Assembly (NCBI GenBank): GCA_000002435.2
Contig: CM018793.1
Length of the DNA: 64,000 nt
Reading direction: 5' to 3' (one strand)
Source of the DNA: Giardia intestinalis
Taxonomy: Eukaryota
Shown: positions 1 through 64,000 of the stretch, piece after piece
Layout of the letters: the number at the start of each line of letters is the position of its first letter
How positions within the stretch are numbered: position 1 is the first letter of the stretch
Notes under the pieces: model-generated
The model's database searches: none
Seen by the model: the letters and a program-made list of their open reading frames with translations, nothing else
What the model was told of the DNA's origin: nothing
Made by a program: the position numbers and the translations under genes

Positions 1-1
1 T

Positions 2-835
2 AAACCTCACGAGTTGTTTTCTTCTGCTAACAAACAGCTTTTGCAGGCCTACACAGAGATGGAGAACCACTTTTATTATGTGCAGGACAAACTAGAGTCT
101 ATCAAGAGGATACACTCTCGTCTAGATATGCACACCATTCTTTCCACACTGGAGTTAGAAGGAATGCATACACCCTGTGTTTACTTGTTAGAAAGCCAGC
201 TGACAGACGAAGCTTTGTTGTGGGCTGACACGCATTCACCCTTTTTGTTGAAGCCTAATGATAGCAATAATCATAATTTGTACCTCGTAAAGAGTGCTTC
301 GTCCCTGTCTAAGCTCTATCCTGAGTTGCAGGATGAGGCAGAACGACGCAAGGCACAGGAGGTCGGCGAGGCCTCTACCGCCGATGTCGATCTGCTGCAC
401 TGCAACAGCATCTATCTGATGGAGCAGTACATACCCCACAGTGCGGTGTTCAAACTATACACATATCGAGGCACGATTATCCATACAGACTTTCGTGCTC
501 CACTTCGTCTCCCAGAAGCCTTTCATCCAGAGGGATTGTGCGAAGCATACGGAGCTTGCGACACTTCGGAGGCTAGCTACCGGAAGATAAATTCACAAAC
601 GTGTCTGGAGATCCAGACCAGCATCGCATATGCTCCGACCCCCGTGGAATGGCGCCTGGTCCAGAGCGTTGCCCAGCTGATTTACGCCTCGCTGGGATTG
701 TCCATACTGGGGATCGATGCACTGCTTACTCCAACTGGATTTTATATAATCGATATAAATTATTTTTCTGGTCCAAAAAAAGCAGATTGGTTGAACCTTA
801 AAAAATTACTTATTTTGGACCTACCGAATTGCTAA
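2..835 (+). CDS. Inositol-1,3,4-trisphosphate 5/6-kinase (ITPK1)-like ATP-grasp protein. The 5' end is cut by the window edge: the frame is open from position 2 with no ATG.
   Basis: The C-terminal motifs LGIDALLTPTGFYIIDINYFSG and YIMEQYIPHSAVFKLYTYRG resemble the ITPK1 ATP-grasp core (…IDINAFPGY… and F.NH.AV.YKVYVVG). The track ORF begins at a TTG, so the true start lies upstream of the window. Confidence 0.5.
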   Translation, partial: KPHELFSSANKQLLQAYTEMENHFYYVQDKLESIKRIHSRLDMHTILSTLELEGMHTPCVYLLESQLTDEALLWADTHSPFLLKPNDSNNHNLYLVKSASSLSKLYPELQDEAERRKAQEVGEASTADVDLLHCNSIYLMEQYIPHSAVFKLYTYRGTIIHTDFRAPLRLPEAFHPEGLCEAYGACDTSEASYRKINSQTCLEIQTSIAYAPTPVEWRLVQSVAQLIYASLGLSILGIDALLTPTGFYIIDINYFSGPKKADWLNLKKLLILDLPNC

Positions 836-857
836 TTTTAATCTCGTAAATATAGTT

Positions 858-3800
858 ATGAAGGATGGCCAGTTAAAAATGAAACGATGCATCGTACGGC
901 GAGAGCTTTTACCGGGGCCATTTCTGATTCCAGTTATAGCCTTTCCATTTATTATCCTATTATCCTTATTGAAATTCTTTGGCTTGAACACCTCACAAAG
1001 GAAAATCCTACCGCTTAGCGCATACTTTTTACTTATGATTCTCATGAGCTTTGTGGAGCTTGGAGCCCTGTCCTTCGTCTTCGCTCTGCTCCATTACGCC
1101 TTTTGCCAAAAGCTTCCTTTGCCACCAATTTTCGTCAATCTTTTTTTGATTGTTATCTGCTTGGGGCTCTTTGTAGGAACTCTGTATGATCTTGAATCAG
1201 CGAGGGAATATCAAGGTATTCTCACGCTATCCATACTCCAAACCTATGTCTTCCATGTTTCATATCCTTCCTGGCCACTTCCGGACAACTATATTGTTGG
1301 ACGGAAAGCGCCGACTGGAGGAATTGAAGTTTTATTTGACAGTATCCGACTTCACTATCAACACTGGATTATTGTATTCGGTATCTTAGCTATTTTAACA
1401 GTAGCTGCTATTGTTGCATTGGTGATGAATTGGGACGCCTTCGTTTTTTCTCTCTTTTCACGGAGAACGCTTGTGGCCCAGCACAAGCGCATTCCCGCTC
1501 GAGCAGACCTTGCAGATAAGAGCTTACGGGTTCTAAACAGCATCAGTGGGTTCTCTGTGAAGGCGCCTCCAGCAATCCATCAACTTACCAAATCAGTCCT
1601 GTTCTACTCTGAGCAAGCGATTACAAGTCAGTCCATTGAAATGCAGAAAGTCCAGACACTGTCTTCAGTTTCTGGGCAGCACCAGAGCGAAGCCAGTGCC
1701 CTAGGGACGCGTATACTTGATGGAGTTGCAGTTTCAGAACGGCGAAAGTTCCCTGTCAAGCTCTACGATAACCTCTTCACTTCTCCAGAGTTCCTGGTTG
1801 CTGCCGTGTGCACTTTATTTTATATTATCATCTTGCTTGTGATGATCGTCAGAAAGTCCGTACTCCCGACCTTCCTTGACAGGGGGGCTCCGATGTCGTA
1901 CATATTTCTGAAGCAGATGGGGCCGTATCAAGCGTCGCTGTTCAGCACTGAAGATACCTATACCGCTATGGTCCAACGCATCCGGTCACAGTACACGCTG
2001 TCTCCAGAGGAGTGCTGGCTTGACCAGCGGGAGCCCCCCGTTTATCCTCTTCTCTACGCGTCCCACGATGTCTGCTGTGCGTATAACCGTGCCGTTGAGG
2101 GCGTGGACTGCACTGCGCTAAGATCAGGTCCTGCTGACCTGAAGCAAAAGATAAGGTCCGACCCCGGGCTTCAGTCTGACCCCCCAAACGTCGTCATTCT
2201 TTTCTGGGAAAGCTTGAGTCTGAGTCCGTATTTCTACACAGACGCGTTCCTTCAGGGACAAGAGCAGCTCCTGCGCTCGGCAGATGGTATGCTGAAGGCA
2301 ACTATCGTCCCTAACCTGCAGAGGTTCGTACAAGATGGCATTTCCTTTGTTAATTCGGCCTCCTTGGGACTCCCCACAGTTTCTGGATGGCACTCGCTGA
2401 TGACTGGCCTGGTCCCCAACTTCTATGGGGTGAATATGATCACATCTGCCGTCACAGATGTTTATGGGCTACCACAATTCTTTTCAGATGCAGGATATAA
2501 GAACTTTTATATTAGCCCTAGCTCGTTTGCCTTCGACGGGAAAGACGCCTGGGTGACTCGCCCAGGTTGGTTTACTGATGTTGTATACTATCATCCAACG
2601 GACGAGCAGGCCGAGGAGCTCGGAGTGGATCCAGAGAGTGTTCCTCAAACAAAGTCTTGGGTTGCAGATCGAATAACTAACCGACAGTTTATCACTACCT
2701 TCTCTGACGTTGCAGAGAAGGATCCGACCAAACCTATTCTGGGTGTTTACATGAACGTTGACACCCACACGCCCTTCACCGGGTTCGACAAGGAAGAGTT
2801 CTACTCCGACGAAGTACTGGATGGCATGATTGCATCCTGCCAAGCCGATCCGGAGACCCCCGAGTGCAGGTTCCTGTTGGATCCGTACATTGTGAAGTAC
2901 GCTCGGGTCCTAAAGTACTCCGACAAGTACTTCCTCGGAAAGACCCTGGAGTTTCTAGAAGCTCATCATCCCAATACCATAGTCGTGATTGTCGGGGACC
3001 ACGGCACGAGGGTCTCCATTGATAAGAAGCGTCTAAGAAAAGGCGTAAGTGATGCTTGGACATACAGCGAGGAGTGCCTTACAGCCGCATTTCTCGACGA
3101 CAACGCCTTTGTTACGGGTGCATACCTACGCTACCTCGGCGGCCCAGGAAAAGGCACCTACAACGCACGAGTGTATGACTTCTTTGAAAAGTGGAGAGGG
3201 ACTGCTTATATGGGCACCACAGACAACCGTGAAGCAGTGCACCTGGCCTATCTTCTCGCCGTGGACGAGAATCGACGCACAAAAGTGCCCAGCTACCGAC
3301 TCACACGGAACCTGGCAGACGTCCTGCAGAACGCATCTCTGGGGCGTGTTCTCAGTCCGTGGCACAGTGTTTCTTCTATTGGTCTCGGGGTAGAGTACAG
3401 GACGGAGAGGACGCTCTATCGAACAAACAGTCAAGACCGATCTGGAGCGCTGCAATATGGGGATATTAAGGGCCTCACATGCATTGACATAATTGATAAG
3501 GGTTCAGGGCAAGCCCGCAAGGACCAGGTCAGAACAAGTCACACACTCCGTGTGGTAGAAGATAGCGACATGTACAATCAGGCGATTGAACTTGTCCAAT
3601 TCCATAACTTCCTCCTCACTAACGGCCGGGTATTCCACAAGTCGTTCTCCAACACAATGTGCGTCGATGAGTCGTATGCTGCAGGCACCGATGAGCCTAG
3701 GTGCTCGTTTCCAGCGCCTGATGGAAAGCGCACAGGCCAGTGGCTGTTCGGGGCGATTCTGGGCGTCATGGCTGTTATCGGTGCCGCAGTCGGTGGGGTA

Positions 3801-3887
3801 CTCTCTTCAATAGCTTACTGTTGGCGTTACAAGCACCTACGCAAGTTGCTAAAGGAGAAAATTGCAGGCTCTACGCCAAACTTGTAG
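858..3887 (+). CDS. Polytopic membrane protein with an alkaline-phosphatase-superfamily (sulfatase-fold, LtaS/EptA/OpgB-like) phosphotransferase domain.
   Basis: ATG start. Several N-terminal TM helices are followed by a Ser/Gln-rich linker and one more TM. The catalytic region carries NVVILFWESLSLS (cf. LtaS NVIVIQLESF). VPNLQRFVQDGISFVNSASLGLPTVSGWHSLMTGLVP aligns to the sulfatase PNLDRLAkeGvrFtNay..sPvCsPSRasLLTG with Thr in the nucleophile position. IVVIVGDHG is the metal-site motif. A C-terminal TM follows. Confidence 0.6.
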   Translation: MKDGQLKMKRCIVRRELLPGPFLIPVIAFPFIILLSLLKFFGLNTSQRKILPLSAYFLLMILMSFVELGALSFVFALLHYAFCQKLPLPPIFVNLFLIVICLGLFVGTLYDLESAREYQGILTLSILQTYVFHVSYPSWPLPDNYIVGRKAPTGGIEVLFDSIRLHYQHWIIVFGILAILTVAAIVALVMNWDAFVFSLFSRRTLVAQHKRIPARADLADKSLRVLNSISGFSVKAPPAIHQLTKSVLFYSEQAITSQSIEMQKVQTLSSVSGQHQSEASALGTRILDGVAVSERRKFPVKLYDNLFTSPEFLVAAVCTLFYIIILLVMIVRKSVLPTFLDRGAPMSYIFLKQMGPYQASLFSTEDTYTAMVQRIRSQYTLSPEECWLDQREPPVYPLLYASHDVCCAYNRAVEGVDCTALRSGPADLKQKIRSDPGLQSDPPNVVILFWESLSLSPYFYTDAFLQGQEQLLRSADGMLKATIVPNLQRFVQDGISFVNSASLGLPTVSGWHSLMTGLVPNFYGVNMITSAVTDVYGLPQFFSDAGYKNFYISPSSFAFDGKDAWVTRPGWFTDVVYYHPTDEQAEELGVDPESVPQTKSWVADRITNRQFITTFSDVAEKDPTKPILGVYMNVDTHTPFTGFDKEEFYSDEVLDGMIASCQADPETPECRFLLDPYIVKYARVLKYSDKYFLGKTLEFLEAHHPNTIVVIVGDHGTRVSIDKKRLRKGVSDAWTYSEECLTAAFLDDNAFVTGAYLRYLGGPGKGTYNARVYDFFEKWRGTAYMGTTDNREAVHLAYLLAVDENRRTKVPSYRLTRNLADVLQNASLGRVLSPWHSVSSIGLGVEYRTERTLYRTNSQDRSGALQYGDIKGLTCIDIIDKGSGQARKDQVRTSHTLRVVEDSDMYNQAIELVQFHNFLLTNGRVFHKSFSNTMCVDESYAAGTDEPRCSFPAPDGKRTGQWLFGAILGVMAVIGAAVGGVLSSIAYCWRYKHLRKLLKEKIAGSTPNL

Positions 3888-6800
3888 TGAGAAATGCGAT
3901 CATATCAGCATTATTTAGTTCGATGGCTTGATCCAACGCCGTCTTTCCAGAAGCGTCTTTAATAGTTCCTTCTGCTGAAACTAGCAATCTAACAGCCTCA
4001 AATTGATTATTTGCAACAGCATTCATTAGCGCAGTTTGTCCACAGTCCGTACATAATTTTCCTTCTCTACGCAGCAATGTTTCTATTATAGAGCAGTGCC
4101 CAAATGATGCTGCATACATCATTGCAGTCCATCCATCTGGACGCGTGATACCAGCTTCTCTATAGTACAAAATCCGGGCCACCTCTGCATGGCCATGGAA
4201 AGATGCTATCATAAGAGCTGTCTCGCCATCGGTGGTTACGGCTCCTGTCTGCGTAGGAGCCAAGAAGCGGGCTGCTTCTAAATGGCCCATTTCCGCTGCA
4301 ACCATCAGAGGCGTCCGCCCACTGGCATCCCTTATGCGTCCTTCAGAATAAAACAGTTGCCGGATCACATTCATGTTTCCCGTACTAGTGGCCATTAGCA
4401 ACGCTGAGGTACCATCTAGAAGTAGCATACCACACTCCCGCTTTAGCAATATAGAGACAGACTTAGCGTCCTCTGCTAATGCAGCAAGCATTAGTGCCGT
4501 GAGACCCTCCGGTGTTGCGAGCCCTCCTTCAAGACTACATAAAAGCTCAACTATCTGGGGGCTGCCATTGCAAGCCGCTCGCATTAGCGCAGACAAGCCT
4601 GTGCTCGTCAAACGGTTTGCCTCTACACCTGCTAAAATGCTCACACACGCATGGTTTTCCCTTTCGACTGCGAACATGAGGGCTGTGTTTCCATCAGTAT
4701 CTTGCAGCCCTCCCTCTGTAGCAACAAGAAGCCTTACTGCCGGGACATTGTTGTGGTATGCTGCGCGCATTAGTGCTGTGCGCCCATACTGATCCTGGAC
4801 TCCTGCATATGCTAATAGCCCTTTCAGTGACTGATTCTTTGTGACAGCTAACATAAGAGGTGTGTCTCCTGGATTGCATTTGATCACTAGCTTGGGTATT
4901 TGAATATACTCTTTGTACTTGTTTAGGAGATGCTTAGATTGAGCATTGTTATGACTACGCCAAGTAGATTTGCTCTTTTCCAATTCCAGTTGTCGCTCTG
5001 CCTCTTCCAGTGCTGCAGTACATTTATCTTTCTCTTGCATTATCACCTGATTGGCTGTCATAAAGCTGTGCAGCTCTGACGATGTGTGACCTAGTTCCGT
5101 AGTGAGAGCATCTACTGTCTCTGTCAGCTTTGAGATTTCTAGTGCTTTTCCCTCGCACTCCTGGGCTTTGTCCCTTAATTGTAAGGTCATCAGATATATC
5201 TTTTCATTGAGTTCTGGTATAAGAGCGCCCCATTCTCTCAGCCGTGCTTTCTGGTCTGCCATAAGAGACTCATATGATTTTAGCTTAGCAGCCAAGCAGG
5301 CATTTTCGTCCAATGTAGCCTCGTACTGTGCAGTTAAAGTAGTATACTTTTCACTGATTCTAGTCTTTTCTGACTCCACTGCTACCAGCTGTTGGCGTGT
5401 CTGGTTCAAGTCTAAGGTTAATGTATCATTGCAGTGTCTAGCCTCACATACCTTGCGCTCACCAGAAGCAACGCTCTCTTTGAGAGACGCCACCTTATCA
5501 GAGAGAGCTTCTATCTGAGTTTCCTGTTCTGACACACGAGCTACCTGGGCAGAAAGCTCCTCTATTTCCAGACACATTTTTACTTTCTCTTCTTTCAGAG
5601 AAGACACCTGGCACCTCAATGCTTCCGATTCATCTCTGAGCTCTCCAAGCTCTGCATCCTTAGAGCTCAGAAGACATTCAAAATTAGTTATTGCTGCCTG
5701 CTGCGCATCTTTGTCTACCAATAAGGAGCTAATTTTTCGTTCCAAAGTGCTGATGTCCCGTGCTTTGTCATCCAGGTTCTTATTTAGTACCTTAATTTCT
5801 TCTTCGTGGGCAACAAGAATACCGTTGAGACTTTCCAGGGTACTGGCTAGAGAATCTATCTGCTCCGTTTGCTCCTTGATTTTTAATTGCCGTTCATTAC
5901 TTGCCCTAACCTCCTCTTCATATGACTTAACAAGCTTCCTATTTTCTTCCTCAACGCGCTGAAGTGCTTCCGTGGTTGACTGGAGTTGCAACTCCATAGT
6001 AGAATTGATGCCTTTTGCATCAATAGCCTCCTTCTTTAAAGTCTCCACCTGATTGTGGAGCTCAGATATGTCCGTAGCTGCCTTCTTTAAAGAGAGGTCT
6101 TTGCTTTTGATGTCAGTAATCAAGATATCTATATCCCTACTCTGTGCATCCAAAATAGTCTTGTGAACCCCTATGGCTCCAAATTTGGGCAGGCCTAAAA
6201 GATCCGCAGCTGATGGACGGGCATTAGGATCAACGCTGAGCATAAGGCTTACAGTATCGCGAAGTTCTTGGGAATATTCGTTCATGATAGGTTCATAACT
6301 GTTATGCATGATCACATCTACGAGGCTCTCTCCTTCTAGCTCAATAAACGGACGTCGTAGAGTACACAATTCGTAAACGACACAGCCGAGAGACCACACG
6401 TCTGCCTTCTCAGTGTATGGTAGCTGCTGCAGAATCTCTGGTGCGGTATAGAACGGGGATTCTGCGTCACGAATGAGAGAATTACTACCTAAGACTTGGT
6501 GTAGGCTGAAGTATCCTAACTTGATTAGATCTCCCTCCCCGACAAATATATTGCTCGGGATAATGTTTCGATGGACTATGGAGCCCACATGAATTGCGTT
6601 TGGCTTTCTTACACTGTGGCAGTACTCCATGGCGATGAGAAGTTGAGCGAAGATTCTCCATATTCGATCTTCCTCGATCTGTGTGTGCTCCTTTCGGTAG
6701 AACCTAATGACATCGGCGAGATCTCCTAGTGTGAAGTGCTCCATAAGCAGATAGCTCATTTTAGCTTCATGGTCGTATACTGATTCTAAATAGCGCACTA

Positions 6801-7005
6801 CGTGCTTGTGCACCAAGTGGGGAAGGATTTCTATTTCCCGTTTTAGTCTTATGCGCTCTTCTGTGGATATAATGCTATAGTCTATTTCCATGCAAGCGTA
6901 AACTTCCTCTGTTTCTTGAATACGCACTCGGTTTATCTTGCCAAAAAGCCCTCTCCCACACATCTCTAGGCTCTCAGCCGTGCCGCATTTGAATGCAACC
7001 TTCAT
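3871..7005 (-). CDS. Nek-family protein kinase-like protein with a central coiled coil and C-terminal ankyrin repeats. It is predicted to be a catalytically dead pseudokinase.
   Basis: ATG at 7003-7005. The kinase fold is recognisable (GRGLFGKINRV glycine loop, APE motif in FYTAPEIL, DVWSLGCVVYEL), but VAIK becomes YACME, HRD becomes HRN (VHRNIIPSN) and DFG becomes GYF (KLGYFSL). A long heptad-rich segment follows. The C-terminus has at least eight ankyrin repeats of the G.TALM.AA..GH type. Confidence 0.8.
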   Translation of the reverse strand: MKVAFKCGTAESLEMCGRGLFGKINRVRIQETEEVYACMEIDYSIISTEERIRLKREIEILPHLVHKHVVRYLESVYDHEAKMSYLLMEHFTLGDLADVIRFYRKEHTQIEEDRIWRIFAQLLIAMEYCHSVRKPNAIHVGSIVHRNIIPSNIFVGEGDLIKLGYFSLHQVLGSNSLIRDAESPFYTAPEILQQLPYTEKADVWSLGCVVYELCTLRRPFIELEGESLVDVIMHNSYEPIMNEYSQELRDTVSLMLSVDPNARPSAADLLGLPKFGAIGVHKTILDAQSRDIDILITDIKSKDLSLKKAATDISELHNQVETLKKEAIDAKGINSTMELQLQSTTEALQRVEEENRKLVKSYEEEVRASNERQLKIKEQTEQIDSLASTLESLNGILVAHEEEIKVLNKNLDDKARDISTLERKISSLLVDKDAQQAAITNFECLLSSKDAELGELRDESEALRCQVSSLKEEKVKMCLEIEELSAQVARVSEQETQIEALSDKVASLKESVASGERKVCEARHCNDTLTLDLNQTRQQLVAVESEKTRISEKYTTLTAQYEATLDENACLAAKLKSYESLMADQKARLREWGALIPELNEKIYLMTLQLRDKAQECEGKALEISKLTETVDALTTELGHTSSELHSFMTANQVIMQEKDKCTAALEEAERQLELEKSKSTWRSHNNAQSKHLLNKYKEYIQIPKLVIKCNPGDTPLMLAVTKNQSLKGLLAYAGVQDQYGRTALMRAAYHNNVPAVRLLVATEGGLQDTDGNTALMFAVERENHACVSILAGVEANRLTSTGLSALMRAACNGSPQIVELLCSLEGGLATPEGLTALMLAALAEDAKSVSILLKRECGMLLLDGTSALLMATSTGNMNVIRQLFYSEGRIRDASGRTPLMVAAEMGHLEAARFLAPTQTGAVTTDGETALMIASFHGHAEVARILYYREAGITRPDGWTAMMYAASFGHCSIIETLLRREGKLCTDCGQTALMNAVANNQFEAVRLLVSAEGTIKDASGKTALDQAIELNNADMIAFLTTSLA

Positions 7006-7111
7006 CAGACCTCCAATGTTTAATGGAAATTGTCATAAAACTAAACCGGTGCGAACAAAAACTCCGCACAGAGTAGGCTCAGCACCATACTCATAAAGAT
7101 TGAGACTAGAG

Positions 7112-7663
7112 ATGTCTGTGATCGAGGAGCACGAAGGAATAGTTTATCGTTACTATCGTGACGAAGCAGACTTACGGACCGTCCAGAACCTATTCGCACG
7201 AGAGTTGTCCGAGCCGTATCAGATTTGGACGTATAGGTACTTTGTCGAGCCGTGGCCGACGCTCACCATCTTTGCAGAGTCCAATGAAGAAATTGTGGGG
7301 TGCTGCATGGCAAATATCGAGACCAGGTCTAAATCTGCTAAACTAGATGGGGTAGCTAAGAATCCTGGTGTTTCTCATACAGACGCTGCTTCTACATATA
7401 AGCGGGGGTATATAGGTATGATCTCTGTAATAGATGCATACAAGAGGCGAAGGATAGGTCAGAGGCTCTATATGCTAGTGTTAAAAGAAATGAGGAATTT
7501 CGGGGTTACAGTCATTTCACTTGAGACAGAAAGTGATAATATAGGTGCGCTGCTTTTCTACGAGTCCCTTGGCTTCCGGAAGATGCGCCTCTTCTCGAAC
7601 TATTACATGAACGGAAAGAACGCCTATAGGATGATGAAGTGGCTGGCCCCGAATATAGATTGA
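7112..7663 (+). CDS. NAA30: N-alpha-acetyltransferase 30 (NatC catalytic subunit, MAK3 homologue), GNAT fold.
   Basis: SEPYQIWTYRYFVEPWPTLTIFAE, RGYIGMISVIDAYKRRRIG and LFSNYYMNGKNAYRMMKWL align closely with NAA30/Mak3 ([57 protein letters not shown]). The track ORF starts at a TTG (7100); the first ATG is at 7112. Confidence 0.8.
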   Translation: MSVIEEHEGIVYRYYRDEADLRTVQNLFARELSEPYQIWTYRYFVEPWPTLTIFAESNEEIVGCCMANIETRSKSAKLDGVAKNPGVSHTDAASTYKRGYIGMISVIDAYKRRRIGQRLYMLVLKEMRNFGVTVISLETESDNIGALLFYESLGFRKMRLFSNYYMNGKNAYRMMKWLAPNID

Positions 7664-8441
7664 ACCACAGAATGGTCAACTACCCAGCTGTTAAGCTTTA
7701 CGAGGCCTCGCCACGTTTGGGAACTCCTCGTTGTATGATGGATCCCCAACTGTTAAACCAATCTAATTTAGATATAATCATAACATTAAAGGCAATCTCT
7801 ATAAAATTTAAATTAAAACCGTAAGGTACATCAGAACTTGAAAGGTTTATTACAGGCCAATCTTCCAGTAATAGTCTGTAAACTTCTGTGCACTTGTGTA
7901 TCTTGTGTTGATATGAGTACTAAACCCTCGAATATTGGGACCATGAGGCAAGCATTCACCCAAAGGTTTCCAGGGAGCTCTATCTTATTATCCTAATTTC
8001 CATACGATCCCACCTCTCAAAAGAGTGGGAGTAGACAGAGTCGTCATAATTCATTCACTCTTTTTTCTAGATACTCAGGAGAGATCTTGATACCTAGAGA
8101 GATCAAGAACCACCATCTTTTGAGTACATGCACAAGGAGGAGATCTTAATAGGGTCTGTTCCCAGAGATTCCTGCCATTGGAAAGGCAGCTTCACCGCCT
8201 GGGCATTGCCCTGTACATAGCTATAGCTACTGCTTGGTGAGCATGAGTAAACAAGTAAGTAGGTAGTAGCTTACAAGTCTGTCGTAGAAAGGCAAAGATC
8301 CTACTGGCTGAAATTTGCATCCATAGATACAGCCTCACTGGGGTCGTGTTCTGGCGGCAGTAGACACTCGAGCTTCGGTGCCCGTTATCTACCGCAGCAA
8401 GATCGATCGCGTCATGACAGAGGTCTCCACCAGGGACGCAC

Positions 8442-9767
8442 CTACTGCCGCAGGAGCTCCATGATGTGCCCGTACACCCGATTACACACAACGACAAGCT
8501 TGCAAACAAAGCTGTTCCATTGCTCGGGTCCCGCTGCGGGGTGCACGGGAGCGGCCCCATCGATGCTCGCCGTTCGATGATCGCCTTCGGGTGTTAGTAT
8601 TATGTTCAGCTTCCGAAGCGCTTGTACATCGAGTACTGCTGAAGAGACATAGAGGGGATTCAGAAGTAAAGGTTTCCGCTGGCCTGCGGTCTCAGTCTTA
8701 TCCACCGTCAGCCCCAGCCCGTAGTGCTCACTAAGCATCTGACGGTTGCTGTGCATATTCAGTAGGTATCGACTGATCGTGATGGCACATGGGCACTCAA
8801 GCCCCAGGAAGATGTAGAGGTCGACAACGAAACCCAGTAGAGCCCCCAGCCCGAGGGAGAATGTATCCTTGTCTGCGCCCGTGAAGAGCTTCGCGTTCGC
8901 CGTCGGCTTCTCCCACACAAGTTCACAAACAGTCCTCCCTGCCCGCCGAAGTCCCCGGAGCTGGGGGTCTAGAGTCTGTTGAGAGACTGCCTGCAGGACA
9001 GACGTGGGAGCTCCGTCATGGTAGACTATAACTAATGGAGCAGGAAGAGCGGCAACTAGAATAGAGTAGAGCCTCGTAATGCGAACCCCTTCGGGTTCTG
9101 AGATTGCACCTTGGCGCGAAAACACAGAGCGATAGACGTCTCCAAAAGTTGCTTGATACAGCATCTGGATGCAGAGAGTCAGCTCTGCTAGCGCTGCATT
9201 AATGCCGTCCCTATTACGCAGGACTGGGAGGGCAGTACTAGGCGCATCTGTAGCTTGAAGCGTGTCCCCAAGCTTCTCAGCATGAGCAGGATCTACTTGC
9301 AAAAGCGAGAACCCATTTACCGCAGATGCTGCTTCATTGAAGACAAACAGTGGACGCATGCTCCCTTGCCGAGAGACACGCAGTTGGTGGCAATCATTGA
9401 GGCATGTAAAGGTGGGGATTTGTTTGTTGGGGTTCTGAAGTTTCAGCTGTTCCTCAAGCTCCTTGATCTTTTGCTCCTCTTCTTCTATCTCACTTTGTAT
9501 ATTGATAGAAGGAGCAGCGGCCTTCAAGCTTCCAGACAAGGCCCGCATTCGCTTTCTACGCGCCATCTGCTTTTCAATGATGGCTGCGTCACGAGCATTC
9601 CGGTCCTTCTGCAGAAGAAGAGCCTGTCTAATTCGTTCATAACATGCCGAGCAAAGGAGGGAGACTGCTGTCAAATCAGGCATAGCTGGTAATGGTAATG
9701 CAGATGCAAGCGAGGAAGCGCAGTAATCTATTGGTTTAAAGTGAGAGTTACAGACGGAGCATAACAT
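8442..9767 (-). CDS. Hypothetical protein with an N-terminal paired CxxC motif, a coiled coil and a C-terminal globular domain; the architecture resembles Atg14/UVRAG-type PI3K-complex adaptors.
   Basis: The first ATG is at 9765-9767 (the track ORF started at a GTG). CSVC…CSAC is followed by a Glu/Lys-rich heptad region (EIEEEEQKIKELEEQLKLQ) and then about 300 aa of mixed alpha/beta sequence. Codon usage looks coding. Confidence 0.5.
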   Translation of the reverse strand: MLCSVCNSHFKPIDYCASSLASALPLPAMPDLTAVSLLCSACYERIRQALLLQKDRNARDAAIIEKQMARRKRMRALSGSLKAAAPSINIQSEIEEEEQKIKELEEQLKLQNPNKQIPTFTCLNDCHQLRVSRQGSMRPLFVFNEAASAVNGFSLLQVDPAHAEKLGDTLQATDAPSTALPVLRNRDGINAALAELTLCIQMLYQATFGDVYRSVFSRQGAISEPEGVRITRLYSILVAALPAPLVIVYHDGAPTSVLQAVSQQTLDPQLRGLRRAGRTVCELVWEKPTANAKLFTGADKDTFSLGLGALLGFVVDLYIFLGLECPCAITISRYLLNMHSNRQMLSEHYGLGLTVDKTETAGQRKPLLLNPLYVSSAVLDVQALRKLNIILTPEGDHRTASIDGAAPVHPAAGPEQWNSFVCKLVVVCNRVYGHIMELLRQ

Positions 9768-9793
9768 GGCGACTTTTTTAAAGGGAAAAGGAA
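9768..9793. promoter_or_regulatory. 26-bp AT-rich divergent promoter between the Atg14-like gene (minus) and mevalonate kinase (plus).
   Basis: GCGACTTTTTTAAAGGGAAAAGGAA lies between the ATGs. Confidence 0.45.
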
Positions 9794-10819
9794 ATGCCTT
9801 CTTTGGGCCCGTGCCCCTTGGAGCTGTATGTACGGACCCCACTGAAAGCGATTCTCAGTGGTGAGCATTCGGTTGTCTACGGTCATCCCTGTATCGCTAT
9901 GGCACTGGATTTGTACACAAGTGGGCATGCACGCGTAGCAAAAGATCCCACTTGCCCGTCAAGCCTCCCTTTCCCTACACTTTTAGATATTAGAACAGGT
10001 GAGCGACTAGATCTTAGTAGTTCGATGACAGAAGCCATTCGCCTAATTAACGAGGAGGTTCTTACTAGACTACCTACAATCAAACGGTCAGATGCTGCGT
10101 GTCATCACTGTGAATTTGTAGAAATCGCAGTCCATGGGTGGACTCTCGGTAAAGGACTAGGCTCTTCTGCAAGTATCCTTGTGACGCACACCGCCCTTCT
10201 CTTAGCCGCAAGTTCTAATTATTCTCCCTCCATGTTATTTGATATCGCCTTGCTGGGTGAGAGACATATACACGGAAGGACCACTGGCATGGATCTGAAG
10301 ACCGTCATTTATGGGGGCATCCAGATCTACAGCCACGGTGCATTATGCAACGCTAAGATATCTCCAGACATTTTCGCCGCTCGTATGATTCAAGTTCTTA
10401 TTGCAGATTCTGGTATCGCAAAGTCCACAGCACAGGCCGTAGAGTTAGTAAGCCAAGGAGAAAACAACGACACGTTGGCACACATAGGAGAGACTTCGAA
10501 AGACCTCATTGAGCTGCTCTTGACTGCCAGTACCCCGGGTAAAATAAGCAATGACTCATTCTACTTAACGCTCTCCGCTCTTGTTCAGCGAAACCACGAT
10601 CTTTTATGCTCATTGGGTGTTAGTGTGCCAGAAACAGAGCGCTCAAAGGAACTGCTCTACCACATGGGGTGCTTCACTGCAAAGCTCACGGGTGCTGGGT
10701 TAGGTGGCTGCTGCATCGGTTTCCGAACGCAGCATAACCTAGTAGTGGACAGCCCTGACAGACACGTAATAGCAGTCGGTATAGGAGAGGGTTTATTGAT
10801 GACTGACACACCCCAGTAG
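9794..10819 (+). CDS. MVK: Mevalonate kinase (GHMP kinase family).
   Basis: PLKAILSGEHSVVYGHP matches the mevalonate kinase N-terminal motif. GKGLGSSASILV is the GHMP ATP-binding motif. ERHIHGRTTGMDLKTVIYGG and the C-terminal KLTGAGLGGCCIGF match conserved MVK blocks. Confidence 0.85.
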   Translation: MPSLGPCPLELYVRTPLKAILSGEHSVVYGHPCIAMALDLYTSGHARVAKDPTCPSSLPFPTLLDIRTGERLDLSSSMTEAIRLINEEVLTRLPTIKRSDAACHHCEFVEIAVHGWTLGKGLGSSASILVTHTALLLAASSNYSPSMLFDIALLGERHIHGRTTGMDLKTVIYGGIQIYSHGALCNAKISPDIFAARMIQVLIADSGIAKSTAQAVELVSQGENNDTLAHIGETSKDLIELLLTASTPGKISNDSFYLTLSALVQRNHDLLCSLGVSVPETERSKELLYHMGCFTAKLTGAGLGGCCIGFRTQHNLVVDSPDRHVIAVGIGEGLLMTDTPQ

Positions 10820-10821
10820 AT

Positions 10822-12162
10822 CTAGATCTTATTTACATAACGTATTCCATTATACCCAACGGGGAAAATGGAACCAAGGTTGGTAAAGAATAATGCTATC
10901 TGTGCAACAACAGCTCCAACGATGAGGCCCATAATCAGTGCTCCAATTGGCATTTGTTTCTTTCTTGGTGCTTTCTCGGTTTCCTTTGATGGAGGTGGTG
11001 CTGCTGGTGCGGACTGGGCAGGTGGCATGACCGAGGTCATCCCAGCGGCTTGTGTCAATGGCTCAGATGGTAGTAGAGATGAAGAAGTCGATGGATTCGA
11101 GCAGGGTGCTGCAGAAATGAAAAAAGGAACCTGTGGCACTATGGGTTGCTGACCTTCAGAGGGTAGGGGCAAGACACTGACTCCATTGGGTGGAGGCTCT
11201 ACTGGTAATATCTTCTCCTTCCTCTCTTCCTTCTCTCCTGCATTGTCTATCTTTAATCGCTTGCCGCCCCTGCCCTTTCCGTGCCGTACTGCACTTTCTG
11301 AGTACATTGGAATCATTTGGGGAGAGGCATTCAATTGCTCGGGCTCTAATGTCTGCGAGGGTGTGCATGTTTCTATCTGGGAAAATGTTGTCAATGACAC
11401 TACAGGCTCCTCATTTCCGTAGGCTCCAAACATGTATGGTGCCTGCTGGTGATTTGGGGTGCTTTCCTCGTACTGTGTTGCATCGATGAAGGAGCTATTT
11501 ATCACGGATGTATTGTGAGACTCCAAGGAGTTGTTAGCCCTGTGTACGCTCAGCGAGTGTTCGCAATACTCCACAATGCTTCCTGAAAAAGTACAGCGAC
11601 TATCATGACATTGAACTTTAGCATTTAGCAGACGCTCATAGTAAGCCACGCTCCACGTCACGTTTCGAAGCATTCCATTGCACCCAAAGCAGGGAATGGC
11701 TGTTGTTCTACCTTTTGCTTGGACCATACTGTCTAATAGATGGGTCTTGGCACACTTATAGCATGCAATGCATTTGCAATTTGTGTTTATAGTGAACCTA
11801 ATAGCTACTCTAGCGCAGATAACACACATTGGGAGCCTGCGGATAGCGTCTTCAGGTGCTAGTAATCCCGTTGAGAAATCTGCTTGTAGAGGACAGAAAA
11901 GATCAGGGTCGAGTGCATATGGAAGCTTTTTGTGTATTTCAGGGCTTGATAGTTGTTTTAGTAACATCGAGAGCCATTTGCTTAAGACCGACGATGTATA
12001 TCCTTTAGTGGATAGAGATGCTAAACCTGTACATGCTTCCACAAACGACTCAGGTTGGAAGACTTCAAGGCTTTCCTTGGAGATGCTCTTTGTCTGGCTC
12101 CTAACTTTCTGCACAACGGCAGAGAGCCACTGCTGAAAGCTCTCCTCGGAATAGTTGTCCAT
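10822..12162 (-). CDS. Tail-anchored, cysteine-rich (RING/IBR-like zinc finger), proline-rich membrane protein.
   Basis: The first ATG is at 12160-12162 (the track ORF started at a GTG). The N-terminal region has CVIC..CKCIACYKC..H..CFGC..C..C..C..H..H spacing. The middle is Pro/Ser-rich. There is a single C-terminal TM, IGALIMGLIVGAVVAQIALFF. Confidence 0.5.
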   Translation of the reverse strand: MDNYSEESFQQWLSAVVQKVRSQTKSISKESLEVFQPESFVEACTGLASLSTKGYTSSVLSKWLSMLLKQLSSPEIHKKLPYALDPDLFCPLQADFSTGLLAPEDAIRRLPMCVICARVAIRFTINTNCKCIACYKCAKTHLLDSMVQAKGRTTAIPCFGCNGMLRNVTWSVAYYERLLNAKVQCHDSRCTFSGSIVEYCEHSLSVHRANNSLESHNTSVINSSFIDATQYEESTPNHQQAPYMFGAYGNEEPVVSLTTFSQIETCTPSQTLEPEQLNASPQMIPMYSESAVRHGKGRGGKRLKIDNAGEKEERKEKILPVEPPPNGVSVLPLPSEGQQPIVPQVPFFISAAPCSNPSTSSSLLPSEPLTQAAGMTSVMPPAQSAPAAPPPSKETEKAPRKKQMPIGALIMGLIVGAVVAQIALFFTNLGSIFPVGYNGIRYVNKI

Positions 12163-12212
12163 TGAAAGATTAGATAAGATTTTGAAAAAGATCCTGAAAC
12201 AGACCAGTTTCA

Positions 12213-15128
12213 ATGGATGACTCACTTGGTATGACTCCCCTCATGGTATCTGCGGTGATCAATGATGTTGTGGGGGTAAGGACGTATCTAGATGAGCATA
12301 TGAAACAGACAGATCAGTTAGGGCGGACTGCACTTATGTGGGCAGCGATGCATAATCATGGGGAAACCATCAAGATTCTTGCTAGCTTTGAGGCAGGGGT
12401 CCAAGATAAAGACGGCTACACGGCTTTGATGTATGCCGCCTCTAAGGGACACACCGATAGTGTACTCCAGCTTGTTGACGTAGAAGCGCGAATGAAGAAT
12501 AAAAACGGAGTTACTGCTCTTATGTGTGCAGTGGAAAACCAGCATGTGGAGATTGCTACCATCCTTGCTGCTTATGAGGACAGACTTCAGGATAACAAGG
12601 GCTGGACCGCACTCATGCGGGCTGCAAAGAACAACACTCTCGCCAAGTTTCCTTTTCTTGTAGAGCTGGAGCATTCGATTGCAGACGGCAAGAAATGGAC
12701 CTCAATGATGTATGCAGCATCTAAGGGTCATCTTGAGGTGGTTGAGGCCCTTCTCCCCTATGAAGGTATGTTGCAAGACTATGAAGGGAAGACAGCGCTC
12801 GTTATAGCTTCATTTTTGGGGCATAAGGCAATTGTAGAGAAGCTCTACTCCATAGAAGGCAGCATTGCAGATCGCTTAGGGCTGACTCCTATGATGTGGG
12901 CCGCAGAGAAGGGATATCACGAAATAGTGCACTTTATGAGCGAAACTCAGGCTCGGTGTCAAGACAATCGCGGTTGGACCGCCCTTATGCGAGGCGCACA
13001 GAATGGCTTTGAAAAGATTGTAGAGATATTAGCACCGCTGGAATCACAGCAGATAGATACCAACGGTTTCACGGCCCTGATGTATGCTGCCATTAAGAAT
13101 CAGCCTGCGTGTGCCAAGCTACTGGCTCCGTGGGAAAAGGGCTTTCGTAACACTGGGGGACTCACTGCCCTCATCATGGCGTCACAGTTTGACCACAACG
13201 ACGTCATAGCTCTCCTAGCAGAGCATGAGGCTAGCATGTCCTGCTCCAATGGACGTACAGCATTGATGACTGCAGCTATGCACGGGAACGTAGAGGGCAC
13301 GCGTATCCTCGCACCCTTCGAAGCGCGGGCTAGGGACAGCAACGGAATGACGGCGCTTATGCATTCAGTTTATCTTCACGCCCAAGATGCAAGGGTCAAG
13401 CGTGATATCTTGGTAGAACTCCGATCAGAAAACCTTTATGAGCTTCATGCAGAAGTGGCTAGCTGTCTATATGATTTAGAGTGCGGAATGACTGATGCTC
13501 GGGGAATGACCGCCTTGATGCACTCTATGAAGGATAAGAATCTTATAATAATATCTAAACTAGCAGAAACTGAGCCGAAAATGAAAGATCATGATGAGAG
13601 AACTGCGCTGATGCATGCTGCGCTGACAGGAGCCACCGATGTCGTGACATTTCTTTCTGATAGCGAGGCAGGGATGAAGGATGCAAATGGATATACTGCA
13701 ATGATTTATGCTGCACAGCGTAATCTTCACGAGTTTGTGAAGCGCTTAGCTCCCTATGAAGCAGGTATGCAGGACAGGTATTCCATGACGGCACTCATGT
13801 GGGGGTTCAAGCTGGGATTCAGTCAGGTTGTTTCTCATTTGCTGGATTATGAAAGTGGGTATCAGGATAAGAGAGGAATGAGTCTATTGATGATGGCAGC
13901 TGCCGAGCCTAATCAGTCGATGCTGAAGGAGTTAATAATAAAGCATCGCCTCAGCCTTCATCACTGCAACCTACCGTCGTCTGCAAGCGAAATAGGACTG
14001 CGCGATAATGAGGGCCAGACGGCACTGATGCATGCTGCGCTCAGTGGAAATGAATCTGCTGTTCAACTACTTCTCCCCTATGAAGCTGGCCAGCAAACTC
14101 CGAGAGGCACAACTGCTCTTATGCTTGCTGCTAGCCGGGGCCATAAGGAAATTGTAGAGCTGTTGGGGCCTAAAGAAAGAACCATGCAGGACGTAAATGG
14201 TAGGACCGCGCTGATGTTAGCGCTGCAAAACAAGAACTTTATGCTCTGCCGGCTGCTTCTTATGGAGATCCCTGCACTCGACAATCGCTACTTGTCTTGT
14301 TATGAGTACGCCATCGATATGCGTGTCATCGATTTCAGCGACCTTCTACTTAATGCTCGTCTTCGTCTAATGTCACTAAGTAGATTATCTTGCTATGTTT
14401 TCTACAACCACATTTGCAGTGCCTTTGCGCAGCTGATTCTCCATATTCTGAAATCTAGTTGTAACTCTCTTGCACAAATAAAGCTGAGAGCAAGTGCAAA
14501 TTTGTCTCTGCTTGAGCAGCAAGTCTCTGATGCTCTTAATGGCTCAGATACAGGCTTGGATGTTGCATCAGTCCAGGTCGAGGTCCTCTCAGATGAGTCT
14601 TTACTTCTCAATGTGATGAACCCTTGCGACCTTAAAAACCTGGAGGTACTGTTTGAGATTTGCTCGTCAGTTATGTTCGATGATCTGGACCTCGCAACAC
14701 AACTCCCAGTTCATCCGGTATTAACCATAAATTCAGATGAGTGTGTTGAAGGGAATAAGGAGTCCTCACAATCACCGATGGACACGTCCTCTGGAGTAGC
14801 CAATGAATCAACTCAAACAATGCCTATAAGCTTAGCAACCCAGGAACTATCGCACTCCTTTCAGTATCATACTCGGACCGTCCGAGAGAAGCTTTCTGAA
14901 TATATGAACGTTTATAACTCCTTTCTTCATGCTGATTTGTCCCAGGTGGACACCGCATGCATCATATGCATGTCCTGGGCTGTCGAATGCATTTTCATTC
15001 CTTGTGGTCATGCCTGCTGTTGCCGGTATTGCCTTGAGTTTTCTTCTCACAGGTGTCCGATATGCCGCTCAGAAATTAAAGATTTTCTAATGCTTCCGTG
15101 CGAGGGTGCTAACCGTGAAGAACTCTAA
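12213..15128 (+). CDS. Ankyrin-repeat protein (Giardia 'protein 21.1' type) with a C-terminal C3HC4 RING finger; putative E3 ubiquitin ligase.
   Basis: More than 15 tandem ankyrin repeats of the G.TALM.AA..GH...V..L type. The C-terminus has CIICMSWAVECIFIPCGHACCCRYC…CPIC, which fits C-x2-C…C-x-H-x3-C-x2-C…C-x2-C. Confidence 0.8.
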   Translation: MDDSLGMTPLMVSAVINDVVGVRTYLDEHMKQTDQLGRTALMWAAMHNHGETIKILASFEAGVQDKDGYTALMYAASKGHTDSVLQLVDVEARMKNKNGVTALMCAVENQHVEIATILAAYEDRLQDNKGWTALMRAAKNNTLAKFPFLVELEHSIADGKKWTSMMYAASKGHLEVVEALLPYEGMLQDYEGKTALVIASFLGHKAIVEKLYSIEGSIADRLGLTPMMWAAEKGYHEIVHFMSETQARCQDNRGWTALMRGAQNGFEKIVEILAPLESQQIDTNGFTALMYAAIKNQPACAKLLAPWEKGFRNTGGLTALIMASQFDHNDVIALLAEHEASMSCSNGRTALMTAAMHGNVEGTRILAPFEARARDSNGMTALMHSVYLHAQDARVKRDILVELRSENLYELHAEVASCLYDLECGMTDARGMTALMHSMKDKNLIIISKLAETEPKMKDHDERTALMHAALTGATDVVTFLSDSEAGMKDANGYTAMIYAAQRNLHEFVKRLAPYEAGMQDRYSMTALMWGFKLGFSQVVSHLLDYESGYQDKRGMSLLMMAAAEPNQSMLKELIIKHRLSLHHCNLPSSASEIGLRDNEGQTALMHAALSGNESAVQLLLPYEAGQQTPRGTTALMLAASRGHKEIVELLGPKERTMQDVNGRTALMLALQNKNFMLCRLLLMEIPALDNRYLSCYEYAIDMRVIDFSDLLLNARLRLMSLSRLSCYVFYNHICSAFAQLILHILKSSCNSLAQIKLRASANLSLLEQQVSDALNGSDTGLDVASVQVEVLSDESLLLNVMNPCDLKNLEVLFEICSSVMFDDLDLATQLPVHPVLTINSDECVEGNKESSQSPMDTSSGVANESTQTMPISLATQELSHSFQYHTRTVREKLSEYMNVYNSFLHADLSQVDTACIICMSWAVECIFIPCGHACCCRYCLEFSSHRCPICRSEIKDFLMLPCEGANREEL

Positions 15129-15171
15129 CTATGTACTCTTAGATTCACAGGCTCTTCTTATAAAGTCTTCC

Positions 15172-16599
15172 ATGCCGCGAATTGCTATTACGAAGCTTTC
15201 TGATGCCCAAGAAGTTTGGGACCAGATTCAATCTGTAGATTCAGGAGTGGTTTCACTTGATCACTCTAAGTCTATTAATACGCCAGTTAACAGCATCTCA
15301 GTAGATAAGCTTCCTATATATCTCTATTCTCCTGTTATTTATACTTGCATCTTCATTCTACAACACCAAATACACGTTTTGAAACTAAGACTACTTCGGA
15401 CAATCTATCTACTTGATGGAGGTCCAAAGAGAGAAAGAAGGAGGCCAACCGATCAAAGACGGACTGAATCTTCTAACAAGAGAAGGGCCACGTTAAAGAC
15501 CAGCATGACTAGAGCACTGGAACTCGCTGCGTCACAAGGAGGTCTTTCTGGGACTCAAGGAAATGTCCCAGACAGGGCCGGAGCTGGACTGGATGGACTG
15601 GATCCAGAGGCAGTTCTTCGTAGCCGAAGTTCCAGTAGCACTAGGAGTCTCCTTGAGACACAGCTGGGAAGCCAATTGCGAACCGGAGACTCCGTCAACG
15701 CCCAATTTCTTACGATAGCCCATGCCAATAGTCAGCATATTACAATGGAGCCAGAGCCGAATCCAAGTCACGGAGCAACGAATCCTTCTCTGCTAACTAT
15801 ACATCATCATGACCATCTTTTGATGGAAGATGACAATGAGGAACCTGCTATACTCAATATAGAAAAGCAGATACATCAACAATCAGGTCTAGTGACCAAG
15901 AGACGACCACCTCGTCCGCGTTCCTTTACACACCTATATGATAAAGCAGCGAAGGAGTCTCCCAAGCCTATCGAGTTCACAGCCGCATGGCCATCTAACT
16001 ATACACTTTTAGATGATCACGTTTTCAAATGCCTCCCTTTGTTTACTAGTCAACGTTCGTGGTTGATGGCCGATCGATGGTGGACTAAGAATATTTCAGC
16101 ACTCATTTTCACTTATGAAGGAGGCTCTTATGCCTTCTTCGGAGCTCTAATTTCAAAGAGCAAGACGCACACTCTTACGGCAAGCCATGATCTAGATCAG
16201 CGTGGTACATCAAGTACCGTCCTCCCTGTTCATCCAGTCCTCAGTACAGGAGTTACATCTGCATCCACATTCAGCGATAAAAATCGTAACCACAATATAG
16301 ATTATTCTGATGGCGACGCGTTCAATATTTCCTATCACGGTAAGTCTGACTCTCTGGGCTCTACAAATTTTGCGTTTATGCCAAGTAGAGTTATTCTACA
16401 GCGTCTAGAAGAAGAGTATCCTCAGTCTGTATCGCTTAGCTCCATGCTAAGGCCTGATCATAGCATGCAACAGAAGCGCCACGAGGTGGCAGCACTATTT
16501 CTTGTAGCACTGAACCTGCGTGCCAGCGGTGCAATTAACATTACGCAAGGCCAGTGCGATATCCTCTGTAGCTTACCTTACGCAAGAGGTAACTTGTAG
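15172..16599 (+). CDS. Hypothetical protein, Ser/Arg/polar-rich at the N-terminus.
   Basis: Long ORF with coding-like composition. The first ATG is at 15172 (the track ORF started at a GTG at 15106). No family recognised. Confidence 0.4.
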   Translation: MPRIAITKLSDAQEVWDQIQSVDSGVVSLDHSKSINTPVNSISVDKLPIYLYSPVIYTCIFILQHQIHVLKLRLLRTIYLLDGGPKRERRRPTDQRRTESSNKRRATLKTSMTRALELAASQGGLSGTQGNVPDRAGAGLDGLDPEAVLRSRSSSSTRSLLETQLGSQLRTGDSVNAQFLTIAHANSQHITMEPEPNPSHGATNPSLLTIHHHDHLLMEDDNEEPAILNIEKQIHQQSGLVTKRRPPRPRSFTHLYDKAAKESPKPIEFTAAWPSNYTLLDDHVFKCLPLFTSQRSWLMADRWWTKNISALIFTYEGGSYAFFGALISKSKTHTLTASHDLDQRGTSSTVLPVHPVLSTGVTSASTFSDKNRNHNIDYSDGDAFNISYHGKSDSLGSTNFAFMPSRVILQRLEEEYPQSVSLSSMLRPDHSMQQKRHEVAALFLVALNLRASGAINITQGQCDILCSLPYARGNL

Positions 16600-18464
16600 A
16601 CCACTTTCTGTGCAGTGATATCATATGCAATTAACTCGCACTGGGCTGCATCAGAACTGGAGGAAGTTAAAAATTCTACGCGCAGTACTATATTTCCAGT
16701 AGCGGCTATCAAGAGAGTGGAAGAGCCGTATGCAGGATTATCTAGGGGTCCATGCACGACTTCAGCCGGCCACCTTTGCTTCTCTGCACGTCCCTTGAAA
16801 TATTGGAAGAAATCCCCTATATAACTGCGCAATAGACTCCGCCCCCATGCAGATAAGCCTCCGGCGTCAGGTAATTGCACGGCAAGCAGACTACTAGCAT
16901 ATCCCAGCAGGCTACACGCCTCTGTCCGGTTGTGCATTGTGAAACCGTCACTGCCTCTCCCTATGATGGCAGTCGCGTTGTGCCTGCAGGCTAACAGTTC
17001 CAATGTAGCTGCTAAATTATTCTCGCATGGAATATCTGCATACAATTGATATAACTCGCCATGGATTGTAATAAAGCGGTATCTTATTTCAGGATGGACC
17101 TCTTGACTATACTTAGTGAGAACCTCGTCGAGATATAGTATCTGCTCGCCGCTCAGAACTGTAAAATCTGGGCAACCCATATATGATGCCCTGTAGTAAT
17201 CTTGAACCACATCCAGGATGACTACTAGTACAGGACCGCGTACAAAATGGTAGTGCGCTCCGTCAGTAAATGTCGGAAGATCTTTATTTCTATAAAGGAT
17301 CCTAATTGAATACGGGAATGTATCCAACAAACTATCGAATTTTTCAGACAATTCTGGGGCAGTTCTGATTTTAGGTTGGTATGGTTTCACAATAGCATCA
17401 AACGCGACTGGCTTCAAAAGCCTATTCTGATATTTATCAGCAGATGCAAAGACGTCGCTTGTTCCCCTTCCTGCTGCAATTAAACCGAATTGCGATAAGA
17501 GATTGCTTTTTGGTGACAATAGCTTATTCCAGTCTACGATGGTTGCGCTTGCTAGCCCACCGATTGACACAAGTAGTGTGTTATGACCGTCTTCAGCTGC
17601 ACCTATAAGCCCCTGCCCGAAGGAAGGCATGCCTTTGAGCCCACTGAAAAAGAGCAACTTGCTCTGGCTATCTGCAGGGTCTCCTGTTGTAAAGCTATTG
17701 ATTCGTACAGTCTTAGAGGAGTACTTGATATGATAGTAGTATGTCTTTCCTTCTTTCAGGCCCCTTAATACGACATGAGACACATTGCTGTCAATAGTGG
17801 GTGCATAAGAGACCCACACACCTTTATCAATGGACGTGGGTACATCGTCACCCTGGTAGAGTAGAAGGTTGCTGCCTCGATGACTCGTATCGGCCCAATT
17901 TAGCTGGACGGAAGTATGCGTGTCGGCCTCGCCCACAGTTAGAAAGGGGCTAAAACTTGTCACCGAGTTACCACTATAGGAAGGATAATAGGCCAATGCT
18001 CCCACGCCTAGTAAAGCCTCCACTGTCAAGATGGCCACGGACATCCATCCCAGTATTCTCAAAGAAAGTAAGATAGATGGGGAGCGCTTCTTAAAGGGAG
18101 CAGTACTGTAATGGAAGACTGACATAATCGGCTCTCCGCTGTTATCGTCATCTACCCCATAGTTCAAAAGCCCTTGTGTGCGAGCCTGTACCAACTTCGC
18201 CGTTTCTATTCGGCCACGCAGCCCGGAAAGATGGGCCCATGTCGCTACTATGGCCATTGAAACTTGAGGGAGAGTAACTGCAAGCCCAAGAAGAGAAGTT
18301 ACCAGGAGCCGTGCTGGAGTACCAAACAGGTCGATATACATGGCAGGCCCTCCCGCAACAACGCAGCCATAGAGACAAGCAGCTAAGATGCCTGTTCCAG
18401 CAATTAGTGAGAGCCACAGTGCTGCGTGAAAGACAATATTCTGTGCTCCTGCATGGCAAGGCAT
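16578..18464 (-). CDS. Hypothetical multi-pass membrane protein with an N-terminal TM cluster and a large lumenal or extracellular domain.
   Basis: ATG at 18462-18464. At least four hydrophobic helices lie in the first 160 aa, followed by about 450 aa of globular domain. No confident family assignment. Confidence 0.5.
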   Translation of the reverse strand: MPCHAGAQNIVFHAALWLSLIAGTGILAACLYGCVVAGGPAMYIDLFGTPARLLVTSLLGLAVTLPQVSMAIVATWAHLSGLRGRIETAKLVQARTQGLLNYGVDDDNSGEPIMSVFHYSTAPFKKRSPSILLSLRILGWMSVAILTVEALLGVGALAYYPSYSGNSVTSFSPFLTVGEADTHTSVQLNWADTSHRGSNLLLYQGDDVPTSIDKGVWVSYAPTIDSNVSHVVLRGLKEGKTYYYHIKYSSKTVRINSFTTGDPADSQSKLLFFSGLKGMPSFGQGLIGAAEDGHNTLLVSIGGLASATIVDWNKLLSPKSNLLSQFGLIAAGRGTSDVFASADKYQNRLLKPVAFDAIVKPYQPKIRTAPELSEKFDSLLDTFPYSIRILYRNKDLPTFTDGAHYHFVRGPVLVVILDVVQDYYRASYMGCPDFTVLSGEQILYLDEVLTKYSQEVHPEIRYRFITIHGELYQLYADIPCENNLAATLELLACRHNATAIIGRGSDGFTMHNRTEACSLLGYASSLLAVQLPDAGGLSAWGRSLLRSYIGDFFQYFKGRAEKQRWPAEVVHGPLDNPAYGSSTLLIAATGNIVLRVEFLTSSSSDAAQCELIAYDITAQKVVYKLPLA

Positions 18465-18497
18465 GTCTCAGCAAAAAACATAAGTTCCTATTTCCAC

Positions 18498-20582
18498 ATG
18501 CGCCGCTTCAGCCAGCCAGTCACACCTAGCACGAGCACGAGTTTGCTAGAAATCATAAGGCCTGCGTACGGCACGTCTATAGTGATGCTTGTAGACAAGG
18601 TAACCCTCCGCTCATTGACTCACATGTGCACGCAGACAGAGATTGCAGAGCACGGAGTTGTGTCCGTGGTACTCATTGATACAGTAGAGTCACTCTCTGG
18701 AGCAGCAGGAAACCCGTGCATTGCATATATATGTCCCTCTAATGAATCGCTGTCTACTGTACACAAAATTGTTCGGCTTTCGCAAGAAAGGAAGCTCTTC
18801 AAAGAGTTTCACTTAGTATTCACGGGACTTGTGCCGGAAAATACTGTGTCTGATCTAGCTACAAGCGATTCTAGCAAATTCATCCAAACCATCCGTGTCG
18901 TATTTGGAGCCCACTCTATGCTCGGTGCGCGGTTTGCACTACTACCACAAGAAGCCGAAAATCCTTACAGTGAAGCATCTATTCTGCGGCAATCAGACAA
19001 CCTTCTGAACTTTCTATTATCAATGGGAGTGGAACCATTTACCGTTAGGTATCTTTCTGTCTCCTCCGCAGCTGCCTCATTGGCAGGCCATCTCCATAAG
19101 CACATCACCCTAAGAAAGAATCTCTTTAGGTATAATGCAAAAGGATTAATTAATTACGAGACCAAGTCTGTCAAGCGTGACGGCTCTATTGTGGGTTCAA
19201 AAGCTCGCTTTCCACCCCGTACTAAGCCACTAGAGATAATAATTCTCGATAGAAGGGCAGACTTGCAATCGGTGATTAAGCAAAACTGGGCGTTACTGCC
19301 TCTTCTAAGCGATTTTGAACTATTAAATAGCGAGACATTGGAATTCTGCGACGAAACTAATACAAAGCATCAGTTTTCTAAGACATCATCCGTTCTCTTC
19401 GACCAGACGTACGCAGCAGACTTTTTTGTCTTGACCATGAGCATTATTCCAGAGTTAAGGAAGTATTCACAAGAGCTCAGTTTAAGTCAAGGAGAAAAGA
19501 ATGCAGTAATCGGCATTTGCAGCGCTGCATCTACCCTCTCGGAGTATATCGGGAAGATAAACCATACCAGGATTTCACAGATTGAGAACTCTATGCATAA
19601 TGACAACTCCAGTGAGGCCATCACACTTTTGGAAAAGTTTTTTGTGTCTCAAGGTACGCAGAAAAGCAAGACTAAACAGGATATTCTGCTCCATATCATG
19701 GAAAGTGACACTAGCACTGCAAAGAAGCTTTTGTTTCTCGAGATTGTCGTCTCTCTGTTTTTCTCCCTAGTTGTGTTAATTACCCTTCAGTACAATGTGT
19801 TCAGCATCCAGAGTGTTCTGAAAAAGTTACAAGCCATAGCTACAAAGTTCTTTCATGCAGCAGAGCAGGCAAATATAGAGTTAGCCCAGCAAATGGGTGC
19901 ACACAGTGAGAAGCTATCCCGACACATCAAGAGACTGACTAACGCTACCAGTGTGTATCTCACTAACTATGGTCGGCAGCTGGCAAATGCCTTCTACTAC
20001 CAATGGGATAATGTTGAAACCTCTGCCAAGACAGCCATCACTAATAGAGTGGTGTCTGCGACTTCTCCAGGACAAGGGACGAGTCTAGATGGAAACATGG
20101 AGCTGACAGCATACCTTAATGGCCACAACGCGTCTCTCCAGCAAACAGACCCGACGATTCTCTCCCAAATAGGTGCAAATTACTCATACAAGCCACGAGT
20201 TCTCTCTGTTGCAGAGGCTGCGATCTGCAATCTGCTCTTGGAGAGTGACTTTCCGATCACCTCGGCAACAGACCGAAGTCAAATGGCAGATGTTCTACGC
20301 GATTCTGAAGAGCATCAGGTCCTCATTTATGTCTTAGGAGGCGTTTCACAATCCGAGCACGCAGCTCTCGAGACATACGACTACTATGGACAGTTCAATC
20401 AAGCTGCGCGATCCCCAGGTCTTTTCAAGCGCAGACAGCAAGAAGTCACGGGTGCGGTGATGTGTGGTCTGTACAACAAACTTGTTACACTTGCTTCGGA
20501 CAGGATTGTGTCGCGACTCTCATTAGTCCGGGACCTCGTCGAGGACATCACGAGCGGCCAGGGGGTGTTCCTCAAAGCATAA
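18498..20582 (+). CDS. Sec1/Munc18 (SM) family protein; a Vps33/Vps45/Sly1-like SNARE regulator.
   Basis: IIILDRRADLQSV sits about one third of the way into the protein and VLIYVLGGVSQSEHAALETY lies near the C-terminus. These match the two SM-family signature blocks (LLILDR..D and ivFvlGGvt.sE) at the expected positions. The start is set at the ATG at 18498 to avoid overlap with the divergent gene; the track ORF began at a GTG at 18426. Confidence 0.55.
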   Translation: MRRFSQPVTPSTSTSLLEIIRPAYGTSIVMLVDKVTLRSLTHMCTQTEIAEHGVVSVVLIDTVESLSGAAGNPCIAYICPSNESLSTVHKIVRLSQERKLFKEFHLVFTGLVPENTVSDLATSDSSKFIQTIRVVFGAHSMLGARFALLPQEAENPYSEASILRQSDNLLNFLLSMGVEPFTVRYLSVSSAAASLAGHLHKHITLRKNLFRYNAKGLINYETKSVKRDGSIVGSKARFPPRTKPLEIIILDRRADLQSVIKQNWALLPLLSDFELLNSETLEFCDETNTKHQFSKTSSVLFDQTYAADFFVLTMSIIPELRKYSQELSLSQGEKNAVIGICSAASTLSEYIGKINHTRISQIENSMHNDNSSEAITLLEKFFVSQGTQKSKTKQDILLHIMESDTSTAKKLLFLEIVVSLFFSLVVLITLQYNVFSIQSVLKKLQAIATKFFHAAEQANIELAQQMGAHSEKLSRHIKRLTNATSVYLTNYGRQLANAFYYQWDNVETSAKTAITNRVVSATSPGQGTSLDGNMELTAYLNGHNASLQQTDPTILSQIGANYSYKPRVLSVAEAAICNLLLESDFPITSATDRSQMADVLRDSEEHQVLIYVLGGVSQSEHAALETYDYYGQFNQAARSPGLFKRRQQEVTGAVMCGLYNKLVTLASDRIVSRLSLVRDLVEDITSGQGVFLKA

Positions 20583-20594
20583 TTAAGTAAAGAA

Positions 20595-20601
20595 GTTCAC
20601 T
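20595..20601 (-). promoter_or_regulatory. Giardia-type polyadenylation signal AGTGAAC, 6 nt after the alpha-giardin stop.
   Basis: The minus strand reads …GTC ATG TGA GTGTG AGTGAAC…, matching the AGTRAAY consensus. Confidence 0.6.
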
Positions 20602-20606
20602 CACAC

Positions 20607-21494
20607 TCACATGACGTGCCAGAGGACGCAGCAGGCCTCGGCGAGGTTCTTGGACATCGTCTTCCTGATGTCCTTGGCTAAGTTCCCGTAGTGGGCGTAG
20701 AGGACCTTGCACTGCTCCGCCTGGTCGTAGAGCATCCCGGTGATGCGGCAGCAGCGGTCGGTGTCGCCCTTCTTCTGGCAGGCCAGGCTCAGGAGGTAGG
20801 CGGCGCCTCGGGCGGGGCAGTGGAGCGTCGCGTTGCAGCAGCAGAGCGCGAGCTCGTCGTCGCCCTTGTAGGCCTCGATGAGGGCCTGCTCGATCGTCTT
20901 CTTGGCGATGTTCTCGAACGCCTCGGAAATCTGCTTCCACTCGCTGGGGACGGTCGTGCCGAGGAGGCGGATGACCGTGTCCGTGTCCGGGTGCTTGACG
21001 CCGATCAGCGCGGTCTTCAGGGCCTCTGCATCACCCTGGACGTTGTTGCGGGCGGACCTGCAGAAGGCAAGCCAGGAGTTCACCATGCGGGCCCAGACGG
21101 TCTTGGAGCCGATCTCCTTCCTGAGCGTGGACTCGAAGTCGTCCCCGAAGAGCTGGTGGTACCTGTCCTTGACCCTTGCGTAGATCTCAGGGGTCGTCGT
21201 CAGGAGCGTGTCCGTGAGACACCTCTCGTCGTTCCCGCCCTTGAAGGCCTTCTTGATCAGCCTGCAGCGGACGTCGATCTCGTCGTCGAGGACGATCATC
21301 ATGAGGTCCTTGTAGTCCCCGTTCTTGAACGAGGCGTCGAGGTACTCGGAGGTGGTCTTTCCAGTAGCCGCCCTGAACGCGGCGTGGATCTCGGCGCGCT
21401 GCTTGTCATTGAAGTCGGCGACGCTCCTCGCAAGCCCGTCCATGTCCTTGGCGTCGATGAGGGTCTTGATCTCGGTAGCCTTCGCTGCAGCCAT
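20607..21494 (-). CDS. Alpha-giardin (annexin homologue). GC3 is extremely high, as expected for a highly expressed gene.
   Basis: Four annexin-like repeats (e.g. TEIKTLIDAKDMDGLARSVADFNDKQRAEIHAAFRAATGKTTSEYL, GAAYLLSLACQKKGDTDRCCRITGMLYD). Nearly every codon ends in G or C. ATG at 21492-21494 and TGA at 20607-20609. Confidence 0.85.
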   Translation of the reverse strand: MAAAKATEIKTLIDAKDMDGLARSVADFNDKQRAEIHAAFRAATGKTTSEYLDASFKNGDYKDLMMIVLDDEIDVRCRLIKKAFKGGNDERCLTDTLLTTTPEIYARVKDRYHQLFGDDFESTLRKEIGSKTVWARMVNSWLAFCRSARNNVQGDAEALKTALIGVKHPDTDTVIRLLGTTVPSEWKQISEAFENIAKKTIEQALIEAYKGDDELALCCCNATLHCPARGAAYLLSLACQKKGDTDRCCRITGMLYDQAEQCKVLYAHYGNLAKDIRKTMSKNLAEACCVLWHVM

Positions 21495-21642
21495 GCCTTT
21501 AATTTTGTCCTTTTTGAAATTGATTGGTGTAGTGTACTAACTTTGTTTTGATACAATATTATAAGGTTTACAACACAATGGCATAATAAATAAGCTCCAT
21601 TAATTTGCAATGGAAGGGACCAATACGATGCCCAAATAAATA
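21495..21642. promoter_or_regulatory. Short AT-rich bidirectional promoter region between alpha-giardin (minus) and the RNA polymerase subunit gene (plus).
   Basis: A 148-bp spacer of about 70% AT, with A/T-rich initiator-like sequence directly 5' of both ATGs (…AATTAAAGG|CATG on minus; …AAATAAATA|ATG on plus). Confidence 0.5.
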
Positions 21643-22695
21643 ATGTCTGCACAACTGACGCTCCAGTCCGTAAAGACGGATGTTCTCAGTCTGGACGACA
21701 TGGTTACTGACCTTTCGGCCTTCCAGAACCGACTTGAGTACGTTATCTGGAAAGATGAGTGTGATACCTTCAGTTTTGACGTTATTAATCTTAGCCCTGT
21801 TATCGCAAATACTATACGGCGCATTATTCTGGACGAGGTGCCCACAATGGCCATAGACACCGTTGTGGTGCACGAGAACTCTTCTATAATTGCAGATGAG
21901 ATTTTTTCCCACAGATTGGGTCTGGTGCCCATGAACATCGACCCTCGGTTGTTTGAGTACCATGAGGACGGTGATAAGATCCACGAGCGAAATACAGTTG
22001 TTTTTAAGCTGGATGTCACGGCACCAGCGACGTATTCGAGTAGTTTTAATGATGAGGAGCCTGGGTGGTTCTACGTTTACAGCAGAGACATTTACTGGGT
22101 TCCTATAGGAGGACAAAAGGACTGGCTCCTGAAGCAAGAAGTCCGGGCCGATATGAGCTCCCTCCCTGCGCCACTAGATCCGGATATCCTACTTGCAAAA
22201 CTGGCTCCAGGTCAGCGGATTTTCTGTGAAATATACTGCCACAAAGGTATAGGCCGAATGCATGCCAAGTTTCAGCCCGTGGGGACAGCATGGTACAAAA
22301 TGAAAACGCAGATTGCTCTTGACAAGGATGCACTGCTCCAGCACCCAGAGGTGAATGGGGATGTAGACAAGCTTGTGACAAAGTTGCACAAAGTATGTCC
22401 AGTTAACGTCTTTGCTGATGTTACTAGGCAGCTGGATATAGAAGACTTTAGCGTGCACCATCCAGACCGGACGGAAGCCTGCACACTTTGCAGGGAGTGC
22501 ATCGCAGCCTTTACAGATGAGCAGAACCAGTGTGGAATCCGGCTAGAGCTCGTAAAGACTCACTTGGTTTTCACGATAGAGTCATGCTCGTGGTACAGAG
22601 CGCGAGACATCTACTTAGAGGCCCTCACCGTCATGCAACAGAAAGCGGCTCTTCTTAAGTCTTCTCTTAAAACAGGAGAGCTTGTTGAAGAGTAA
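21643..22695 (+). CDS. DNA-directed RNA polymerase subunit of the RPB3/AC40 (bacterial alpha-like) family; the length and N-terminal extension favour RPAC1 (Pol I/III AC40).
   Basis: DTFSFDVINLSPVIANTIRRIILDEVPTMAIDTV is the dimerisation motif. GIGRMHAKFQPVGTAWYK is the conserved HAKW/F.PV block. The protein is 350 aa. Confidence 0.7.
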   Translation: MSAQLTLQSVKTDVLSLDDMVTDLSAFQNRLEYVIWKDECDTFSFDVINLSPVIANTIRRIILDEVPTMAIDTVVVHENSSIIADEIFSHRLGLVPMNIDPRLFEYHEDGDKIHERNTVVFKLDVTAPATYSSSFNDEEPGWFYVYSRDIYWVPIGGQKDWLLKQEVRADMSSLPAPLDPDILLAKLAPGQRIFCEIYCHKGIGRMHAKFQPVGTAWYKMKTQIALDKDALLQHPEVNGDVDKLVTKLHKVCPVNVFADVTRQLDIEDFSVHHPDRTEACTLCRECIAAFTDEQNQCGIRLELVKTHLVFTIESCSWYRARDIYLEALTVMQQKAALLKSSLKTGELVEE

Positions 22696-22697
22696 AC
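22691..22697 (+). promoter_or_regulatory. Polyadenylation signal AGTAAAC overlapping the RPAC1-like TAA stop.
   Basis: …GAAG AGTAAAC CC…, with the stop codon inside the signal. The next gene's ATG is 11 nt downstream. Confidence 0.55.
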
Positions 22698-22707
22698 CCA
22701 AAATCAA

Positions 22708-23304
22708 ATGCGGAAGTCTGGCAAGACCCATGACGATATAGTAGGGACTGCGCATTTAGATTTAGAACCAGGAGTCCTTCCAGCCTCGCATCTATATCGC
22801 CTACTCGCAGAGTGTTTTGATATCATTGAGCGAAAGCACATTGATGCCCCTGACCTCTATCGTGCAGCAGGGAATAAGGAGGAGCTAGATGCATTGTACC
22901 AATATTACTGGAATTACCGGCGCCTTGATACAAATGGAGCCTCGGACTTTGCGTCTCTTGCATCCCTGGCAAAAAGCGCTGTTCGACGACTCACAGAGCA
23001 GAAGGAGGACGGGTTGTTTTCGGATACGTTGCTGGACGAACTCCAGAGGTTTTTCAGGGACTGTGGACCAGAATTTACAGCAACCGAAAAGAGTAAGATA
23101 CACACTTTGCTAGAAAAACACACGTCCCGCCAACAGTTGAGTCTGATAATAATGATTATAGTGCACCTTAGTCTCCTCGTCAAGCATGCCCCTAACTGTA
23201 CATGCCGTTCCCTAGAAATATGCTGGAACCCTACCCTTCTGGGTCCCTATCGCTTTCTGAGATATAACGGCATTATCAGCAGCCTTATCACCGCGTTCAT
23301 GTGA
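22708..23304 (+). CDS. Hypothetical protein, possibly a RhoGAP-like domain.
   Basis: IDAPDLYRAAGNKEELDAL…DFASLASLAKSAVRRL weakly resembles the RhoGAP GIFRxSG…hdvAslLK.fLReLP blocks. The ATG lies 12 nt after the upstream stop. Confidence 0.35.
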   Translation: MRKSGKTHDDIVGTAHLDLEPGVLPASHLYRLLAECFDIIERKHIDAPDLYRAAGNKEELDALYQYYWNYRRLDTNGASDFASLASLAKSAVRRLTEQKEDGLFSDTLLDELQRFFRDCGPEFTATEKSKIHTLLEKHTSRQQLSLIIMIIVHLSLLVKHAPNCTCRSLEICWNPTLLGPYRFLRYNGIISSLITAFM

Positions 23305-23312
23305 CCGTCAAG

Positions 23313-26300
23313 CTAGCCCTTCATGAGTCTATGGATCTCGTCTTCGCTCACATTGCCGTACTGTCTACTAAGAGACAACCACGGCTCTTCGTTGTTACAG
23401 TTACTCATCCCCAGGTTGTTGTGGTACTTTGTTCTGAGGTATACGAGAAGTGGCATGTACTTCTTGTTGCCCCTGCACAGCTCCAAGGCCTTGGAAAAGT
23501 TCCAGAGATCGCACGCAGCAAGGATAGCAGCCCCTATCTTTCCTTGGCTACTTAGGATGTTAGCCCCCTCCGGGTCTCCGATAGCCAGCTTAACTGCCCC
23601 TGCATTGACCTCGTTATGTGACGAGATGCTGTGACAGTAGGATGCTTTTGCAACCATACCTAGACCACTCAAAGCGCTTTGCAGGTGCTGTATGTTATTT
23701 GCCTCAATGCAGTATGTTGCCATCTGGGCCCAGAGAGGCTTCTGATCAAGGAATCGACAAAGTCTAAGCGCCCGCTGAGTGTTTCCGCTTTTGGCGAGGT
23801 AATTTAGTAAGACACTGAACTCTGGCACAGCGACAACCATTTGGCTAGAGTCCCCGGCCAAGCCTAGGACAGCGTGGCTCATTGTAATAGCATTGCTCAT
23901 TAGTCCGTCGTTCTTGAGAACCATAGGGGTAATGCGGTGTATTGTGTGTATATTGGAGCGCGATAGCATACGGTAAGCCGCTAGAATACGAGACGGGTCC
24001 TCTTCAAAGATAGAGACTGCAGCATTGGATCTCTGAACTGACGAATAATCTATCGTCGTGGGAGTTACAAACACAGGGTCCTCTGTTATAATGCTTGTAC
24101 GCACGGGACAGGCGTCCACCACCAATCTAAGCTTACAGTCACTGCCTACTGTCTCTCCTATTTGGGACAGCGCCTGAGGAAGAGATTGGCTTTCAGAAAT
24201 GAGCATGCATAGTAAATCTGTTTGCGCAATGAACTGGATAGAGTAGGGAATGGAGTCTAGAAATTTGCTCTGCTGAAGAATCGCTGTGCTCATGGAGTTT
24301 CCTAACTTAGCATAAGCCTGAGGAGACGTCGTCAAGCGGCCAACATACAAGCTATTACTCGTGTCCAAAAGAGCAAGTACGTAGCTTGAAGCATCATTAC
24401 TAGACATCTCGGTCTGTTTGAGAGAAGAAGTCGAGGCTGTTGCGTCAACTGGTTTACCAGCCTGATGTCCAGTTAGGTTACTGAATACGCTTCCAAGAGC
24501 AAAGTCACTGACAGCATTACCTTGGGTTCCTTCCTTGGCGGATGTCTCCGACGCGTTACGGATGTGTTGCTGGCTTGAGATACCGATAGTGAGGTCCAGA
24601 ACAGCCTTGTGGTGAATCACACCACGCAGAATGAAATTCCCTGACCTGGGATCGATGATGCGCAAGGTAGTTCCTCCCTCAACATATGCCAATGCAGAAT
24701 CTATAATAGCAATCTGTCTATCGCTGTCTAAAGAGGAGATATAGATACTAGTAACGAGCGCCAGCGTGGTTGCACTCACAATGTTAGCTTCTCCAGAAAT
24801 ATCCACGACAAGATGGTAGCTATCCCCAAGGACGATATAACGGGGAGGATTTCTAACATATGCAGCAGTTTTTATCGGCGGGTTCGATGCTTTGTCATGC
24901 TCAAGCTTCTTCTGCGAAAAACTCTTCAGCAGCGGTCGAGACTCTGTCTGTTGCAGAGTGTCCCCTGGTTTCTCCAAAAGGTTATCAAAGTCTAACTCCT
25001 GCTGTTGACGATTGGGAAGGCCTTGTGTAGAAGGCTGATTCTGCACGGTAGATGGTCGTATCATGTCTCCGTAACTCGTTGAACGGACCGGCTCTGTAAT
25101 CCACTGAATTTTGGTAACCAGGGGCATTCCCCCTTCTAATGAGAAGGAGGATATCTTTGCCATTGTAGGCGGTGTCCAGACAATGACGGACGATGCCGTG
25201 GTTGCACCAAGCCTTAGTGTGTGAGCAAATCTAGATAGAAAAAGACTGATAACAGGCTCTGGGGCTGTGTAGACTTCGGACACCTGAAGACGTGCATCGG
25301 TTATCATGACCGTTGTGAGACCCGTGACCTCTATGGTAATATAACCACTCGACAGTCGTTGAGGAGCTAGATATCCAACAGCAAGGCCGTTAAGACAAAG
25401 ACACAAGAAGGAGCCCCCATATGGCGCGAACGCTAGATCTCGTATTCCACCAACCGAGCTACCAAGATTTTCATCCACATTGGTCATTGATGAGTCTGCC
25501 AAGGGGGAAAGGAGGGTGGCAGGGGCGCCGTCTGCGGCTATCTTTGAGACCGGTAGATGAGCTGAATCATACTCCAAGGTTGCGCACGAACGCACGGTAC
25601 CATTCTCACGGCATCCAATGACGACCCCGCGTCTTGTGGCAATAATAAATCCGTTCGAAGCTACGGGCTGACTGCTTACGGAGACGACGGCATCATAGGG
25701 TGGCGGAGGAATAACAGAAATCTCAAGTCCAGAGAGGAGGTCGAGAACTATGGCCCCACGATGCTCACACCCCAAGACGAGTACACGACCCGTGTTTGCC
25801 AAGGCCGTGATAGCGTCTCCGTCGCTTTGAAGCTTGTAGCTAAGCTCAGTAGAGTTATTCTTGGTAATGTTTATCACTGTGACACTGCCCCCGTACGCAA
25901 TCGCGGCTCTGTTCCGGTCAATGGAGTTAATGGCATGAACAGGGGCGTTGAGATTGGATTTAAGGATTTGTCTGAACTGGTATAGCCCGCCCATCATGGT
26001 GAGTAGGAGAACAGTGCCCGTTTCCAATCCAACCAACAAGGACGACCCTCGCGGCTGCATCATGCACAAGGATGTAACAGGATGAATGGCGTCTTCTCCT
26101 CCGACATAGGACGAGACGGAAATAGATTTCTGGCGCCGAACGCTGACCCTCTGAGAAGTGCATCCCAAGCCTAGGACATCCGCCTGAATGAAAATCAAGG
26201 TGCCATTGGCGCATCCAGCCACAATGGTAGCCTGGCTTGCACTTGTTGACGAGCTGCCGCTACCCTTGGTGATTTGGTACGATGAAGCCGTGTTAGCCAT

Positions 26301-26552
26301 CACAGCTGGGCCACTCGTGGAAGACGAGGCGCTAGAACCATTCCCGGGCGGAAGCGCTGTCATAGAGATAATTGTTGATGGAATGGGGTCGCTGATACGG
26401 GAAACGCGGACCTGTCCGAGAGACGGAGGCACGATGATTTCGTAAAGGCAACGATCGGTTTGAGAAGCTGCAACAGCCAGATCAATTCCAATCCATGTCA
26501 GACACGTGAGATTTGGTGGATCACGGCAGTAGAACGACGAAATTCCATACAT
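23313..26552 (-). CDS. Large protein (1,079 aa) with an N-terminal beta-propeller-like half and a C-terminal alpha-solenoid-like half, i.e. protocoatomer architecture. Candidates include HOPS/CORVET, IFT or coat subunits.
   Basis: ATG at 26550-26552. The N-terminal half has repeated beta-strand-rich blades (e.g. GAIVLDLLSGLEISV, LLVGLETGTVLLL). The C-terminal roughly 350 aa are helical and Leu/Ala-rich. No zinc finger at the C-terminus. Confidence 0.55.
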   Translation of the reverse strand: MYGISSFYCRDPPNLTCLTWIGIDLAVAASQTDRCLYEIIVPPSLGQVRVSRISDPIPSTIISMTALPPGNGSSASSSTSGPAVMANTASSYQITKGSGSSSTSASQATIVAGCANGTLIFIQADVLGLGCTSQRVSVRRQKSISVSSYVGGEDAIHPVTSLCMMQPRGSSLLVGLETGTVLLLTMMGGLYQFRQILKSNLNAPVHAINSIDRNRAAIAYGGSVTVINITKNNSTELSYKLQSDGDAITALANTGRVLVLGCEHRGAIVLDLLSGLEISVIPPPPYDAVVSVSSQPVASNGFIIATRRGVVIGCRENGTVRSCATLEYDSAHLPVSKIAADGAPATLLSPLADSSMTNVDENLGSSVGGIRDLAFAPYGGSFLCLCLNGLAVGYLAPQRLSSGYITIEVTGLTTVMITDARLQVSEVYTAPEPVISLFLSRFAHTLRLGATTASSVIVWTPPTMAKISSFSLEGGMPLVTKIQWITEPVRSTSYGDMIRPSTVQNQPSTQGLPNRQQQELDFDNLLEKPGDTLQQTESRPLLKSFSQKKLEHDKASNPPIKTAAYVRNPPRYIVLGDSYHLVVDISGEANIVSATTLALVTSIYISSLDSDRQIAIIDSALAYVEGGTTLRIIDPRSGNFILRGVIHHKAVLDLTIGISSQQHIRNASETSAKEGTQGNAVSDFALGSVFSNLTGHQAGKPVDATASTSSLKQTEMSSNDASSYVLALLDTSNSLYVGRLTTSPQAYAKLGNSMSTAILQQSKFLDSIPYSIQFIAQTDLLCMLISESQSLPQALSQIGETVGSDCKLRLVVDACPVRTSIITEDPVFVTPTTIDYSSVQRSNAAVSIFEEDPSRILAAYRMLSRSNIHTIHRITPMVLKNDGLMSNAITMSHAVLGLAGDSSQMVVAVPEFSVLLNYLAKSGNTQRALRLCRFLDQKPLWAQMATYCIEANNIQHLQSALSGLGMVAKASYCHSISSHNEVNAGAVKLAIGDPEGANILSSQGKIGAAILAACDLWNFSKALELCRGNKKYMPLLVYLRTKYHNNLGMSNCNNEEPWLSLSRQYGNVSEDEIHRLMKG

Positions 26553-26614
26553 TATACCTGTGGTGCCAAGAAAAAGTATTGGTTTTTGTAAGTTGTCTTT
26601 TTCTGTGTTCTCTG

Positions 26615-27385
26615 ATGAAGAGTGGTTCTCGCCCCGATCTTTGGAAAGTGGTAGGATACTATGTTAATATATGCTTGGGACACACCCCACCTTACCTCCG
26701 GTTCTGTTCATATGCTCACCTCAGACATTTGGGCTACACCGTTGACGACCTTTACTCCTGCCAAAGCATTGTCGTAGTCAGTGGCGAGGGAGATTCCCCC
26801 TATGACCCCCTTATTCTATCTACAAGGATCTTTGAGTACGTGGCTACCGACAAGACTATTTCTGTAGAACACCAGATCGACCAGGCGCTGATTCTGAGGG
26901 TGTTGGAGACAGTTTCCAATTTACAACTGACTGAAAAGGTAAAGTGCGTCCCGATCGGAGCGGTCATAGATCAGCTTCTAGATTCTCCTTGTATGGAGCA
27001 ATCTGAAATTCTACGACATATAGATGTTCTCATAGAACACAGATGGCTCCAGAAAAGTTGGCCTACAAATGTACACATCGGTGTCTCCATCCCCGGGCAC
27101 TCGGAGATACTCAACAACCTTAAGCACTCAGAAGAGACGATTCGACGGCGACTCCTGCACGACTCAATTCCCTTTCTCATAGTGCCGAGACCTGTGCGAT
27201 ATGCACCGCTAATCAGAGAGCACTCCTTTGGCTCTGGTGGAAAACACGTGCAGCCACTGCCTATCGACCTCCAGGCTGTCTATGGAACCGAATACCACAT
27301 AGCTAGCTTGCTCGGTAATAAGAGCTTTACTATCTGCAGTACAGAACGGTGCACTTATATAGGCCTTGGAGACATATTCCACTAA
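26615..27385 (+). CDS. Hypothetical protein.
   Basis: ORF with coding-like composition. The first ATG is at 26615; the track ORF began at a TTG at 26513, inside the divergent neighbour. Confidence 0.35.
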   Translation: MKSGSRPDLWKVVGYYVNICLGHTPPYLRFCSYAHLRHLGYTVDDLYSCQSIVVVSGEGDSPYDPLILSTRIFEYVATDKTISVEHQIDQALILRVLETVSNLQLTEKVKCVPIGAVIDQLLDSPCMEQSEILRHIDVLIEHRWLQKSWPTNVHIGVSIPGHSEILNNLKHSEETIRRRLLHDSIPFLIVPRPVRYAPLIREHSFGSGGKHVQPLPIDLQAVYGTEYHIASLLGNKSFTICSTERCTYIGLGDIFH

Positions 27386-27391
27386 TGGGGA

Positions 27392-28063
27392 CTAGATGTA
27401 TACCAGAGAGATTGCGTTCATATATGTTTGGACTATCGCTTCTATTCGCTTACGTAGCTCTCCCTTAGGTGGAATCCCGGCAGCTTTTAATACGGAAGTG
27501 GAGAGGTACAACTCTGCATAGCCGGAATAGGGATAAACCGGTGCGCCTGGGTGCTGTAGAAGAAGCACAGTGCACTTCAAAGTCTGAAGGCGAGTATATC
27601 TTGGCTTGTTGAAATGACACCAATCGTAGACCATTCCACTCACCCCGGTGACAGTGATGTCGGTAGGAGGCGTTTGCAGCCCTAACACTAAGATCTGGGC
27701 TTTGTCGCCCTGGTTCTTTGTACTTTGCTCCGTTAAAGCAATCACATGCACAGTAGTATCGGCAGAGTTGGCAGACAATTCGTCAAGGCGACGCTCAAGT
27801 ACCTTGCACGCAAAAGCCTGGAAGTCGCCAGAGTATTGGTTTGTCCCTGCCGCACCGAGGTCTCTGATGTATAAAAGCGTGAAAGACTCCGACACGAGGA
27901 ATCTGAAGTGGGGATGTTGGTGTTTTGTGAGGTCGTTGGACGGGGTATCTTCAACGCTATGGGATGCAGCACCACACTTAGCTTCATGACATAGATAAGT
28001 GTATAAGGCAGCCGCCATAGCACATGAATTCACACTATCTGCAATTAGAATCGTATGCTGCAT
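27392..28063 (-). CDS. Hypothetical protein (223 aa).
   Basis: ATG at 28061-28063. Compact ORF with balanced composition and no recognisable motif. Confidence 0.45.
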   Translation of the reverse strand: MQHTILIADSVNSCAMAAALYTYLCHEAKCGAASHSVEDTPSNDLTKHQHPHFRFLVSESFTLLYIRDLGAAGTNQYSGDFQAFACKVLERRLDELSANSADTTVHVIALTEQSTKNQGDKAQILVLGLQTPPTDITVTGVSGMVYDWCHFNKPRYTRLQTLKCTVLLLQHPGAPVYPYSGYAELYLSTSVLKAAGIPPKGELRKRIEAIVQTYMNAISLVYI

Positions 28064-28096
28064 CTAATTTTAAATCACCATCCTACCTGTGCATCC

Positions 28097-29311
28097 ATGC
28101 CTCTAGAGCATAACAAGACCCAACCTAAGAAGAAGCGTATCGTAGGACTCACCCTTCTGCTATTTGTGGCACTTCTCATCTTTGGAAGCCTAGCAGTCAT
28201 ATGTGCATGCATTGGTCTATATATCCATATTATCTCCATGATTCCCTTCATCCACGTTCCCTATAGTCAACTCGTCATATTATTGGACAACCTAACCATG
28301 ACTTCGCCATATATCCTTCAGCCCCAATACACCTATTATGATTTTTTCTTGTGTAGCCCCGAGCCACTCATTCCCATAAAGCCATACGTGAAAAGCACCT
28401 TAGAGATAGAGCTCCATGCTGAGCACACTTGCCACTCCTTCAACATCCTCCCCGAAGTTGTTTACACCCTCACTATCATTGTACCCTTTGAATATGATAC
28501 CTCCGTATCGGTAGTCGCACCAGAATTAGTTCCACAATATGTCGATGTCTTCTTCGCGTCCATCCCTTATCCAGATTATGTCTCTGAAATCGGGAAACGG
28601 ACGTCCACGATGCCAGTCTTTCCTAGTTCACTTAAAAGCGCAGATTGGAATGTTGCCCAGCTCAACTACAGTATACCACTTACCGGTGCCGAGGTTGTGC
28701 GACTCCAGAACTCTTTCATTGAGTACTGGGACTCTTTCACAGCTTATAGATTTGAGCGGAAAGCATGTCCAGAAAACACCGTCTGCCAGGTGAGCATTTG
28801 CTTGAACGATCAAGGAAAGGAATACCTTAGTTCCAGTGATGCTATCGTGGATCTAGTTACGCACGTGAAGATTCAACTCTTTGACCTAACTAACTGCAGG
28901 CCTCTCCAAGGTACTCCGAACATCCTCCTAAACCTCCACTCCGACAGCAACTTTATCACACGCCACAGCGCAATCTTGGTTCCTGATCACATCGACATCC
29001 AATTTTCAAGTGGTAAAGTGGTCGGCCAAGTATCCAACAACATCAAATACTACCAGGTAAGCAAGATATGGGGTCTCTCTGGACAGGCCATTGCGTACTT
29101 CACGTCCGACAGATTCTTCTATGCAGCGCGAATTCGCAATGCATTGCTGGGGTGTTTCCTGGGGATAGTCCTAGGTGGAATCTTGGTCTTTACCATAGTG
29201 GTCCTCCTCTATCAGAAGAAGCCTGTTCCCTGGAAGCTCTATCTTTGGACCCGCATGATCGACAGTGACATCGCCTGTCCCGAGGAAAGCGAGAACTTCT
29301 GCGTCAAATAG
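28097..29311 (+). CDS. Hypothetical membrane protein with an N-terminal signal anchor and a C-terminal TM.
   Basis: Hydrophobic N-terminal segment IVGLTLLLFVALLIFGSLAVICACIGLYI and a C-terminal TM LGCFLGIVLGGILVFTIVVLLY. The start is set at the ATG at 28097; the ATG at 28055 would overlap the divergent gene by 9 nt. Confidence 0.45.
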   Translation: MPLEHNKTQPKKKRIVGLTLLLFVALLIFGSLAVICACIGLYIHIISMIPFIHVPYSQLVILLDNLTMTSPYILQPQYTYYDFFLCSPEPLIPIKPYVKSTLEIELHAEHTCHSFNILPEVVYTLTIIVPFEYDTSVSVVAPELVPQYVDVFFASIPYPDYVSEIGKRTSTMPVFPSSLKSADWNVAQLNYSIPLTGAEVVRLQNSFIEYWDSFTAYRFERKACPENTVCQVSICLNDQGKEYLSSSDAIVDLVTHVKIQLFDLTNCRPLQGTPNILLNLHSDSNFITRHSAILVPDHIDIQFSSGKVVGQVSNNIKYYQVSKIWGLSGQAIAYFTSDRFFYAARIRNALLGCFLGIVLGGILVFTIVVLLYQKKPVPWKLYLWTRMIDSDIACPEESENFCVK

Positions 29312-29375
29312 AAGGACCGTTTGGCTTGGAAGCATATTTACTACTACTTACTTCTCAACGTGCTTCCACCCTTGC

Positions 29376-32300
29376 TCACTGGCGCACGCTTGTGTACAAG
29401 GAGTATGTCTTCTGGACATACTCAGAGCACTTTGCTATCGTATCCGCCAGGATGGTACCATGTCCAGCAATCTGTGTGAGAACAGTGTTTGCCCCCTCGA
29501 TTAAATTCGCATTCGTCTGATCTTCAACAATGCTAATGTGGTGATCCCCAAAGTAAAGGGAGAGGAAGGCGTACAGTGCGTGCACAAGGTTTCCGCTCAT
29601 GAAGTTCGGGTCGTTGCGTGCGAACGCGCTTATTATCAACTGTATGCTAGCGATCACCTCCTCGCGGTCGGTCTGGACGGTGCTCGCAAGGTCCAGCCAT
29701 GACGCCCAGAACTGTGTGAGTCCACCACTCATGTTGCCAAGCTCAGTTGGAAAGGCCTGTGCCATCCTAGCCGAGAGCGTGACAGCGTTGTCATATGCTG
29801 CCAAGGCCTCTTTGCTGACCAGCTCCCCGCTCTTTACGACTCCTATCAACTCAGTGGCGTTCGCCAACAGCGTAGGAATGAGAATGGCTAGGCCAGGATC
29901 GCCCTCATATTTCTCAAACAGCAGTCCGGCAGTGTAGCAGCAGACTTGGTTGATCTCTACCCACTCCTTATTGAGCTTTGTGTTCTCAATTATTATGGTT
30001 ACAAACGGTTCCACAAGAGACTTGGAGTTTGCCGGGCTCAGGTACTTAACGATGTCCGCCAGGATGGATACAGCACTCGTCAGGAAGGCGACTTGCGCGC
30101 CACTGATCCCGTTCTTCTTAGTGCTGGTGTAGTAATTCACCCACCTCTTGATCACAGGCATAAGGAGAGGTGACATGAAATCCAAGGAGAGATCTCCCAG
30201 GGCCTCTGCAAAGGTACCATAAACGTCTGCAAACGTCGCGATGGCATCAGAGAAATCGTCAACAGTGTCTGAAACCATGGTCGCCGTCTCTTCTGGATCA
30301 AGGTCATCGTCGCACTCGAGATCCTGGATGCTCACTTCGAGCAACTTACGGCACTGATCCTCGAAATTCTCTAGAAGAGAAAACACCTTATTGACTGTCT
30401 CTGTATATGAAGTCATGTCTTTAGTCGAAGTGATGTACTTGCAATAGTCCATGACATACTCAGCCATCGAGTCTGCTATGCTCTGGTAAATGTCGATGTC
30501 ATCAATGTTAGATTCTGTAGCAGCTATCAGCATGGTGAATGCCCTCTGGTGAACTGCAGGAGGAGAAGCCACAGTGGGAGCAGCGACGGCAACACGAAAA
30601 GCGGTGCAGATGCACTCGATGCTATTCAGTTTGAGCGATTCTGATATGGACCCTGTGTGGAAGCTTCTGTCCTGGATCTTCGTCAAAAATGCATCCAGGT
30701 GCGGAGCAAATGCTGCAGGAGTTTTGCGCATAATGCCAGAAATAACGTCGAAGCCGACCGCTTGTAGCTGAAGGACGTGCGGAGAAATAGTAAAGCTGCA
30801 GTCATCATCATCCGTTACCGCAAACTCGTTCACATTATCAAACTCGATGTACTTTAGATTGAAGATGTCGTTCAACTTTGCAATGATCGGGTCCATGTAC
30901 TTGGGGAAGGTTTCTGGGTAAATGTCGACTATTCTGCTGACAGCGATTAGCGTATACTTAAGTAGAGACGACTCCGCATCATCTATGGAGAAGTTAAAGA
31001 GCTCCATGATGGCCGTCAAAAGCGGGTCGATGTGGGGAGCGAACAGCTGCGGAAGGGTTCCAGCTACAATAGAGAGACACTCCAGTATTCGAGAGATGTA
31101 GCTCAGTCGGGGCTTATTCAGCGACATGTTGGGGGACTTACGTAGAGTCTCCATTACGTTGGTGAACATGCCCAGGATGTGAGGAATGTAGTTCTTGCAC
31201 ATATCGGCGAAGTCATTCTTCAGAAGCGTGTTGGACAGACTAGCAACCAGTGCAAGTGAGTTCGTATTGCTGAGGAGGTGATTGCTCTGCATGAGGTGCA
31301 TAGTGATGACTGGCTCCAACGCATCCTTGTAGAGATAGGTCTCGGCCTTCTTAAGGTGCTCCAGAAAATTCACCAGGGCCCCAAGAGAGTGTGCGGCCAC
31401 CGCTATGCAGGGGTCTTGGGCCATCTTTGTAAGGAGGGGCATGACCTTTTCGTGGAACGTCTGGAACGTCGGAGCATAGTCTTCCGAGAGCTGCCCAATG
31501 GCGCTGAGCACGCTATACCTGACACGCTGATGAGGATGGTTGCTCAGCTCGAGAAGGGTATCGATTGTGAAAACTATGTCCTCCTTTGTCACAAGGCGAG
31601 CAAGGCCCTCGGCGGTTATGGTGAAAATATTAGCGACGGCAAAGCAATTGTGGACGGTTGGGTTGGCCTTGGCATAGCTAACAAAGTCTTTAATAAGCGG
31701 AAAGATCACCTTATAGCCCAAGGTTGTGGAGATTCTATCGAGAGCGCTCTCTGCGTAACCCAAGAGGCTATTCTGATCATCAAAGTGGTGCGGATCCTCC
31801 GACGTCAGCCAGGCCTGGGTCAGAGTATCGTCAAAGAGACCGCAGTATGGGAAAATAAACTGAGAAATGATCTCGGAGATGGCCTTCTTTGCACGCTTTC
31901 GGATGTCTGAAATGTTTTCGCAAAGATAGCTGAAAAGCACTATGGTCAGTCGCTTCAGCGAGTCGTCAATCTCAGGAGGCGAGAGGATCCCTGTAACAAG
32001 TATGTGGACGTCCTTCACCATTGGCTTAAGCACTGCCCCATTCATATCAGCTATATCTACAAGCTGCTCAAGGGCCTGCTCAGCGTCCATGAAGTTGTGC
32101 CTGCCAATCATGGCCGGCAAGCGCTGAATTATTTTATAAACAAACTGCTGAAGAACGCTGTTGGGAATTACGCTATCGTTCTTCTCGTCTTCGTCGTCAG
32201 AATCTCCGTAGAGGATCAGCGCGTTGACACACTTGATGGCAGCAACTGCGACAGTGTCTGCCTGGTCCTCAAGGCCTGCAAATATGAGATCTATGATGGC

Positions 32301-32831
32301 CTTGCCGCCGATCTTTGTAACAGATGTATATGCAAGCCCACAGATGTACTTTATACAATTCAGGAAGCCCACGCGCAATTGGGACGTAGTCGTTGGAGCG
32401 GCGAAGTGGGTCTCAAGGGCCTGGAAGAACTCGGGAAACTGGGCAACTCCCCCTTGTGGATCGCTCTCCAGAATCCTCTCTAGATGGACGCCAAGGATCT
32501 CACTCAGAAATCGAATGCTGTTGCTGCTTGTCTGTCCAAGCATGGTGTTCAGGATGCGGACCATGACCTCATGAACGCACTCGGGATTGCCATTCCCGGC
32601 TCTGTACACGGCCGCCACATCTCCTGATTGTTCCATGTCACGGCGGAAAAGGATGGCGGCATAATTGGAGCTTGAAGAATTGCTGCATATAACTTCAATA
32701 ATGTTTGCGACATATGATGCTGGTTCCTCTTGCTTGTACTTAAAGTAAAAATCTTCCACTTCCTTGCGCTTTTGGGTGTCCTGTTCCGTTTGGCACTGCT
32801 GCAACAGATTCTGAAAGCTCGCGAGATCCAT
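29376..32831 (-). CDS. Importin-beta/karyopherin-family HEAT-repeat transport receptor.
   Basis: The first ATG is at 32829-32831 (the track ORF began at a TTG). The N-terminus MDLASFQNLLQQCQTEQDTQKRKEVEDFY…AAILFRRDMEQ resembles the importin-beta N-terminal (IBN_N) domain. About 1,100 aa of Leu-rich helical repeats follow. Confidence 0.6.
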   Translation of the reverse strand: MDLASFQNLLQQCQTEQDTQKRKEVEDFYFKYKQEEPASYVANIIEVICSNSSSSNYAAILFRRDMEQSGDVAAVYRAGNGNPECVHEVMVRILNTMLGQTSSNSIRFLSEILGVHLERILESDPQGGVAQFPEFFQALETHFAAPTTTSQLRVGFLNCIKYICGLAYTSVTKIGGKAIIDLIFAGLEDQADTVAVAAIKCVNALILYGDSDDEDEKNDSVIPNSVLQQFVYKIIQRLPAMIGRHNFMDAEQALEQLVDIADMNGAVLKPMVKDVHILVTGILSPPEIDDSLKRLTIVLFSYLCENISDIRKRAKKAISEIISQFIFPYCGLFDDTLTQAWLTSEDPHHFDDQNSLLGYAESALDRISTTLGYKVIFPLIKDFVSYAKANPTVHNCFAVANIFTITAEGLARLVTKEDIVFTIDTLLELSNHPHQRVRYSVLSAIGQLSEDYAPTFQTFHEKVMPLLTKMAQDPCIAVAAHSLGALVNFLEHLKKAETYLYKDALEPVITMHLMQSNHLLSNTNSLALVASLSNTLLKNDFADMCKNYIPHILGMFTNVMETLRKSPNMSLNKPRLSYISRILECLSIVAGTLPQLFAPHIDPLLTAIMELFNFSIDDAESSLLKYTLIAVSRIVDIYPETFPKYMDPIIAKLNDIFNLKYIEFDNVNEFAVTDDDDCSFTISPHVLQLQAVGFDVISGIMRKTPAAFAPHLDAFLTKIQDRSFHTGSISESLKLNSIECICTAFRVAVAAPTVASPPAVHQRAFTMLIAATESNIDDIDIYQSIADSMAEYVMDYCKYITSTKDMTSYTETVNKVFSLLENFEDQCRKLLEVSIQDLECDDDLDPEETATMVSDTVDDFSDAIATFADVYGTFAEALGDLSLDFMSPLLMPVIKRWVNYYTSTKKNGISGAQVAFLTSAVSILADIVKYLSPANSKSLVEPFVTIIIENTKLNKEWVEINQVCCYTAGLLFEKYEGDPGLAILIPTLLANATELIGVVKSGELVSKEALAAYDNAVTLSARMAQAFPTELGNMSGGLTQFWASWLDLASTVQTDREEVIASIQLIISAFARNDPNFMSGNLVHALYAFLSLYFGDHHISIVEDQTNANLIEGANTVLTQIAGHGTILADTIAKCSEYVQKTYSLYTSVRQ

Positions 32832-33639
32832 GGGCTGTGGGGGCAATCTTTTTAATTGCAAGTTTGGTAATTTTTTGGACCTGTTTTTTGGGTTTTGCCA
32901 GTCGAGTTACTGACACAGCTGTGGAAGTGCGCGTCATTCTCTTCTGCACTGCGGCCCAGATTCACCCTCTTGTTTTTTACCGAGCAGAAGCGCTTAAGCC
33001 AGGTAAATCGGCGCTCTCGTAGAAGGTCAAGCCATAGAACTGTGCCGGCAATGACGATATTAGTAGTACCAGTGCACAAAACCCGGTGATGCATCATGGG
33101 AATGCAATACTTTTAGTATGAAAGCATGTTACATGAATAGATACGAATAGATATCAAAGATGTAGTCTTTGTGCTGCTAGAAAAATATGCAGTGTGTACC
33201 TTCACTGGGCCTTCTGTGTCCTGATGCCGTCAAGTTCACACTTCGCAAGCAATAGCTGGTAGTTGTCCAAATATACGGTCGAGAGATCGCCAAGACCACA
33301 CAATGGCCTCTGTATTACCAGCCTTCAACTATACTAGCTACTATAAACCTCTATTCAGAAAGCTGCAATCTCAGAGCATCCACAGAACCTTTTCATGCTG
33401 TGCATGGCGGTCAATGGCATATCCAAATAGAAGCCCTCGCTCACTGAACGTTGCCCAGCAACACTGACCACGTGCTTGGGCCCGATGCCACGATTTCCGC
33501 GGGTCAGTCATTTCAAACATCTAAACATTGGGTCCCTGATGTGGGCAGAAACATAGGATACAGTGATCCTGTGCTCAGCTTAAAGAGACTTATGACTCCT
33601 CACCCGCTTAGCTAAGTCGGCACTGATGTGACATTGAGA

Positions 33640-33646
33640 ATTTACT
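33640..33646 (-). promoter_or_regulatory. Polyadenylation signal AGTAAAT just 3' of the alpha-SNAP stop.
   Basis: The minus strand reads TAG GACTC AGTAAAT TCTC. Confidence 0.5.
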
Positions 33647-33651
33647 GAGTC

Positions 33652-34548
33652 CTACAGGTAGTCTTCTACGCCGCCGTCCTCGGCCTGGACGGGCTGCATA
33701 TGTTCAAGGACCTTCTCAAAGAGGAAGTTCCTGAACTTGCTCCGTGAAAAGGCCGTTCCAAGGCGCTGTTTGAGCTTCGCAGTGGCTTCTGCAAATGCTT
33801 CTAGGTCGTTGTTTTCGAGGGCTTCACTTGCCTGAGTCATGAACTCGCACTCAAAGGACCCGTTAAACGTAGGGTCTACAGAGGCGTAACGGTCGCGAGC
33901 CAAGTCCAAAGTCACCTTGTCGGGGGAGACGCACAGACAGAGAAAGGCAGTGAGGAAGTAGCCGCGTGCATGGAACTGAAGCAATTGTATCTTGGTACAA
34001 TCAGTCCCGATTTCCTCTAGCAGCCTAGAGCTCTCGGCATAACTTCCATTGAGTCGTCCATTCAGCTCAGCAACGTGCTCCTTACAGGCGCGGATCTCTG
34101 TTGCGGCCGATGCTTCCTTGCTGAATAGATCCATGGCTTCCTTGTACATTATATAGGCCTTCTCCTCTTTTCCTTGCTCCTCCAAAGTCTCTGCAAGCTC
34201 GCGCATAGCCTTGCCTGCTTGCATGAATCTTCCTGCCTCTTTTGCTGCCTCTATCATCTTAAGGAACGCAGCGTTAGCGGCATCAGGGTTGTCCTCCTTG
34301 AGCGTTGCTGCGGCTGTACTATATAAGTTGACTGCCATTTGTGGCTTTCCGCTACTCACGTGGAGATCAGCACATTTCATATATGCCTCTCCGGCCTTGG
34401 TGTAGTTCTTCGCCATCTTGTAGTAGTTGCCTGCCTTCTCGTAAAACTCGATCGCTGAGTCCGTGTCAGGTTTCTTGAAGACCCCCCTTTTTAGCTTCGC
34501 CTCTGCCTGGCGGACATACCCCGCTGCCTGCGTCTCGTAGTCAGACAT
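33652..34548 (-). CDS. Alpha-SNAP (soluble NSF attachment protein).
   Basis: TPR-like helical repeats with the alpha-SNAP pattern AGNYYKMAKNYTKAGEAYMKCADL…LYSTAAATLKE…AIEFYEKAG. The start is set at MSDYETQ (ATG 34546-34548), 27 nt from the divergent alpha-giardin. Confidence 0.85.
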   Translation of the reverse strand: MSDYETQAAGYVRQAEAKLKRGVFKKPDTDSAIEFYEKAGNYYKMAKNYTKAGEAYMKCADLHVSSGKPQMAVNLYSTAAATLKEDNPDAANAAFLKMIEAAKEAGRFMQAGKAMRELAETLEEQGKEEKAYIMYKEAMDLFSKEASAATEIRACKEHVAELNGRLNGSYAESSRLLEEIGTDCTKIQLLQFHARGYFLTAFLCLCVSPDKVTLDLARDRYASVDPTFNGSFECEFMTQASEALENNDLEAFAEATAKLKQRLGTAFSRSKFRNFLFEKVLEHMQPVQAEDGGVEDYL

Positions 34549-34575
34549 CTGCCTGAAGCCTTTAAAAATTTTAGT
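34549..34575. promoter_or_regulatory. 27-bp AT-rich divergent promoter shared by alpha-SNAP (minus) and the alpha-giardin paralogue (plus).
   Basis: CTGAAGCCTTTAAAAATTTTAGT lies between the two start codons. Confidence 0.5.
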
Positions 34576-35547
34576 ATGGCCTCTACATGCAATCACGTCC
34601 TCGTGGCCGGCGAGCTTAAGCAGTGCATAGAACAGAATGACCTTGATAAGCTCCTCTACTTCACTGTTCGCTATAAGAATGCAGATAAGTTGAAGATTGC
34701 AGAGGACTACTTTACCCTGACAAACCGGATGCTCACCGGCGACATTGCACGCCTCGCCTCGAAGGATGTCGGGGAACTGTTGGCAGCTAGCTGGAAATAC
34801 TATCTAGACGTCAAAGCGACATTCATTCACGATGCCTTCAAGAGTAAGACGCCCCGGCGCGGTATCGAGCTTTCCCTTATGTCCAGCCCCGATGAATGGA
34901 TAGGCCTTAGGAAGGCGTATGCAGGGCTCTACAAAGAGGACATGGAACAGGTAATCCGAAAGGTGTGCCCTCAGAATACAATCACAACCCGAATTCTGAT
35001 TGCCTGGATAGCGTACAGGCGTACTCCGCGAAACAGCCCCACGGAGGACATTGCTAACCTCTACGCTGCAGCCACTGGTAAAAGGGATGCTTCAGAAGAA
35101 GAACCCAGTGCTACCACAGGAAAGAAGGCCAAGAAAGGCTCCAAAGGCGGCCAAGCGGCGGGCCCAGATTGGGATTTTATACTGAAGATGATCGGAACCA
35201 GCACTCCTCAGGAATGGGCCCGCATATACAGTGGCTTCGAAAAATGCTATTCGATGTCTTTGTGCAGTGTTTTGAAGCCCCACATGAACCAGGCAGACTA
35301 CAGCGCCTTTGAGTTAGCCAGCAACGTCCTTTGTGACATTGTCCAAGGAATAGCGTGCTTGCTCCACATCTATGTTACTGCAAAAGACGCCGCTGGGATC
35401 ATGGGACTGGTATCCATGTACTGCGACAAATGTAACAACCTTCGCCTTGAGTATCACAAGTTCGGAGACCTCCGAAGCGACCTCGCCCGAGTGCTGACAC
35501 CCGCCTCCCTACACGCCTGCCTTGTCCTCTTACAGGTTCCCGAGTAG
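34576..35547 (+). CDS. Alpha-giardin paralogue (annexin homologue) with moderate GC3.
   Basis: Annexin-like repeat blocks (LKQCIEQNDLDKLLYFTVRYKNADKLKIAEDYF…, WIGLRKAYAGLYKEDMEQVIRKV) and a Lys-rich insert. The length (323 aa) is typical of alpha-giardins. Confidence 0.75.
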   Translation: MASTCNHVLVAGELKQCIEQNDLDKLLYFTVRYKNADKLKIAEDYFTLTNRMLTGDIARLASKDVGELLAASWKYYLDVKATFIHDAFKSKTPRRGIELSLMSSPDEWIGLRKAYAGLYKEDMEQVIRKVCPQNTITTRILIAWIAYRRTPRNSPTEDIANLYAAATGKRDASEEEPSATTGKKAKKGSKGGQAAGPDWDFILKMIGTSTPQEWARIYSGFEKCYSMSLCSVLKPHMNQADYSAFELASNVLCDIVQGIACLLHIYVTAKDAAGIMGLVSMYCDKCNNLRLEYHKFGDLRSDLARVLTPASLHACLVLLQVPE

Positions 35548-35574
35548 CCTGGCGATTGAATTTACATAGTACAA

Positions 35575-37215
35575 CTAGACTGAATCCGGCGCACCGTACT
35601 GCCTAATAAAGTAGTCTGGATACTTGTCTATCACCTGCATTAGTTTATTGCTGAATAACCGCAATCGCTCTACGGGGACTGCGTGAAGGTCGTCGGTCTT
35701 ATTAAAGCCACACACGTCTCTAGCGTTGACCATCTCCGAATAAACAATATCCTCATGCTCACTCTTCTTATTATTCATAATATATGTTATCATTGTTCTG
35801 ATTTCATCTAAAAGGGCGTCCCGCTCGCCAGCATCGTTATCTAAAGGCTGAGAAACTGCCTGCGAGGAGTGTTCTTCGTCTACGTCAATGCCAAGAAAAC
35901 TTTGACTATCGGAGGCCCCGTCACCCCCGCTGGATTTTGGAGGGCACTCAGCTGAGGGCTTAGGAACCGGGGTGCTGCTAACTGAGCCCCGTGTGCGCGG
36001 AGGGCGCTGCTCTCCCGGTGCTTCTGCAGGGGGCGGCGGACGGCGATGAATAACGCTAACCTGAGGGACTGTTCCAGAGGAACGACGGCTCTTAGACGGC
36101 TCGATTGGTGCGTACGGAAGCATGTCACTCATATACGCATTTGCAAGCATGTGGTACAAGAGCTCCTCGGCCTCCTCGCTGACGAAATGACTGAAACAAT
36201 CAGGCATGTCACTAAATTCTCGCTTCCAGGCCGAGCGGATATCTGCAAGCATCGAACCACCCATTTTATGTAGAAAGTGGTCTAATGAATTATAGCGCCG
36301 TGCATTGAAAGCAATGAGTAAGAGGTCGCGCAGAAGCTCCTGGGCAGATCTGTATGGCTTGGGCCTTCGCTCCTCATCACATTTATTTGCCGCCATCGCT
36401 CCTATCCGATAACACCAGTCGATAATACTCTTTTTATCAACGTTCTGTATCTCCTCGAGACTCAATTTCCGAATCAGTTCAACTTTCATTAAGACGTCTC
36501 CGTAGTCTGCTCTTTTATATGTTAAGAAAAGATCTGTTACCGCCACTGTTGTCGTTACATTGGGCGGCTTGGTCTCCGCTCCTTCTCTATTACTCTCTGG
36601 AGTCTCTCCTGAAGGGCCTTGCCTGTCTGCTATCTTTTCCCCGTCTAAGCCGTTATCGCTAGCCTCAAGGCTGTTATCACCTTCGCTCTCCTGAGGTATA
36701 TCCCGCCAATCATACTGGAGAAATAGTGTATTGCTTTCCAGTTGGCTTCGCGTCTCATATATTCGTGCAAGAATCGCTAGAAAGTGCATGGGGGCAGGCG
36801 TCCGATAATAGTAGCCAGGCGCTTGATGCTCCTTCTCATCTACCCGCAGCATAAAGAAATAGCGGTATTCATCGTTGCGAATAAGGCTCATTAGGATTGC
36901 CTGTAGTTTTAGAAAAAGACTGTTCATAGTGGAGCTATAAGACCCATGAGCTACGTCGCGCTTGAGCCCAGGCTCAGCCACGAGCCGCGAATACCAGATT
37001 TTCATTTCTTCACGGGTTTTCCCGGCCACATCCGCGTCCTGGGGGAAGGGGTGCTCATTGATGATGTTTGGGGTTAAAAATGCTTGCCTCCGCATTTCCA
37101 TGGAGCGCGTTAGGGAATCTATGTATTCAATGGCGCACAAGTAGAGCCCCGCGTAGTAGGCACCGCTTTCATGGTGTCCAGACGCCCCTCCGGAAGCCCT
37201 ACTTTTTGCTGGCAT
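35575..37215 (-). CDS. Hypothetical protein with a possible bromodomain-like module.
   Basis: ATG at 37213-37215. DLLLIAFNARRYN resembles the bromodomain NaxxYN block. The assignment is weak. Confidence 0.5.
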   Translation of the reverse strand: MPAKSRASGGASGHHESGAYYAGLYLCAIEYIDSLTRSMEMRRQAFLTPNIINEHPFPQDADVAGKTREEMKIWYSRLVAEPGLKRDVAHGSYSSTMNSLFLKLQAILMSLIRNDEYRYFFMLRVDEKEHQAPGYYYRTPAPMHFLAILARIYETRSQLESNTLFLQYDWRDIPQESEGDNSLEASDNGLDGEKIADRQGPSGETPESNREGAETKPPNVTTTVAVTDLFLTYKRADYGDVLMKVELIRKLSLEEIQNVDKKSIIDWCYRIGAMAANKCDEERRPKPYRSAQELLRDLLLIAFNARRYNSLDHFLHKMGGSMLADIRSAWKREFSDMPDCFSHFVSEEAEELLYHMLANAYMSDMLPYAPIEPSKSRRSSGTVPQVSVIHRRPPPPAEAPGEQRPPRTRGSVSSTPVPKPSAECPPKSSGGDGASDSQSFLGIDVDEEHSSQAVSQPLDNDAGERDALLDEIRTMITYIMNNKKSEHEDIVYSEMVNARDVCGFNKTDDLHAVPVERLRLFSNKLMQVIDKYPDYFIRQYGAPDSV

Positions 37216-37285
37216 CGATTTTTATGTTTGGAAAATCATAAAATAATTTGATAATTTGACATTTATTTCCGTGGGCCTTTTACTC

Positions 37286-38998
37286 TTATTCTGGATTACT
37301 AGAGGATTCCCAGCCCCGTCCCCTAGGTGTACTGTTACCGCTGGTGCTGCCAGAGCCAACTGTCCCGCTTTCTCCCAGTGAGCTTCCGCTTCCAAGCATG
37401 TGCTCCATGGGCTTAGCCTCAGAAAGTTGCTTGCCTGTAGCCGCTGTTTTCCTGCTATCCTCGATTTGTGCAACGTTTGGATCACTCATTCGACTCAGTA
37501 TCTTATACCGGCACACACTATAAGCAAACATACAGATCCCAATGATCGCTGAAATGGCGTCTCCGATTGGAAATGGAAATAGGTAGTCGCCCTGGTCTCC
37601 GTTCACTGACGCTGTAATGATGAGTATGACTATGGTTGTCACAGTCCTGGGTAGTGGCAGTAGGATGCTCAGTAGTGAGCGACCCTCAAGCTGAGCAAGC
37701 ACAGTCATGATGCAGTACGCCGGCATGAGGGGAGGAGTAATGAAAGCAAGCTTTCCTGTTTGCTTGAGATACTTCTGGAGAAGGATCACGTCGTCAGTGG
37801 GCTTGCGAATTAGAGGTTGGACAGCCAAGAGCAGAGGCTCAGCAAGGGGCCCCAAGATAACGCATACAAGCGTGCTCGCTATGGTCATAAACATGAATGC
37901 AAACAACATGGCCTTGTACATACGCGAGTACTTTCTGAGTACTAAGTTATAGTTTGTAGTGATTGCAAATCCTGATAGTAGCCCATTGTTGATGACATTG
38001 GCTGCCTCACGCATGAGTAGATAGTTATAAAACGCTATACGCCGAGCATGCATAGAGGTACGGTCTGTGTACTTAATGCCGTAGAGTATGTTGACCAGTG
38101 CTACTAACACATCATCTATGGATTCAAGAAACCAGTGCAGCATCCCGATAAGGAAGACCTTTAGTAATATGCGACCATTTAGTGGGAACAGCCGCTTTGT
38201 AGAAAACTTGAGCCCACCTTTCAAGGCTACTTGAAGAACCGTCTTCCGGAAGACGAGCATTGTCAACCAGATGGACACGAACAGATGAGCTATTATGTTT
38301 CCGGTTCCAGCCGCTATCAACCCTCCTTCGTTGGCCGTTGCTCCGTACATATACGCTATATAATACGATATGGAACAAAAGAGTACAGAAAGCACAGAAA
38401 GCAGCCCACTGCGTACAATATCTACAAAGGTACGATTCTCCAGACGAACAAATGGAGACATACCTATAGTCACGACATTGAAGAGCGTGGACATGCCTGT
38501 CATCAGGGCGAAGTAAGGCGTAGAGAAGCTTATTGCAGATGTTGCAGACATCGTTACAAAACAAGCAAGGGATTGATACCAGCTAGTGAAGAGCAAGGGA
38601 ATAAGGAGAGCCCATATCGCCGCCATAAAGAAGTAATGAGAGTAGTAAACGTTGGCGATTTGAATTTGCATTTGCCCCAGTGCACGCCCCGCAAATCTGG
38701 CCGATGCTTTGGCGAGGGCAAGGATAGGGTGCTGGCAAAGGAGAGAAATAATCGGTTGATATGTTGCAAAAAGGGAAGTGGATCGAAAGCCTGAATAATG
38801 AAACACCTGAACGTAAATAACCATCTTCGCTACAACGGCGAGGAGGGAGCTAACAATAGAAGCGCCAGCATGCCTCCAGAGAAGACTGTGCACAGGCTGG
38901 GTGGATAGTTGGAAGATTTTCCCATCGACCATGCTGGATGCCACTGAAGATGAAAAGTCAGAGCTAGCATCATCGGAGCTGTCGTAGTCGTCTGCCAT
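37286..38998 (-). CDS. Multi-pass membrane transporter-like protein with 12 or more TM helices; MOP/MATE/Rft1-like flippase fold is possible.
   Basis: ATG at 38996-38998. Hydrophobic helices are regularly spaced along about 500 aa, with an acidic N-terminus and a Ser/Gly-rich C-terminus. Confidence 0.6.
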   Translation of the reverse strand: MADDYDSSDDASSDFSSSVASSMVDGKIFQLSTQPVHSLLWRHAGASIVSSLLAVVAKMVIYVQVFHYSGFRSTSLFATYQPIISLLCQHPILALAKASARFAGRALGQMQIQIANVYYSHYFFMAAIWALLIPLLFTSWYQSLACFVTMSATSAISFSTPYFALMTGMSTLFNVVTIGMSPFVRLENRTFVDIVRSGLLSVLSVLFCSISYYIAYMYGATANEGGLIAAGTGNIIAHLFVSIWLTMLVFRKTVLQVALKGGLKFSTKRLFPLNGRILLKVFLIGMLHWFLESIDDVLVALVNILYGIKYTDRTSMHARRIAFYNYLLMREAANVINNGLLSGFAITTNYNLVLRKYSRMYKAMLFAFMFMTIASTLVCVILGPLAEPLLLAVQPLIRKPTDDVILLQKYLKQTGKLAFITPPLMPAYCIMTVLAQLEGRSLLSILLPLPRTVTTIVILIITASVNGDQGDYLFPFPIGDAISAIIGICMFAYSVCRYKILSRMSDPNVAQIEDSRKTAATGKQLSEAKPMEHMLGSGSSLGESGTVGSGSTSGNSTPRGRGWESSSNPE

Positions 38999-39066
38999 CT
39001 ACCCACAAAGACAAAGGGCGATCTAGATCCCAAGTAGTTTTTTGAAGGTGCAAAACGACTTCAGAT

Positions 39067-39633
39067 TCACTCTACTCTAACGCCGAGCTCAGTCAGCTCT
39101 TTAATAACTATGTCGACAGCATCCTTGTCAACTGGCCTGGAGCCTTCGCGGAATACACGCACTTCGAACCCTTCTCGGCGGGCGTCGATAGCGCTGTAAC
39201 GAACACAAAAGTCGAATGCCAAACCAACTATGTCGCATGTCTTTATGTGGTGCTCTCGGAGAAATTGTGCTAGTTTGGTTCCCCCGAAGCATGAGTAAGC
39301 ATCCAGATCCACCTTTGTCCCTTTCCGGATGCGTACATCTGTTTTCTCTACCACTAGATCCGGGTGCAGCTGGGCCCCTGGGGTGTCCTGTACACAGTGG
39401 TCTGGCCACAGATAGTCATGATCGCCATATGGAGTGAACGGCTGCTTATTATATCGGGAAGCAAAAGAGCAATGATGTGGAGGATGCCAATCCTGAGTGA
39501 TGACGACCATGTCGTAATGTCTACTTTGGCGTAACTGATTAATAAAGGGAATAACCTCTGCCCCATCGTTGATGCCCAGGGCTCCTCCTTTGCAGAAGTC
39601 GATCTGCATATCGATTATCAATAGGGCGGCCAT
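39067..39633 (-). CDS. Nicotinamidase/pyrazinamidase (isochorismatase family, PncA-like).
   Basis: ALLIIDMQIDFCKGGAL is the isochorismatase N-terminal motif. WPDHCVQDTPGAQ matches the nicotinamidase metal and active-site block. The protein is 188 aa. Confidence 0.8.
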   Translation of the reverse strand: MAALLIIDMQIDFCKGGALGINDGAEVIPFINQLRQSRHYDMVVITQDWHPPHHCSFASRYNKQPFTPYGDHDYLWPDHCVQDTPGAQLHPDLVVEKTDVRIRKGTKVDLDAYSCFGGTKLAQFLREHHIKTCDIVGLAFDFCVRYSAIDARREGFEVRVFREGSRPVDKDAVDIVIKELTELGVRVE

Positions 39634-41001
39634 TTATTTTCTAGCTAAATTTTGTATAGTGACCTTTCCATTGAGAGGACTCGTTCATAGCCCATTAAAA
39701 GCACAATATAAGAACTTCTTGGGTCAATAAGCAGTAGAATTCCATCTTGTAGCCTTTAAAACAGATATACCTCAAATACGCTCTATGTTAGTATTTAGAG
39801 CCAGATATTATAATATTATATCCTGGCACAAGAAATCCACCATGACCGTTCCCAAGAGATGAATTGCAAGGTCACAACAATAAGTCTGTTAATAGAAACA
39901 TAGGTAGATCAGCAGTAGGAGCCGTGATATAGTACTATGTAAAAGACACTTGGTTAATGGTGACCATTGATGGCGCCATAAACAGGTGCTTCTAGCACTT
40001 AAAGAACGTCATCGTCTTGGTTGTAAGGGATATTGAGTTCTCGTAGCAGCAGCAACAACTCAGAAGCACGGACCCAATACAAAATTCATGAGAGATTTAC
40101 TGCTTTACTTTCCCAACACATTATCGCCCATTAGTGCCCTTGTGGTCATTGATACGTAGCGCATAATATCTGCATCAGCACTCTGTGGATGAGGTAGCTG
40201 CTGCTGAGCGGGCACACCCAGAGCCACTGTCGCGTAAGATGCCAGCAAGATCCGCAGCTCCAGAGCACACTGCAATCTGGCGACTGATTTGGTCATGCCG
40301 CTCCTTTGTCCGCTGGAAACTCGGCCGGGAGCGACAGAGACCACGTCGGGAGAACCCAGTGGGAGGGGGTAGGCAGGGCTTCCTGCGCCACGAGGGGAGC
40401 CGCCGCAGGAGGACGCGCAGACACGCACGCCAGGCCACAGTAGACACGCGGACGCCCCTGTAGACCGGGCCGGCAGCAGGCGTCCGCAGAATCCGCGCCA
40501 GAGCCAGCTGCTCAAAAAACTGGGCAGCCTCTGGTCGTGTGCAGGCCTTGCAGAGCACTGCGGCCCCCGACACTCGGCGACCCCTCTCAGAGCGGAAGAC
40601 CCCGCGGGCCGCAGGCAGCAGCTCGTCGTCGGCGATGCCCCGAACGAGGGGGACGGCCCTAGCCTGCCCGCCTCCGCAGAGCTCCGGGCATCTGCAGACA
40701 AACCGGGGCTGCGCAGGGTGCGGCTCTCCCTGGCGGCCGAGGGCAGGGGTCCCCGGCAATACCAAAAAACTCCGATCAATACATCAGCCCCGGCGCCGCC
40801 GTGTGCAAAGCAGTCTGTTCTGTGTGGCGGCCTAAGCCAGCTCGTACTGCAGCGATGGCCCGGGTGAGGGCGCCCTGCTCGCCCGACGGACCGGGGCAGG
40901 CAGGCAACAAACACCCGCTAAAGCTTTTATGCAAGGCCTGTACATATTTAATTTCACATTATTCGTTGGTCTGTTTTTAGTTTTATCGCCGCTTCTATCG
41001 G

Positions 41002-41811
41002 ATGGGCTCTGGGGCAATGACGGCGGAGACGCGCGCCTCCGTTCTGCTCGAGCTCGCGAAGCAGGTCGTCGCTGCCCGGCGGCTGGAGGAGACGGCCGAG
41101 AGCCTCGCGCGGCGGCCGCTGCTCCTCCACCGGCACGTGCTCCGGACGGCCATCGACTGGAAGAAGATCGCCCGCGCCCTGTCCGAGGACCGGAGCAGGA
41201 TCTACCACTGGTACCGCGAGACGCACTCGCGGAGCATCCTCAACGTGAAGATGACCGGCGAGGACCGCAGGGCCATCAAGGCGATGATCATCGCCGGGGT
41301 CAGGGACCGGAGCATCCTGGGCCCGGACTTCTACCGCAGGGTCCACGAGCGCTTCGGGGCGAAGTATCCGCGCCAGGAGCTGCGGATGACGTACAACAAC
41401 GCGCTCCGCACCCAGGACGTCCGCGCCGCCCTGGAGGAGCACGGGGTGGTGCTGCCGCGCCGCACATACGGCCCGAGGGCGGCCAAGCAGGAGGAGGAGG
41501 CATCTCCTGTGGCGGCCACTCCCCCGCCCCCCTGCGTTTTTGGTTGCGCCGCGCCTCCGCTGGTGCCGCCCGTCGGGGGGCCGGTCTTTGTGGCCCCGGG
41601 CGCGGTCTCTGCGCTTCTGCCCCCGCACGCGCCGGGATGCCTCGTCCTCGCCCTCCCACCCGGGGTCGTTTCTGGGCCCGGCGTCCTCCCGCTCCAGACG
41701 GGCCAGGGTCTCCTTGGGCCGCCCGTTGCATTCGCATGCGTGCCATGCTTCCCCCCTGCGGGCTACGGGGGCGTGCCTGGGTGCGCCGATACATACCCCA
41801 GCAAGGGCTGA
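41002..41811 (+). CDS. Extremely GC3-biased ORF. The N-terminal 160 aa are globular with a possible Myb/SANT-like helix-turn-helix (IDWKKIARALSEDRSRIYHWYRETH). The C-terminal tail is Pro/Gly/Val-rich and low-complexity.
   Basis: ATG start. GC3 is above 90% across the first 160 codons. The opposite-strand ORFs are Arg/Pro/Gly-rich, which is typical of antisense to GC-rich coding sequence. The C-terminal third may be non-coding read-through in GC-rich DNA. Confidence 0.35.
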   Translation: MGSGAMTAETRASVLLELAKQVVAARRLEETAESLARRPLLLHRHVLRTAIDWKKIARALSEDRSRIYHWYRETHSRSILNVKMTGEDRRAIKAMIIAGVRDRSILGPDFYRRVHERFGAKYPRQELRMTYNNALRTQDVRAALEEHGVVLPRRTYGPRAAKQEEEASPVAATPPPPCVFGCAAPPLVPPVGGPVFVAPGAVSALLPPHAPGCLVLALPPGVVSGPGVLPLQTGQGLLGPPVAFACVPCFPPAGYGGVPGCADTYPSKG

Positions 41812-43804
41812 AGACTGGAGACCCCGGCTTGCTTGGTGGTTGGCGAAGAGTGGTCGGTAGGAGCAGCTAATAGTTGAAGTCCTGGTCAGTGGCGAGACAG
41901 TCATGCCTAGAGCGTGCAGCATGCTCAACCACGGCACAGCGCAGGGCCCACCAGACGTAGCTTACACATCGTTGAAGAGACCACACACAGCAGACGAAGG
42001 CAGGGCTCTCCCATGTGCCCAGACGACTCGAACACCGCGGTCTGGGCCAACGATCTACCAGACAGGCCCGTCCGGTAACAGGCGACTGAATGCTCTCTGG
42101 GCCGTGAGCTAGGGCTGATGCGCAGCTGGCCGGCCACGACATTCACCCTGGCTGGCCCTCTGTCTTCACGCGCCGACACGCCAAGGAGCTGCAGGCCGGC
42201 TCTCGACACAGACCGATGCTTGTCTCCTTGTTAGCAGGCCATGAGTGGGAGAGTGGACGCGCTCTGTAAATGGCATGCTCGATCCGCTCGTTCGGTGAAG
42301 CTTTTATCAAGAAGAGATGCGATGATTGTCTCACCAGGCGTACTATTGTCTGCGCACCTGTGCCTCAGATGCGGCCACCACGGCGCAGCTGCATCTCCGA
42401 TCATCCTGGGCACACCTCCTGGCACGGGCAGGTGCGCCGGAGGGGTGTACTGCCCACCGCCGAGAAATGGATGAACTCCCTTACCCAGGAGCCGGCTGAC
42501 CACTAGCCGTGCCCAGCAAACCCCAATAAGCAGGCCTGCTGAGCCAACCCATCCAAGAAGCTGTGTATCCGGAAGAGCTTCGCGTCGAATGGCTCCTTGA
42601 TTAAAGAAGCTGGCATCCAGCGCGGCATGACGACTATCCGCCTGGTGCTGATCTGTCTGCTGGGGAACACGCAGACGCCCTAAGCTCCGTGTGAGCCTAT
42701 GTTCAAAGCGTCCTTCACTGGCAGGAGATTCAAGGAACTAGGCGTAGATAGGAAGAGCATTCCCCACTGGTGCCACGAAGTACCGGTATGCTACCTGGCT
42801 ACACTAATGGCAGCGAAGAGCACGAGAAGGTCCCAGGGCCTCATCGAGCGGGTCTGCCCCTAGCAGGCCCAAGTAGACGCTCTCTCCAGCAGTGTACAAG
42901 AAGCCCGGGAGGGAGTGCTCAGGCTGGAGCTGCGGCGTTGCTGGTACAGGCTGTCCTTACTGAGTGCATCCCTCAGCGTCCAATAAGTGGAAAAGTGACC
43001 GGAGCTGGGTGCGCCTGCCATAGGCATCTCTTGGCAATAACGTACAGGTATCGCTGCAATCTAGTGTGCATCCTCTAGTGCCCCACTTCCCCCTGTGGTC
43101 AGTGTATCTCTAGGGAAGGCAGGCCCTTTTGAAAAGGTATTGACCTGGGATCATGAAGGAGCGCGGGGCACTGCACTGGGTCTGTACACAGGCCAGAGGC
43201 CCGTAGCCGTTGGCCAGCAAGGTCCGGGTGCGATGGTCGAGTGTTCGTCCGTCAGAGCCCTCAGGATGGTGGCCAGAGGACAGGAGCGACGCCGGTCGGT
43301 TATCGACGCAGAACGTGCAAGGCCCCACAGGCGAGGAGCACAGAAGAACACAGGGAGCGTGGGGCCACTGGCAACCCGTAACTTTTTATATCTTGGCGGC
43401 CGGTCTCAACACTTCGTAGGTGCAGATATGAGAAGCTGGGCCGAGTGATCTGCTGGTGGAGGGACCGACACACACTTCCTCAAGGGTTCTGCCATGGGTG
43501 ACGATGATGGTAGGCCGCACCACTGCAGGTTCGTCCCTTTGCACTGTAGCAGAGCCAAGGCATATCGGTCTACTGTTATGTGACGCCCTTTTTCAAGATA
43601 GGTTATGATTGTACAATCTGATTCAAGGTGTTATACTATTCTAATGAGGTCTTCATAACATGAAGCATTGCAAAAGTAATCCTTCAAATTCACCCTCAGA
43701 AATCAGCATATTTCTTACAGCTTAAGAAGTTTTCAACCACGCGTGAAACTATCGAGCGTGTAATTGTTTAGTTTATAGAAATTGAATTTACCAATTTAAA
43801 CGCC

Positions 43805-45775
43805 ATGGCAAATCTCGTTCTGAACCCAGCCGGGGAGGCCAGGGCGCGCACGCAGTATCGCTGCTTCGAGTACCTGAGGCTCCTTGTAGCTGCGGCGGGG
43901 CACGCTTTCGACGCGTACGGACTCGGAGACAGCAACCGAGACCGCTATCTCGGCGACTGCATCCAGCGCACAGACATCTTGGAGCTCGTCGTCTGTGCTG
44001 CAGGGTGCGCAGCAGCCGGGCCGTCCAGCGCGCCTCTGGATGCCGATTCTCCCAAGATGGACTTGCACCTGCCAGAGGCCATGGGAGCTAGCGGAGCGGT
44101 CCTCCCAGCAGCGGACCCGGCAGAGGCCCACCGTCGCTACCAGAACTACTGCACTGAGATGAACAGGGTGCATCCGGACCCGCTGCACCCCGCGCCCGAA
44201 CTGGCGACCACGGAGACATACTTCAAGCTCGTCGATCACCTTTTCTCCTCTTTGGTCTATGTGGAGAAGCTCATGGGCACCCCGAAGATCGACTGGAACG
44301 CAGACCACTTCACCCTGGACTACAAGCCCTGTCCAGACGAGGTCAAGCTGGTCATCAACCTTGACGCAGAGGCCATTAGCGCCATGGACAACAATAAGGA
44401 TCTTCAGAGTAAGCCAAACTGGTGCGCAAACAGGGTATGGTACGTCATGATTTTGAGCTTCATTCTTGGCTTTTCACTGAGTCTTGTGGCTCTCACCATC
44501 CCATTTTACCTAACATACCTGGGGGCTAATGCATCTCAAACAGCGAATCTACAATCCTTCTTCAACCTCACACAGCTGTTCTTCTGTCCGCTCTGGCTTT
44601 GGCTATCGGAGATAATTGGCCGCAGGCCAGTTTATATAGTTCTCTTTGCCGGATACGCGGTTACCACTGGATTGACTGGACTTGCACCGATCATCTTCCA
44701 AGCAAGAGACAATTCTAAGACACACTCTCAGGACCAAATCAACTACATCCTTGGAATGCGCTTCGCCACAGGTATTTTCGCGTATGCCATTCCTATTGGT
44801 TTTGTTACTGTTGCTGATCTCGCTAGCCCCCGCGCGCGTCCAATGGCCCTGATCGCAATCAATGTCATGACTTTAATTGGCACAGCAATAGCTTCTATAA
44901 TAATTGCTTTTATCTTCACCATTGGAACCTATACAGGTGACAATGTGAAATCATTCCTTCATACATTCTATCTTGCAATTGCTCTGTTAGTGGCCGGCCT
45001 CGTTTTCTCCTGCTTCTTCAAGGAGTCTTCTGCAGGCGTTATAGCCCGCAAAGCTGCCAAGAAGATGGGCAAAACGGACTCCCAGGCATATAAGGCCAAC
45101 GTAAGGCGGGATAGCTTCTGTGTGACATTCAAAGATATTCTGAAGAACAAAGAGCTAATTCTGCTCTGGTTTGCATATGTCTTCCAGATCTTCTGTACTC
45201 AGCTTCCTGTTGCCACTAGGGGTTTCCTAGTTGCGAAGTTCTACGGGTTTACAAGTGCACAGGAAGCTAAGCAATTGAACGCTCTGTCAGATATCGTTGC
45301 GATCGCTATTACTGTCTGCTTTATACTTGGCTTGACCCGCATCATAGCTAACAAGATTGGAGAGCTCCGTATTATTGTAATCTCTGTCTACTTTGCAATG
45401 TTTCCTTCGTTGTTACGTTGGGCGGTAGATCCACCCATTCCCAAGTGGATAATGTTCCTTCCCTTCAACTCCATCGCTTTCAGTCTTGGGGATGCCCTCT
45501 TCATCCAGTTTGCAACGCTGTACACGACACCGAAAAACCGCGGGACGCTTCTCGGGCTCTTCCAGATCGGAAATAGCATCGGAAGGTTTGGAGGGGCGCT
45601 CATAGGCGGCGAGCTCTACAACTGGAACTGGCGCAATGGGTCGATCTTCTTCTTGCTCTATGGCTTCGCGTCGCTCCTCTTTCTGTGTTTTGTGAAGCCA
45701 CCCCTTGAGCAGAACACTGCCGCCCAGATAGAGCAGAAGCAGCTGGAGCAGAAGAGGCGTCAGGCATCTGTCTAA
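43805..45775 (+). CDS. Major facilitator superfamily (MFS) transporter with a roughly 200-aa soluble N-terminal extension.
   Basis: ATG start. Twelve hydrophobic helices span from about aa 205 to 610. LWLSEIIGRRPVYIVLF resembles MFS motif A (G-R-R between TM2 and TM3). Confidence 0.65.
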   Translation: MANLVLNPAGEARARTQYRCFEYLRLLVAAAGHAFDAYGLGDSNRDRYLGDCIQRTDILELVVCAAGCAAAGPSSAPLDADSPKMDLHLPEAMGASGAVLPAADPAEAHRRYQNYCTEMNRVHPDPLHPAPELATTETYFKLVDHLFSSLVYVEKLMGTPKIDWNADHFTLDYKPCPDEVKLVINLDAEAISAMDNNKDLQSKPNWCANRVWYVMILSFILGFSLSLVALTIPFYLTYLGANASQTANLQSFFNLTQLFFCPLWLWLSEIIGRRPVYIVLFAGYAVTTGLTGLAPIIFQARDNSKTHSQDQINYILGMRFATGIFAYAIPIGFVTVADLASPRARPMALIAINVMTLIGTAIASIIIAFIFTIGTYTGDNVKSFLHTFYLAIALLVAGLVFSCFFKESSAGVIARKAAKKMGKTDSQAYKANVRRDSFCVTFKDILKNKELILLWFAYVFQIFCTQLPVATRGFLVAKFYGFTSAQEAKQLNALSDIVAIAITVCFILGLTRIIANKIGELRIIVISVYFAMFPSLLRWAVDPPIPKWIMFLPFNSIAFSLGDALFIQFATLYTTPKNRGTLLGLFQIGNSIGRFGGALIGGELYNWNWRNGSIFFLLYGFASLLFLCFVKPPLEQNTAAQIEQKQLEQKRRQASV

Positions 45776-46534
45776 CACGGGAGTGTCCTAGTTGAGTTGT
45801 AAGTTGATGTGATGGCTCGGTGATCCAGTTTGAGCGACTGTCTGCGAATAGTACAGCCAGAGTGAATCCCTTTGTCAGATAATATGGTATTTAGAATCGG
45901 TGGTGGCTCGATACGACCAGCTGTTCAGGTCTCCTCGTCAAGACAGGCGACCCCTGTACCATATGGATGTGTATGGAGGCAATGTAAGAAAGGCGGGACT
46001 CATACGTGTCTACATTGGAGAGCACAGTAATCACAAGGTGGCAAAGAGAGAGCGTGCAGTAGAAGACTCGTGCAAAGGTTGTGCTGCCCAGAGAATCGGG
46101 ATTTAATTATGCCGGCTCACAGACACAGCCGATCATCCCTTCGCACCAGTGCTGCAGCGGTCGCCTCTGCCACCCTCATCGTTATAGAGTTGCGCCGGCA
46201 ATACTTTGAACACTTTATGTCTGACCAGCTACTCCGCAGAGTGCTTCGTGGATGCCTGTTCTGGGCTACGAGAGTTACGTCGTATCGCCCTCTTGTGGAC
46301 CATGGCGCACCACCAGCAGTTGACGTGTGGTGTTCTCGACTCTGATCGCAGTGGGTAACAAGATAGGTACCGTCCGACGCCCCCTCAGGGCCACCGTCGA
46401 GCGATTACGCGTTCTCCGTCGAGTTCATTTTGCGAATTAAAATGCCCCGCCCCTCCCTCCCTCCTCGGTCTCCAGATCTGCCTGTGTGACACATCACCCG
46501 TCGAGCACCAGGATGGAGAGCAGGGGCGCGCTGA

Positions 46535-47006
46535 TCAGCACAGGTCCGTGACACAGGAGGCTTCCATGGAGTGGTTCCATTTACAAGCTGGGCCCAGTGC
46601 AATGAGCCGGATCAAGAGAAGGACAACGACAACAGGTATGTCTGCGTGAACGGCTGTGGATCAGACAGCACCGGGAAGTGCGTCCCCACGAGCAACTGTC
46701 CTTCCCAGAACACGGGCTGCTCGAGCTATGATGTAGACAGCGAGTGCCTCTCGTACTCGAATAGCGCCAACAGCGTTCAGCCAAATAAGTGGTCGTGCGT
46801 CCCAGGCTGCCGGACAGGTGGAGTCCTTTGCGCCTTTCTGCACGTGCATGCGAGGATACAGCCTCAAAAATGACGACTGCACCCCTCAGGCCAGGAAGGC
46901 CGGCTCCACGACGGCCATCGTCACCGTCCTCGCCCTGTGGTCCTTGCTCTTGTGTGCTGGTTTGTCCTGCGGCGACAGCAGGGATCGAAGGGGATCTCGA
47001 CAGTAG
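46535..47006 (+). pseudogene. Frameshifted fragment of a cysteine-rich EGF-like/VSP-like type-I surface protein.
   Basis: Frame 2 encodes NGCGSDSTGKCVPTSNCPSQNTGCSSYDVDSECL…SCVPGCRT. Around 46820 it shifts to frame 0, which encodes FCTCMRGYSLKNDDCTP (an EGF-like CxCxxGYxLxxDxC) followed by the hydrophobic stretch AIVTVLALWSLLLCAGLSC and a short basic tail. There is no ATG in the upstream frame. Confidence 0.35.
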
Positions 47007-47978
47007 AGACCAGGAGGCTCATGGCAATGATAGGTTTTGACTCTACAGCTGCGCGAACCAGTTTATAATGAGTGAATACTTAGGATCTGTTGAATCCGTA
47101 ACCCTCTCAGGCTGGTGCCTGGTTCCTGAATTACTAGCTCAGCAGACTCTGCTCAAGTGATAGTTCACCTTGCTTCGCTACGATGGGCGTGTCAGTTGCT
47201 ATCCAGGTAGGTCCTTCGAGACGAGCAACCACGTTAGACATCCCCATTCAGCTGACTCCAATGATTCAGATACTGCAGTTCTGGCAGAAGAGAAAGCGCG
47301 GCAGAGGAGCCAGCACCCAACCTCCTGCAGTTGCAGTAGGCAGGCTACACAAAATAATGCGTCCGTGATTGTACACTGGCTGCTGACCATCTGGCACCAC
47401 AGGTGCACTGCGGTCCATGAGCAGAATGGTAGGCCGGGCGTCTCCTCCGCGCCAACCAGGGATCGATGTGGGGGTCCATGGACACATGCTACAGTTCAGG
47501 AGGACGCATGGCGAGCGCACCCCGACAGCAGGACCGATGGTCCACTCCACGAGGAGGCGAGGAGGAATCCAAGTCGACACTCGAGGCTATGACACATACG
47601 ATCTTCATCATGGACACCAGCACCGAGCGACCCTGGACTGCACGGCCGGGAGAACTGCGTCCTCAAGGAGCCTGAGTGAAGAGATTGAAGGCCTAGACCG
47701 ATATCACGCCAGATTAAGCCGTAGTATTCAGAGCGAGAAGGCACGAGAATCTTCTTTTTCGCGGAACTACGGCGTCCAGATTCCGAAGTTTGGACTCTGG
47801 ATTCTGGACAGTGAAAAAGGATGCCATCTAGTGTTACAGTGATGGCTTGTTTAATTGACAACCTACTTGGACAGTAGCTGCCAAGCCTGCCGCATTAACT
47901 AGCTGCTACGTTTAGTTTTCTAGATTGGATTGTCAATCCAGTCTTCAAATAGTTTCAAAATCTGTTATTTCAAAAATA

Positions 47979-50900
47979 ATGTACCCAGTGCTCCGGCTGT
48001 ACCTCAAGACGGCCAGGGTCCATCTTTGTCTCTACATCTGCATGATTGTCATGCCGGTCGTTGTGATGGCCGCTGTCGCCCTCTTCTTCTCGTTCGAGGA
48101 TAGACTGCAAAGCCCTAGCAGCGGCCTAGGCGAAGGGACTCTCCCGCGCCTCCCGTTGTGCAGGGACCTGCCTGGTTGCACGAGCCAGACCGTGTACCTT
48201 GCATTCTCCCCCGACACGATCGAGGCACGCCGGGTCGTTGACAGACTCGTCCAACAGAACGGATTAGAGTCGGAGCGGATTGTTGCCGTAAGGGACCGCG
48301 CAACGATGCAGAGGCTTGTGGCCGGGAAGAATCTCGGCCCGAGCTTTGTCGATGACGTGATTGCGGCCAACCTGGGAGAGACGGTGCGGGGGCACCTCCT
48401 AGGCGCCGATGGCTCCCTTGCTTCGATCCTCACCCCGCGGAAGGTCCTTGCAGACAGGGATGTCGTTACAGAGATGCTCGACACAGCGTACGGGCTTGAT
48501 GACAGAACCCTGGATGCGTTCGATGACGAGTGGGCCGCGAGCATGGGACCGGCCGACAGCGTCTTCCTCGCGCTCGACCTAAACATCTCAAACCGGGAAG
48601 CGTCAGACATCCCGCAGGCCGTCCAGTACTCACTCTGGTACAGCCAGGAGATGATGGCCCGGTACGCTGTCAAACACCCTAGTCCACGGACAAGGTCCTC
48701 GGCGCCTAACTCACACGCCATGTCGTATGTGTGGAGCCCGGCGTCCTTCAGCATTTTCGAGGCGATTCACAACGCCCTGACGGAAACCTTTATCGACAAA
48801 ACCATTTCGTACAGCCTAGGAGAGTATCCGTCGCAAGGCTCGACCACCACCCTTGCCGGGATGCAGGCGTATATGATTCTCCAGCTTTCTATCTTCCTTG
48901 AGTGCATCCTGACCCTCATCTTCGCGGCGCACTTTCGCGGGCCCTTTCAGACCACGCTCCGCCGATTGGGTGTCTCGGAGTTCTGCATGTACGGGCTCAC
49001 GTTCGGCACACTTTTGATCGCCAACCTCTTGGCATACGGACTTCTCTTTGGTGCTGGCTCGCTCTTCAAGCTGTTCCCCTTCTCAAGCTACACTCCTTCT
49101 CTTAACGCCCTTGTCAGCATCACCTTCGCCCTCATCACCACCGCCTCCGTGCTGCTCCTGCACATGTTCTTCTACAACACGTCGGTGGCAATTGCCTTTG
49201 GGACGGTGGCCCTGATTCTGCTCGTGGCATTTCCCTTCTTGATCCTCCTCGAGGAGCCTAGCTTCCCTACAATTTGGACGCAGCTCGTCGTCCCAACCTG
49301 GCTAACAAAGGTCTTCTACGTCCTTTTTCCTCCCTTGGGGCTCGTTGCCATCTGCGACATGCTGGTCGCTTTAAGACCAGAACGTACCAGTGCTGAGCTT
49401 GTTGTACCGACCTACAGTCAATATGGGTTTGAGATTCTATTTAGTGATATTAACAATTACCATTCTAATCGATACGTATGTTCAGGAACTGTTAGTTTAG
49501 GCACAAGCGGATGTACCTTCCAACTTCCTTACCTTGGATCTCTTGTCGTCACGTCCCTGGTCCAGAGCATCCTAGCTCTTCCGCTATTAACTCTGGTTCT
49601 CCTATTCTGCAAACACGAGCCAGGCTCACAAGGGCTTCCCCTCGGCTTCCTTTGCAGCCGCAAGTTCTACCGTACAAGGCGCCCCAAGGACAACCCGGAG
49701 TTCCCCTTTCTGTTTGTCTCAGGGCTTCGGAAGACATACCGTAAGGCAAAGAGATGCACGGTCGTCAAGGAGGAGGCGCTGTGCGGGCTGGACTTGCACC
49801 TTAAGCAGGGAGAAGTCACGGGCCTCGTCGCGACAAGCGGCGGCGGAAAGTCCACAGCCCTGGGGATCATGGCTGGCGAGCTGGCGCCCTCTGGCGGGCA
49901 GTGCGCAGGGCTCGGACACGATCTCCTCTGCCCGTACACCGCACGGTCCCTGCGGGGGTTCATCTCGCTCTGTCCCCAGGAGTGGAACAACCTCTGGATC
50001 AACCTCACTGTCAGGGAGAACGTTCTTCTGTGCGCAGAGATCCGGGCCAGGGTCACGGGCCGCCTCGGCGAGCTCCAGCACAGAAACGGGTCTCTCGACG
50101 GATACGTCGACGAACTCCTGAAGCGCCTCGGGTTGCACGACCACGCGCACAAGCAGGCGTCTGCCCTGTCTGGGGGGATGCTTCGTCGCCTGGCCCTTGC
50201 AAACGCAACGGCGGGAGGTCCGCGGCTGATACTTCTCGACGAGATTACGGTGGGCGTGGACCCGATCCTGAAGCGCCAGATCTGGGCGTACGTTCGCGCA
50301 CTGGTCACAGAGGGCGCCGCAGCAGTCCTGTCCTCCCACGACGCCAACGAGATAGCAGAGCTAGCCACTCGCGTTGTCGTGCTCAAGGCCGGTCGGACGC
50401 AGGCCGATGCCCCTGTTGTGCAACTCCTTGAGGAGCATGGAGACTACGTGGTCTCAGTGACGTCAGAAAGCCGCGACGCCATTTCACGAGTAGCGCTGCT
50501 GCTCTCGACGGAGCTAGGGATTCTGCTCGGAGTTGGCGCTAAAGAGCTAGGTGTTACAATGGACCCACGGCGTGCCAGCATATCCATCCCTGCAGCACTA
50601 GTCCCAGATGCACATGCTCTGGCGGGTCTGGTGCAGCATTGCCGCGCCTTCGAGAAACGAGAGGGCGTCCAGGTTGCCGTCTCACGGGCCCGGCTGGAGG
50701 ATGTCTTCGAGCACCTGCTGGATGGCGAAGACGACGCGCAGCCGGAGCCTCTGCGCTCAGTAACTCTGGACGAGGACAGAAAGCCCTCCGTGACGCGCCA
50801 CCTGCTGCTTCTCTTCCTCTCCCTGGACCTTCAAGAGCACTGCAGAAGCTTTGCTTCCATACTTGCTGCGCTGACTGCCCTATTTGTGCTAATTTGGATG

Positions 50901-53450
50901 GGGGTCCGTTATACTCTTACTAGCGTCACAAATATCACTGAGTCAGTAGAGGCAGCGCAACTTACTGAGTGGTCTCTGTCATGCCTTGCTGACTGCATCA
51001 ACGCCAATCCCGGTGCAGACCCTTTGTTGATAGATGCCAATGTCACAATTGAAAACGTAAGCGAGTTTTTGAAAGCCAACCCAGGAGTCGATGCCCTTCA
51101 GGTCATGGAGCGCTGCCTGGTGAAGCGTCCTCGGCGACTCTTCGAGCCAATGCTTCAGTATCCAAATGGATTCCCCGTCTGTCTTAGCTACATGAATCAC
51201 TTGGGCCTCGACACATATCGCTACGATTACTTGACCGTTGGGGATCGTCAGACAGGATCCCTGGGAACCAACGAGACGCAATTCAGTTGGTACTACATTG
51301 GCGTAGTAGGTGACGCTTCGAAGGTCGAGACCTCAGACAGCATATCATTGAGCCTGTCTCTGGACGACCCTCTTATAGCAGGCTCTCCAACGGAAGGGCT
51401 TGACTATTATGTCGCAAACGAACCCCAGCAGATCTCTTTCTCTCCCCAGAACTTTGGGGATGTGTGGAGGAGGGGCGTGGAGGCAGGCCTCAGACACCCC
51501 TTGGACTCCGATGACCTGTTCTCGTTTGTGGCCCCCCGCATGACTGTACCTCAGCATTTTCGCAGTGACACATCTGTGCCTTTGACAGATGCAGAGGATT
51601 ATGCACTTCTGCTTGAGGAGACTATTCTTCGCCAACCCACGGCAAGTGACTTCTTTGAGGGGATTACGTCTACAATTGGCAGCACGTTTATTAAGCCAGA
51701 CTGCTTCGATTCACAGCCGGCTGTACAAGCACGTGTGGTTCGCAGGGTGTTCAGAAGCATCCCTGCGGTTATCTTTCAACCAGGCCAGCACGAGGCAGGC
51801 AGTGCATTGCTTCTCAAGATGTACACTATGCTTCCTCCTCTCGGGCCACAACGCAAGGCCTATCGTGATTGGGTCATTACCTTTACTCCATCAGCAGAGC
51901 GGGCCGATATGCTGGTATCTACCTCGAAATATTTAATCCCTACCTTATTTCAGTATATGAACGAATCTCTTAAGAATGCCGTTGATATTACAAAAGCAGA
52001 TCGTGTCAGATTCACATTCACGACGATTGGGGCGGATGCGATGGCCAAGATGACCGGCGCTCTCTTCCGTCAGCACCTCGTAGAGTCTCTTCGGGACACG
52101 CTTGGTGTAGAGGAGGCGTGGCGCCAAGGCACGGAGTTCACCTATGACGGGTCCGTGATGAGTATCCCTAGGCGGTATCTGAACAGAGATCTCATATTCG
52201 AAACTCCGGGGGCAGCCCTGCAATCGATGGAGATAATGAGTGACTACTACTTAGTGTTCCTCTTGTTGCTAGGAAGCGTCATTGTAGCTGGCCGCGCTGC
52301 CCGGGAGTTTCAGCAGCGCACTGTGACCCTCCTCCGCCTCCACGGAGCCTCTGAAATACGCGTTGTCATGGTTCTTATCCTGTACTTCAGCATCTGGACC
52401 ATCACCCCCACAATACTGATTGCAGCGGCCTTGACAGCACTCTTTAAGGACGCCTTCTTCATCCACGGTCCTGCAGTGGCCGCTGTCGCATATACCTGCC
52501 TGGGAATGATAGCTCTTTCCAGTGTGTTCAATGCAGTCCTAGTGGCCGTGCTCCTTCGTTCTCAGCAGAACGCCATGCTGACCGTGGTTCTCCAGATCCT
52601 CGTCGCTGTCTTTGTCTCCGGCTCTCTCAGGGCCGAGGGAGCAGTGGCCGCCGTCCTGGGCCTTCTGGCTCCTGGTGTGGGGTACATGCCCGTGCTGCGA
52701 AACGCCATAGGACTTAGCCGCATTAGCTGGGGGTCTCTTGCCCTCTCGTTTCTGATATCGCTGCTAGAGGTCTTTGCCTCGCTTGGCGTGCTGCTGCTCA
52801 GGAAGATTCGGGTCCGCCAGAGGATCAAAGACAGGACCCCTGACGGATCAGATTCAGAGGAGTCTGGACTGCTGAGTGGGCTATCAGAAACAACCTCCAT
52901 GACCAGCCTCAACTTAGAAAAGAAGGATGCGCCCCCTGGGCACCCTGACAACCACCTCAGCGTGCAGGGGATCTCGCACAGCTATCGCAAGGGCGCCCAC
53001 GCGCTCGACAACGCCTCGTTTTCGGTGCCGGCGGGGAGCATCTTCGCCCTGCTCGGCGCCAACGGGGCCGGGAAGTCCACGATGATGCACGCCTTGACAG
53101 GAGTCCTGAGGCCGACTGCTGGAAGCGCTCTCTGCGTGCGTAACGAGGCCGACAGCAGACGGGTTGACCTCTTCCGGCGGGTCCACCACAGCCGGTACAT
53201 CACAGTTGTTCCCCAGCACGACCTTTACTGGCCGCAGCTCACGGTCCGCTACCACGTGAAAATCATCCGAGGGCTCACGCCCAGGGCACTTCGGCCAAAC
53301 ATCAAGTCGACGGACCACGTGCTCCGCCTGGTGGGGCTGGCCGAGCACGCCGACAAGAGGGCCGGTGCGCTCTCGGGCGGGATGCGGCGGCGCCTCACGC
53401 TCGCGATGGTCCTAGTCTCGTCTCCCTCGCTCATCTGCCTCGACGAGTAG
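47979..53450 (+). CDS. ABCA-subfamily ABC transporter (TMD-NBD-TMD-NBD), 3'-truncated inside NBD2.
   Basis: The first ATG is at 47979 (the track ORF began at a TTG at 47925). TM1 is followed by a large extracellular domain and a TM bundle. NBD1 has GGGKST, LSGGMLRRLALA and ILLDE. TMD2 follows. NBD2 has LLGANGAGKST, LSGGMRRRLTLA and the Walker B LICLDE, and then stops at 53450 with no D-loop or H-loop. Confidence 0.8.
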   Translation: MYPVLRLYLKTARVHLCLYICMIVMPVVVMAAVALFFSFEDRLQSPSSGLGEGTLPRLPLCRDLPGCTSQTVYLAFSPDTIEARRVVDRLVQQNGLESERIVAVRDRATMQRLVAGKNLGPSFVDDVIAANLGETVRGHLLGADGSLASILTPRKVLADRDVVTEMLDTAYGLDDRTLDAFDDEWAASMGPADSVFLALDLNISNREASDIPQAVQYSLWYSQEMMARYAVKHPSPRTRSSAPNSHAMSYVWSPASFSIFEAIHNALTETFIDKTISYSLGEYPSQGSTTTLAGMQAYMILQLSIFLECILTLIFAAHFRGPFQTTLRRLGVSEFCMYGLTFGTLLIANLLAYGLLFGAGSLFKLFPFSSYTPSLNALVSITFALITTASVLLLHMFFYNTSVAIAFGTVALILLVAFPFLILLEEPSFPTIWTQLVVPTWLTKVFYVLFPPLGLVAICDMLVALRPERTSAELVVPTYSQYGFEILFSDINNYHSNRYVCSGTVSLGTSGCTFQLPYLGSLVVTSLVQSILALPLLTLVLLFCKHEPGSQGLPLGFLCSRKFYRTRRPKDNPEFPFLFVSGLRKTYRKAKRCTVVKEEALCGLDLHLKQGEVTGLVATSGGGKSTALGIMAGELAPSGGQCAGLGHDLLCPYTARSLRGFISLCPQEWNNLWINLTVRENVLLCAEIRARVTGRLGELQHRNGSLDGYVDELLKRLGLHDHAHKQASALSGGMLRRLALANATAGGPRLILLDEITVGVDPILKRQIWAYVRALVTEGAAAVLSSHDANEIAELATRVVVLKAGRTQADAPVVQLLEEHGDYVVSVTSESRDAISRVALLLSTELGILLGVGAKELGVTMDPRRASISIPAALVPDAHALAGLVQHCRAFEKREGVQVAVSRARLEDVFEHLLDGEDDAQPEPLRSVTLDEDRKPSVTRHLLLLFLSLDLQEHCRSFASILAALTALFVLIWMGVRYTLTSVTNITESVEAAQLTEWSLSCLADCINANPGADPLLIDANVTIENVSEFLKANPGVDALQVMERCLVKRPRRLFEPMLQYPNGFPVCLSYMNHLGLDTYRYDYLTVGDRQTGSLGTNETQFSWYYIGVVGDASKVETSDSISLSLSLDDPLIAGSPTEGLDYYVANEPQQISFSPQNFGDVWRRGVEAGLRHPLDSDDLFSFVAPRMTVPQHFRSDTSVPLTDAEDYALLLEETILRQPTASDFFEGITSTIGSTFIKPDCFDSQPAVQARVVRRVFRSIPAVIFQPGQHEAGSALLLKMYTMLPPLGPQRKAYRDWVITFTPSAERADMLVSTSKYLIPTLFQYMNESLKNAVDITKADRVRFTFTTIGADAMAKMTGALFRQHLVESLRDTLGVEEAWRQGTEFTYDGSVMSIPRRYLNRDLIFETPGAALQSMEIMSDYYLVFLLLLGSVIVAGRAAREFQQRTVTLLRLHGASEIRVVMVLILYFSIWTITPTILIAAALTALFKDAFFIHGPAVAAVAYTCLGMIALSSVFNAVLVAVLLRSQQNAMLTVVLQILVAVFVSGSLRAEGAVAAVLGLLAPGVGYMPVLRNAIGLSRISWGSLALSFLISLLEVFASLGVLLLRKIRVRQRIKDRTPDGSDSEESGLLSGLSETTSMTSLNLEKKDAPPGHPDNHLSVQGISHSYRKGAHALDNASFSVPAGSIFALLGANGAGKSTMMHALTGVLRPTAGSALCVRNEADSRRVDLFRRVHHSRYITVVPQHDLYWPQLTVRYHVKIIRGLTPRALRPNIKSTDHVLRLVGLAEHADKRAGALSGGMRRRLTLAMVLVSSPSLICLDE

Positions 53451-55585
53451 GGTAGACAGAGGCGGTTTACTACGTAATATGCGCGCAAGGCGGTAAGGAC
53501 ATTGGAGGGGAGGCAGCCTCACGACGGAGGGGAAGGGCCCGCCCGGGGCGCCCAGCCCCCGTGCCCGCGTGGTCTCGCGGCGGGGGCGCGGCCAGGGGGG
53601 CCTTCTCCCCAGCTCCAGGGGTATGCTCCTGTGCGCGGGGGCGCGCGGGTCACGGCCAGGGGGGCCAGGCGCTGCAGGCTGTGTGTTAGTGGATCCGCGG
53701 AGAGGGCGGCCTGCGGTGTTAGGGCATAGCGGCATGCAGACATACAGGCCCGAGGGAGGCGTGCCATGTGAGGGGGAGTGGTAGGGGGGCATCCTGGAGG
53801 ATCGATGGCGAAGGTGCCGATCCTCCTCCGTGGCGGCGCAGGAGTCCTGGATGAGACGTGATGGCGTGGGTGCTTGGCCTTTGCTCGAGCGCATGGTGTG
53901 GGTGGACCGATTCCCCGCATCCTCCAGGCCCTGCGGGGGCGGTCTTCAGGCCCAAATTCTGGATTTTGGAAAAAATAAAATCCACCATGAGCGTCGCCCC
54001 GGCGCAACCAGCAGGCCCTGGGCCGCGGAAACAAAGAGACAAATAGCCCGTGGACCAAGAAGAGTGCAGGCCTGTTTGGGGGGTAGAAGACGACGCGTCG
54101 GGCCAGAAACCCAGGGATCCAGGATTCCAGTCAAAGGCAGGCCTACAGACCGGCCCACTGCACCGCGCACATACGCGAGGCACCATAATGCTGTTGCACT
54201 AAAAAGGGAAGCGCGAGCCCAGAGAACCGGCGAGGAAACAGCTTGGGGGTGGAGGGGTTTGGGGAGCCCAAATTCTGGCCCATCGACACACGGGGTGAGC
54301 TGTGGCCGGCCCAAGGGGACAGCGTGGACAGGTGTGTGCAGTGCCCCATATAAGGATGCACGATGGGGATCGGCCGGGGCCACCGATTCGGGGGACAAGG
54401 GAGACGCGTCCGGACTGTCCCCGGGAGTCCGTGAGAAGGGAGGGTGCGGACCGTGCACCATAGCTAGCCCATCCACACGTGTCGTGCTATTCCAGAATGG
54501 TGGCTCACCGGAGGCGTCTGGCCAAGATGGCGGGGGCAGCGGGGCGGTGGTCCCATACGGCCCAGGAGGCCGACAGAAGGTCACGCCTGAGAGAGCAGAC
54601 TGACGGCTTAGGAGGTGGTGTGGGGAGGCACGGGTGATGGAGGAGGCCCCCTAAGGGCGGGTCCAGGCTGATGACGCCAGCTCAGGACAGACCGGCAGAG
54701 CGCCGTGGAGCCATATTCTTCTGTGCGTGCCAGTCCCATCTGTGACAAGCAACCCATGTGGTGCCAGCGCTGGTGGGAGGCATGTGGCCCAGGTATGGAG
54801 CGAAACCTGGGGGCCCGGCCGGGACTGTCAACAGCCGTCACCGCGACTCAGCGGAGACCGAGCAGGAGAGGTAGAGAGGAGCAGGGGAGAATGGGCCAGG
54901 CAAACACAGGCGCATGAGGGATGGCCCATTGGAGGGCAAGCACCTGGAGGCCAGGGCCAGAGTGACCAGGTTCCCTGTACCGGGGCGCCCAGAGTGGGTA
55001 CATGAGGGGGGGCAGTGGGGAAGCGATGCACCCGAGGGCTCAGTAGCACATAGCACCCGGCCATCCTCTCCAGGGGGCACCGGGGCGCTGCAGCAGAGGA
55101 TGGCCCGAGCCAGGGCTGTGCCGCCCCGGACCGGAGGCGGCCACTGGCGGGCAGTTCCATGGGGGGATCAGCACGGCGCGGTGCGATGGTACGAATGACA
55201 CACGGGGCTAGCCTCTTCCCCCAGCACCAGCTCGCCAGACTCAGCACCCAAGGACCGCCGCTGCCCGGGAGGACAGACAGACGAACACCGGGCTGCGGCG
55301 TGGGCAGATGACGAGTCCCATCGAGGAAGTGCCCAAACGTAGGCAGGGCGGGTGTCTGGCCATCCAGGGGGGCGTCCGGCCTGGCCCGGCCTGGTCGAGT
55401 GTGTATGGCATCGCGGCTAGGCATCTATCGCACCGTGTCTGGACGTGATGCACACCCGAATGATAGGGGCAAGAGGCCTCGGGTGCGAGCGAGGAGTACC
55501 AGGGGAGACAGCTCGGCACGCAGGCCCAGGGGTCCGTTCGCGCTGTGGGGCAGCCGACAGCGGGCAGGGTGCCCAAGCATGACCA

Positions 55586-58500
55586 CTAGCGCCCCGTGTC
55601 GATGCGTTTGAAGGGGTAGAAGCCATCAGGGGCATGCGGCTTGGGAGGACCGACGCGCTTGAAGAAGGACGGCAGGGCCTTGTGCACCGGCTCGGGTGCT
55701 CCTGCATCGTCGGGGCTGTCGTCATCCAGTGGAGGCGGGGAGGGGGCCCTTGAGCACATGAAGGGGTCTGGGCGTTCGTTTGCATCCGGCTGTGCGGGGT
55801 GATCGGTGCCCCAGGTGATCGAGGAGGAGACCTCAGCAGGACCCCAGGGAGGAGGGACTGCCGCATCAGGATGCTGGCTGAGATCGGCCATGATCTCTAC
55901 GGAGGGCGACGTGCCAGGGCTCCACATGGCAGGGGTGAGGGGAGTAGGAGGAGTAGCCCGAGCCTCGTTGGGAGCCGGTTCCGGCAGGGATACTGCAGGG
56001 GCGGGGCGGTGCACCGGCCTCTCCACTCGCAGCCCAGCGTACAGGAGGGCCGACAGCCTGTAGTGCCAGAGGATGACCTGCGCCGCCTCCTGCATGAAGC
56101 GCGCAAGGTCCACGCCGGCGAACGCGAGTCCGGCCGCAGACAGGTGGTGCAGGACGCCGTCAGCACCGACCACGACGGGGAGGATGTGGGCCGCCCGCCC
56201 CTGGAGCACGAGGGGGCGATACTTGGCGGCCTTCAGGGCATAGGACCGCTCCAGCCTCCACGGGACAGTGACCACCAAGTCCCCGAAGCCCCCACCGATG
56301 ACAAGGTCAGGCTGGAGGTGATCCACTGGGATCGTGGGATTGCGCACAACAGACCCAGCGCGACCGCGGGAGCACGCGAGCAGGGCGTCCAGAATCTTGT
56401 CGTGCCGCGCCACGTGAATCCCGTTAATGGCCTTGCACACCAGATGGTGCCTGGGAAGGAAGGGCTGCTTGCAGTGGCAGCACGTGCCCATCGGCCGGCC
56501 CCGCTGGTACCTCCCCGCCAAGCAGTCCCCTATGAACAGGACCTGCGTGTTGTCCAGGGGTGCGCAGCCCAGCAATGCGAGCGGCAGGAAGGATCGGAGC
56601 GCGGCCGTGTCCTGCAGGCGCTTCTTCCTCAGCTCGCGGAAGACGCCCGCCTTCATGTCCTGGCGCTGCCTGTGCATCTCGTCGTAGTAGTGATGGGGCA
56701 GCACCAGTCCGAGGCCGTACTTCGCGCGGGGCGTCAGAGCAAGGGTCTTCGCAAGGGGTTCGGGGATCTCCAGAAGGGTCGCGACCTCCTCCACTATCTG
56801 CGCATCGACGTCGGCATAGGGGGACGGGCCCGGGTAGTCGTCAACAAGGGGTCCATAGTTAACTGCAGGGACGACGCAGGCAGACAGGAGCCTGAGGCGG
56901 TCGTGGAGTGAGAGACCCGAAGCACGGAGGACGGCGAGATGCTCGTGGAGCCGGCGGGCCGATGTCTGCGCGAGGTTGAAGGAGGAGTGCTTGAGCACGC
57001 GGGTGCCCATGAAGGAGATCGCCCCGGCCTGGGTCGAGGAGCACTTCGAGAGCTCGACCGTGAGCCCTATGCGGGAGAGGGCAGACTGCGCGTCACTCTT
57101 CACGGTATCTATGGGAATCGCCTCCTCTGACGCAATGACGAGGTCGTCGGCGTATGCAACGACCTTGTACTGGCCGAGGTACGTCTCCACCGGCCAGACA
57201 AGGCTCTGGCAGAACATCGCCATGGACAGCGGGTCCCCCTGTGGCACGCCCGCTGGGACCGCGGGGAGGTCCGAGGAGTGCCGAGCCGCGAGGAACGACT
57301 CAATGTACGCGACGGTCGGCTGGACCACCCCTGCCCGGCGGAGCGCAAAGAGGATGACGGAATGCGGGACGCTGTTGAAGGCATTCCGCACATCCACCGT
57401 GAGCAGGTGGTGTGTCCTCTTCAGCTCCTCGGCCGCGCGGATCGCCTTCATCTGGGCGAGGTGCTCAAAGGCCAGCTGCCACGCCGGGAGCTTGCGGAGC
57501 GCGGGAGTCCGACGCAGGAGCAAGCGGTGGAAGGCGACCAGAAGCGTCTCCTGCACTGCGATAGGGCGCCATCGGCCGCCAGACTTGGGCAGAAGCTTCA
57601 GCCTGAACTCGCACAGGGGCTGGAGCTGGGCCCAGTTCCTGCTGGAGAAGAGGGTCGTCAGGACAGAGGTGAAGAGCTCCGCAGCCCCGGCGGCCCCACA
57701 AAGGTGCAGGAGGTGAGGCTTCCCCAGCCCAGAGGGTCCGGCCGCGACAGGCCTCATCGCCTGCAGCTCCTTCAGCAGCGCCTTGGCCGTTATCTTGGGC
57801 GACGGGCCGAGCACGTGATGGACGGGGGGCAGAGAGACAGGCATGGGGCGCGGGTGGAGCTCATGGACAATCGCTTCCCGCTCCTTGCCCTGGGGCTCGG
57901 GGACCCTGGCGGCAGAGGACGTCTCGCTCAACAGCGCCTGCCATGCCCGGCCGAGCAGCCCCTTCCGGAGAAGCGACTGCGCCGGGGGGAGCCGTCCAGA
58001 GCCCTCCATGCGGCGGCACGTCGAGAGGAAGCGCGCTAGGGCCTCTACAGGAGGAAGGCGCCCCGCCATCTCTGTGAATACGTCAGTGAGGAGGCGAAGC
58101 AGCTCAGGGGACGGGCTGCCACTAGGCACCCCGATGCGCTCGGGGACTGTGGCGTCGAGCGGGAGGTAGTGGCCGAGCCTGGCGATATGGGCCTTCAGCC
58201 CCCTCTCCGTTTTGTATCGGGCCCGGCACATGCTGCATGCATACGGGAACACAGGGTCCGGCGTTGGCGAGGGAGAGGGCTCGGCGGCTGCAGGTGGAGG
58301 GGCAGACCCCGACAGCGGAGAAGGGCTGCGCGACGGAGAAGGTGAACCGGGAGGCGGATGGTGCATCCCGATGTGGACATCGATCGCCGCAGAGTCAGGC
58401 AGCACCTCTCCGCAGCGCTCGCAGACAGTCGTACGGCCCCCAGGAGCAGGCAGGTCTGCGCCCCGGGCCTCCTGCTCGTCCGTGATGGACGGGGAGTTGT

Positions 58501-58915
58501 CGTGGCCCAGGTCGTATGGGAGGCCGTCGTCGGGAATCGGGAGGGGCTCCTGGCCACAGGGCAGAAGGTCGTTCGACAGGCAGGGAGGAGAGGCGTCCCG
58601 GGCCACCGAGGCCCCGGAGCCCTGTAAGCCATGGACAGGAGAAGACTCATTGGGAGAGTTGTCCGTGGCGGAACGGCTGTTGCCAGGCCCAGGCTGGGGG
58701 GATGGGGGCCCGTGGGAGCCGCAGAGGGGCTCGCAAGAGGAAGGCCGGGCCATGGCGGTCGTCGAGGCATCGTTGCCGTCACCCAGCGTCATAGGATCGG
58801 GAGTGCCCCTAGGTAGGGGCCTGTGGGAGTCGGTTGGAGCGTGGTTGGGAGGCTCTGGGCCTGAGGAAGCCCCGATCTCCGTGGTTCCCGAAGGCGCGGA
58901 AAGGGCGGAACGCAT
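55586..58915 (-). CDS. Retrotransposon ORF: N-terminal C2H2 zinc fingers, reverse transcriptase, CCHC knuckle and REL-endonuclease-like domain.
   Basis: C2H2 fingers: CERCGEVLPDSAAIDVHIGMHH and CSMCRARYKTERGLKAHIARLGH. RT blocks: WRPIAVQETLL, LTVDVRNAFNSVPH, GVPQGDPLSMAMF and VAYADDLVIAS (YxDD). CHCKQPF…H zinc knuckle. RHDKILD…PDLVI is REL-endo (PD-(D/E)xK-like). Confidence 0.85.
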   Translation of the reverse strand: MRSALSAPSGTTEIGASSGPEPPNHAPTDSHRPLPRGTPDPMTLGDGNDASTTAMARPSSCEPLCGSHGPPSPQPGPGNSRSATDNSPNESSPVHGLQGSGASVARDASPPCLSNDLLPCGQEPLPIPDDGLPYDLGHDNSPSITDEQEARGADLPAPGGRTTVCERCGEVLPDSAAIDVHIGMHHPPPGSPSPSRSPSPLSGSAPPPAAAEPSPSPTPDPVFPYACSMCRARYKTERGLKAHIARLGHYLPLDATVPERIGVPSGSPSPELLRLLTDVFTEMAGRLPPVEALARFLSTCRRMEGSGRLPPAQSLLRKGLLGRAWQALLSETSSAARVPEPQGKEREAIVHELHPRPMPVSLPPVHHVLGPSPKITAKALLKELQAMRPVAAGPSGLGKPHLLHLCGAAGAAELFTSVLTTLFSSRNWAQLQPLCEFRLKLLPKSGGRWRPIAVQETLLVAFHRLLLRRTPALRKLPAWQLAFEHLAQMKAIRAAEELKRTHHLLTVDVRNAFNSVPHSVILFALRRAGVVQPTVAYIESFLAARHSSDLPAVPAGVPQGDPLSMAMFCQSLVWPVETYLGQYKVVAYADDLVIASEEAIPIDTVKSDAQSALSRIGLTVELSKCSSTQAGAISFMGTRVLKHSSFNLAQTSARRLHEHLAVLRASGLSLHDRLRLLSACVVPAVNYGPLVDDYPGPSPYADVDAQIVEEVATLLEIPEPLAKTLALTPRAKYGLGLVLPHHYYDEMHRQRQDMKAGVFRELRKKRLQDTAALRSFLPLALLGCAPLDNTQVLFIGDCLAGRYQRGRPMGTCCHCKQPFLPRHHLVCKAINGIHVARHDKILDALLACSRGRAGSVVRNPTIPVDHLQPDLVIGGGFGDLVVTVPWRLERSYALKAAKYRPLVLQGRAAHILPVVVGADGVLHHLSAAGLAFAGVDLARFMQEAAQVILWHYRLSALLYAGLRVERPVHRPAPAVSLPEPAPNEARATPPTPLTPAMWSPGTSPSVEIMADLSQHPDAAVPPPWGPAEVSSSITWGTDHPAQPDANERPDPFMCSRAPSPPPLDDDSPDDAGAPEPVHKALPSFFKRVGPPKPHAPDGFYPFKRIDTGR

Positions 58916-58917
58916 GG

Positions 58918-58933
58918 TTTTTTTTTTTTTTTT
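58918..58933 (-). repeat. Poly(A) tail (A16) of copy B at the inter-element junction.
   Basis: T16 on the plus strand lies immediately distal to the copy A ATG (…AAAAAAAAAAAAAAAACCATG… on the minus strand). Confidence 0.85.
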
Positions 58934-61900
58934 AGGGGCGGTTTACTACGTAATATGCGCGCAAGGCGGTAAGGACATTGGAGGGGAGGCAGCCTCACGA
59001 CGGAGGGGAAGGGCCCGCCCGGGGCGCCCAGCCCCCGTGCCCGCGTGGTCTCGCGGCGGGGGCGCGGCCAGGGGGGCCTTCTCCCCAGCTCCAGGGGTAT
59101 GCTCCTGTGCGCGGGGGCGCGCGGGTCACGGCCAGGGGGGCCAGGCGCTGCAGGCTGTGTGTTAGTGGATCCGCGGAGAGGGCGGCCTGCGGTGTTAGGG
59201 CATAGCGGCATGCAGACATACAGGCCCGAGGGAGGCGTGCCATGTGAGGGGGAGTGGTAGGGGGGCATCCTGGAGGATCGATGGCGAAGGTGCCGATCCT
59301 CCTCCGTGGCGGCGCAGGAGTCCTGGATGAGACGTGATGGCGTGGGTGCTTGGCCTTTGCTCGAGCGCATGGTGTGGGTGGACCGATTCCCCGCATCCTC
59401 CAGGCCCTGCGGGGGCGGTCTTCAGGCCCAAATTCTGGATTTTGGAAAAAATAAAATCCACCATGAGCGTCGCCCCGGCGCAACCAGCAGGCCCTGGGCC
59501 GCGGAAACAAAGAGACAAATAGCCCGTGGACCAAGAAGAGTGCAGGCCTGTTTGGGGGGTAGAAGACGACGCGTCGGGCCAGAAACCCAGGGATCCAGGA
59601 TTCCAGTCAAAGGCAGGCCTACAGACCGGCCCACTGCACCGCGCACATACGCGAGGCACCATAATGCTGTTGCACTAAAAAGGGAAGCGCGAGCCCAGAG
59701 AACCGGCGAGGAAACAGCTTGGGGGTGGAGGGGTTTGGGGAGCCCAAATTCTGGCCCATCGACACACGGGGTGAGCTGTGGCCGGCCCAAGGGGACAGCG
59801 TGGACAGGTGTGTGCAGTGCCCCATATAAGGATGCACGATGGGGATCGGCCGGGGCCACCGATTCGGGGGACAAGGGAGACGCGTCCGGACTGTCCCCGG
59901 GAGTCCGTGAGAAGGGAGGGTGCGGACCGTGCGCCATAGCTAGCCCATCCACACGTGTCGTGCTATTCCAGAATGGTGGCTCACCGGAGGCGTCTGGCCA
60001 AGATGGCGGGGGCAGCGGGGCGGTGGTCCCATACGGCCCAGGAGGCCGACAGAAGGTCACGCCTGAGAGAGCAGACTGACGGCTTAGGAGGTGGTGTGGG
60101 GAGGCACGGGTGATGGAGGAGGCCCCCTAAGGGCGGGTCCAGGCTGATGACGCCAGCTCAGGACAGACCGGCAGAGCGCCGTGGAGCCATATTCTTCTGT
60201 GCGTGCCAGTCCCATCTGTGACAAGCAACCCATGTGGTGCCAGCGCTGGTGGGAGGCATGTGGCCCAGGTATGGAGCGAAACCTGGGGGCCCGGCCGGGA
60301 CTGTCAACAGCCGTCACCGCGACTCAGCGGAGACCGAGCAGGAGAGGTAGAGAGGAGCAGGGGAGAATGGGCCAGGCAAACACAGGCGCATGAGGGATGG
60401 CCCATTGGAGGGCAAGCACCTGGAGGCCAGGGCCAGAGTGACCAGGTTCCCTGTACCGGGGCGCCCAGAGTGGGTACATGAGGGGGGGCAGTGGGGAAGC
60501 GATGCACCCGAGGGCTCAGTAGCACATAGCACCCGGCCATCCTCTCCAGGGGGCACCGGGGCGCTGCAGCAGAGGATGGCCCGAGCCAGGGCTGTGCCGC
60601 CCCGGACCGGAGGCGGCCACTGGCGGGCAGTTCCATGGGGGGATCAGCACGGCGCGGTGCGATGGTACGAATGACACACGGGGCTAGCCTCTTCCCCCAG
60701 CACCAGCTCGCCAGACTCAGCACCCAAGGACCGCCGCTGCCCGGGAGGACAGACAGACGAACACCGGGCTGCGGCGTGGGCAGATGACGAGTCCCATCGA
60801 GGAAGTGCCCAAACGTAGGCAGGGCGGGTGTCTGGCCATCCAGGGGGGCGTCCGGCCTGGCCCGGCCTGGTCGAGTGTGTATGGCATCGCGGCTAGGCAT
60901 CTATCGCACCGTGTCTGGACGTGATGCACACCCGAATGATAGGGGCAAGAGGCCTCGGGTGCGAGCGAGGAGTACCAGGGGAGACAGCTCGGCACGCAGG
61001 CCCAGGGGTCCGTTCGCGCTGTGGGGCAGCCGACAGCGGGCAGGGTGCCCAAGCATGACCACTAGCGCCCCGTGTCGATGCGTTTGAAGGGGTAGAAGCC
61101 ATCAGGGGCATGCGGCTTGGGAGGACCGACGCGCTTGAAGAAGGACGGCAGGGCCTTGTGCACCGGCTCGGGTGCTCCTGCATCGTCGGGGCTGTCGTCA
61201 TCCAGTGGAGGCGGGGAGGGGGCCCTTGAGCACATGAAGGGGTCTGGGCGTTCGTTTGCATCCGGCTGTGCGGGGTGATCGGTGCCCCAGGTGATCGAGG
61301 AGGAGACCTCAGCAGGACCCCAGGGAGGAGGGACTGCCGCATCAGGATGCTGGCTGAGATCGGCCATGATCTCTACGGAGGGCGACGTGCCAGGGCTCCA
61401 CATGGCAGGGGTGAGGGGAGTAGGAGGAGTAGCCCGAGCCTCGTTGGGAGCCGGTTCCGGCAGGGATACTGCAGGGGCGGGGCGGTGCACCGGCCTCTCC
61501 ACTCGCAGCCCAGCGTACAGGAGGGCCGACAGCCTGTAGTGCCAGAGGATGACCTGCGCCGCCTCCTGCATGAAGCGCGCAAGGTCCACGCCGGCGAACG
61601 CGAGTCCGGCCGCAGACAGGTGGTGCAGGACGCCGTCAGCACCGACCACGACGGGGAGGATGTGGGCCGCCCGCCCCTGGAGCACGAGGGGGCGATACTT
61701 GGCGGCCTTCAGGGCATAGGACCGCTCCAGCCTCCACGGGACAGTGACCACCAAGTCCCCGAAGCCCCCACCGATGACAAGGTCAGGCTGGAGGTGATCC
61801 ACTGGGATCGTGGGATTGCGCACAACAGACCCAGCGCGACCGCGGGAGCACGCGAGCAGGGCGTCCAGAATCTTGTCGTGCCGCGCCACGTGAATCCCGT

Positions 61901-64000
61901 TAATGGCCTTGCACACCAGATGGTGCCTGGGAAGGAAGGGCTGCTTGCAGTGGCAGCACGTGCCCATCGGCCGGCCCCGCTGGTACCTCCCCGCCAAGCA
62001 GTCCCCTATGAACAGGACCTGCGTGTTGTCCAGGGGTGCGCAGCCCAGCAATGCGAGCGGCAGGAAGGATCGGAGCGCGGCCGTGTCCTGCAGGCGCTTC
62101 TTCCTCAGCTCGCGGAAGACGCCCGCCTTCATGTCCTGGCGCTGCCTGTGCATCTCGTCGTAGTAGTGATGGGGCAGCACCAGTCCGAGGCCGTACTTCG
62201 CGCGGGGCGTCAGAGCAAGGGTCTTCGCAAGGGGTTCGGGGATCTCCAGAAGGGTCGCGACCTCCTCCACTATCTGCGCATCGACGTCGGCATAGGGGGA
62301 CGGGCCCGGGTAGTCGTCAACAAGGGGTCCATAGTTAACTGCAGGGACGACGCAGGCAGACAGGAGCCTGAGGCGGTCGTGGAGTGAGAGACCCGAAGCA
62401 CGGAGGACGGCGAGATGCTCGTGGAGCCGGCGGGCCGATGTCTGCGCGAGGTTGAAGGAGGAGTGCTTGAGCACGCGGGTGCCCATGAAGGAGATCGCCC
62501 CGGCCTGGGTCGAGGAGCACTTCGAGAGCTCGACCGTGAGCCCTATGCGGGAGAGGGCAGACTGCGCGTCACTCTTCACGGTATCTATGGGAATCGCCTC
62601 CTCTGACGCAATGACGAGGTCGTCGGCGTATGCAACGACCTTGTACTGGCCGAGGTACGTCTCCACCGGCCAGACAAGGCTCTGGCAGAACATCGCCATG
62701 GACAGCGGGTCCCCCTGTGGCACGCCCGCTGGGACCGCGGGGAGGTCCGAGGAGTGCCGAGCCGCGAGGAACGACTCAATGTACGCGACGGTCGGCTGGA
62801 CCACCCCTGCCCGGCGGAGCGCAAAGAGGATGACGGAATGCGGGACGCTGTTGAAGGCATTCCGCACATCCACGTGAGCAGGTGGTGTGTCCTCTTCAGC
62901 TCCTCGGCCGCGCGGATCGCCTTCATCTGGGCGAGGTGCTCAAGGCCAGCTGCCACGCCGGGAGCTTGCGGAGCGCGGGAGTCCGACGCAGGAGCAAGCG
63001 GTGGAAGGCGACCAGAAGCGTCTCCTGCACTGCGATAGGGCGCCATCGGCCGCCAGACTTGGGCAGAAGCTTCAGCCTGAACTCGCACAGGGGCTGGAGC
63101 TGGGCCCAGTTCCTGCTGGAGAAGAGGGTCGTCAGGACAGAGGTGAAGAGCTCCGCAGCCCCGGCGGCCCCACAAGGTGCAGGAGGTGAGGCTTCCCCAG
63201 CCCAGAGGGTCCGGCCGCGACAGGCCTCATCGCCTGCAGCTCCTTCAGCAGCGCCTTGGCCGTTATCTTGGGCGACGGGCCGAGCACGTGATGGACGGGG
63301 GGCAGAGAGACAGGCATGGGGCGCGGGTGGAGCTCATGGACAATCGCTTCCCGCTCCTTGCCTGGGCTCGGGGACCCTGGCGGCAGAGGACGTCTCGCTC
63401 AACAGCGCCTGCCATGCCCGGCCGAGCAGCCCCTTCCGGAGAAGCGACTGCGCCGGGGGAGCCGTCCAGAGCCTCCATGCGGCGGCACGTCGAGAGGAAG
63501 CGCGCTAGGGCCTCTACAGGAGGAAGGCGCCCCGCCATCTCTGTGAATACGTCAGTGAGGAGGCGAAGCAGCTCAGGGGACGGGCTGCCACTAGGCACCC
63601 CGATGCGCTCGGGGACTGTGGCGTCGAGCGGGAGGTAGTGGCCGAGCCTGGCGATATGGGCCTTCAGCCCCTCTCCGTTTTGTATCGGGCCCGGCACATG
63701 CTGCATGCATACGGGAACACAGGGGCCGGCGTTGCGAGGGAGAGGGCTCGGCGGCTGCAGGTGGAGGGGCAGACCCCGACAGCGGAGAAGGGCTGCGCGA
63801 CGGAGAAGGTGAACCGGGAGGCGGATGGTGCATCCCGATGTGGACATCGATCGCCGCAGAGTCAGGCAGCACCTCTCCGCAGCGCTCGCAGACACCGACG
63901 ACGGCCCATACGACCTGGGCCACGACAACTCACCCGTCCATCACCGGACGACAGGAGGCCCGGGCGGAAGACCTGCTGCTGCCCTGGGGCGGCCGTACGA
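58934..64000 (-). mobile_element. Second tandem copy (copy B) of the same retrotransposon. Its 5' end runs off the window. The 3' half is above 99% identical to copy A; the 5' half carries indels.
   Basis: ORF-track entries 58978-62873 duplicate those at 53502-57400 with a 5,476-bp offset. The copy ends in a poly(A) (T16 on the plus strand, 58918-58933) that directly abuts copy A. Confidence 0.8.
61062..63928 (-). pseudogene. RT/REL-endo ORF of copy B, interrupted by several single-base deletions.
   Basis: The 603-aa C-terminal part is identical to copy A. Upstream of 62873 the frame is broken at least four times, each a 1-nt loss in a homopolymer run (ccaccgtg to ccacgtg, caaaggc to caaggc, acaaagg to acaagg, gccctgggg to gcctggg). 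Confidence 0.6.

Follow-up and report, generated by a model that had tools for sequence, protein, structure and literature searches.

A composite GC-rich island on chromosome 5 of Giardia intestinalis contains a dispersed, gene-bearing repeat unit

The genome of Giardia intestinalis is very compact and has few recognised repeats: the VSP, NEK and ankyrin families, the rDNA and three LINE families. What, then, is a gene-poor interval of more than 4 kb with a strongly GC-rich core? The interval occupies positions 39634-43804 of a 64,000-nt stretch of chromosome 5 of isolate WB, referred to here as the window, and is limited by the minus-strand nicotinamidase gene, which ends at 39633, and the MFS gene starting at 43805; its limits had been placed correctly in an earlier note on this DNA. 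That note contrasted the interval with tight gene spacing elsewhere, which holds for most spacers between large ORFs (2-150 bp) but not for a few of 0.6-1.4 kb. In 200-bp windows the GC content is 0.35-0.43 at 39600-40100, 0.64-0.77 at 40200-41800, 0.55-0.67 at 41800-43500 and 0.32-0.43 at 43500-43800. The profile bears out the AT-rich stretches on both sides of the island, while the 65-70% GC ascribed to the whole island applies to its left half only, the right half being closer to 60%. The background, taken as the first 46 kb without the island, has a mean GC of 0.486 (SD 0.051) and a maximum of 0.68; island windows reach 0.765, equalled only by the GilM array at 53-64 kb.

Four parts make up the island. 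An AT-rich unique spacer (39634-40238, GC 0.35-0.53), the 5' flank of the nicotinamidase gene, lies outside the repeat. It is followed by a copy of a dispersed GC-rich repeat unit in plus orientation (40239-42651), a unique GC-rich spacer of about 0.4 kb (42652-43031, GC ~0.57), and about 0.8 kb of non-coding DNA (43032-43804), the ancestral 5' flank of the MFS transporter gene. The repeat copy itself comprises a non-coding upstream arm (40239-40915, GC ~0.70), an AT-rich promoter-proximal segment directly before the ATG (40916-41001, plus strand), the plus-strand gene GL50803_114778 (41002-41811, 269 aa) and a non-coding downstream arm (41812-42651). The gene is intact and already annotated, as hypothetical, and its ORF is exactly as first described. 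Long Arg/Pro/Gly-rich ORFs fill every frame on both strands of the island, and their reading frames are not conserved between copies, as expected of the pseudo-ORFs they had been taken for. The upstream arm is open in all frames, with frame ends that vary by copy, and differs from its P15 counterpart (65-82% identity) by indels of 1, 2 and 4 bp and without a codon-phase substitution pattern. The downstream arm is homologous to the copies at loci L001 and L008 as nucleotide sequence, and the comparison gives tblastx matches in every frame, with no one reading frame kept throughout. Pfam recognised no domain in the downstream arm or, in six-frame translation, in the upstream arm, and nothing relevant in the overlapping pseudo-ORFs. 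Coding signal was likewise absent from 41812-43804 in six-frame Pfam scans, protein searches and comparisons between copies, in agreement with the view that the interval holds one real gene and nothing of the kind from about 41870 to 43800. Two candidates were rejected: 42300-42900 has weak codon periodicity, but stops interrupt its frames and the substitutions separating WB from A2 lack any phase pattern; the minus-strand ORFs 40105-40914 and 40175-40765 end differently in each copy, and their P15 indels are not multiples of three. A search of 38500-45000 against Rfam returned no RNA family at E<=1, and the island is therefore not rDNA or a known non-coding RNA.

The repeat unit is multicopy. 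A cluster at 90% identity contains 17 sequences, including seven WB loci on contigs of 4.02, 2.76, 1.97 and 1.54 Mb, and WB carries at least seven near-identical gene copies (94-97% protein identity) on four chromosomes. Positions 40239-42195 align with L001 9224-11193 at 93% identity and 42368-42651 with L001 11247-11487 at 73%; 40238-41531 aligns with P15 locus L017 (9241-10533) at 83%, and 41516-42642 is collinear with L008 9149-10275 at about 70%. The unit measures approximately 2.4 kb here and 3.2 kb in the fuller copy L001. Mutual homology between L001 and L008 continues for some 0.9-1.1 kb past the right end of the window copy, which is shortened or rearranged on this side relative to both. 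The left end at 40238/9 is sharp and common to three genomic contexts, including L001 and the P15 locus; L001 and L008 share a right end, and the L008 copy has no upstream arm. Copies adjoin VSP, NEK, Ank and retroelement DNA. Inside the island itself, only short chance-level repeats were found.

The flanks behave differently from the unit. The left spacer (39634-40238) is 99.5-100% identical to the assemblage A2 loci L002-L004 and shows no homology to the paralogous copies; the short-read A2 contigs L003 and L004 stop at window position 40225, just short of the repeat. The only match to the unique right spacer (42652-43031) is the orthologous A2 locus, and six-frame searches with it returned no protein homologue. 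Farther right, 43032-43804 aligns at 66% with P15 (assemblage E) L019 5985-6664, a segment lying immediately 5' of the MFS gene in that genome, with indels that are not multiples of three and tblastx matches in all frames; the best-conserved stretch is AT-rich (43590-43740). This flank is GC-rich at 43032-43560 and AT-rich at 43560-43804. The proposal that the gene is flanked by the remains of an element consequently fails for the right 0.8 kb, which is ancestral MFS flank rather than element debris. Recent acquisition of the gene, which had been suggested as an alternative, is not supported either: its family extends across diplomonads, the island occupies the same locus in A2, and GC-rich copies are present in assemblages B and E. 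The locus is rearranged in both B and E; the unit lies on a synteny breakpoint, with the GilM array some 10 kb away.

The protein has a conserved, helical N-domain (41002-41480) and a disordered, Pro/Gly/Val-rich tail (41481-41808). Twenty Giardia homologues share 44 invariant N-domain residues, and an exhaustive profile search recovered 72 relatives, among them GL50803_38275 and proteins of Hexamita inflata. Viral contigs and JGI metagenomes, scanned with profiles, yielded none. On the evidence of these searches the family is diplomonad-specific and diplomonad-wide, and its members in Giardia and Hexamita include ordinary single-copy host genes. The Myb/SANT-like helix-turn-helix noted earlier is upheld by fold and not by sequence profiles. 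A fold test shows a three-helix bundle with helix-turn-helix geometry, and the N-domain is built from Myb/homeodomain-like three-helix units. An alignment read by eye places a 'W..IA..L....R.....W' pattern at residues 53-70 and a second unit, with aromatic substitutions, at approximately residues 85-135. Pfam returned no family for the ORF protein at E<=1, Myb/SANT included; a profile search of PDB sequences gave nothing below E=0.18, hhalign against c-Myb R2R3 reached E=0.13 over 23 columns, and Foldseek found no PDB match at E<1, with viral structures likewise not significant. The three-helix units are what the protein has in common with Myb/SANT/homeodomain proteins such as Cdc5/CEF1, SNAPc4, c-Myb R2R3 and TRF1; it differs from them by an N-terminal helical extension and a lineage-specific signature (RIYHWYRETH, RQELRMTYNN). 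We take the product to be a putative nuclear factor that binds DNA or has a regulatory role. Searching the literature by gene ID and the supplements covered returned nothing on the family, and it is missing from the localisation atlas supplements searched.

Immediately before the ATG, the GC content dips to 0.54-0.56 (40800-41100). The segment 40916-41001 is 93% identical between assemblages A and E, as against 72-82% in the adjacent arm, and its last ~30 bp can also be aligned with the assemblage B copy. Since Giardia initiator regions are known to be short and AT-rich, we read this segment as the putative promoter of the gene. No canonical AGTRAA polyadenylation signal occurs within 150 nt after the stop codon.

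How did the unit come to be dispersed? The earlier note had suspected a repeated element, possibly a decayed relic of the GilD type. The suspicion was right insofar as 40239-42651 is dispersed and multicopy, but its retroelement nature is not supported. A decayed GilD/Genie-2-type non-LTR retrotransposon, its ORF a gene captured or present by chance, would agree with the composition of the island, which resembles that of the GilM array in the same window, with the retroelement-like DNA found in P15 at the site upstream of the nicotinamidase gene, and with the reverse transcriptase remnants scattered in WB (PMC7000408). Like GilD/Genie-2 and GilM/GilT, the unit is GC-rich, repeated, interstitial, rich in stop-free pseudo-ORFs and close to the GilM array. 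Unlike them, it has no reverse transcriptase (RT) or endonuclease (EN) remnant in any of six frames and no similarity to the Gil elements compared, and it holds an intact gene of a non-RT kind. At E<=1, six-frame Pfam scans of 40239-40920 and 41812-43600 detected neither RVT nor endonuclease nor zinc-finger domains, and 42150-43560 in six frames had no match at E<=0.001 among 5.8 billion proteins, a search whose candidate list low-complexity sequences may have filled. Similarity was assessed against the GilM array of the window, which gave only noise in blastn and tblastx (<=33 bits), and against the RVT_1 element in L008, which gave no match at E<=1e-4. With the right 0.8 kb conserved in assemblage E as MFS flank, we consider such an ancestry very improbable, and it would not explain the compositional pattern.

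A discrete mobile or mobilised unit is somewhat less remote, though still unlikely. One form would be a non-autonomous DNA element, another a gene cassette that the GilM/GilT machinery had retroposed; in either case the unit would insert in one piece, with the gene as a passenger or as its own DNA-binding factor. The identical left terminus in three unrelated contexts and two assemblages, the common right end of L001 and L008, the resemblance of L008 to a 5'-truncated copy, and the company of VSP, NEK, Ank and retroelement DNA all point this way. The ends gave a mixed picture: set against reverse-complemented right ends, the left ends yielded one pair with a weak inverted-repeat score (p=0.002) and five pairs with p=0.06-0.6, so that no robust terminal inverted repeat emerges. 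A single inverted repeat lies near the ends (40228-40246 and 42609-42627, 79% complementary) and is not conserved in L001. Genie 2 reportedly has a poly(A) or simple-repeat 3' end, or a flanking inverted repeat; no A-tail occurs at the right ends of L001 and L008, and no duplicated target-site bases flank the left or right ends of the copies compared. Transposase, RT, EN and integrase are absent from all frames, and no transposase was found in the ORF, which has no Pfam match, or in its longer relatives (639 and 926 aa). No empty site turned up in the subset of copies examined: A2 carries the insertion, and the locus is rearranged in B and E. That insertion is older than the A1/A2 split, and as relatives the gene has ordinary host genes present in single copy. 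A more specific version, an unrecognised mobile or mobilisable Giardia cassette of 2.4-3.2 kb with defined termini, its own Myb-like gene and copies kept GC-rich and homogeneous by biased conversion, appears slightly more doubtful still; such a cassette could be a gene mobilised by a LINE, or else the Myb-type partner that outlived a DNA transposon now extinct.

The sequences of the copies show signs of concerted evolution. In a comparison of three DNA copies, the numbers of private sites within the unit are 41 in WB, 45 in the positional A2 orthologue and 48 in the paralogue, leaving the three equidistant, while the flanks of the unit are 99-100% identical between WB and A2. Near-identical copies occur at several loci, and among these three the orthologue is no closer than the paralogue: the WB-DHA2 orthology signal is erased inside the unit. 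The protein variants agree. The WB protein differs from its positional orthologue by 11 amino acids and from four of five WB paralogues by 7-10; GL50803_103981 differs by 17 and has a different C-terminus. The evidence for conversion consists of these three DNA copies and the protein variants. As for variants shared across loci, one is found only between two DHA2 loci and others only in WB_114778 and WB_60974. The orthologous copies differ mostly by private point changes, not by clear conversion tracts. These private variants are AT-directed, with 85 S>W against 40 W>S changes (p=7e-5 against the 1:1 expected at equilibrium); therefore, something opposes the decay of GC over the long term.

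The GC3 of the ORF is 0.96 in the first 160 codons, 0.77 in the tail and 0.885 overall, and codon periodicity is extreme, third-position GC reaching 0.99 in 41101-41400. The earlier comparison with the alpha-giardin gene (20607-21494) is accurate for the N-domain (0.96 against 0.94); other genes in the window have a GC3 of 0.39-0.67 and the GilM ORFs 0.80. One reading of these values is a very highly expressed gene amplified for dosage, in which GC3 reflects synonymous selection favouring translation or mRNA stability, and transcription enriches the flanks in GC as a by-product. Parity with alpha-giardin, the conserved putative promoter and the dosage that seven copies would add all favour it, as does the better conservation of synonymous sites than of flanking non-coding DNA: between assemblages A and E, 5/83 and 3/76 third positions differ, compared with 18-35% of positions in the arms. 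At four-fold sites, however, the N-domain uses C and G equally (42:45), unlike the C-preferring alpha-giardin (85:35, p=0.0014), and the non-coding, non-transcribed-looking arms on both sides are equally GC-rich (0.60-0.72). Literature searches found no expression data for any copy, and we regard high expression as an improbable cause. Elevated GC at synonymous sites and non-coding flanks alike, without preference for C or G, is the footprint expected of GC-biased gene conversion. The assemblage B copy retains a GC3 of 0.93 and GC-rich flanks, although the flanks can no longer be aligned; among divergent paralogues present in single copy, GC3 is ordinary (0.64 in the N-domain of DHA2_153000, 0.46 in L012). 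Taken together, the high GC and extreme GC3 suggest a regional compositional effect that codon selection would not explain.

We therefore favour, with a probability of roughly 60%, a composite island whose core is a multicopy gene-bearing unit joined to an old MFS flank and whose GC-richness stems from GC-biased gene conversion and concerted evolution. The dispersed unit would have spread by duplication rather than transposition, and its site here would be a recombination-prone synteny breakpoint, of the kind where Giardia accumulates single-gene duplications. Ectopic recombination among the copies would then result in concerted evolution, and GC-biased conversion during that recombination would produce the high GC and extreme GC3; we infer that it is the most likely cause of the GC-richness. 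The setting has parallels: duplications make up 6.9% of the WB genome, mostly as single-gene stretches, and synteny breaks at multigene-family regions in Giardia (PMC7000408). The unit resembles these single-gene segmental duplications in being a short one-gene stretch on several chromosomes, and the multigene-family regions in lying at a synteny breakpoint beside VSP, NEK, Ank and retroelement DNA (Xu et al. 2020, PMC7000408). It departs from the known WB duplications in the discrete left terminus shared by its copies and in its unusually GC-rich composition, and its family is not among the named multigene families (VSP, HCMP, NEK, ARP), with no literature found on it.

GC-biased gene conversion is known from multigene families of other eukaryotes, rDNA and histone genes among them. 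The Giardia unit resembles such cases in its GC-rich synonymous sites and flanks, equal C and G, blurred orthology and AT-biased private variants; for Giardia, we found no report of the process in the literature. The Giardia case differs in that neighbouring single-copy DNA is GC-rich too. The single-copy right part of the island (42652-43560) has a GC of 0.55-0.62, and its A1-A2 divergence is also raised; because it is single-copy, exchange between copies cannot explain its GC or divergence.

Nothing here is categorically new, given that the gene was annotated as hypothetical and that single-gene duplications are known in the Giardia genome. The earlier note had named alignment to a known conserved Giardia gene of the same composition as an observation against its reading, and the ORF does align to one. 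What the locus adds is an unstudied, near-identical seven-copy gene whose product is probably DNA-binding. Regulators are scarce and poorly known in Giardia, and the family could matter for gene regulation; its near-identical copies will confuse read mapping and orthology calls. Giardia is also a supposedly asexual, tetraploid protist, and the locus lends itself to a small, clean test of GC-biased gene conversion as an influence on its base composition, through the contrasts between multicopy and single-copy paralogues and between equal C/G usage and that of a C-preferring, highly expressed gene.

The gene-poor interval at 39634-43804 lies between the end of a nicotinamidase gene (39633, minus strand) and the start of an MFS transporter gene (43805), as the earlier note had placed it. 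The gene neighbours of the island, which encode a DinF-like protein, the nicotinamidase and the MFS transporter, are exact matches to WB proteins, and the window belongs to chromosome 5 of WB C6. In 200-bp windows, the GC content is 0.35-0.43 at 39600-40100, 0.64-0.77 at 40200-41800, 0.55-0.67 at 41800-43500 and 0.32-0.43 at 43500-43800; the background over the first 46 kb of the window, excluding the island, has a mean of 0.486 (SD 0.051, maximum 0.68). A composition like that of the island occurs elsewhere in the window only in the retroelement array at 53-64 kb. The ORF at 41002-41811 displays extreme codon periodicity, with third-position GC reaching 0.99 at 41101-41400; its GC3 is 0.96 over codons 1-160, 0.77 in the tail and 0.885 overall, compared with 0.94 in alpha-giardin and 0.39-0.67 in ordinary genes. 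The GC profile and the codon periodicity thus confirm a GC-rich, gene-poor island with one ORF of extreme GC3, with a single correction: the proposed 65-70% GC holds for the left half, whereas the right half is close to 60%.

The island joins one copy of a dispersed, GC-rich repeat that carries a single gene to an old MFS flank. Comparison with the fetched loci divides the interval into four pieces: a unique AT-rich spacer (39634-40238) with 99.5-100% identity to assemblage A2; the repeat copy (40239-42651), matching the paralogous copy L001, P15 of assemblage E and the divergent paralogue locus L008; a unique piece (42652-43031) with no match beyond the orthologous A2 locus; and a stretch (43032-43804) matching at 66% the sequence directly upstream of the P15 MFS gene. 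Positions 40239-42195 are 93% identical to L001, which lies in a different context adjoining a RING-finger gene, and 42368-42651 match the same copy at 73%. The P15 copy, adjoining a kinesin gene, matches 40238-41531 at 83%, and 41516-42642 is collinear, at approximately 70%, with the DNA 3' of the divergent paralogue DHA2_153000 in L008. WB, L001 and P15 share the left end of the unit to the base; the short-read contigs of the A2 isolates stop 13 bp ahead of it. On the right, the homology between L001 and L008 runs 0.9-1.1 kb further, and the window copy lacks this sequence, so that it is truncated or rearranged at approximately 42651. The last piece aligns upstream of the P15 MFS gene with indels that are not multiples of three and with no preferred frame, and is therefore an ancestral non-coding MFS flank. 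Of the non-coding sequence aligned here between WB and P15, the AT-rich 43590-43740 upstream of the MFS gene is conserved best. The P15 MFS ORF starts approximately 66 nt earlier than that of WB (678 versus 656 amino acids), which may justify a second look at how the start codon or promoter is annotated in WB.

Both arms of the unit are non-coding: reading frames in the upstream arm (677 bp) and the downstream arm (840 bp) end differently from copy to copy, indels between assemblages A and E measure 1, 2 and 4 bp, and translated matches in the downstream arm occur in all frames. Immediately ahead of the ATG lies an AT-rich segment of 86 bp with 93% conservation between the two assemblages, consistent with a putative Giardia promoter.

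The ORF between the arms corresponds to GL50803_114778, already annotated as hypothetical. It belongs to a 90%-identity cluster of 17 sequences, among them DHA2_153281 and six further WB loci (GL50803_61066, 60974, its duplicate d60974, 103981, 137682 and 112150), and the WB family loci are distributed across contigs of 4.02, 2.76, 1.97 and 1.54 Mb. Matches among 5.8 billion proteins all come from Giardia, and an exhaustive search with an N-domain profile recovers 72 relatives, including proteins of Hexamita inflata and Giardia genes such as GL50803_38275. These relatives point to an old, diplomonad-wide family and argue against the recent acquisition that the earlier note had considered. The family alignment contains 44 invariant positions in the 155-residue N-domain, RIYHWYRETH and RQELRMTYNN among them; the Pro-rich tail is variable apart from a short conserved C-terminal motif. 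AlphaFold2 predicts nine helices with pLDDT of approximately 90 over residues 8-146, and below 50 in the tail. Pfam yields no match to the protein at E<=1, a profile search of the PDB gives none, hhalign against c-Myb R2R3 reaches only E=0.13, and Foldseek finds nothing significant in the PDB or among viral structures. A Myb/SANT-like helix-turn-helix, suggested from the sequence, is thus supported at the level of the fold but not of the sequence; the protein is uncharacterised, its model Myb/homeodomain-like, and DNA binding putative. In L008 (8001-9434), the DHA2_153000 ORF stops at 8879, and a homologue of the Pro-rich tail of the window protein lies beyond it at 9156-9434 in the same frame (tblastx E of about 1e-17), suggesting that an insertion of approximately 0.6 kb gave DHA2_153000 a new C-terminus.

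Four observations suggest that the GC-richness stems from a regional compositional force and not from optimal-codon selection. With alpha-giardin as an internal standard for codon usage under translational selection, the ratio of C to G at four-fold sites is 42:45 in the N-domain of the ORF versus 85:35 in the reference (Fisher p=0.0014). The non-coding arms match the gene in GC-richness, and the assemblage B copy has a GC3 of 0.93 and GC-rich flanks that can no longer be aligned with those of A. GC3 is ordinary in the divergent paralogues that occur in single copy: the N-domain of DHA2_153000 has 0.64 and L012 has 0.46. The alpha-giardin gene itself (20607-21494, minus strand) is strongly C-ending at four-fold sites, with seven CGC and no CGG codons, and 12 GTC to one GTG. 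Loci L012-L016, from Logan runs SRR3602117, SRR3596244 and others, carry a single-copy homologue (P0060, 44-46% identity) that has an ordinary GC3 of 0.46-0.49 and is tightly packed among genes in a Giardia-like genome of lower GC (0.46).

Across three DNA copies of the unit, private sites number 41 in WB, 45 in the positional A2 orthologue and 48 in the L001 paralogue, making the copies equidistant, while the flanks outside the unit are 99-100% identical between WB and A2; within the unit the orthology signal is lost. Between the WB protein and its positional orthologue there are 11 residue differences; against four of five WB paralogues there are only 7-10, and against GL50803_103981, whose C-terminus is different, 17. 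Some protein variants are common only to loci of one genome. Private variants are AT-directed (85 S>W versus 40 W>S, p=7e-5 against 1:1), and GC content nevertheless stays high across assemblages. GC-biased gene conversion among concertedly evolving copies of the unit would account for the GC-richness. We take this source to be probable rather than shown, since the right part of the island, although single-copy, is GC-rich too, with A1-A2 divergence of 2.5-5% versus a background of about 1%, the differences between copies are mostly point-change-like, and the comparison covers three DNA copies. Between WB and the A2 isolate DHA2 (L002), genes and AT-rich spacers show 0-5 mismatches per 200 bp and the N-domain just 1-2, versus 5-21 in almost every GC-rich non-coding bin of 40200-43599, including most of the single-copy 42652-43599 (bin 43000-43199, with 2, is the exception). 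GC-rich non-coding DNA at the island seems to evolve several-fold faster.

The earlier note had also taken the island for a possible retroelement relic. Its suspicion of a repeated element was partly right, as the dispersed copy at 40239-42651 demonstrates, but a decayed retroelement is unlikely: six-frame Pfam searches of both non-coding parts detect no reverse transcriptase, endonuclease or zinc-finger domain, six-frame translations of 42150-43560 find no match in the 5.8-billion protein collection, and neither the GilM-type array of the window nor the RVT_1 element of L008 resembles the island in nucleotide or translated comparison. An Rfam scan of 38500-45000 finds no RNA family. The array itself is a tandem of GilM-type non-LTR retrotransposons (53851-64000, with a period of 5,476 bp and ORFs recurring at 53851 and 59327). 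Its RVT_1 and C2H2 domains are carried by an ORF at 55589-58915, of which an incomplete second copy occupies 61065-62699, both on the minus strand; a 1,823-residue ABC-transporter ORF (47979-53450) abuts the array directly. GilM measures 5,474 bp and occupies the 5' end of chromosome 5 (PMC7000408). With such an array at its right end, the window extends into a chromosome-end-type region approximately 10 kb from the island.

The sharp termini common to the copies could suggest a discrete mobile element of another kind. This is unlikely, as the unit encodes no transposase, reverse transcriptase or integrase, its ends display neither target-site duplication nor A-tail, and terminal inverted repeats receive inconsistent support (one end pair gives p=0.002, the five others 0.06-0.6). 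Nor is there an empty site among A2, P15 and assemblage B. A2 carries the island at the same locus; in P15, the sequence immediately upstream of the nicotinamidase gene is retroelement-like (L018 1-1040) and a VSP gene lies 5' of the MFS gene (L019 1-6664), and in GS-B of assemblage B the region upstream of the nicotinamidase gene carries VSP and ankyrin genes (L005 1-10000). Between the nicotinamidase and MFS genes lies a synteny breakpoint. Duplications make up 6.9% of the WB genome, mostly as single-gene stretches, and synteny breaks in regions of multigene families (PMC7000408). Together with the missing hallmarks of mobility, this favours the spread of the unit by duplication in a recombination-prone region.

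Both kinds to which the island belongs, a single-gene duplication family and a homeodomain-like putative DNA-binding protein, are known. The GL50803_114778 family constitutes an unstudied family of candidate regulators, and the locus lends itself to a small natural experiment on biased gene conversion in Giardia.

Follow-up and report, generated by a model that had tools for sequence, protein, structure and literature searches.

A Giardia intestinalis ABC transporter gene that ends at a telomere-like junction with a subtelomeric GilM retrotransposon array

Introduction

How does a gene come to stop inside an essential domain, directly against the 3' end of a retrotransposon? We asked this of a locus in a 64,000-nucleotide stretch of Giardia intestinalis DNA (NCBI GenBank assembly GCA_000002435.2, contig CM018793.1), which we refer to as the window. 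The window comes from the 4.02-Mb chromosome of isolate WB and takes in the inner edge of a subtelomeric GilM array there. An original prediction, made from the letters of this DNA, proposed that an ABCA-like gene had been cut within its second nucleotide-binding domain (NBD2) by a chromosome break, which was then healed by telomerase and extended by retrotransposon addition. Here, we examine where the gene breaks off, what was joined to it, and which sequence of events best accounts for the junction.

Results

An ABCA.1-type ABC transporter ORF lies on the plus strand at 47979..53447, from the ATG at 47979 to a GAG codon at 53445-53447. The expected stop codon is present (TAG, 53448-53450), but the proposed length of 1,824 aa is not, as we count 1,823 codons. 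This TAG forms the first bases of the junction segment described below, and the sequence around the end of the ORF reads ...CTC GAC GAG TAG GGTAGACAGAGGCGGTTTACTACG.... In WB, the 1,823-aa product carries the accessions XP_001708435.1 and KAE8306162.1. The translation contains a complete NBD1 (Walker A at 49830-49856, signature, LILLDE, and SSHD), followed by an NBD2 in which we read a Walker A motif, GANGAGKST (53055..53081, plus strand), and an ABC signature, LSGGMRRRL (53370..53396, plus strand). The Walker B motif, LICLDE (53430..53447, plus strand), comprises the final codons homologous to full-length relatives and places the breakpoint at 53447. A functional ABCA-type full transporter has two complete NBDs; here, NBD2 stops at Walker B.

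Compared with its 1,979-aa relatives, the product lacks 156 C-terminal residues (468 nt of the 3' portion of the gene), including the D-loop, the H-loop, and the C-terminal domain of NBD2, and not the roughly 50 aa first estimated. Past LICLDE, the full-length relatives read ATTGFSGRLRKRVWDAILASKGANKTLIVTSHDM... (ATTGFS…TSHD), and the missing part aligns to human ABCA1 NBD2, ...LDEPTTGMDPKARR...VLTSHSMEE..., from the D-loop through the H-loop and further. Both comparisons agree with the proposed truncation after Walker B. Pfam reports two ABC_tran matches in the product, and because this model ends near Walker B, domain-based annotation accepts the truncated paralogue as a normal ABC transporter. 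Judged by its sequence, the XP_001708435.1/KAE8306162.1 product is probably a non-functional, truncated paralogue.

The product belongs to the ABCA.1 paralogue group by sequence identity, with no gaps over 1,823 aa. All six complete relatives in WB, DH, and P15 are 1,979 aa long and align residue for residue up to position 1823, so the suggested alignment with full-length homologues yielded none that naturally ends at this point. The sole exception to the 1,979-aa length is a seventh relative, the P15 copy P0046, which is frameshifted further downstream. The truncated gene is one of three WB paralogues; the other two (P0042 and P0045), to which its product is 93.5-93.9% identical, are intact at 1,979 aa and lie on other chromosomes. 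A gene has thus been truncated, but to call it destroyed overstates the case, as two intact WB paralogues remain. Identity to P15 ABCA.1 is 86%. The comparison with other isolates also located intact counterparts in P15 and DH, and DNA homology ends at the same base, 53447, in all three that we aligned: P15 L001 (83%), DH L002 (97.1%), and DH L003 (94.7%). The break is therefore as exact as proposed.

The upstream flank of the gene (46366..47978, plus strand), which contains the 3' remnant of an HCMP gene, is shared at 74-83% with the flank of an intact P15 copy, which argues that this P15 gene (P0002) is the positional counterpart of the truncated gene. A DH contig is collinear with window positions 33827-48545 and reaches 567 nt into the ABC gene, inside which the DH assembly breaks. 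We rejected DH L002 as the orthologue in spite of its 97.1% identity, because the TyrRS and acyl-CoA ligase genes that flank it map to the WB 1.54-Mb chromosome, beside P0045. Beyond the intact P15 copy lie a VSP gene and then an ABC gene, P0168. In WB, the gene next to the intact P15 copy has its orthologue, KAE8304990, on the chromosome of the window but about 1,170 accession numbers away, so the locus may have undergone some other rearrangement and not simply a terminal deletion. Lineage-specific codon changes number 56 synonymous and 20 non-synonymous in the truncated copy, and 68 and 38 in an intact DH copy. In this comparison, made to look for relaxed selection, the truncated copy does no worse than the intact one, and we see no sign of long pseudogene decay.

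Downstream of the gene, a repeat search of the window revealed a head-to-tail unit of 5,476 nt; Tandem Repeats Finder reported no array, since the unit exceeds its 500-nt period limit. The proximal copy, GilM copy 1 (53458..58917, minus strand), presents its 3' end to the gene and has no poly(A) tail. Its 3' UTR spans 53458-55585 and carries AGTAAA as a minus-strand poly(A) signal (53466-53471). Its intact ORF (55586-58915, minus strand) encodes 1,109 aa with C2H2 fingers (165-186 and 227-249), a reverse transcriptase domain (RVT_1, Pfam E = 3.8e-21, residues 443-639), a CCHC motif (812-838), and a PD..D..K endonuclease motif (QPD at 868-870, then GDLVV...KAAKY). The CCHC, C2H2, and endonuclease assignments are motif readings of the translation, with zf-C2H2_4 below the Pfam cut-off. 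AAL47180.1 and WB proteins named "reverse transcriptase/endonuclease" share a 90% cluster with this protein. GilM copy 2 (58934..64000, minus strand) is cut by the window end, so that the distal end of the array falls beyond the window, and differs from copy 1 by nine 1-nt deletions that break its ORF. Its A16 tail (58918..58933, minus strand) runs directly into copy 1, whose 5' end (CCATGCG...) is intact. The repeat common to both copies starts at 53458 (= 58934) and has one mismatch, at 53460.

We use the name GilM on the basis of unit length and chromosome location, a GilM of 5,474 bp having been described at a chromosome 5 end (PMC7000408). In Gil arrays, the 3' ends are directed inward (PMC10999387, PMC5537684), as they are here. 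Downstream of the gene there is thus, as anticipated, a telomeric retrotransposon, and it is oriented as an element added to a chromosome end should be.

Because the same product occurs in two annotation generations, it is hard to see the gene as a product of assembly, that is, as a collapsed ABC paralogue chimerically joined to a repeat contig. The older RefSeq record (XP_001708435.1) and the long-read reannotation (KAE8306162.1) hold an identical 1,823-aa product whose stop lies inside the junction, the 6% divergence from the WB paralogues indicates a distinct locus, and the specific junction structure is paralleled in other isolates. We therefore regard an artefact as extremely unlikely, even though the three paralogues are more than 93% identical, the DH assembly breaks inside the same gene, copy 2 has many 1-nt indels of a kind typical of long-read error, and the chromosome end is incompletely assembled according to Xu et al. 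(PMC7000408).

The segment between the last gene base and the first canonical GilM 3'-end base is 10 nt long and reads TAGGG TAGAC (53448..53457, plus strand). TAGGG is the Giardia telomere unit (PMC7000408), as the original prediction had it. Counting the preceding G, the segment contributes to an in-phase telomeric G-strand run of 9 nt (53447-53455) that points away from the gene. TAGGGTAG (53448-53455) occurs once in the window with both strands searched, and the whole window contains three in-phase telomeric runs of at least 8 nt on its two strands. Taking 5 phases and 4^-8 for each start position, we estimate a chance of roughly 3e-4 to 5e-4 that such a run falls, correctly oriented, inside the 10-13 nt junction, and one of about 1e-4 to 5e-4 that it begins at the break itself. 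Outward-oriented G-strand repeats begin exactly where homology to the intact gene stops, a hallmark of de novo telomere addition; the tract of several perfect repeats that also marks such addition is not seen, as 8-9 bases are in phase and the second unit is TAGAC. No A/T run is present at 53448-53460. Copy 1 and copy 2 join as A16-CCATGCG, so the first element of the array is attached unlike the later ones, without poly(A) and via a telomere-like terminus.

The hexamer GACAGA (TCTGTC in element sense; 53455..53460, plus strand) recurs at a poly(A)-less proximal junction in P15 (L005), in a different Gil family. This recurrence, at the same place in the P15 array, shows that the ACAGA spacer noted earlier is not random filler. 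We found no internal match, inside a Gil element, that could be the source of GACAGA or of the P15 tail past the junction.

Might GilM have inserted, by means of its endonuclease, into an intact internal gene, the 3' part and distal DNA being later lost or moved and TAGGGTAG being a chance, untemplated, or transduced addition? GilM has a restriction-like endonuclease motif, and the recurrence of GACAGA implies that it was not made by telomerase. The window also contains two other chance telomere-phase runs, of 9-10 nt, and, oddly, more copies than expected of CTCTGTCTAC, the 10-mer found across the junction. A chance match at the break itself is nevertheless improbable on the estimate above, and the intact gene at this point reads GAG|GCGACAACGG, with no similarity to other junction targets. 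The window contains neither a target-site duplication nor a 3' gene remnant downstream, the proximal copy lacks the poly(A) of internal copies, and the DH parallel described below has four full repeats. Together, these observations make internal insertion very improbable. The stub would have to be read as a 3' transduction, rather than as telomeric sequence, if a GilM master copy proved to have TAGGGTAGACAGA, or a longer form of it, as its fixed genomic flank.

Gil 3' junctions in other isolates bear on how the first element became attached. On DH contig L033, a GilM 3' end is followed by CCTA(CCCTA)3 and then by a second element that has lost its 5' part and belongs, at 92% identity, to the L005 family, all in one orientation. 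This GilM copy is 95% identical to that of the window, has no poly(A), and adjoins four CCCTA repeats. Short telomere tracts therefore do receive GilM copies that have no poly(A), and this independent junction supports the telomere reading of our locus. Canonical Gil 3' ends finish with CCCT-A(n) or CCCCTA-A(n), equivalent to one telomere C-strand unit, and different Gil families have conserved 3' termini. The poly(A)-less Gil junctions of three isolates and two families contain recurrent, non-random short motifs: in WB and P15, TCTGTC separates the element end from TACCC-phase repeats, CTCTGCC follows the repeats in DH and P15, and GGCAGAG-TA is common to the DH and P15 junctions. A third Gil 3' end, in GS locus L004, was not located. 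When we scanned metagenomes for CCCCTCCGTCGNGAGGCTG, a conserved motif of Gil 3' ends, none of the 25 matching loci continued into a Gil 3' end; we take these as chance matches.

The recurring motifs can also be read as traces of an older, reused type of junction. End-joining or break-induced replication, using 1-2 nt of microhomology, could have linked the broken ABC end to an existing (TAGGG)n-TAGAC-GilM boundary on another chromosome end, from which the array was copied; TAGGGTAG would then be telomeric but older than the break. GACAGA beside the element end in P15, GGCAGAG-TA in both DH and P15, and the cross-family conservation of Gil 3' termini, which favours recombination there, all fit such a capture, as does the duplicated share of the WB genome (6.9%; PMC7000408). 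The microhomology at the join is, however, one G only, and, as the DH junction demonstrates, GilM can occupy eroded ends that have been freshly capped. We consider capture a less likely, though serious, alternative. It predicts a boundary ...TAGGG(n)TAGACAGAGGCGG... at another assemblage A chromosome end, and would gain weight if WB had ...(TAGGG)nTAGACAGAGGCGG... as a donor boundary at another site.

Discussion

We consider it probable, overall, that a gene break, a telomeric seed, and a GilM array were laid down in this order at a chromosome end. In this scheme, breakage or erosion would have shortened a third, subtelomeric ABCA.1 copy until codon 1823 was its last. Its newly exposed 3' end, reading ...GACGAG, would have gained telomeric G-strand sequence, of which TAGGG TAG was left. 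GilM RNA may then have been reverse-transcribed onto this very short telomeric seed, with the cDNA beginning at the telomere-like terminus (canonical ...CCCCT/A) and not within poly(A), and more GilM units with poly(A) tails would have been added distally, head to tail. As the TAG of the telomere unit serves as a stop codon, the annotation shows a seemingly normal 1,823-aa "ABC transporter."

We infer the telomerase origin of the stub, the priming of reverse transcription by an overhang, and the order of events. Counting against the scheme, only 8-9 nt are in telomere phase and the second unit is TAGAC. Since GACAGA is also found at the P15 junction of another family, part of the stub region may be element-templated or copied from an older junction, and since GilM encodes an endonuclease-like domain (by motif reading), free-end priming is not required. 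At this end, telomerase healing cannot be separated from capture of a pre-existing telomere-repeat/GilM boundary.

A more speculative idea prompted by the shared junction motifs, which we consider unlikely, is that Gil elements produce a special class of transcripts with telomere-complementary 3' tails (...CUCUGUC(UACCC)n) that anneal to G-overhangs or newly seeded breaks. GilM would then be dedicated to healing breaks in support of telomerase, would prime in a defined register, and would be more than a passive telomere resident. GilM RNAs ending in ...CCUCUGUCUACCCUA would indicate that the motif is carried by the element.

At base resolution, the junction documents the rebuilding of a Giardia chromosome end, probably from gene break through telomere seed to retrotransposon array, and the poly(A)-less first attachment bears on whether GilM and GilT cooperate with telomerase in end maintenance. 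Of practical use, XP_001708435.1/KAE8306162.1 can be flagged as a truncated paralogue that domain-based annotation passed. A literature search on "Genie 1" and a subtelomeric ABC transporter returned nothing relevant to the locus.

Several known systems resemble this one in part. In Drosophila, terminal deficiencies are healed by HeT-A/TART addition (Biessmann et al. 1990, as cited in PMC1635262 and PMC5537684); as here, a break within a gene is capped by the 3' end of a non-LTR element, and more elements are added head to tail. There, however, the oligo(A) of the element is joined directly to the broken end without telomerase repeats, whereas at our junction there is no poly(A), a telomerase-type stub lies between, and A16 is confined to the internal junction. 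Giardia also has telomerase. MoTeR elements of Magnaporthe telomeres and the telomere-specific SART/TRAS elements are restriction-like-endonuclease or otherwise site-specific non-LTR elements within telomere repeats (PMC7367193, PMC10088271); in resemblance to our locus, they leave behind short interstitial telomere tracts and accompany truncated subterminal genes, and they are also associated with rearrangements. Their copies are separated by telomere repeats, whereas in the WB GilM array A16 runs straight into the next 5' end and repeats do not border both sides of each copy.

De novo telomere addition, the healing of chromosomes by telomerase (Melek & Shippen 1996, as cited in PMC7367193), likewise combines abrupt loss of homology with correctly oriented G-strand repeats that start at the break and share a terminal G with it; a functional healed telomere extends over hundreds of bases, in contrast to the 1.6-2 interstitial units found here. 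The subtelomeric non-LTR retrotransposon arrays of Giardia itself, GilM and GilT (Arkhipova & Morrison 2001; summaries in PMC10999387, PMC5537684, and PMC7000408), contain the same element as our locus. As at our locus, these arrays are head to tail, with 3' ends inward, between unique DNA and the chromosome end, and we see a 5'-eroded copy capped by telomere repeats in DH contig L033. The inner boundary described here, where a protein-coding gene breaks off after codon 1823 and two telomere units lead to a first copy that has no poly(A), does not appear in these three summaries and may be in Arkhipova & Morrison 2001 or Prabhu et al. 2007. The case is a clear example of known chromosome-end repair, and not a new system.

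An ABCA-like gene is cut within its second nucleotide-binding domain

The original prediction placed the end of an ABCA-like ORF inside its second nucleotide-binding domain (NBD2), at Walker B, and the motif positions and homology bear this out. On the plus strand, the ORF runs from ATG 47979 to GAG 53445-53447 and, as predicted, stops at TAG 53448-53450; it has 1,823 codons from the ATG, not 1,824, and the mechanical ORF list starts it at TTG 47925 instead. It contains no frameshift or internal stop. Its product is 100% identical to the Giardia intestinalis WB C6 "ABC transporter" XP_001708435.1/KAE8306162.1, whose chromosome record is 4,018,654 bp. NBD1 has the full motif set, SSHD included. 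In NBD2, Walker A (53055-53081), the signature (53370-53396) and Walker B (LICLDE, 53430-53447), all on the plus strand, are followed directly by the stop codon (...CTC GAC GAG/TAG GGT AGA CAG AGG CGG TTT ACT ACG...). Pfam places two ABC_tran domains in the product, and by the last residue the second has reached profile position 134 of 137; because the model stops near Walker B, a domain scan flags no defect.

We compared the protein with relatives in its 90% cluster and in a neighbouring P15 cluster. Six relatives are complete, at 1,979 aa each: two further WB proteins, two from DH and two from P15. The WB paralogues adjoin IFT140 on the 2.76-Mb chromosome (P0042) and TyrRS on the 1.54-Mb chromosome (P0045, "ABCA.1"); a third P15 copy, P0046, has a frameshift further downstream. 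The relatives align gap-free to residues 1-1823 and all continue past that point with ATTGFSGRLRKRVWDAILASKGANKTLIVTSHDMAEVEAL..., so that 156 residues in total are absent from the window protein. DNA homology ends at 53447 against all three loci compared, P15 L001 (83%), DH L002 (97.1%) and DH L003 (94.7%); beyond this base P15 reads GCGACAACGG and the window reads TAGGGTAGAC.

The 156-residue extension aligns with the D-loop, the H-loop and the remainder of NBD2 in solved human ABCA1. The truncated NBD2 therefore lacks elements on which ATP hydrolysis by ABC transporters as a class depends. The predicted loss of both loops thus holds; that the product is non-functional we infer from its sequence.

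A chimeric assembly join is a minor, unlikely explanation: the 1,823-aa product with its junction stop codon bears both older RefSeq and long-read reannotation accessions, and the gene differs by about 6% from its WB paralogues.

The gene adjoins a GilM array through a telomere-like segment

Starting at 53458, the sequence is made up of repeat units of 5,476 nt. A minus-strand ORF of 1,109 aa encodes two C2H2 fingers, RVT_1, a CCHC motif and a QPD...D...K restriction-like endonuclease motif, and clusters at at least 90% with AAL47180.1 and WB "reverse transcriptase/endonuclease" proteins. Xu et al. (2020) describe GilM as 5,474 bp per copy, with about four copies assembled at one end of chromosome 5 (PMC7000408). 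GilM and GilT form unidirectional head-to-tail arrays between subtelomeric DNA and telomere repeats (PMC10999387, PMC5537684). The GilM 3' end in the window points at the ABC gene, as expected for outward addition of units. Relative to 53458-58533 of copy 1, copy 2 (58934-64000) has four substitutions and nine 1-nt deletions, which split its ORF into fragments of 603, 196 and 221 aa; 63895-64000 does not match copy 1 at the equivalent place. Long-read indel errors in a collapsed repeat could account for these differences, as could decay of copy 2.

The two junctions of copy 1 differ. Between copies, in element sense, a poly(A) tail directly abuts the inner copy at its intact 5' end (...AGTAAACCGCCCCT-A16-CCATGCG...). 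At the gene, there is no poly(A) (...AGTAAACCGCCTCT-GTCTA-CCCTA-CTCGTCGAG). On the plus strand, the 10 nt from the last gene base to the first canonical element base read TAGGG TAGAC, and TAGGG was correctly named as the Giardia telomere repeat, (TAGGG)n (PMC7000408). Counting the final G of the gene, 9 nt are in telomeric phase, and the run points outward. In WB, P15 and GS, Gil elements canonically end in CCCT-A(n), CCCCTA-A(n) and similar, and thus place one telomere C-strand unit directly before the tail. A chance origin of the segment is a minor alternative: over both strands, the window contains just two further in-phase runs of 8 nt or longer, which puts the coincidence at the junction at about 3e-4 to 5e-4.

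The window contains three copies of the 10-mer CTCTGTCTAC, one of them across the junction, where 0.13 would be expected; none of 100 shuffles reaches three. The sites are 8031-8040 (minus), 45382-45391 (plus) and 53452-53461 (minus), with others at L001 21601 and L005 11790. The two non-junction window sites are not near Gil elements; 8031-8040 is outside the listed long ORFs, and the reading frames at window 45382 and L001 21601, where assignable, differ.

Poly(A)-less junctions in other isolates share features with this one

The strongest argument that the segment is telomeric and not fortuitous comes from DH locus L033 (AHGT01000152.1), where a GilM copy 95% identical to that in the window ends without poly(A) (5480-5540, ...AGTAAATTCCCCTACCCTACCCTACCCTA-CTCTGCCTTCT-GAGCCC...). 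Its 3' end is followed by about four CCCTA units, the 11-nt segment CTCTGCCTTCT and a 5'-truncated element, which is 92% identical to the family in P15 L005 and begins about 590 nt inside it. On the G strand, the order is eroded element end, telomere repeats, GilM. Erosion, capping by telomere repeats and a new round of retrotransposition are recorded at this locus, which shows that GilM joins short telomere tracts by its telomere-like terminus. A serious rival for the junction in the window is that a pre-existing boundary between telomere repeats and GilM was captured at the gene.

P15 L005 (ACVC01000013.1) holds a three-unit array of a Gil family other than GilM. Its units are joined internally through A9 and A15; the innermost unit (11780-11837) ends without poly(A) (...AGTAAATTCCCCTC-TGTCTA-CTCTGCCCCC...), in TCTGTCTACTCTGCC, followed by G+C-rich sequence to the contig end. 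This junction has TCTGTC in common with the WB junction and TACTCTGCC in common with the DH junction; TACTCTGC also forms the last 8 nt ahead of poly(A) in another P15 Gil family (L006). TCTGTC (GACAGA on the plus strand, earlier read as ACAGA) thus sits at an identical position in two isolates and in two families, and CTCTGCC follows telomere-phase bases in both DH and P15. Given this recurrence, these short junction segments are not arbitrary filler. Possible origins are variant repeats, sequence copied from a special transcript tail, or relics of an older junction that recombination spread. GACAGA and CTCTGCC at poly(A)-less junctions are the sole unexplained feature meriting further study.

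The ORF of the L005 family is only about 67% identical to that of GilM, but the final 150-200 nt, compared as window 53458-53660 with the L005 and L006 3' ends, are 80-86% identical. This suggests a conserved 3' region recognised by the reverse transcriptase, or a recombination hotspot. In GS L004 (AHHH01000009.1, 13188-13215), just inside a retroelement cluster, AGTAAA precedes TCCTTTACTCAA, which we take to resemble the 3'-end processing motif of Giardia non-coding RNAs.

The third ABC copy is old at its locus and shows little decay

DH L032 is collinear with window 33827-48545 (97.4%), stopping 567 nt into the ABC gene; this third copy was therefore at the locus before WB (A1) and DH (A2) split. 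The window genes here include DinF (KAE8306158), MFS (KAE8306161) and ABC (KAE8306162). Immediately upstream of the ABC gene, 45776-47978 lacks a long ORF and has 74-83% similarity to a P15 "High cysteine membrane protein Group 1" (HCMP) gene, over its 3' end and flank; it is an HCMP remnant with most of the gene absent. The 1.6-kb stretch preceding the ABC gene, remnant included, matches the flank of intact P15 P0002 and was not found at the DH IFT140-locus copy, which suggests P0002 as the probable positional counterpart. Downstream of P0002 lie a VSP gene and, 4.6 kb past this intact ABCA.1 copy, a 2,071-aa ABC gene (L001 20569-25940). WB carries an orthologue of this 2,071-aa gene (KAE8304990, 91% identical) on the chromosome of the truncated copy, some 1,170 accession numbers off, so synteny between assemblages A and E breaks at the truncated gene. 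The sulfatase gene at 858-3887 is another inter-chromosomal duplicate in the region, whose other WB copy, with identity of 90% or more, lies on the 1.97 Mb chromosome record (KAE8303140).

In the truncated ORF, 56 lineage-specific codon changes are synonymous and 20 are non-synonymous, a ratio that shows no more relaxation than in an intact DH copy (68 to 38). Among P0001, P0042, P0045, P0040, P0043, P0002, P0046 and P0048, ABCA.1 paralogues are closer within an isolate (WB 97.9%, DH 97.3%, P15 98-99%) than copies of the same locus between isolates, which indicates gene conversion, or concerted evolution, among copies on different chromosomes. The uninterrupted ORF and unrelaxed ratio mean that the truncation is recent, that conversion from intact copies cleans it, or that the product is constrained.

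Discussion

The observation is confirmed as genuine. On the best reading, a subtelomeric ABCA.1 paralogue would have been broken, a telomere seed would have capped the broken end, and GilM units would have been added onto that seed afterwards. The junction exemplifies the established link between Gil elements and Giardia chromosome ends, and its novelty is modest. It resembles HeT-A healing in Drosophila, where a broken gene end is likewise capped by retrotransposon units, but differs in that the Giardia junction lacks oligo(A) and carries a telomerase-type stub.

Follow-up and report, generated by a model that had tools for sequence, protein, structure and literature searches.

A GilM (Genie 1) retrotransposon array on a truncated ABC transporter gene at a probable chromosome end of Giardia duodenalis WB

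The window analysed here, a 64-kb stretch of Giardia duodenalis WB DNA, probably represents the proximal edge of a subtelomeric GilM array that sits on a chromosome break within an ABC transporter gene and that may have originated by priming from telomere repeats. The repeated element is GilM (Genie 1), an already described, telomere-associated, R2-like non-LTR retrotransposon. GilM, its domain layout, its long 3' UTR, its tandem arrays and its telomeric orientation have been known since 2001-2002, and nothing in these features is new. Arkhipova & Morrison (2001) and Burke et al. (2002) are said to be the founding descriptions, and the WB arrays were treated in genome papers of 2020 and 2024. 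To GilM as described, the window locus adds a proximal copy that lacks poly(A) and lies on 8 nt of telomere repeat, next to a truncated ABCA gene.

Identity and structure of the array

The protein encoded by the window ORF is 100% identical over 1,109 aa to WB proteins annotated as 'reverse transcriptase/endonuclease' (KAE8301202-204 and KAE8302557), and the identical protein is annotated at no fewer than four loci on three contigs of the WB assembly. It is also 100% identical over 1,068 aa to a 2001 deposit, AAL47180.1, a protein of the GilM/GilT era that we take to be GilM specifically. Copies are spaced 5,476 bp apart including A16, against a published GilM unit of 5,474 bp (PMC7000408), and both Genie-1 primers (PMC1950533) match each copy with 0 mismatches, approximately 318 bp apart. 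ORF identity, unit length and primer matches together therefore identify the element as GilM itself; the comparison with GilM, GilT and Genie proposed in an earlier note, made from the sequence alone, thus goes further than that note's GilM/GilT-like assignment. We take GilM and Genie 1 to be one and the same from the primer matches. Protein, unit length, primer sites, head-to-tail arrays, long 3' UTR and orientation are all shared with GilM, and no difference was seen at the level of the element.

A repeat search of the window found direct repeats spanning 53458-63894 with a start-to-start spacing of 5,467-5,476 bp (Table 1). The two copies are 99.68% identical over 4,984 columns (BLASTN) and follow one another head to tail in a single orientation, with the window stopping inside copy B; no further copies or fragments of GilM were found elsewhere in the 64 kb. 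GC content is 66-67% in the array region compared to 44-57% in most of the gene region. Spacing, BLASTN and GC content thus bear out the two head-to-tail minus-strand copies of a 5.48-kb GC-rich unit that had been proposed. The one exception in the gene region, a block of 64.7% GC at 40-42 kb, was considered as GilM-related and rejected, being unrelated to the element. No Rfam family was found in the window, so no rDNA adjoins the array. The plus strand of copy A is G-rich (2,084 G vs 1,570 C). A strict G3+N1-7 pattern gave one G-quadruplex motif per strand, a count that neither reproduces nor contradicts the 27 PQS reported elsewhere with another tool, and the G-richness of the plus strand alone stands.

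Sequence quality is high in copy A and over the first 3.9 kb of copy B, where the two differ by one substitution. The copy B ORF is disrupted by seven single-base homopolymer deletions and one 2-base deletion, all within 62872-63733, and these probably stem from long-read errors close to a contig end or gap rather than from decay of the element. Copy B is colinear with copy A only to ~63894; the remainder, to 64000, matches the expected continuation in reverse complement, at ~87% identity with indels, and is probably an artefact of the assembly end or gap edge.

Table 1. Features of the array and of the adjoining gene (positions within the 64-kb window)
Feature	Position	Strand	Remarks
ABCA-type ABC transporter gene, truncated	47979..53450	+	Two Pfam ABC_tran matches, the last reaching the final residue
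TAGGGTAG, 1.6 units (8 nt) of telomere repeat (TAGGG)n	53448..53455	+	Between ABC gene and copy A
GilM copy A, full length (~5,462 nt)	53456..58917	-	5' end CC-ATG; 3' end …AGTAAACCGCCTCTGT, without poly(A)
3' UTR of copy A, 2,128 nt (~2.13 kb)	53456..55585	-	
Conserved 3'-terminal block	53458..53668	-	Ends with ATATTACGTAGTAAAC, containing AGTRAAY (53465-53471)
Single ORF, 1,109 aa, intact	55586..58915	-	Copy A
Restriction-like endonuclease (RLE)	56219-56407	-	12-sequence family alignment
CCHC motif	56435-56482	-	12-sequence family alignment
Reverse transcriptase	56999-57589	-	RVT_1
Two C2H2 fingers	58361-58423, 58169-58237	-	Invariant ligands in 12-sequence family alignment
A16, poly(A) tail of distal copy B	58918..58933	-	2 nt upstream of copy A ATG
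GilM copy B, 3' 4,961 nt (3' UTR + most of ORF)	58934..63894	-	
Inverted, error-rich copy of next ~106 nt of GilM	63895..64000	.	

Pfam placed RVT_1 at residues 443-639 (E = 3.8e-21) and gave a weak C2H2 match at residues 225-246 (zf-C2H2_4, E = 1.7e-4, below the curated cut-off). In an alignment of 12 family members, the invariant residues are the ligands of both fingers (C165/C168/H181/H185 and C227/C230/H243/H249), the YADD of the reverse transcriptase (Y588-A-D-D591), the CCHC ligands (C812/C815/H823-824/C827) and the RLE residues R837, H838, P869, D870, D879, K895, K898 and Y899. With all catalytic residues invariant, the GilM endonuclease is apparently intact, as far as can be predicted from sequence. 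Pfam and the family alignment together uphold the intact 1,109-aa copy A ORF with C2H2 fingers, a YADD reverse transcriptase, a CCHC motif and a REL-endonuclease-like domain that had been read from the letters. The top matches among solved structures by sequence are R2 proteins (E = 6e-9), and the CCHC/RLE region of GilM aligns colinearly with that of R2. Furthermore, the top seven fold matches of a predicted model are R2 structures, in full-length alignments of 876-1,137 columns, with moderate model confidence across the CCHC/RLE region (pLDDT 45-83).

We reject a second ORF within the 3' UTR, as no sense-frame ORF of at least 60 aa gave a tblastn match at six related loci. Between families the last ~200 nt of the 3' UTR align and the 3' UTR bodies do not; families with 55-63% identity between their ORF proteins share 80-87% identity in the terminal block. 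The block contains AGTRAAY, the Giardia poly(A) signal consensus (PMC1872034), in the GilM version AGTAAAC; around the stop codons of the remaining genes of the window, an exact AGTRAAY search out to 40 nt gave no match. A structured RNA at this terminus is unsupported: the MFE z-score is 0.16 against shuffles, and RNAalifold returned a positive (penalising) covariation term with compensatory changes in 4 of 33 pairs across seven sequences. No relative was found among JGI metagenome contigs scanned with the GilM 3'-end motif; four low-GC contigs that matched it were unrelated and are chance matches.

The proximal junction and the chromosome end

The ABC transporter gene is cut within the Walker B motif of its second ATP-binding domain (…LICLDE*), and its TAG stop is supplied by the junction sequence. 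An 1,823-aa 'ABC transporter [G. duodenalis]' matches the truncated protein at 100% identity, whereas the P15 orthologue has 1,979 aa and its alignment ends at residue 1823, so that 156 codons are lost. Nucleotide homology to the orthologous P15 locus stops exactly at 53447, inside the gene. The genes that follow in P15 are absent from the window, so the array has no second flank there, and no target-site duplication was seen in the window either. Instead, the next 8 nt correspond to (TAGGG)n, the Giardia telomere repeat (PMC7000408); nowhere in the window does (TAGGG)n reach two full units.

The earlier note had given each copy a 2.1-kb 3' UTR and an A16 tail. The 3' UTR stands, but the sole homopolymer run of at least 10 bases in the window is the T16 at 58918-58933, which belongs to copy B; the 3' end of copy A (53456-53461) has no poly(A) and adjoins TAGGGTAG and the truncated gene. 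This error leaves the interpretation unchanged, and the poly(A)-less junction strengthens the case for a chromosome end.

That the array marks a chromosome end rather than an ordinary insertion is supported indirectly, by the gene break, the lack of a second flank, the 8 nt of telomere repeat and the literature; the terminus itself lies outside the window, which ends within copy B in poor, partly inverted sequence. GilM arrays are described as lying between subtelomere and telomere repeats, of which the distal repeats would fall beyond the window. As had been noted, 3' ends face the genes and 5' ends face outward, which matches the published orientation of GilM and GilT (PMC10999387; PMC5537684). 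An array in isolate GS, located at a contig end with its 5' ends outward, has the same polarity. In WB, GilM arrays sit at chromosome ends or assembly gaps (PMC7000408; PMC11169602), the Chr5 scaffold having copies at its 5' end, next to its largest assembly gaps (PMC7000408). An interstitial array or an assembly construct, in which a repeat was collapsed or mis-joined at a scaffold gap and no true chromosome end is present, could account for the collapse of sequence quality and the inverted segment at the window end; a stretch of the WB-C6 Chr5 scaffold with about four GilM copies was indeed mis-joined (PMC11169602). The same study, however, reassigns this piece to the 3' end of Chr4, again a chromosome end. 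The gene truncation and telomere remnant are cleanly sequenced and separated from the degraded part by more than 9 kb; the high quality of copy A and of the first 3.9 kb of copy B also counts against an interstitial array or a construct, a reading that is very unlikely.

Junction types and the origin of the array

Two types of junction were found among isolates and lineages. All nine element-to-element junctions, from six lineages, carry poly(A) of A6-A16 with the next ATG within 2-3 nt, following the grammar AGTAAAY-N6-9-A(6-16)-C(C/T)(C/A)?-ATG, and all nine are full length with no 5' erosion. Where an element meets non-element DNA or telomere repeats, poly(A) is lacking in 4/4 cases examined. 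At the DH locus L013, a GilM copy (95% nucleotide identity) joins (CCCTA)4 at 5493-5512 without poly(A), and the repeats are followed by an element of a second family that is 5'-truncated by ~580 nt; the proximal junctions of P15 loci L002 and L012 likewise lack poly(A). This two-type rule may not have been spelled out earlier.

The favoured history would begin with a chromosome broken, or eroded, into the ABC gene, and with TAGGG repeats put onto the broken end by telomerase. GilM RNA would then be reverse-transcribed from the telomeric 3' end, the G-strand pairing with the C-rich 3' terminus of the RNA; pairing upstream of the RNA tail would mean that no poly(A) is copied. Next, the array would grow as further full-length copies attach by their poly(A) tails to the 5' end that faces outward, and/or be extended and homogenised by recombination. 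The proximal position of the poly(A) side and the junctions on telomere repeats in WB and DH point indirectly to addition primed from the terminal 3' OH, and by analogy the DH junction lends support to priming from telomere repeats at ends that have healed.

The endonuclease that is predicted to be intact would be dispensable for pure end-addition, and independent additions to an eroding free end sit poorly with junctions that are always full length. Burke et al. (2002) reportedly modelled Genie 1 as inserting site-specifically and dependent on its endonuclease. On such a model the RLE would nick a defined sequence, either within a chromosomal repeat or at a resident copy's 5' edge, and target-primed reverse transcription at the nick would build a tandem array with no free end required. 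The CCHC and RLE catalytic residues invariant in the 12 family members are in keeping with this, as are the precision of the element-to-element junctions and the structural proximity to the site-specific R2 elements. The sole flank sequence common to the WB and P15 L002 proximal junctions, a 6-nt GTAGAC (plus strand) beside the element end, could likewise point away from de novo healing, to a specific target or to a flank that was inherited. A single target sequence is not evident, however, since the DNA 3' of the element differs with junction type: internally it is the CC-ATG of the next copy, in WB and DH it is telomere repeat, and in P15 L012 it is other DNA. Neither a second flank nor a target-site duplication is present in the window, and the DH element on (CCCTA)4 added to a 5'-truncated element bears the signature of a healed end. 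Site-specific insertion is accordingly judged quite improbable.

The near-identity of copies A and B, with one substitution in 3.9 kb, would be explained equally well by a recent recombinational duplication. The break in the ABC gene might similarly have been repaired from the subtelomere of another chromosome, through break-induced replication or ectopic recombination rather than local retrotransposition, copying a pre-existing junction of telomere repeat and GilM together with its array, whose copy number would then be shifted by unequal sister-chromatid exchange. The single substitution is consistent with this, and the identical protein at four or more loci on three WB contigs implies homogenisation between ends. 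The short junction sequence TAGGGTAGAC, part of which is common to P15, may be an inherited flank, and the copy number of arrays differs between homologues (PMC2875222; PMC7000408). Against this, the poly(A) lengths within one P15 array (A15 vs A9) fit separate reverse transcription events, although the assembly may carry homopolymer errors. Copy A terminates in CTCTGT without a tail (in the P15 GilM orthologue, L010 and L011, poly(A) follows this sequence), whereas copy B ends in CCCT and A16; the two are therefore not simple duplicates of one unit. A donor junction would, moreover, still require retrotransposition. Repair by recombination is thus unlikely as the origin of this locus, and telomere-primed reverse transcription at a healed break is preferred.

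Expression and comparison with known systems

Giardia promoters are AT-rich Inr/TATA-like elements with very short 5' UTRs (PMC1885649), and an A-rich motif lies at start codons (PMC7000408). The other window genes have AT-rich sequence upstream, and the sole AT-rich DNA upstream of each GilM ATG is the ATATTACGTAGTAAA motif and A-tract of its neighbour, so transcription of each copy probably starts in the 3' end of its distal neighbour. A bolder and rather doubtful extension of telomere-primed founding at a healed break is that the array grew within the same reaction, the reverse transcriptase reaching the 5' end of one GilM RNA and jumping onto the poly(A) tail of the next one; this tail, once copied, would then act with the conserved ATATTACNTAGTAAA motif as an AT-rich promoter for the downstream copy.

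The arrangement proposed here for GilM is that of HeT-A, whose promoter lies in the 3' end of its upstream neighbour. Drosophila HeT-A/TART/TAHRE and GilM also have in common head-to-tail arrays, poly(A) toward the centromere and long 3' UTRs; GilM is G-rich in the strand running 5' to 3' toward the end. However, Drosophila lacks telomerase and its junctions show variable 5' truncation, whereas Giardia keeps (TAGGG)n and telomerase and GilM junctions are full length. GilM has an RLE, HeT-A/TART/TAHRE an APE or no endonuclease, and the lineages are unrelated. Bombyx SART/TRAS, Magnaporthe MoTeR and Chlorella Zepp are, like GilM, associated with telomerase-made repeats, and the GilM 3' end likewise lies directly against telomere repeats (window 53448-53461; L013). 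Copies of those elements are usually separated by telomere repeats, while GilM copies abut directly through poly(A).

With the R2/RLE group, GilM shares a single ORF with N-terminal C2H2 fingers, reverse transcriptase, CCHC motif and C-terminal PD-(D/E)xK endonuclease. Unlike R2, it lacks an rDNA target, combines a very long 3' UTR with a poly(A) signal and tail, and is organised in telomeric arrays. Reverse transcriptase phylogeny has put GilM/GilT in the CRE clade (PMC10088271), and they have also been shown basal with R2 (PMC12857005). Closer to hand, the Gil-family lineages of assemblages A2, B and E and of metagenomes have a common ORF architecture and the junction grammar AGTAAAY-N6-9-A(n)-CC-ATG, and share with the window element the conserved ~200-nt 3' terminus and tandem arrays; their ORFs are 48-63% identical to the window ORF and their 3' UTR bodies are not alignable with it. 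GilT (Genie 1A) is presumably one of these lineages.

No new kind of system is learned from this locus, and its value lies in a correct call made from sequence alone and in a resolved junction. The locus is a clean, base-resolved terminal deletion, in which an ABCA gene minus 156 codons is capped by a telomere remnant and a GilM array. Furthermore, the junction grammar bears on how an endonuclease-bearing LINE serves at telomeres alongside telomerase.

Identity of the array

The last 10.5 kb of the window, with a GC content of 66-67% against 44-57% over most of the first 53 kb and with a G-rich + strand, carry a head-to-tail repeat on the minus strand, as the earlier note had read it. A repeat search of the window recovered eight colinear direct-repeat blocks between 53458-58427 and 58934-63894, their start-to-start spacing going from 5,476 to 5,467 bp, and BLASTN aligns the gene-proximal copy A and distal copy B as a single block of 4,984 columns, 99.68% identical. 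The intact 1,109-aa ORF claimed for copy A is likewise present, and neither DNA nor protein comparison revealed a further copy of the element elsewhere in the window. The core of the observation thus stands, albeit with copy B incomplete, but the A16 tail ascribed to each copy does not: the only homopolymer run of 10 or more bases in the window is a T16 that is the tail of copy B. Apart from the array there is a lone GC-rich block with long ORFs overlapping on both strands, which matches nothing in Pfam and does not resemble the GilM ORF.

Positions of the array, its neighbours and associated features in the window
Feature	Position	Strand	Remark
Neighbourhood	first 53 kb		densely packed ordinary Giardia genes: NEK kinase/ankyrin, ankyrin-RING, importin-like, IFT-like, MFS transporter, ABC transporter
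Lone GC-rich block	40000-42000		64.7% GC
Long ORF in block (example)	41002-41811	+	
Long ORF in block (example)	40954-41937	-	
Segment syntenic with P15 locus L001	46366-53447		
ABC gene	47979-53450	+	ABCA-type transporter
Copy A	53456-58917	-	
Intact ORF of copy A	55586-58915	-	1,109 aa
C-terminal tail of ORF	55586-55800	-	residues ~1050-1109
T16	58918-58933		tail of copy B
Copy B	58934-63894	-	incomplete
Deletions in copy B	62872-63733		last 1.1 kb of copy
Inverted segment	63895-64000		~106 bases

From end to end the ORF shows 100% identity to a 'putative reverse transcriptase/endonuclease [Giardia duodenalis]', and the identical protein is annotated at no fewer than four loci (KAE8301202-204, KAE8302557), which are spread over three contigs, the largest measuring 4,018,654 bp; AAL47180.1, which begins at Met42, matches at 100% over 1,068 aa. 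The ABC transporter beside the array is 100% identical to a protein of isolate WB on that 4.0-Mb contig. Xu et al. 2020 reported that 'one copy of GilM is 5,474 bp long' and placed ~4 GilM copies at the 5' end of the Chr5 scaffold, adjoining the assembly's largest missing pieces (PMC7000408), and the two Genie-1 primers of Chen et al. 2007 (PMC1950533) match both copies exactly. Judged by sequence, these protein identities, the unit length and the exact primer matches identify the element, beyond mere likeness, as GilM (Genie 1) itself of G. duodenalis WB, a closer assignment than the GilM/GilT-like one first made. Reviews describe Gil arrays as head-to-tail, in one direction, between subtelomere and telomere repeats, with 5' truncations ascribed to terminal erosion, unusually long 3' UTRs and a link to telomere repeats (PMC5537684, PMC10999387, PMC10088271). 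What was found is a known element, correctly recognised, in an already known kind of place, and the ABC-gene truncation and junction rule may be known already.

The predicted domains (C2H2 fingers, reverse transcriptase with YADD, CCHC knuckle, endonuclease) were confirmed. Pfam places RVT_1 at residues 443-639 (E = 3.8e-21) and gives a sub-threshold C2H2 finger match; in an alignment of the GilM ORF with 11 relatives (48-63% identical), two C2H2 fingers (C165/C168/H181/H185 and C227/C230/H243/H249), YADD (588-591), the CCHC motif (C812/C815/H823-824/C827) and the restriction-like endonuclease residues (R837-H838, P869-D870, D879, K895, K898-Y899) are invariant. The solved structures found by sequence were R2 retrotransposon proteins only, with E = 6e-9 for the RT domain and weak, colinear matches to the fingers and the CCHC/endonuclease region, and all seven best Foldseek matches of an AlphaFold model (core pLDDT ~60-85, termini disordered) were R2 proteins, in alignments of 876-1,137 columns (E 6e-15 to 8e-10). 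The C-terminal tail is mostly disordered and variable, with short motifs (SRAPSPPPL … EPxxKxLPxIFKRV … FYPFKR) invariant across lineages 48-63% identical.

Copy B is colinear with copy A until it breaks off, and the bases that follow are the reverse complement of the next expected GilM stretch (copy-A equivalent 58428-58535), at ~87% identity with indels. A 6-nt inverted repeat, ACGGCC/GGCCGT, borders this inverted segment, which stops exactly at the window end, suggesting a contig or gap edge. Over their first 3.9 kb the copies differ by one substitution. In its last 1.1 kb, copy B lacks a single base at seven places, every one in a homopolymer run, and has one 2-base deletion. The WB genome paper notes frameshifts in homopolymers and low coverage at the ends of chromosomes (PMC7000408). 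Such a pattern is a signature of poorly polished long reads, so the 'degenerate' ORF of copy B is probably an artefact of unpolished sequence and not true decay.

The truncated ABC transporter gene

On the gene-rich side the array adjoins an ABC transporter ORF that breaks off in Walker B of the second nucleotide-binding domain (…LICLDE*), its stop codon being the TAG of TAGGG. The orthologue in isolate P15 has 1,979 aa; the last 316 residues of the WB protein align to it at 88% identity, and the alignment finishes at P15 residue 1823, which leaves 156 codons missing. In nucleotide sequence WB matches P15 at 83% identity from 46593 up to 53447 exactly; beyond this point P15 reads GCGACAACGGGC (…LDEATTGFSG…) and leads into a VSP gene and then a second ABC gene, and WB reads TAGGGTAG, followed by GilM. 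The + strand runs …CTCGACGAG, TAGGGTAG, ACAGAGGCGGTTTAC…, the 40-nt junction sequence being CTCGACGAGTAGGGTAGACAGAGGCGGTTTACTACGTAAT and its junction form …TAGGGTAGACAGAGGCGG, and copy A terminates in …AGTAAACCGCCTCTGT without poly(A). The 8 nt of TAGGGTAG are in register with the telomere repeat (chance ~5 x 4^-8, any phase). Since no second flank of the ABC gene is present in the window, the junction looks, from its sequence, like a terminal deletion rather than an insertion. That it is an assembly construct is unlikely, as it stands in clean sequence and the reported WB misassembly just shifts a piece with GilM copies, which goes from the Chr5 scaffold to the 3' end of Chr4. An Rfam search of the window returned no match, hence no rDNA lies within it.

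When window 43000-53447 is compared with the P15 locus (L001, ACVC01000189.1), synteny is confined to one segment (table); upstream of it P15 has VSP genes where WB has the MFS transporter, and the VSP gene and second ABCA gene downstream in P15 are both missing from the window.

Junctions with and without poly(A)

All nine element-to-element junctions found, from WB, P15 (two families and the GilM orthologue), GS and three metagenome/SRA assemblies, share one form: AGTAAAY, 6-9 nt, A6-A16 and C(C/T)(C/A)?-ATG. Between copies B and A the minus strand accordingly reads …GCGCGCATATTACGTAGTAAACCGCCCCT-A16-CC-ATGCGT…. Where an element's 3' end meets anything else, poly(A) is absent (4/4 junctions: the window, P15 L002, P15 L012 and DH L013). 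A site-specific, endonuclease-dependent insertion, the view reportedly taken by Burke et al., would fit the conserved endonuclease residues, the precise full-length junctions and the 6-nt flank GTAGAC common to the WB and P15 proximal junctions, but the junction types share no evident target and it appears improbable.

The clearest poly(A)-less case is DH L013 (AHGT01000152.1, 5469-6413), in which a GilM copy 95% identical to that of the window terminates in …AGTAAATTCC-(CCCTA)4; beyond it lies an element of a second Gil family, which has 92% identity to P15 L002 and lacks its first ~580 nt. This looks like the record expected of erosion, telomerase capping and renewed retrotransposition: the end would have eroded into an element, telomerase would have capped it and a GilM copy would have arrived, primed from telomeric repeats. 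We infer that TAGGGTAG in the window may be read in the same way, as a telomerase cap from which GilM was then primed.

The 3' UTR of GilM is 2,128 nt long, and its sense-frame ORFs have no match in any of six related loci. Against families with ORFs 55-63% protein-identical, only the ORF core (~67% nt) and the last ~200 nt (80-87%) are alignable; this terminal block finishes in ATATTACNTAGTAAA, containing the Giardia poly(A) signal AGT[A/G]AA[T/C] (PMC1872034). A special RNA fold in the block is unsupported (z = 0.16), and covariation is weak.

Several loci add detail. The GilM orthologue of P15 L012 (ACVC01000609.1, ~5600-6535; 88% nt identity, terminus AGTAAATCCCCTC) has neither poly(A) nor telomere repeats at its end and passes into unique sequence of lower GC and then the 3' UTR of another Gil family, indicating a mosaic subtelomere. 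In GS_B (L004, AHHH01000009.1, 4793-7250) two RT-encoding elements flank a 2.4-kb unit that has no RT but starts with an A6-CT-ATG and ends with an AGTAAAT-A7 of its own; it may represent a copy with an internal deletion, a non-autonomous partner or a collapse in the assembly. Gil-family elements in metagenome or SRA assemblies (L009-L011: ENA ERZ28628728, ERZ27317019; Logan SRR21529641) have a GC content of 66-73%, encode ORFs that share 56-63% identity with GilM and follow the same junction grammar; they presumably belong to Giardia lineages not yet described.

Proposed growth and transcription of the array

Outward, the + strand reads T16 and then antisense element, the polarity to be expected if a chromosomal 3' end had primed cDNA synthesis; the GS array sits at the end of a 142-kb contig with its 5' ends outward. 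Polarity, the truncated ABC gene, the telomere-repeat remnant and the missing second flank support the chromosome-end interpretation of the earlier note. With the two junction types, the first three form the observed base for a mechanism in which a break or erosion of the chromosome would be healed by telomerase and GilM RNA then reverse-transcribed from a telomeric primer. The WB GilM RNA ends in …CCGCCCCU-A(n), and its CCCUA could pair with a TAGGG 3' end, so that the tail would be skipped; later copies would join through their own tails, or recombination would expand the array. A recombinational origin of the array itself, by break-induced replication from another end or unequal exchange, agrees with the near-identity of copies A and B and with identical GilM proteins at several loci; it leaves the different 3' termini of the two copies unexplained and is considered doubtful.

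The ATG of copy A lies 2 nt past its neighbour's A16, with ATATTACGTAGTAAA ~25-40 nt upstream. In Giardia, promoters are bidirectional, Inr and TATA-like elements are AT-rich and 5' UTRs are very short (PMC1885649), and the other genes of the window have AT-rich upstream regions. Given this arrangement, each copy is probably transcribed from the 3' end of its distal neighbour. Antisense transcripts have been reported (cited in PMC10999387, PMC1950533), and transcription from the neighbour's tail, if true, would also explain them.
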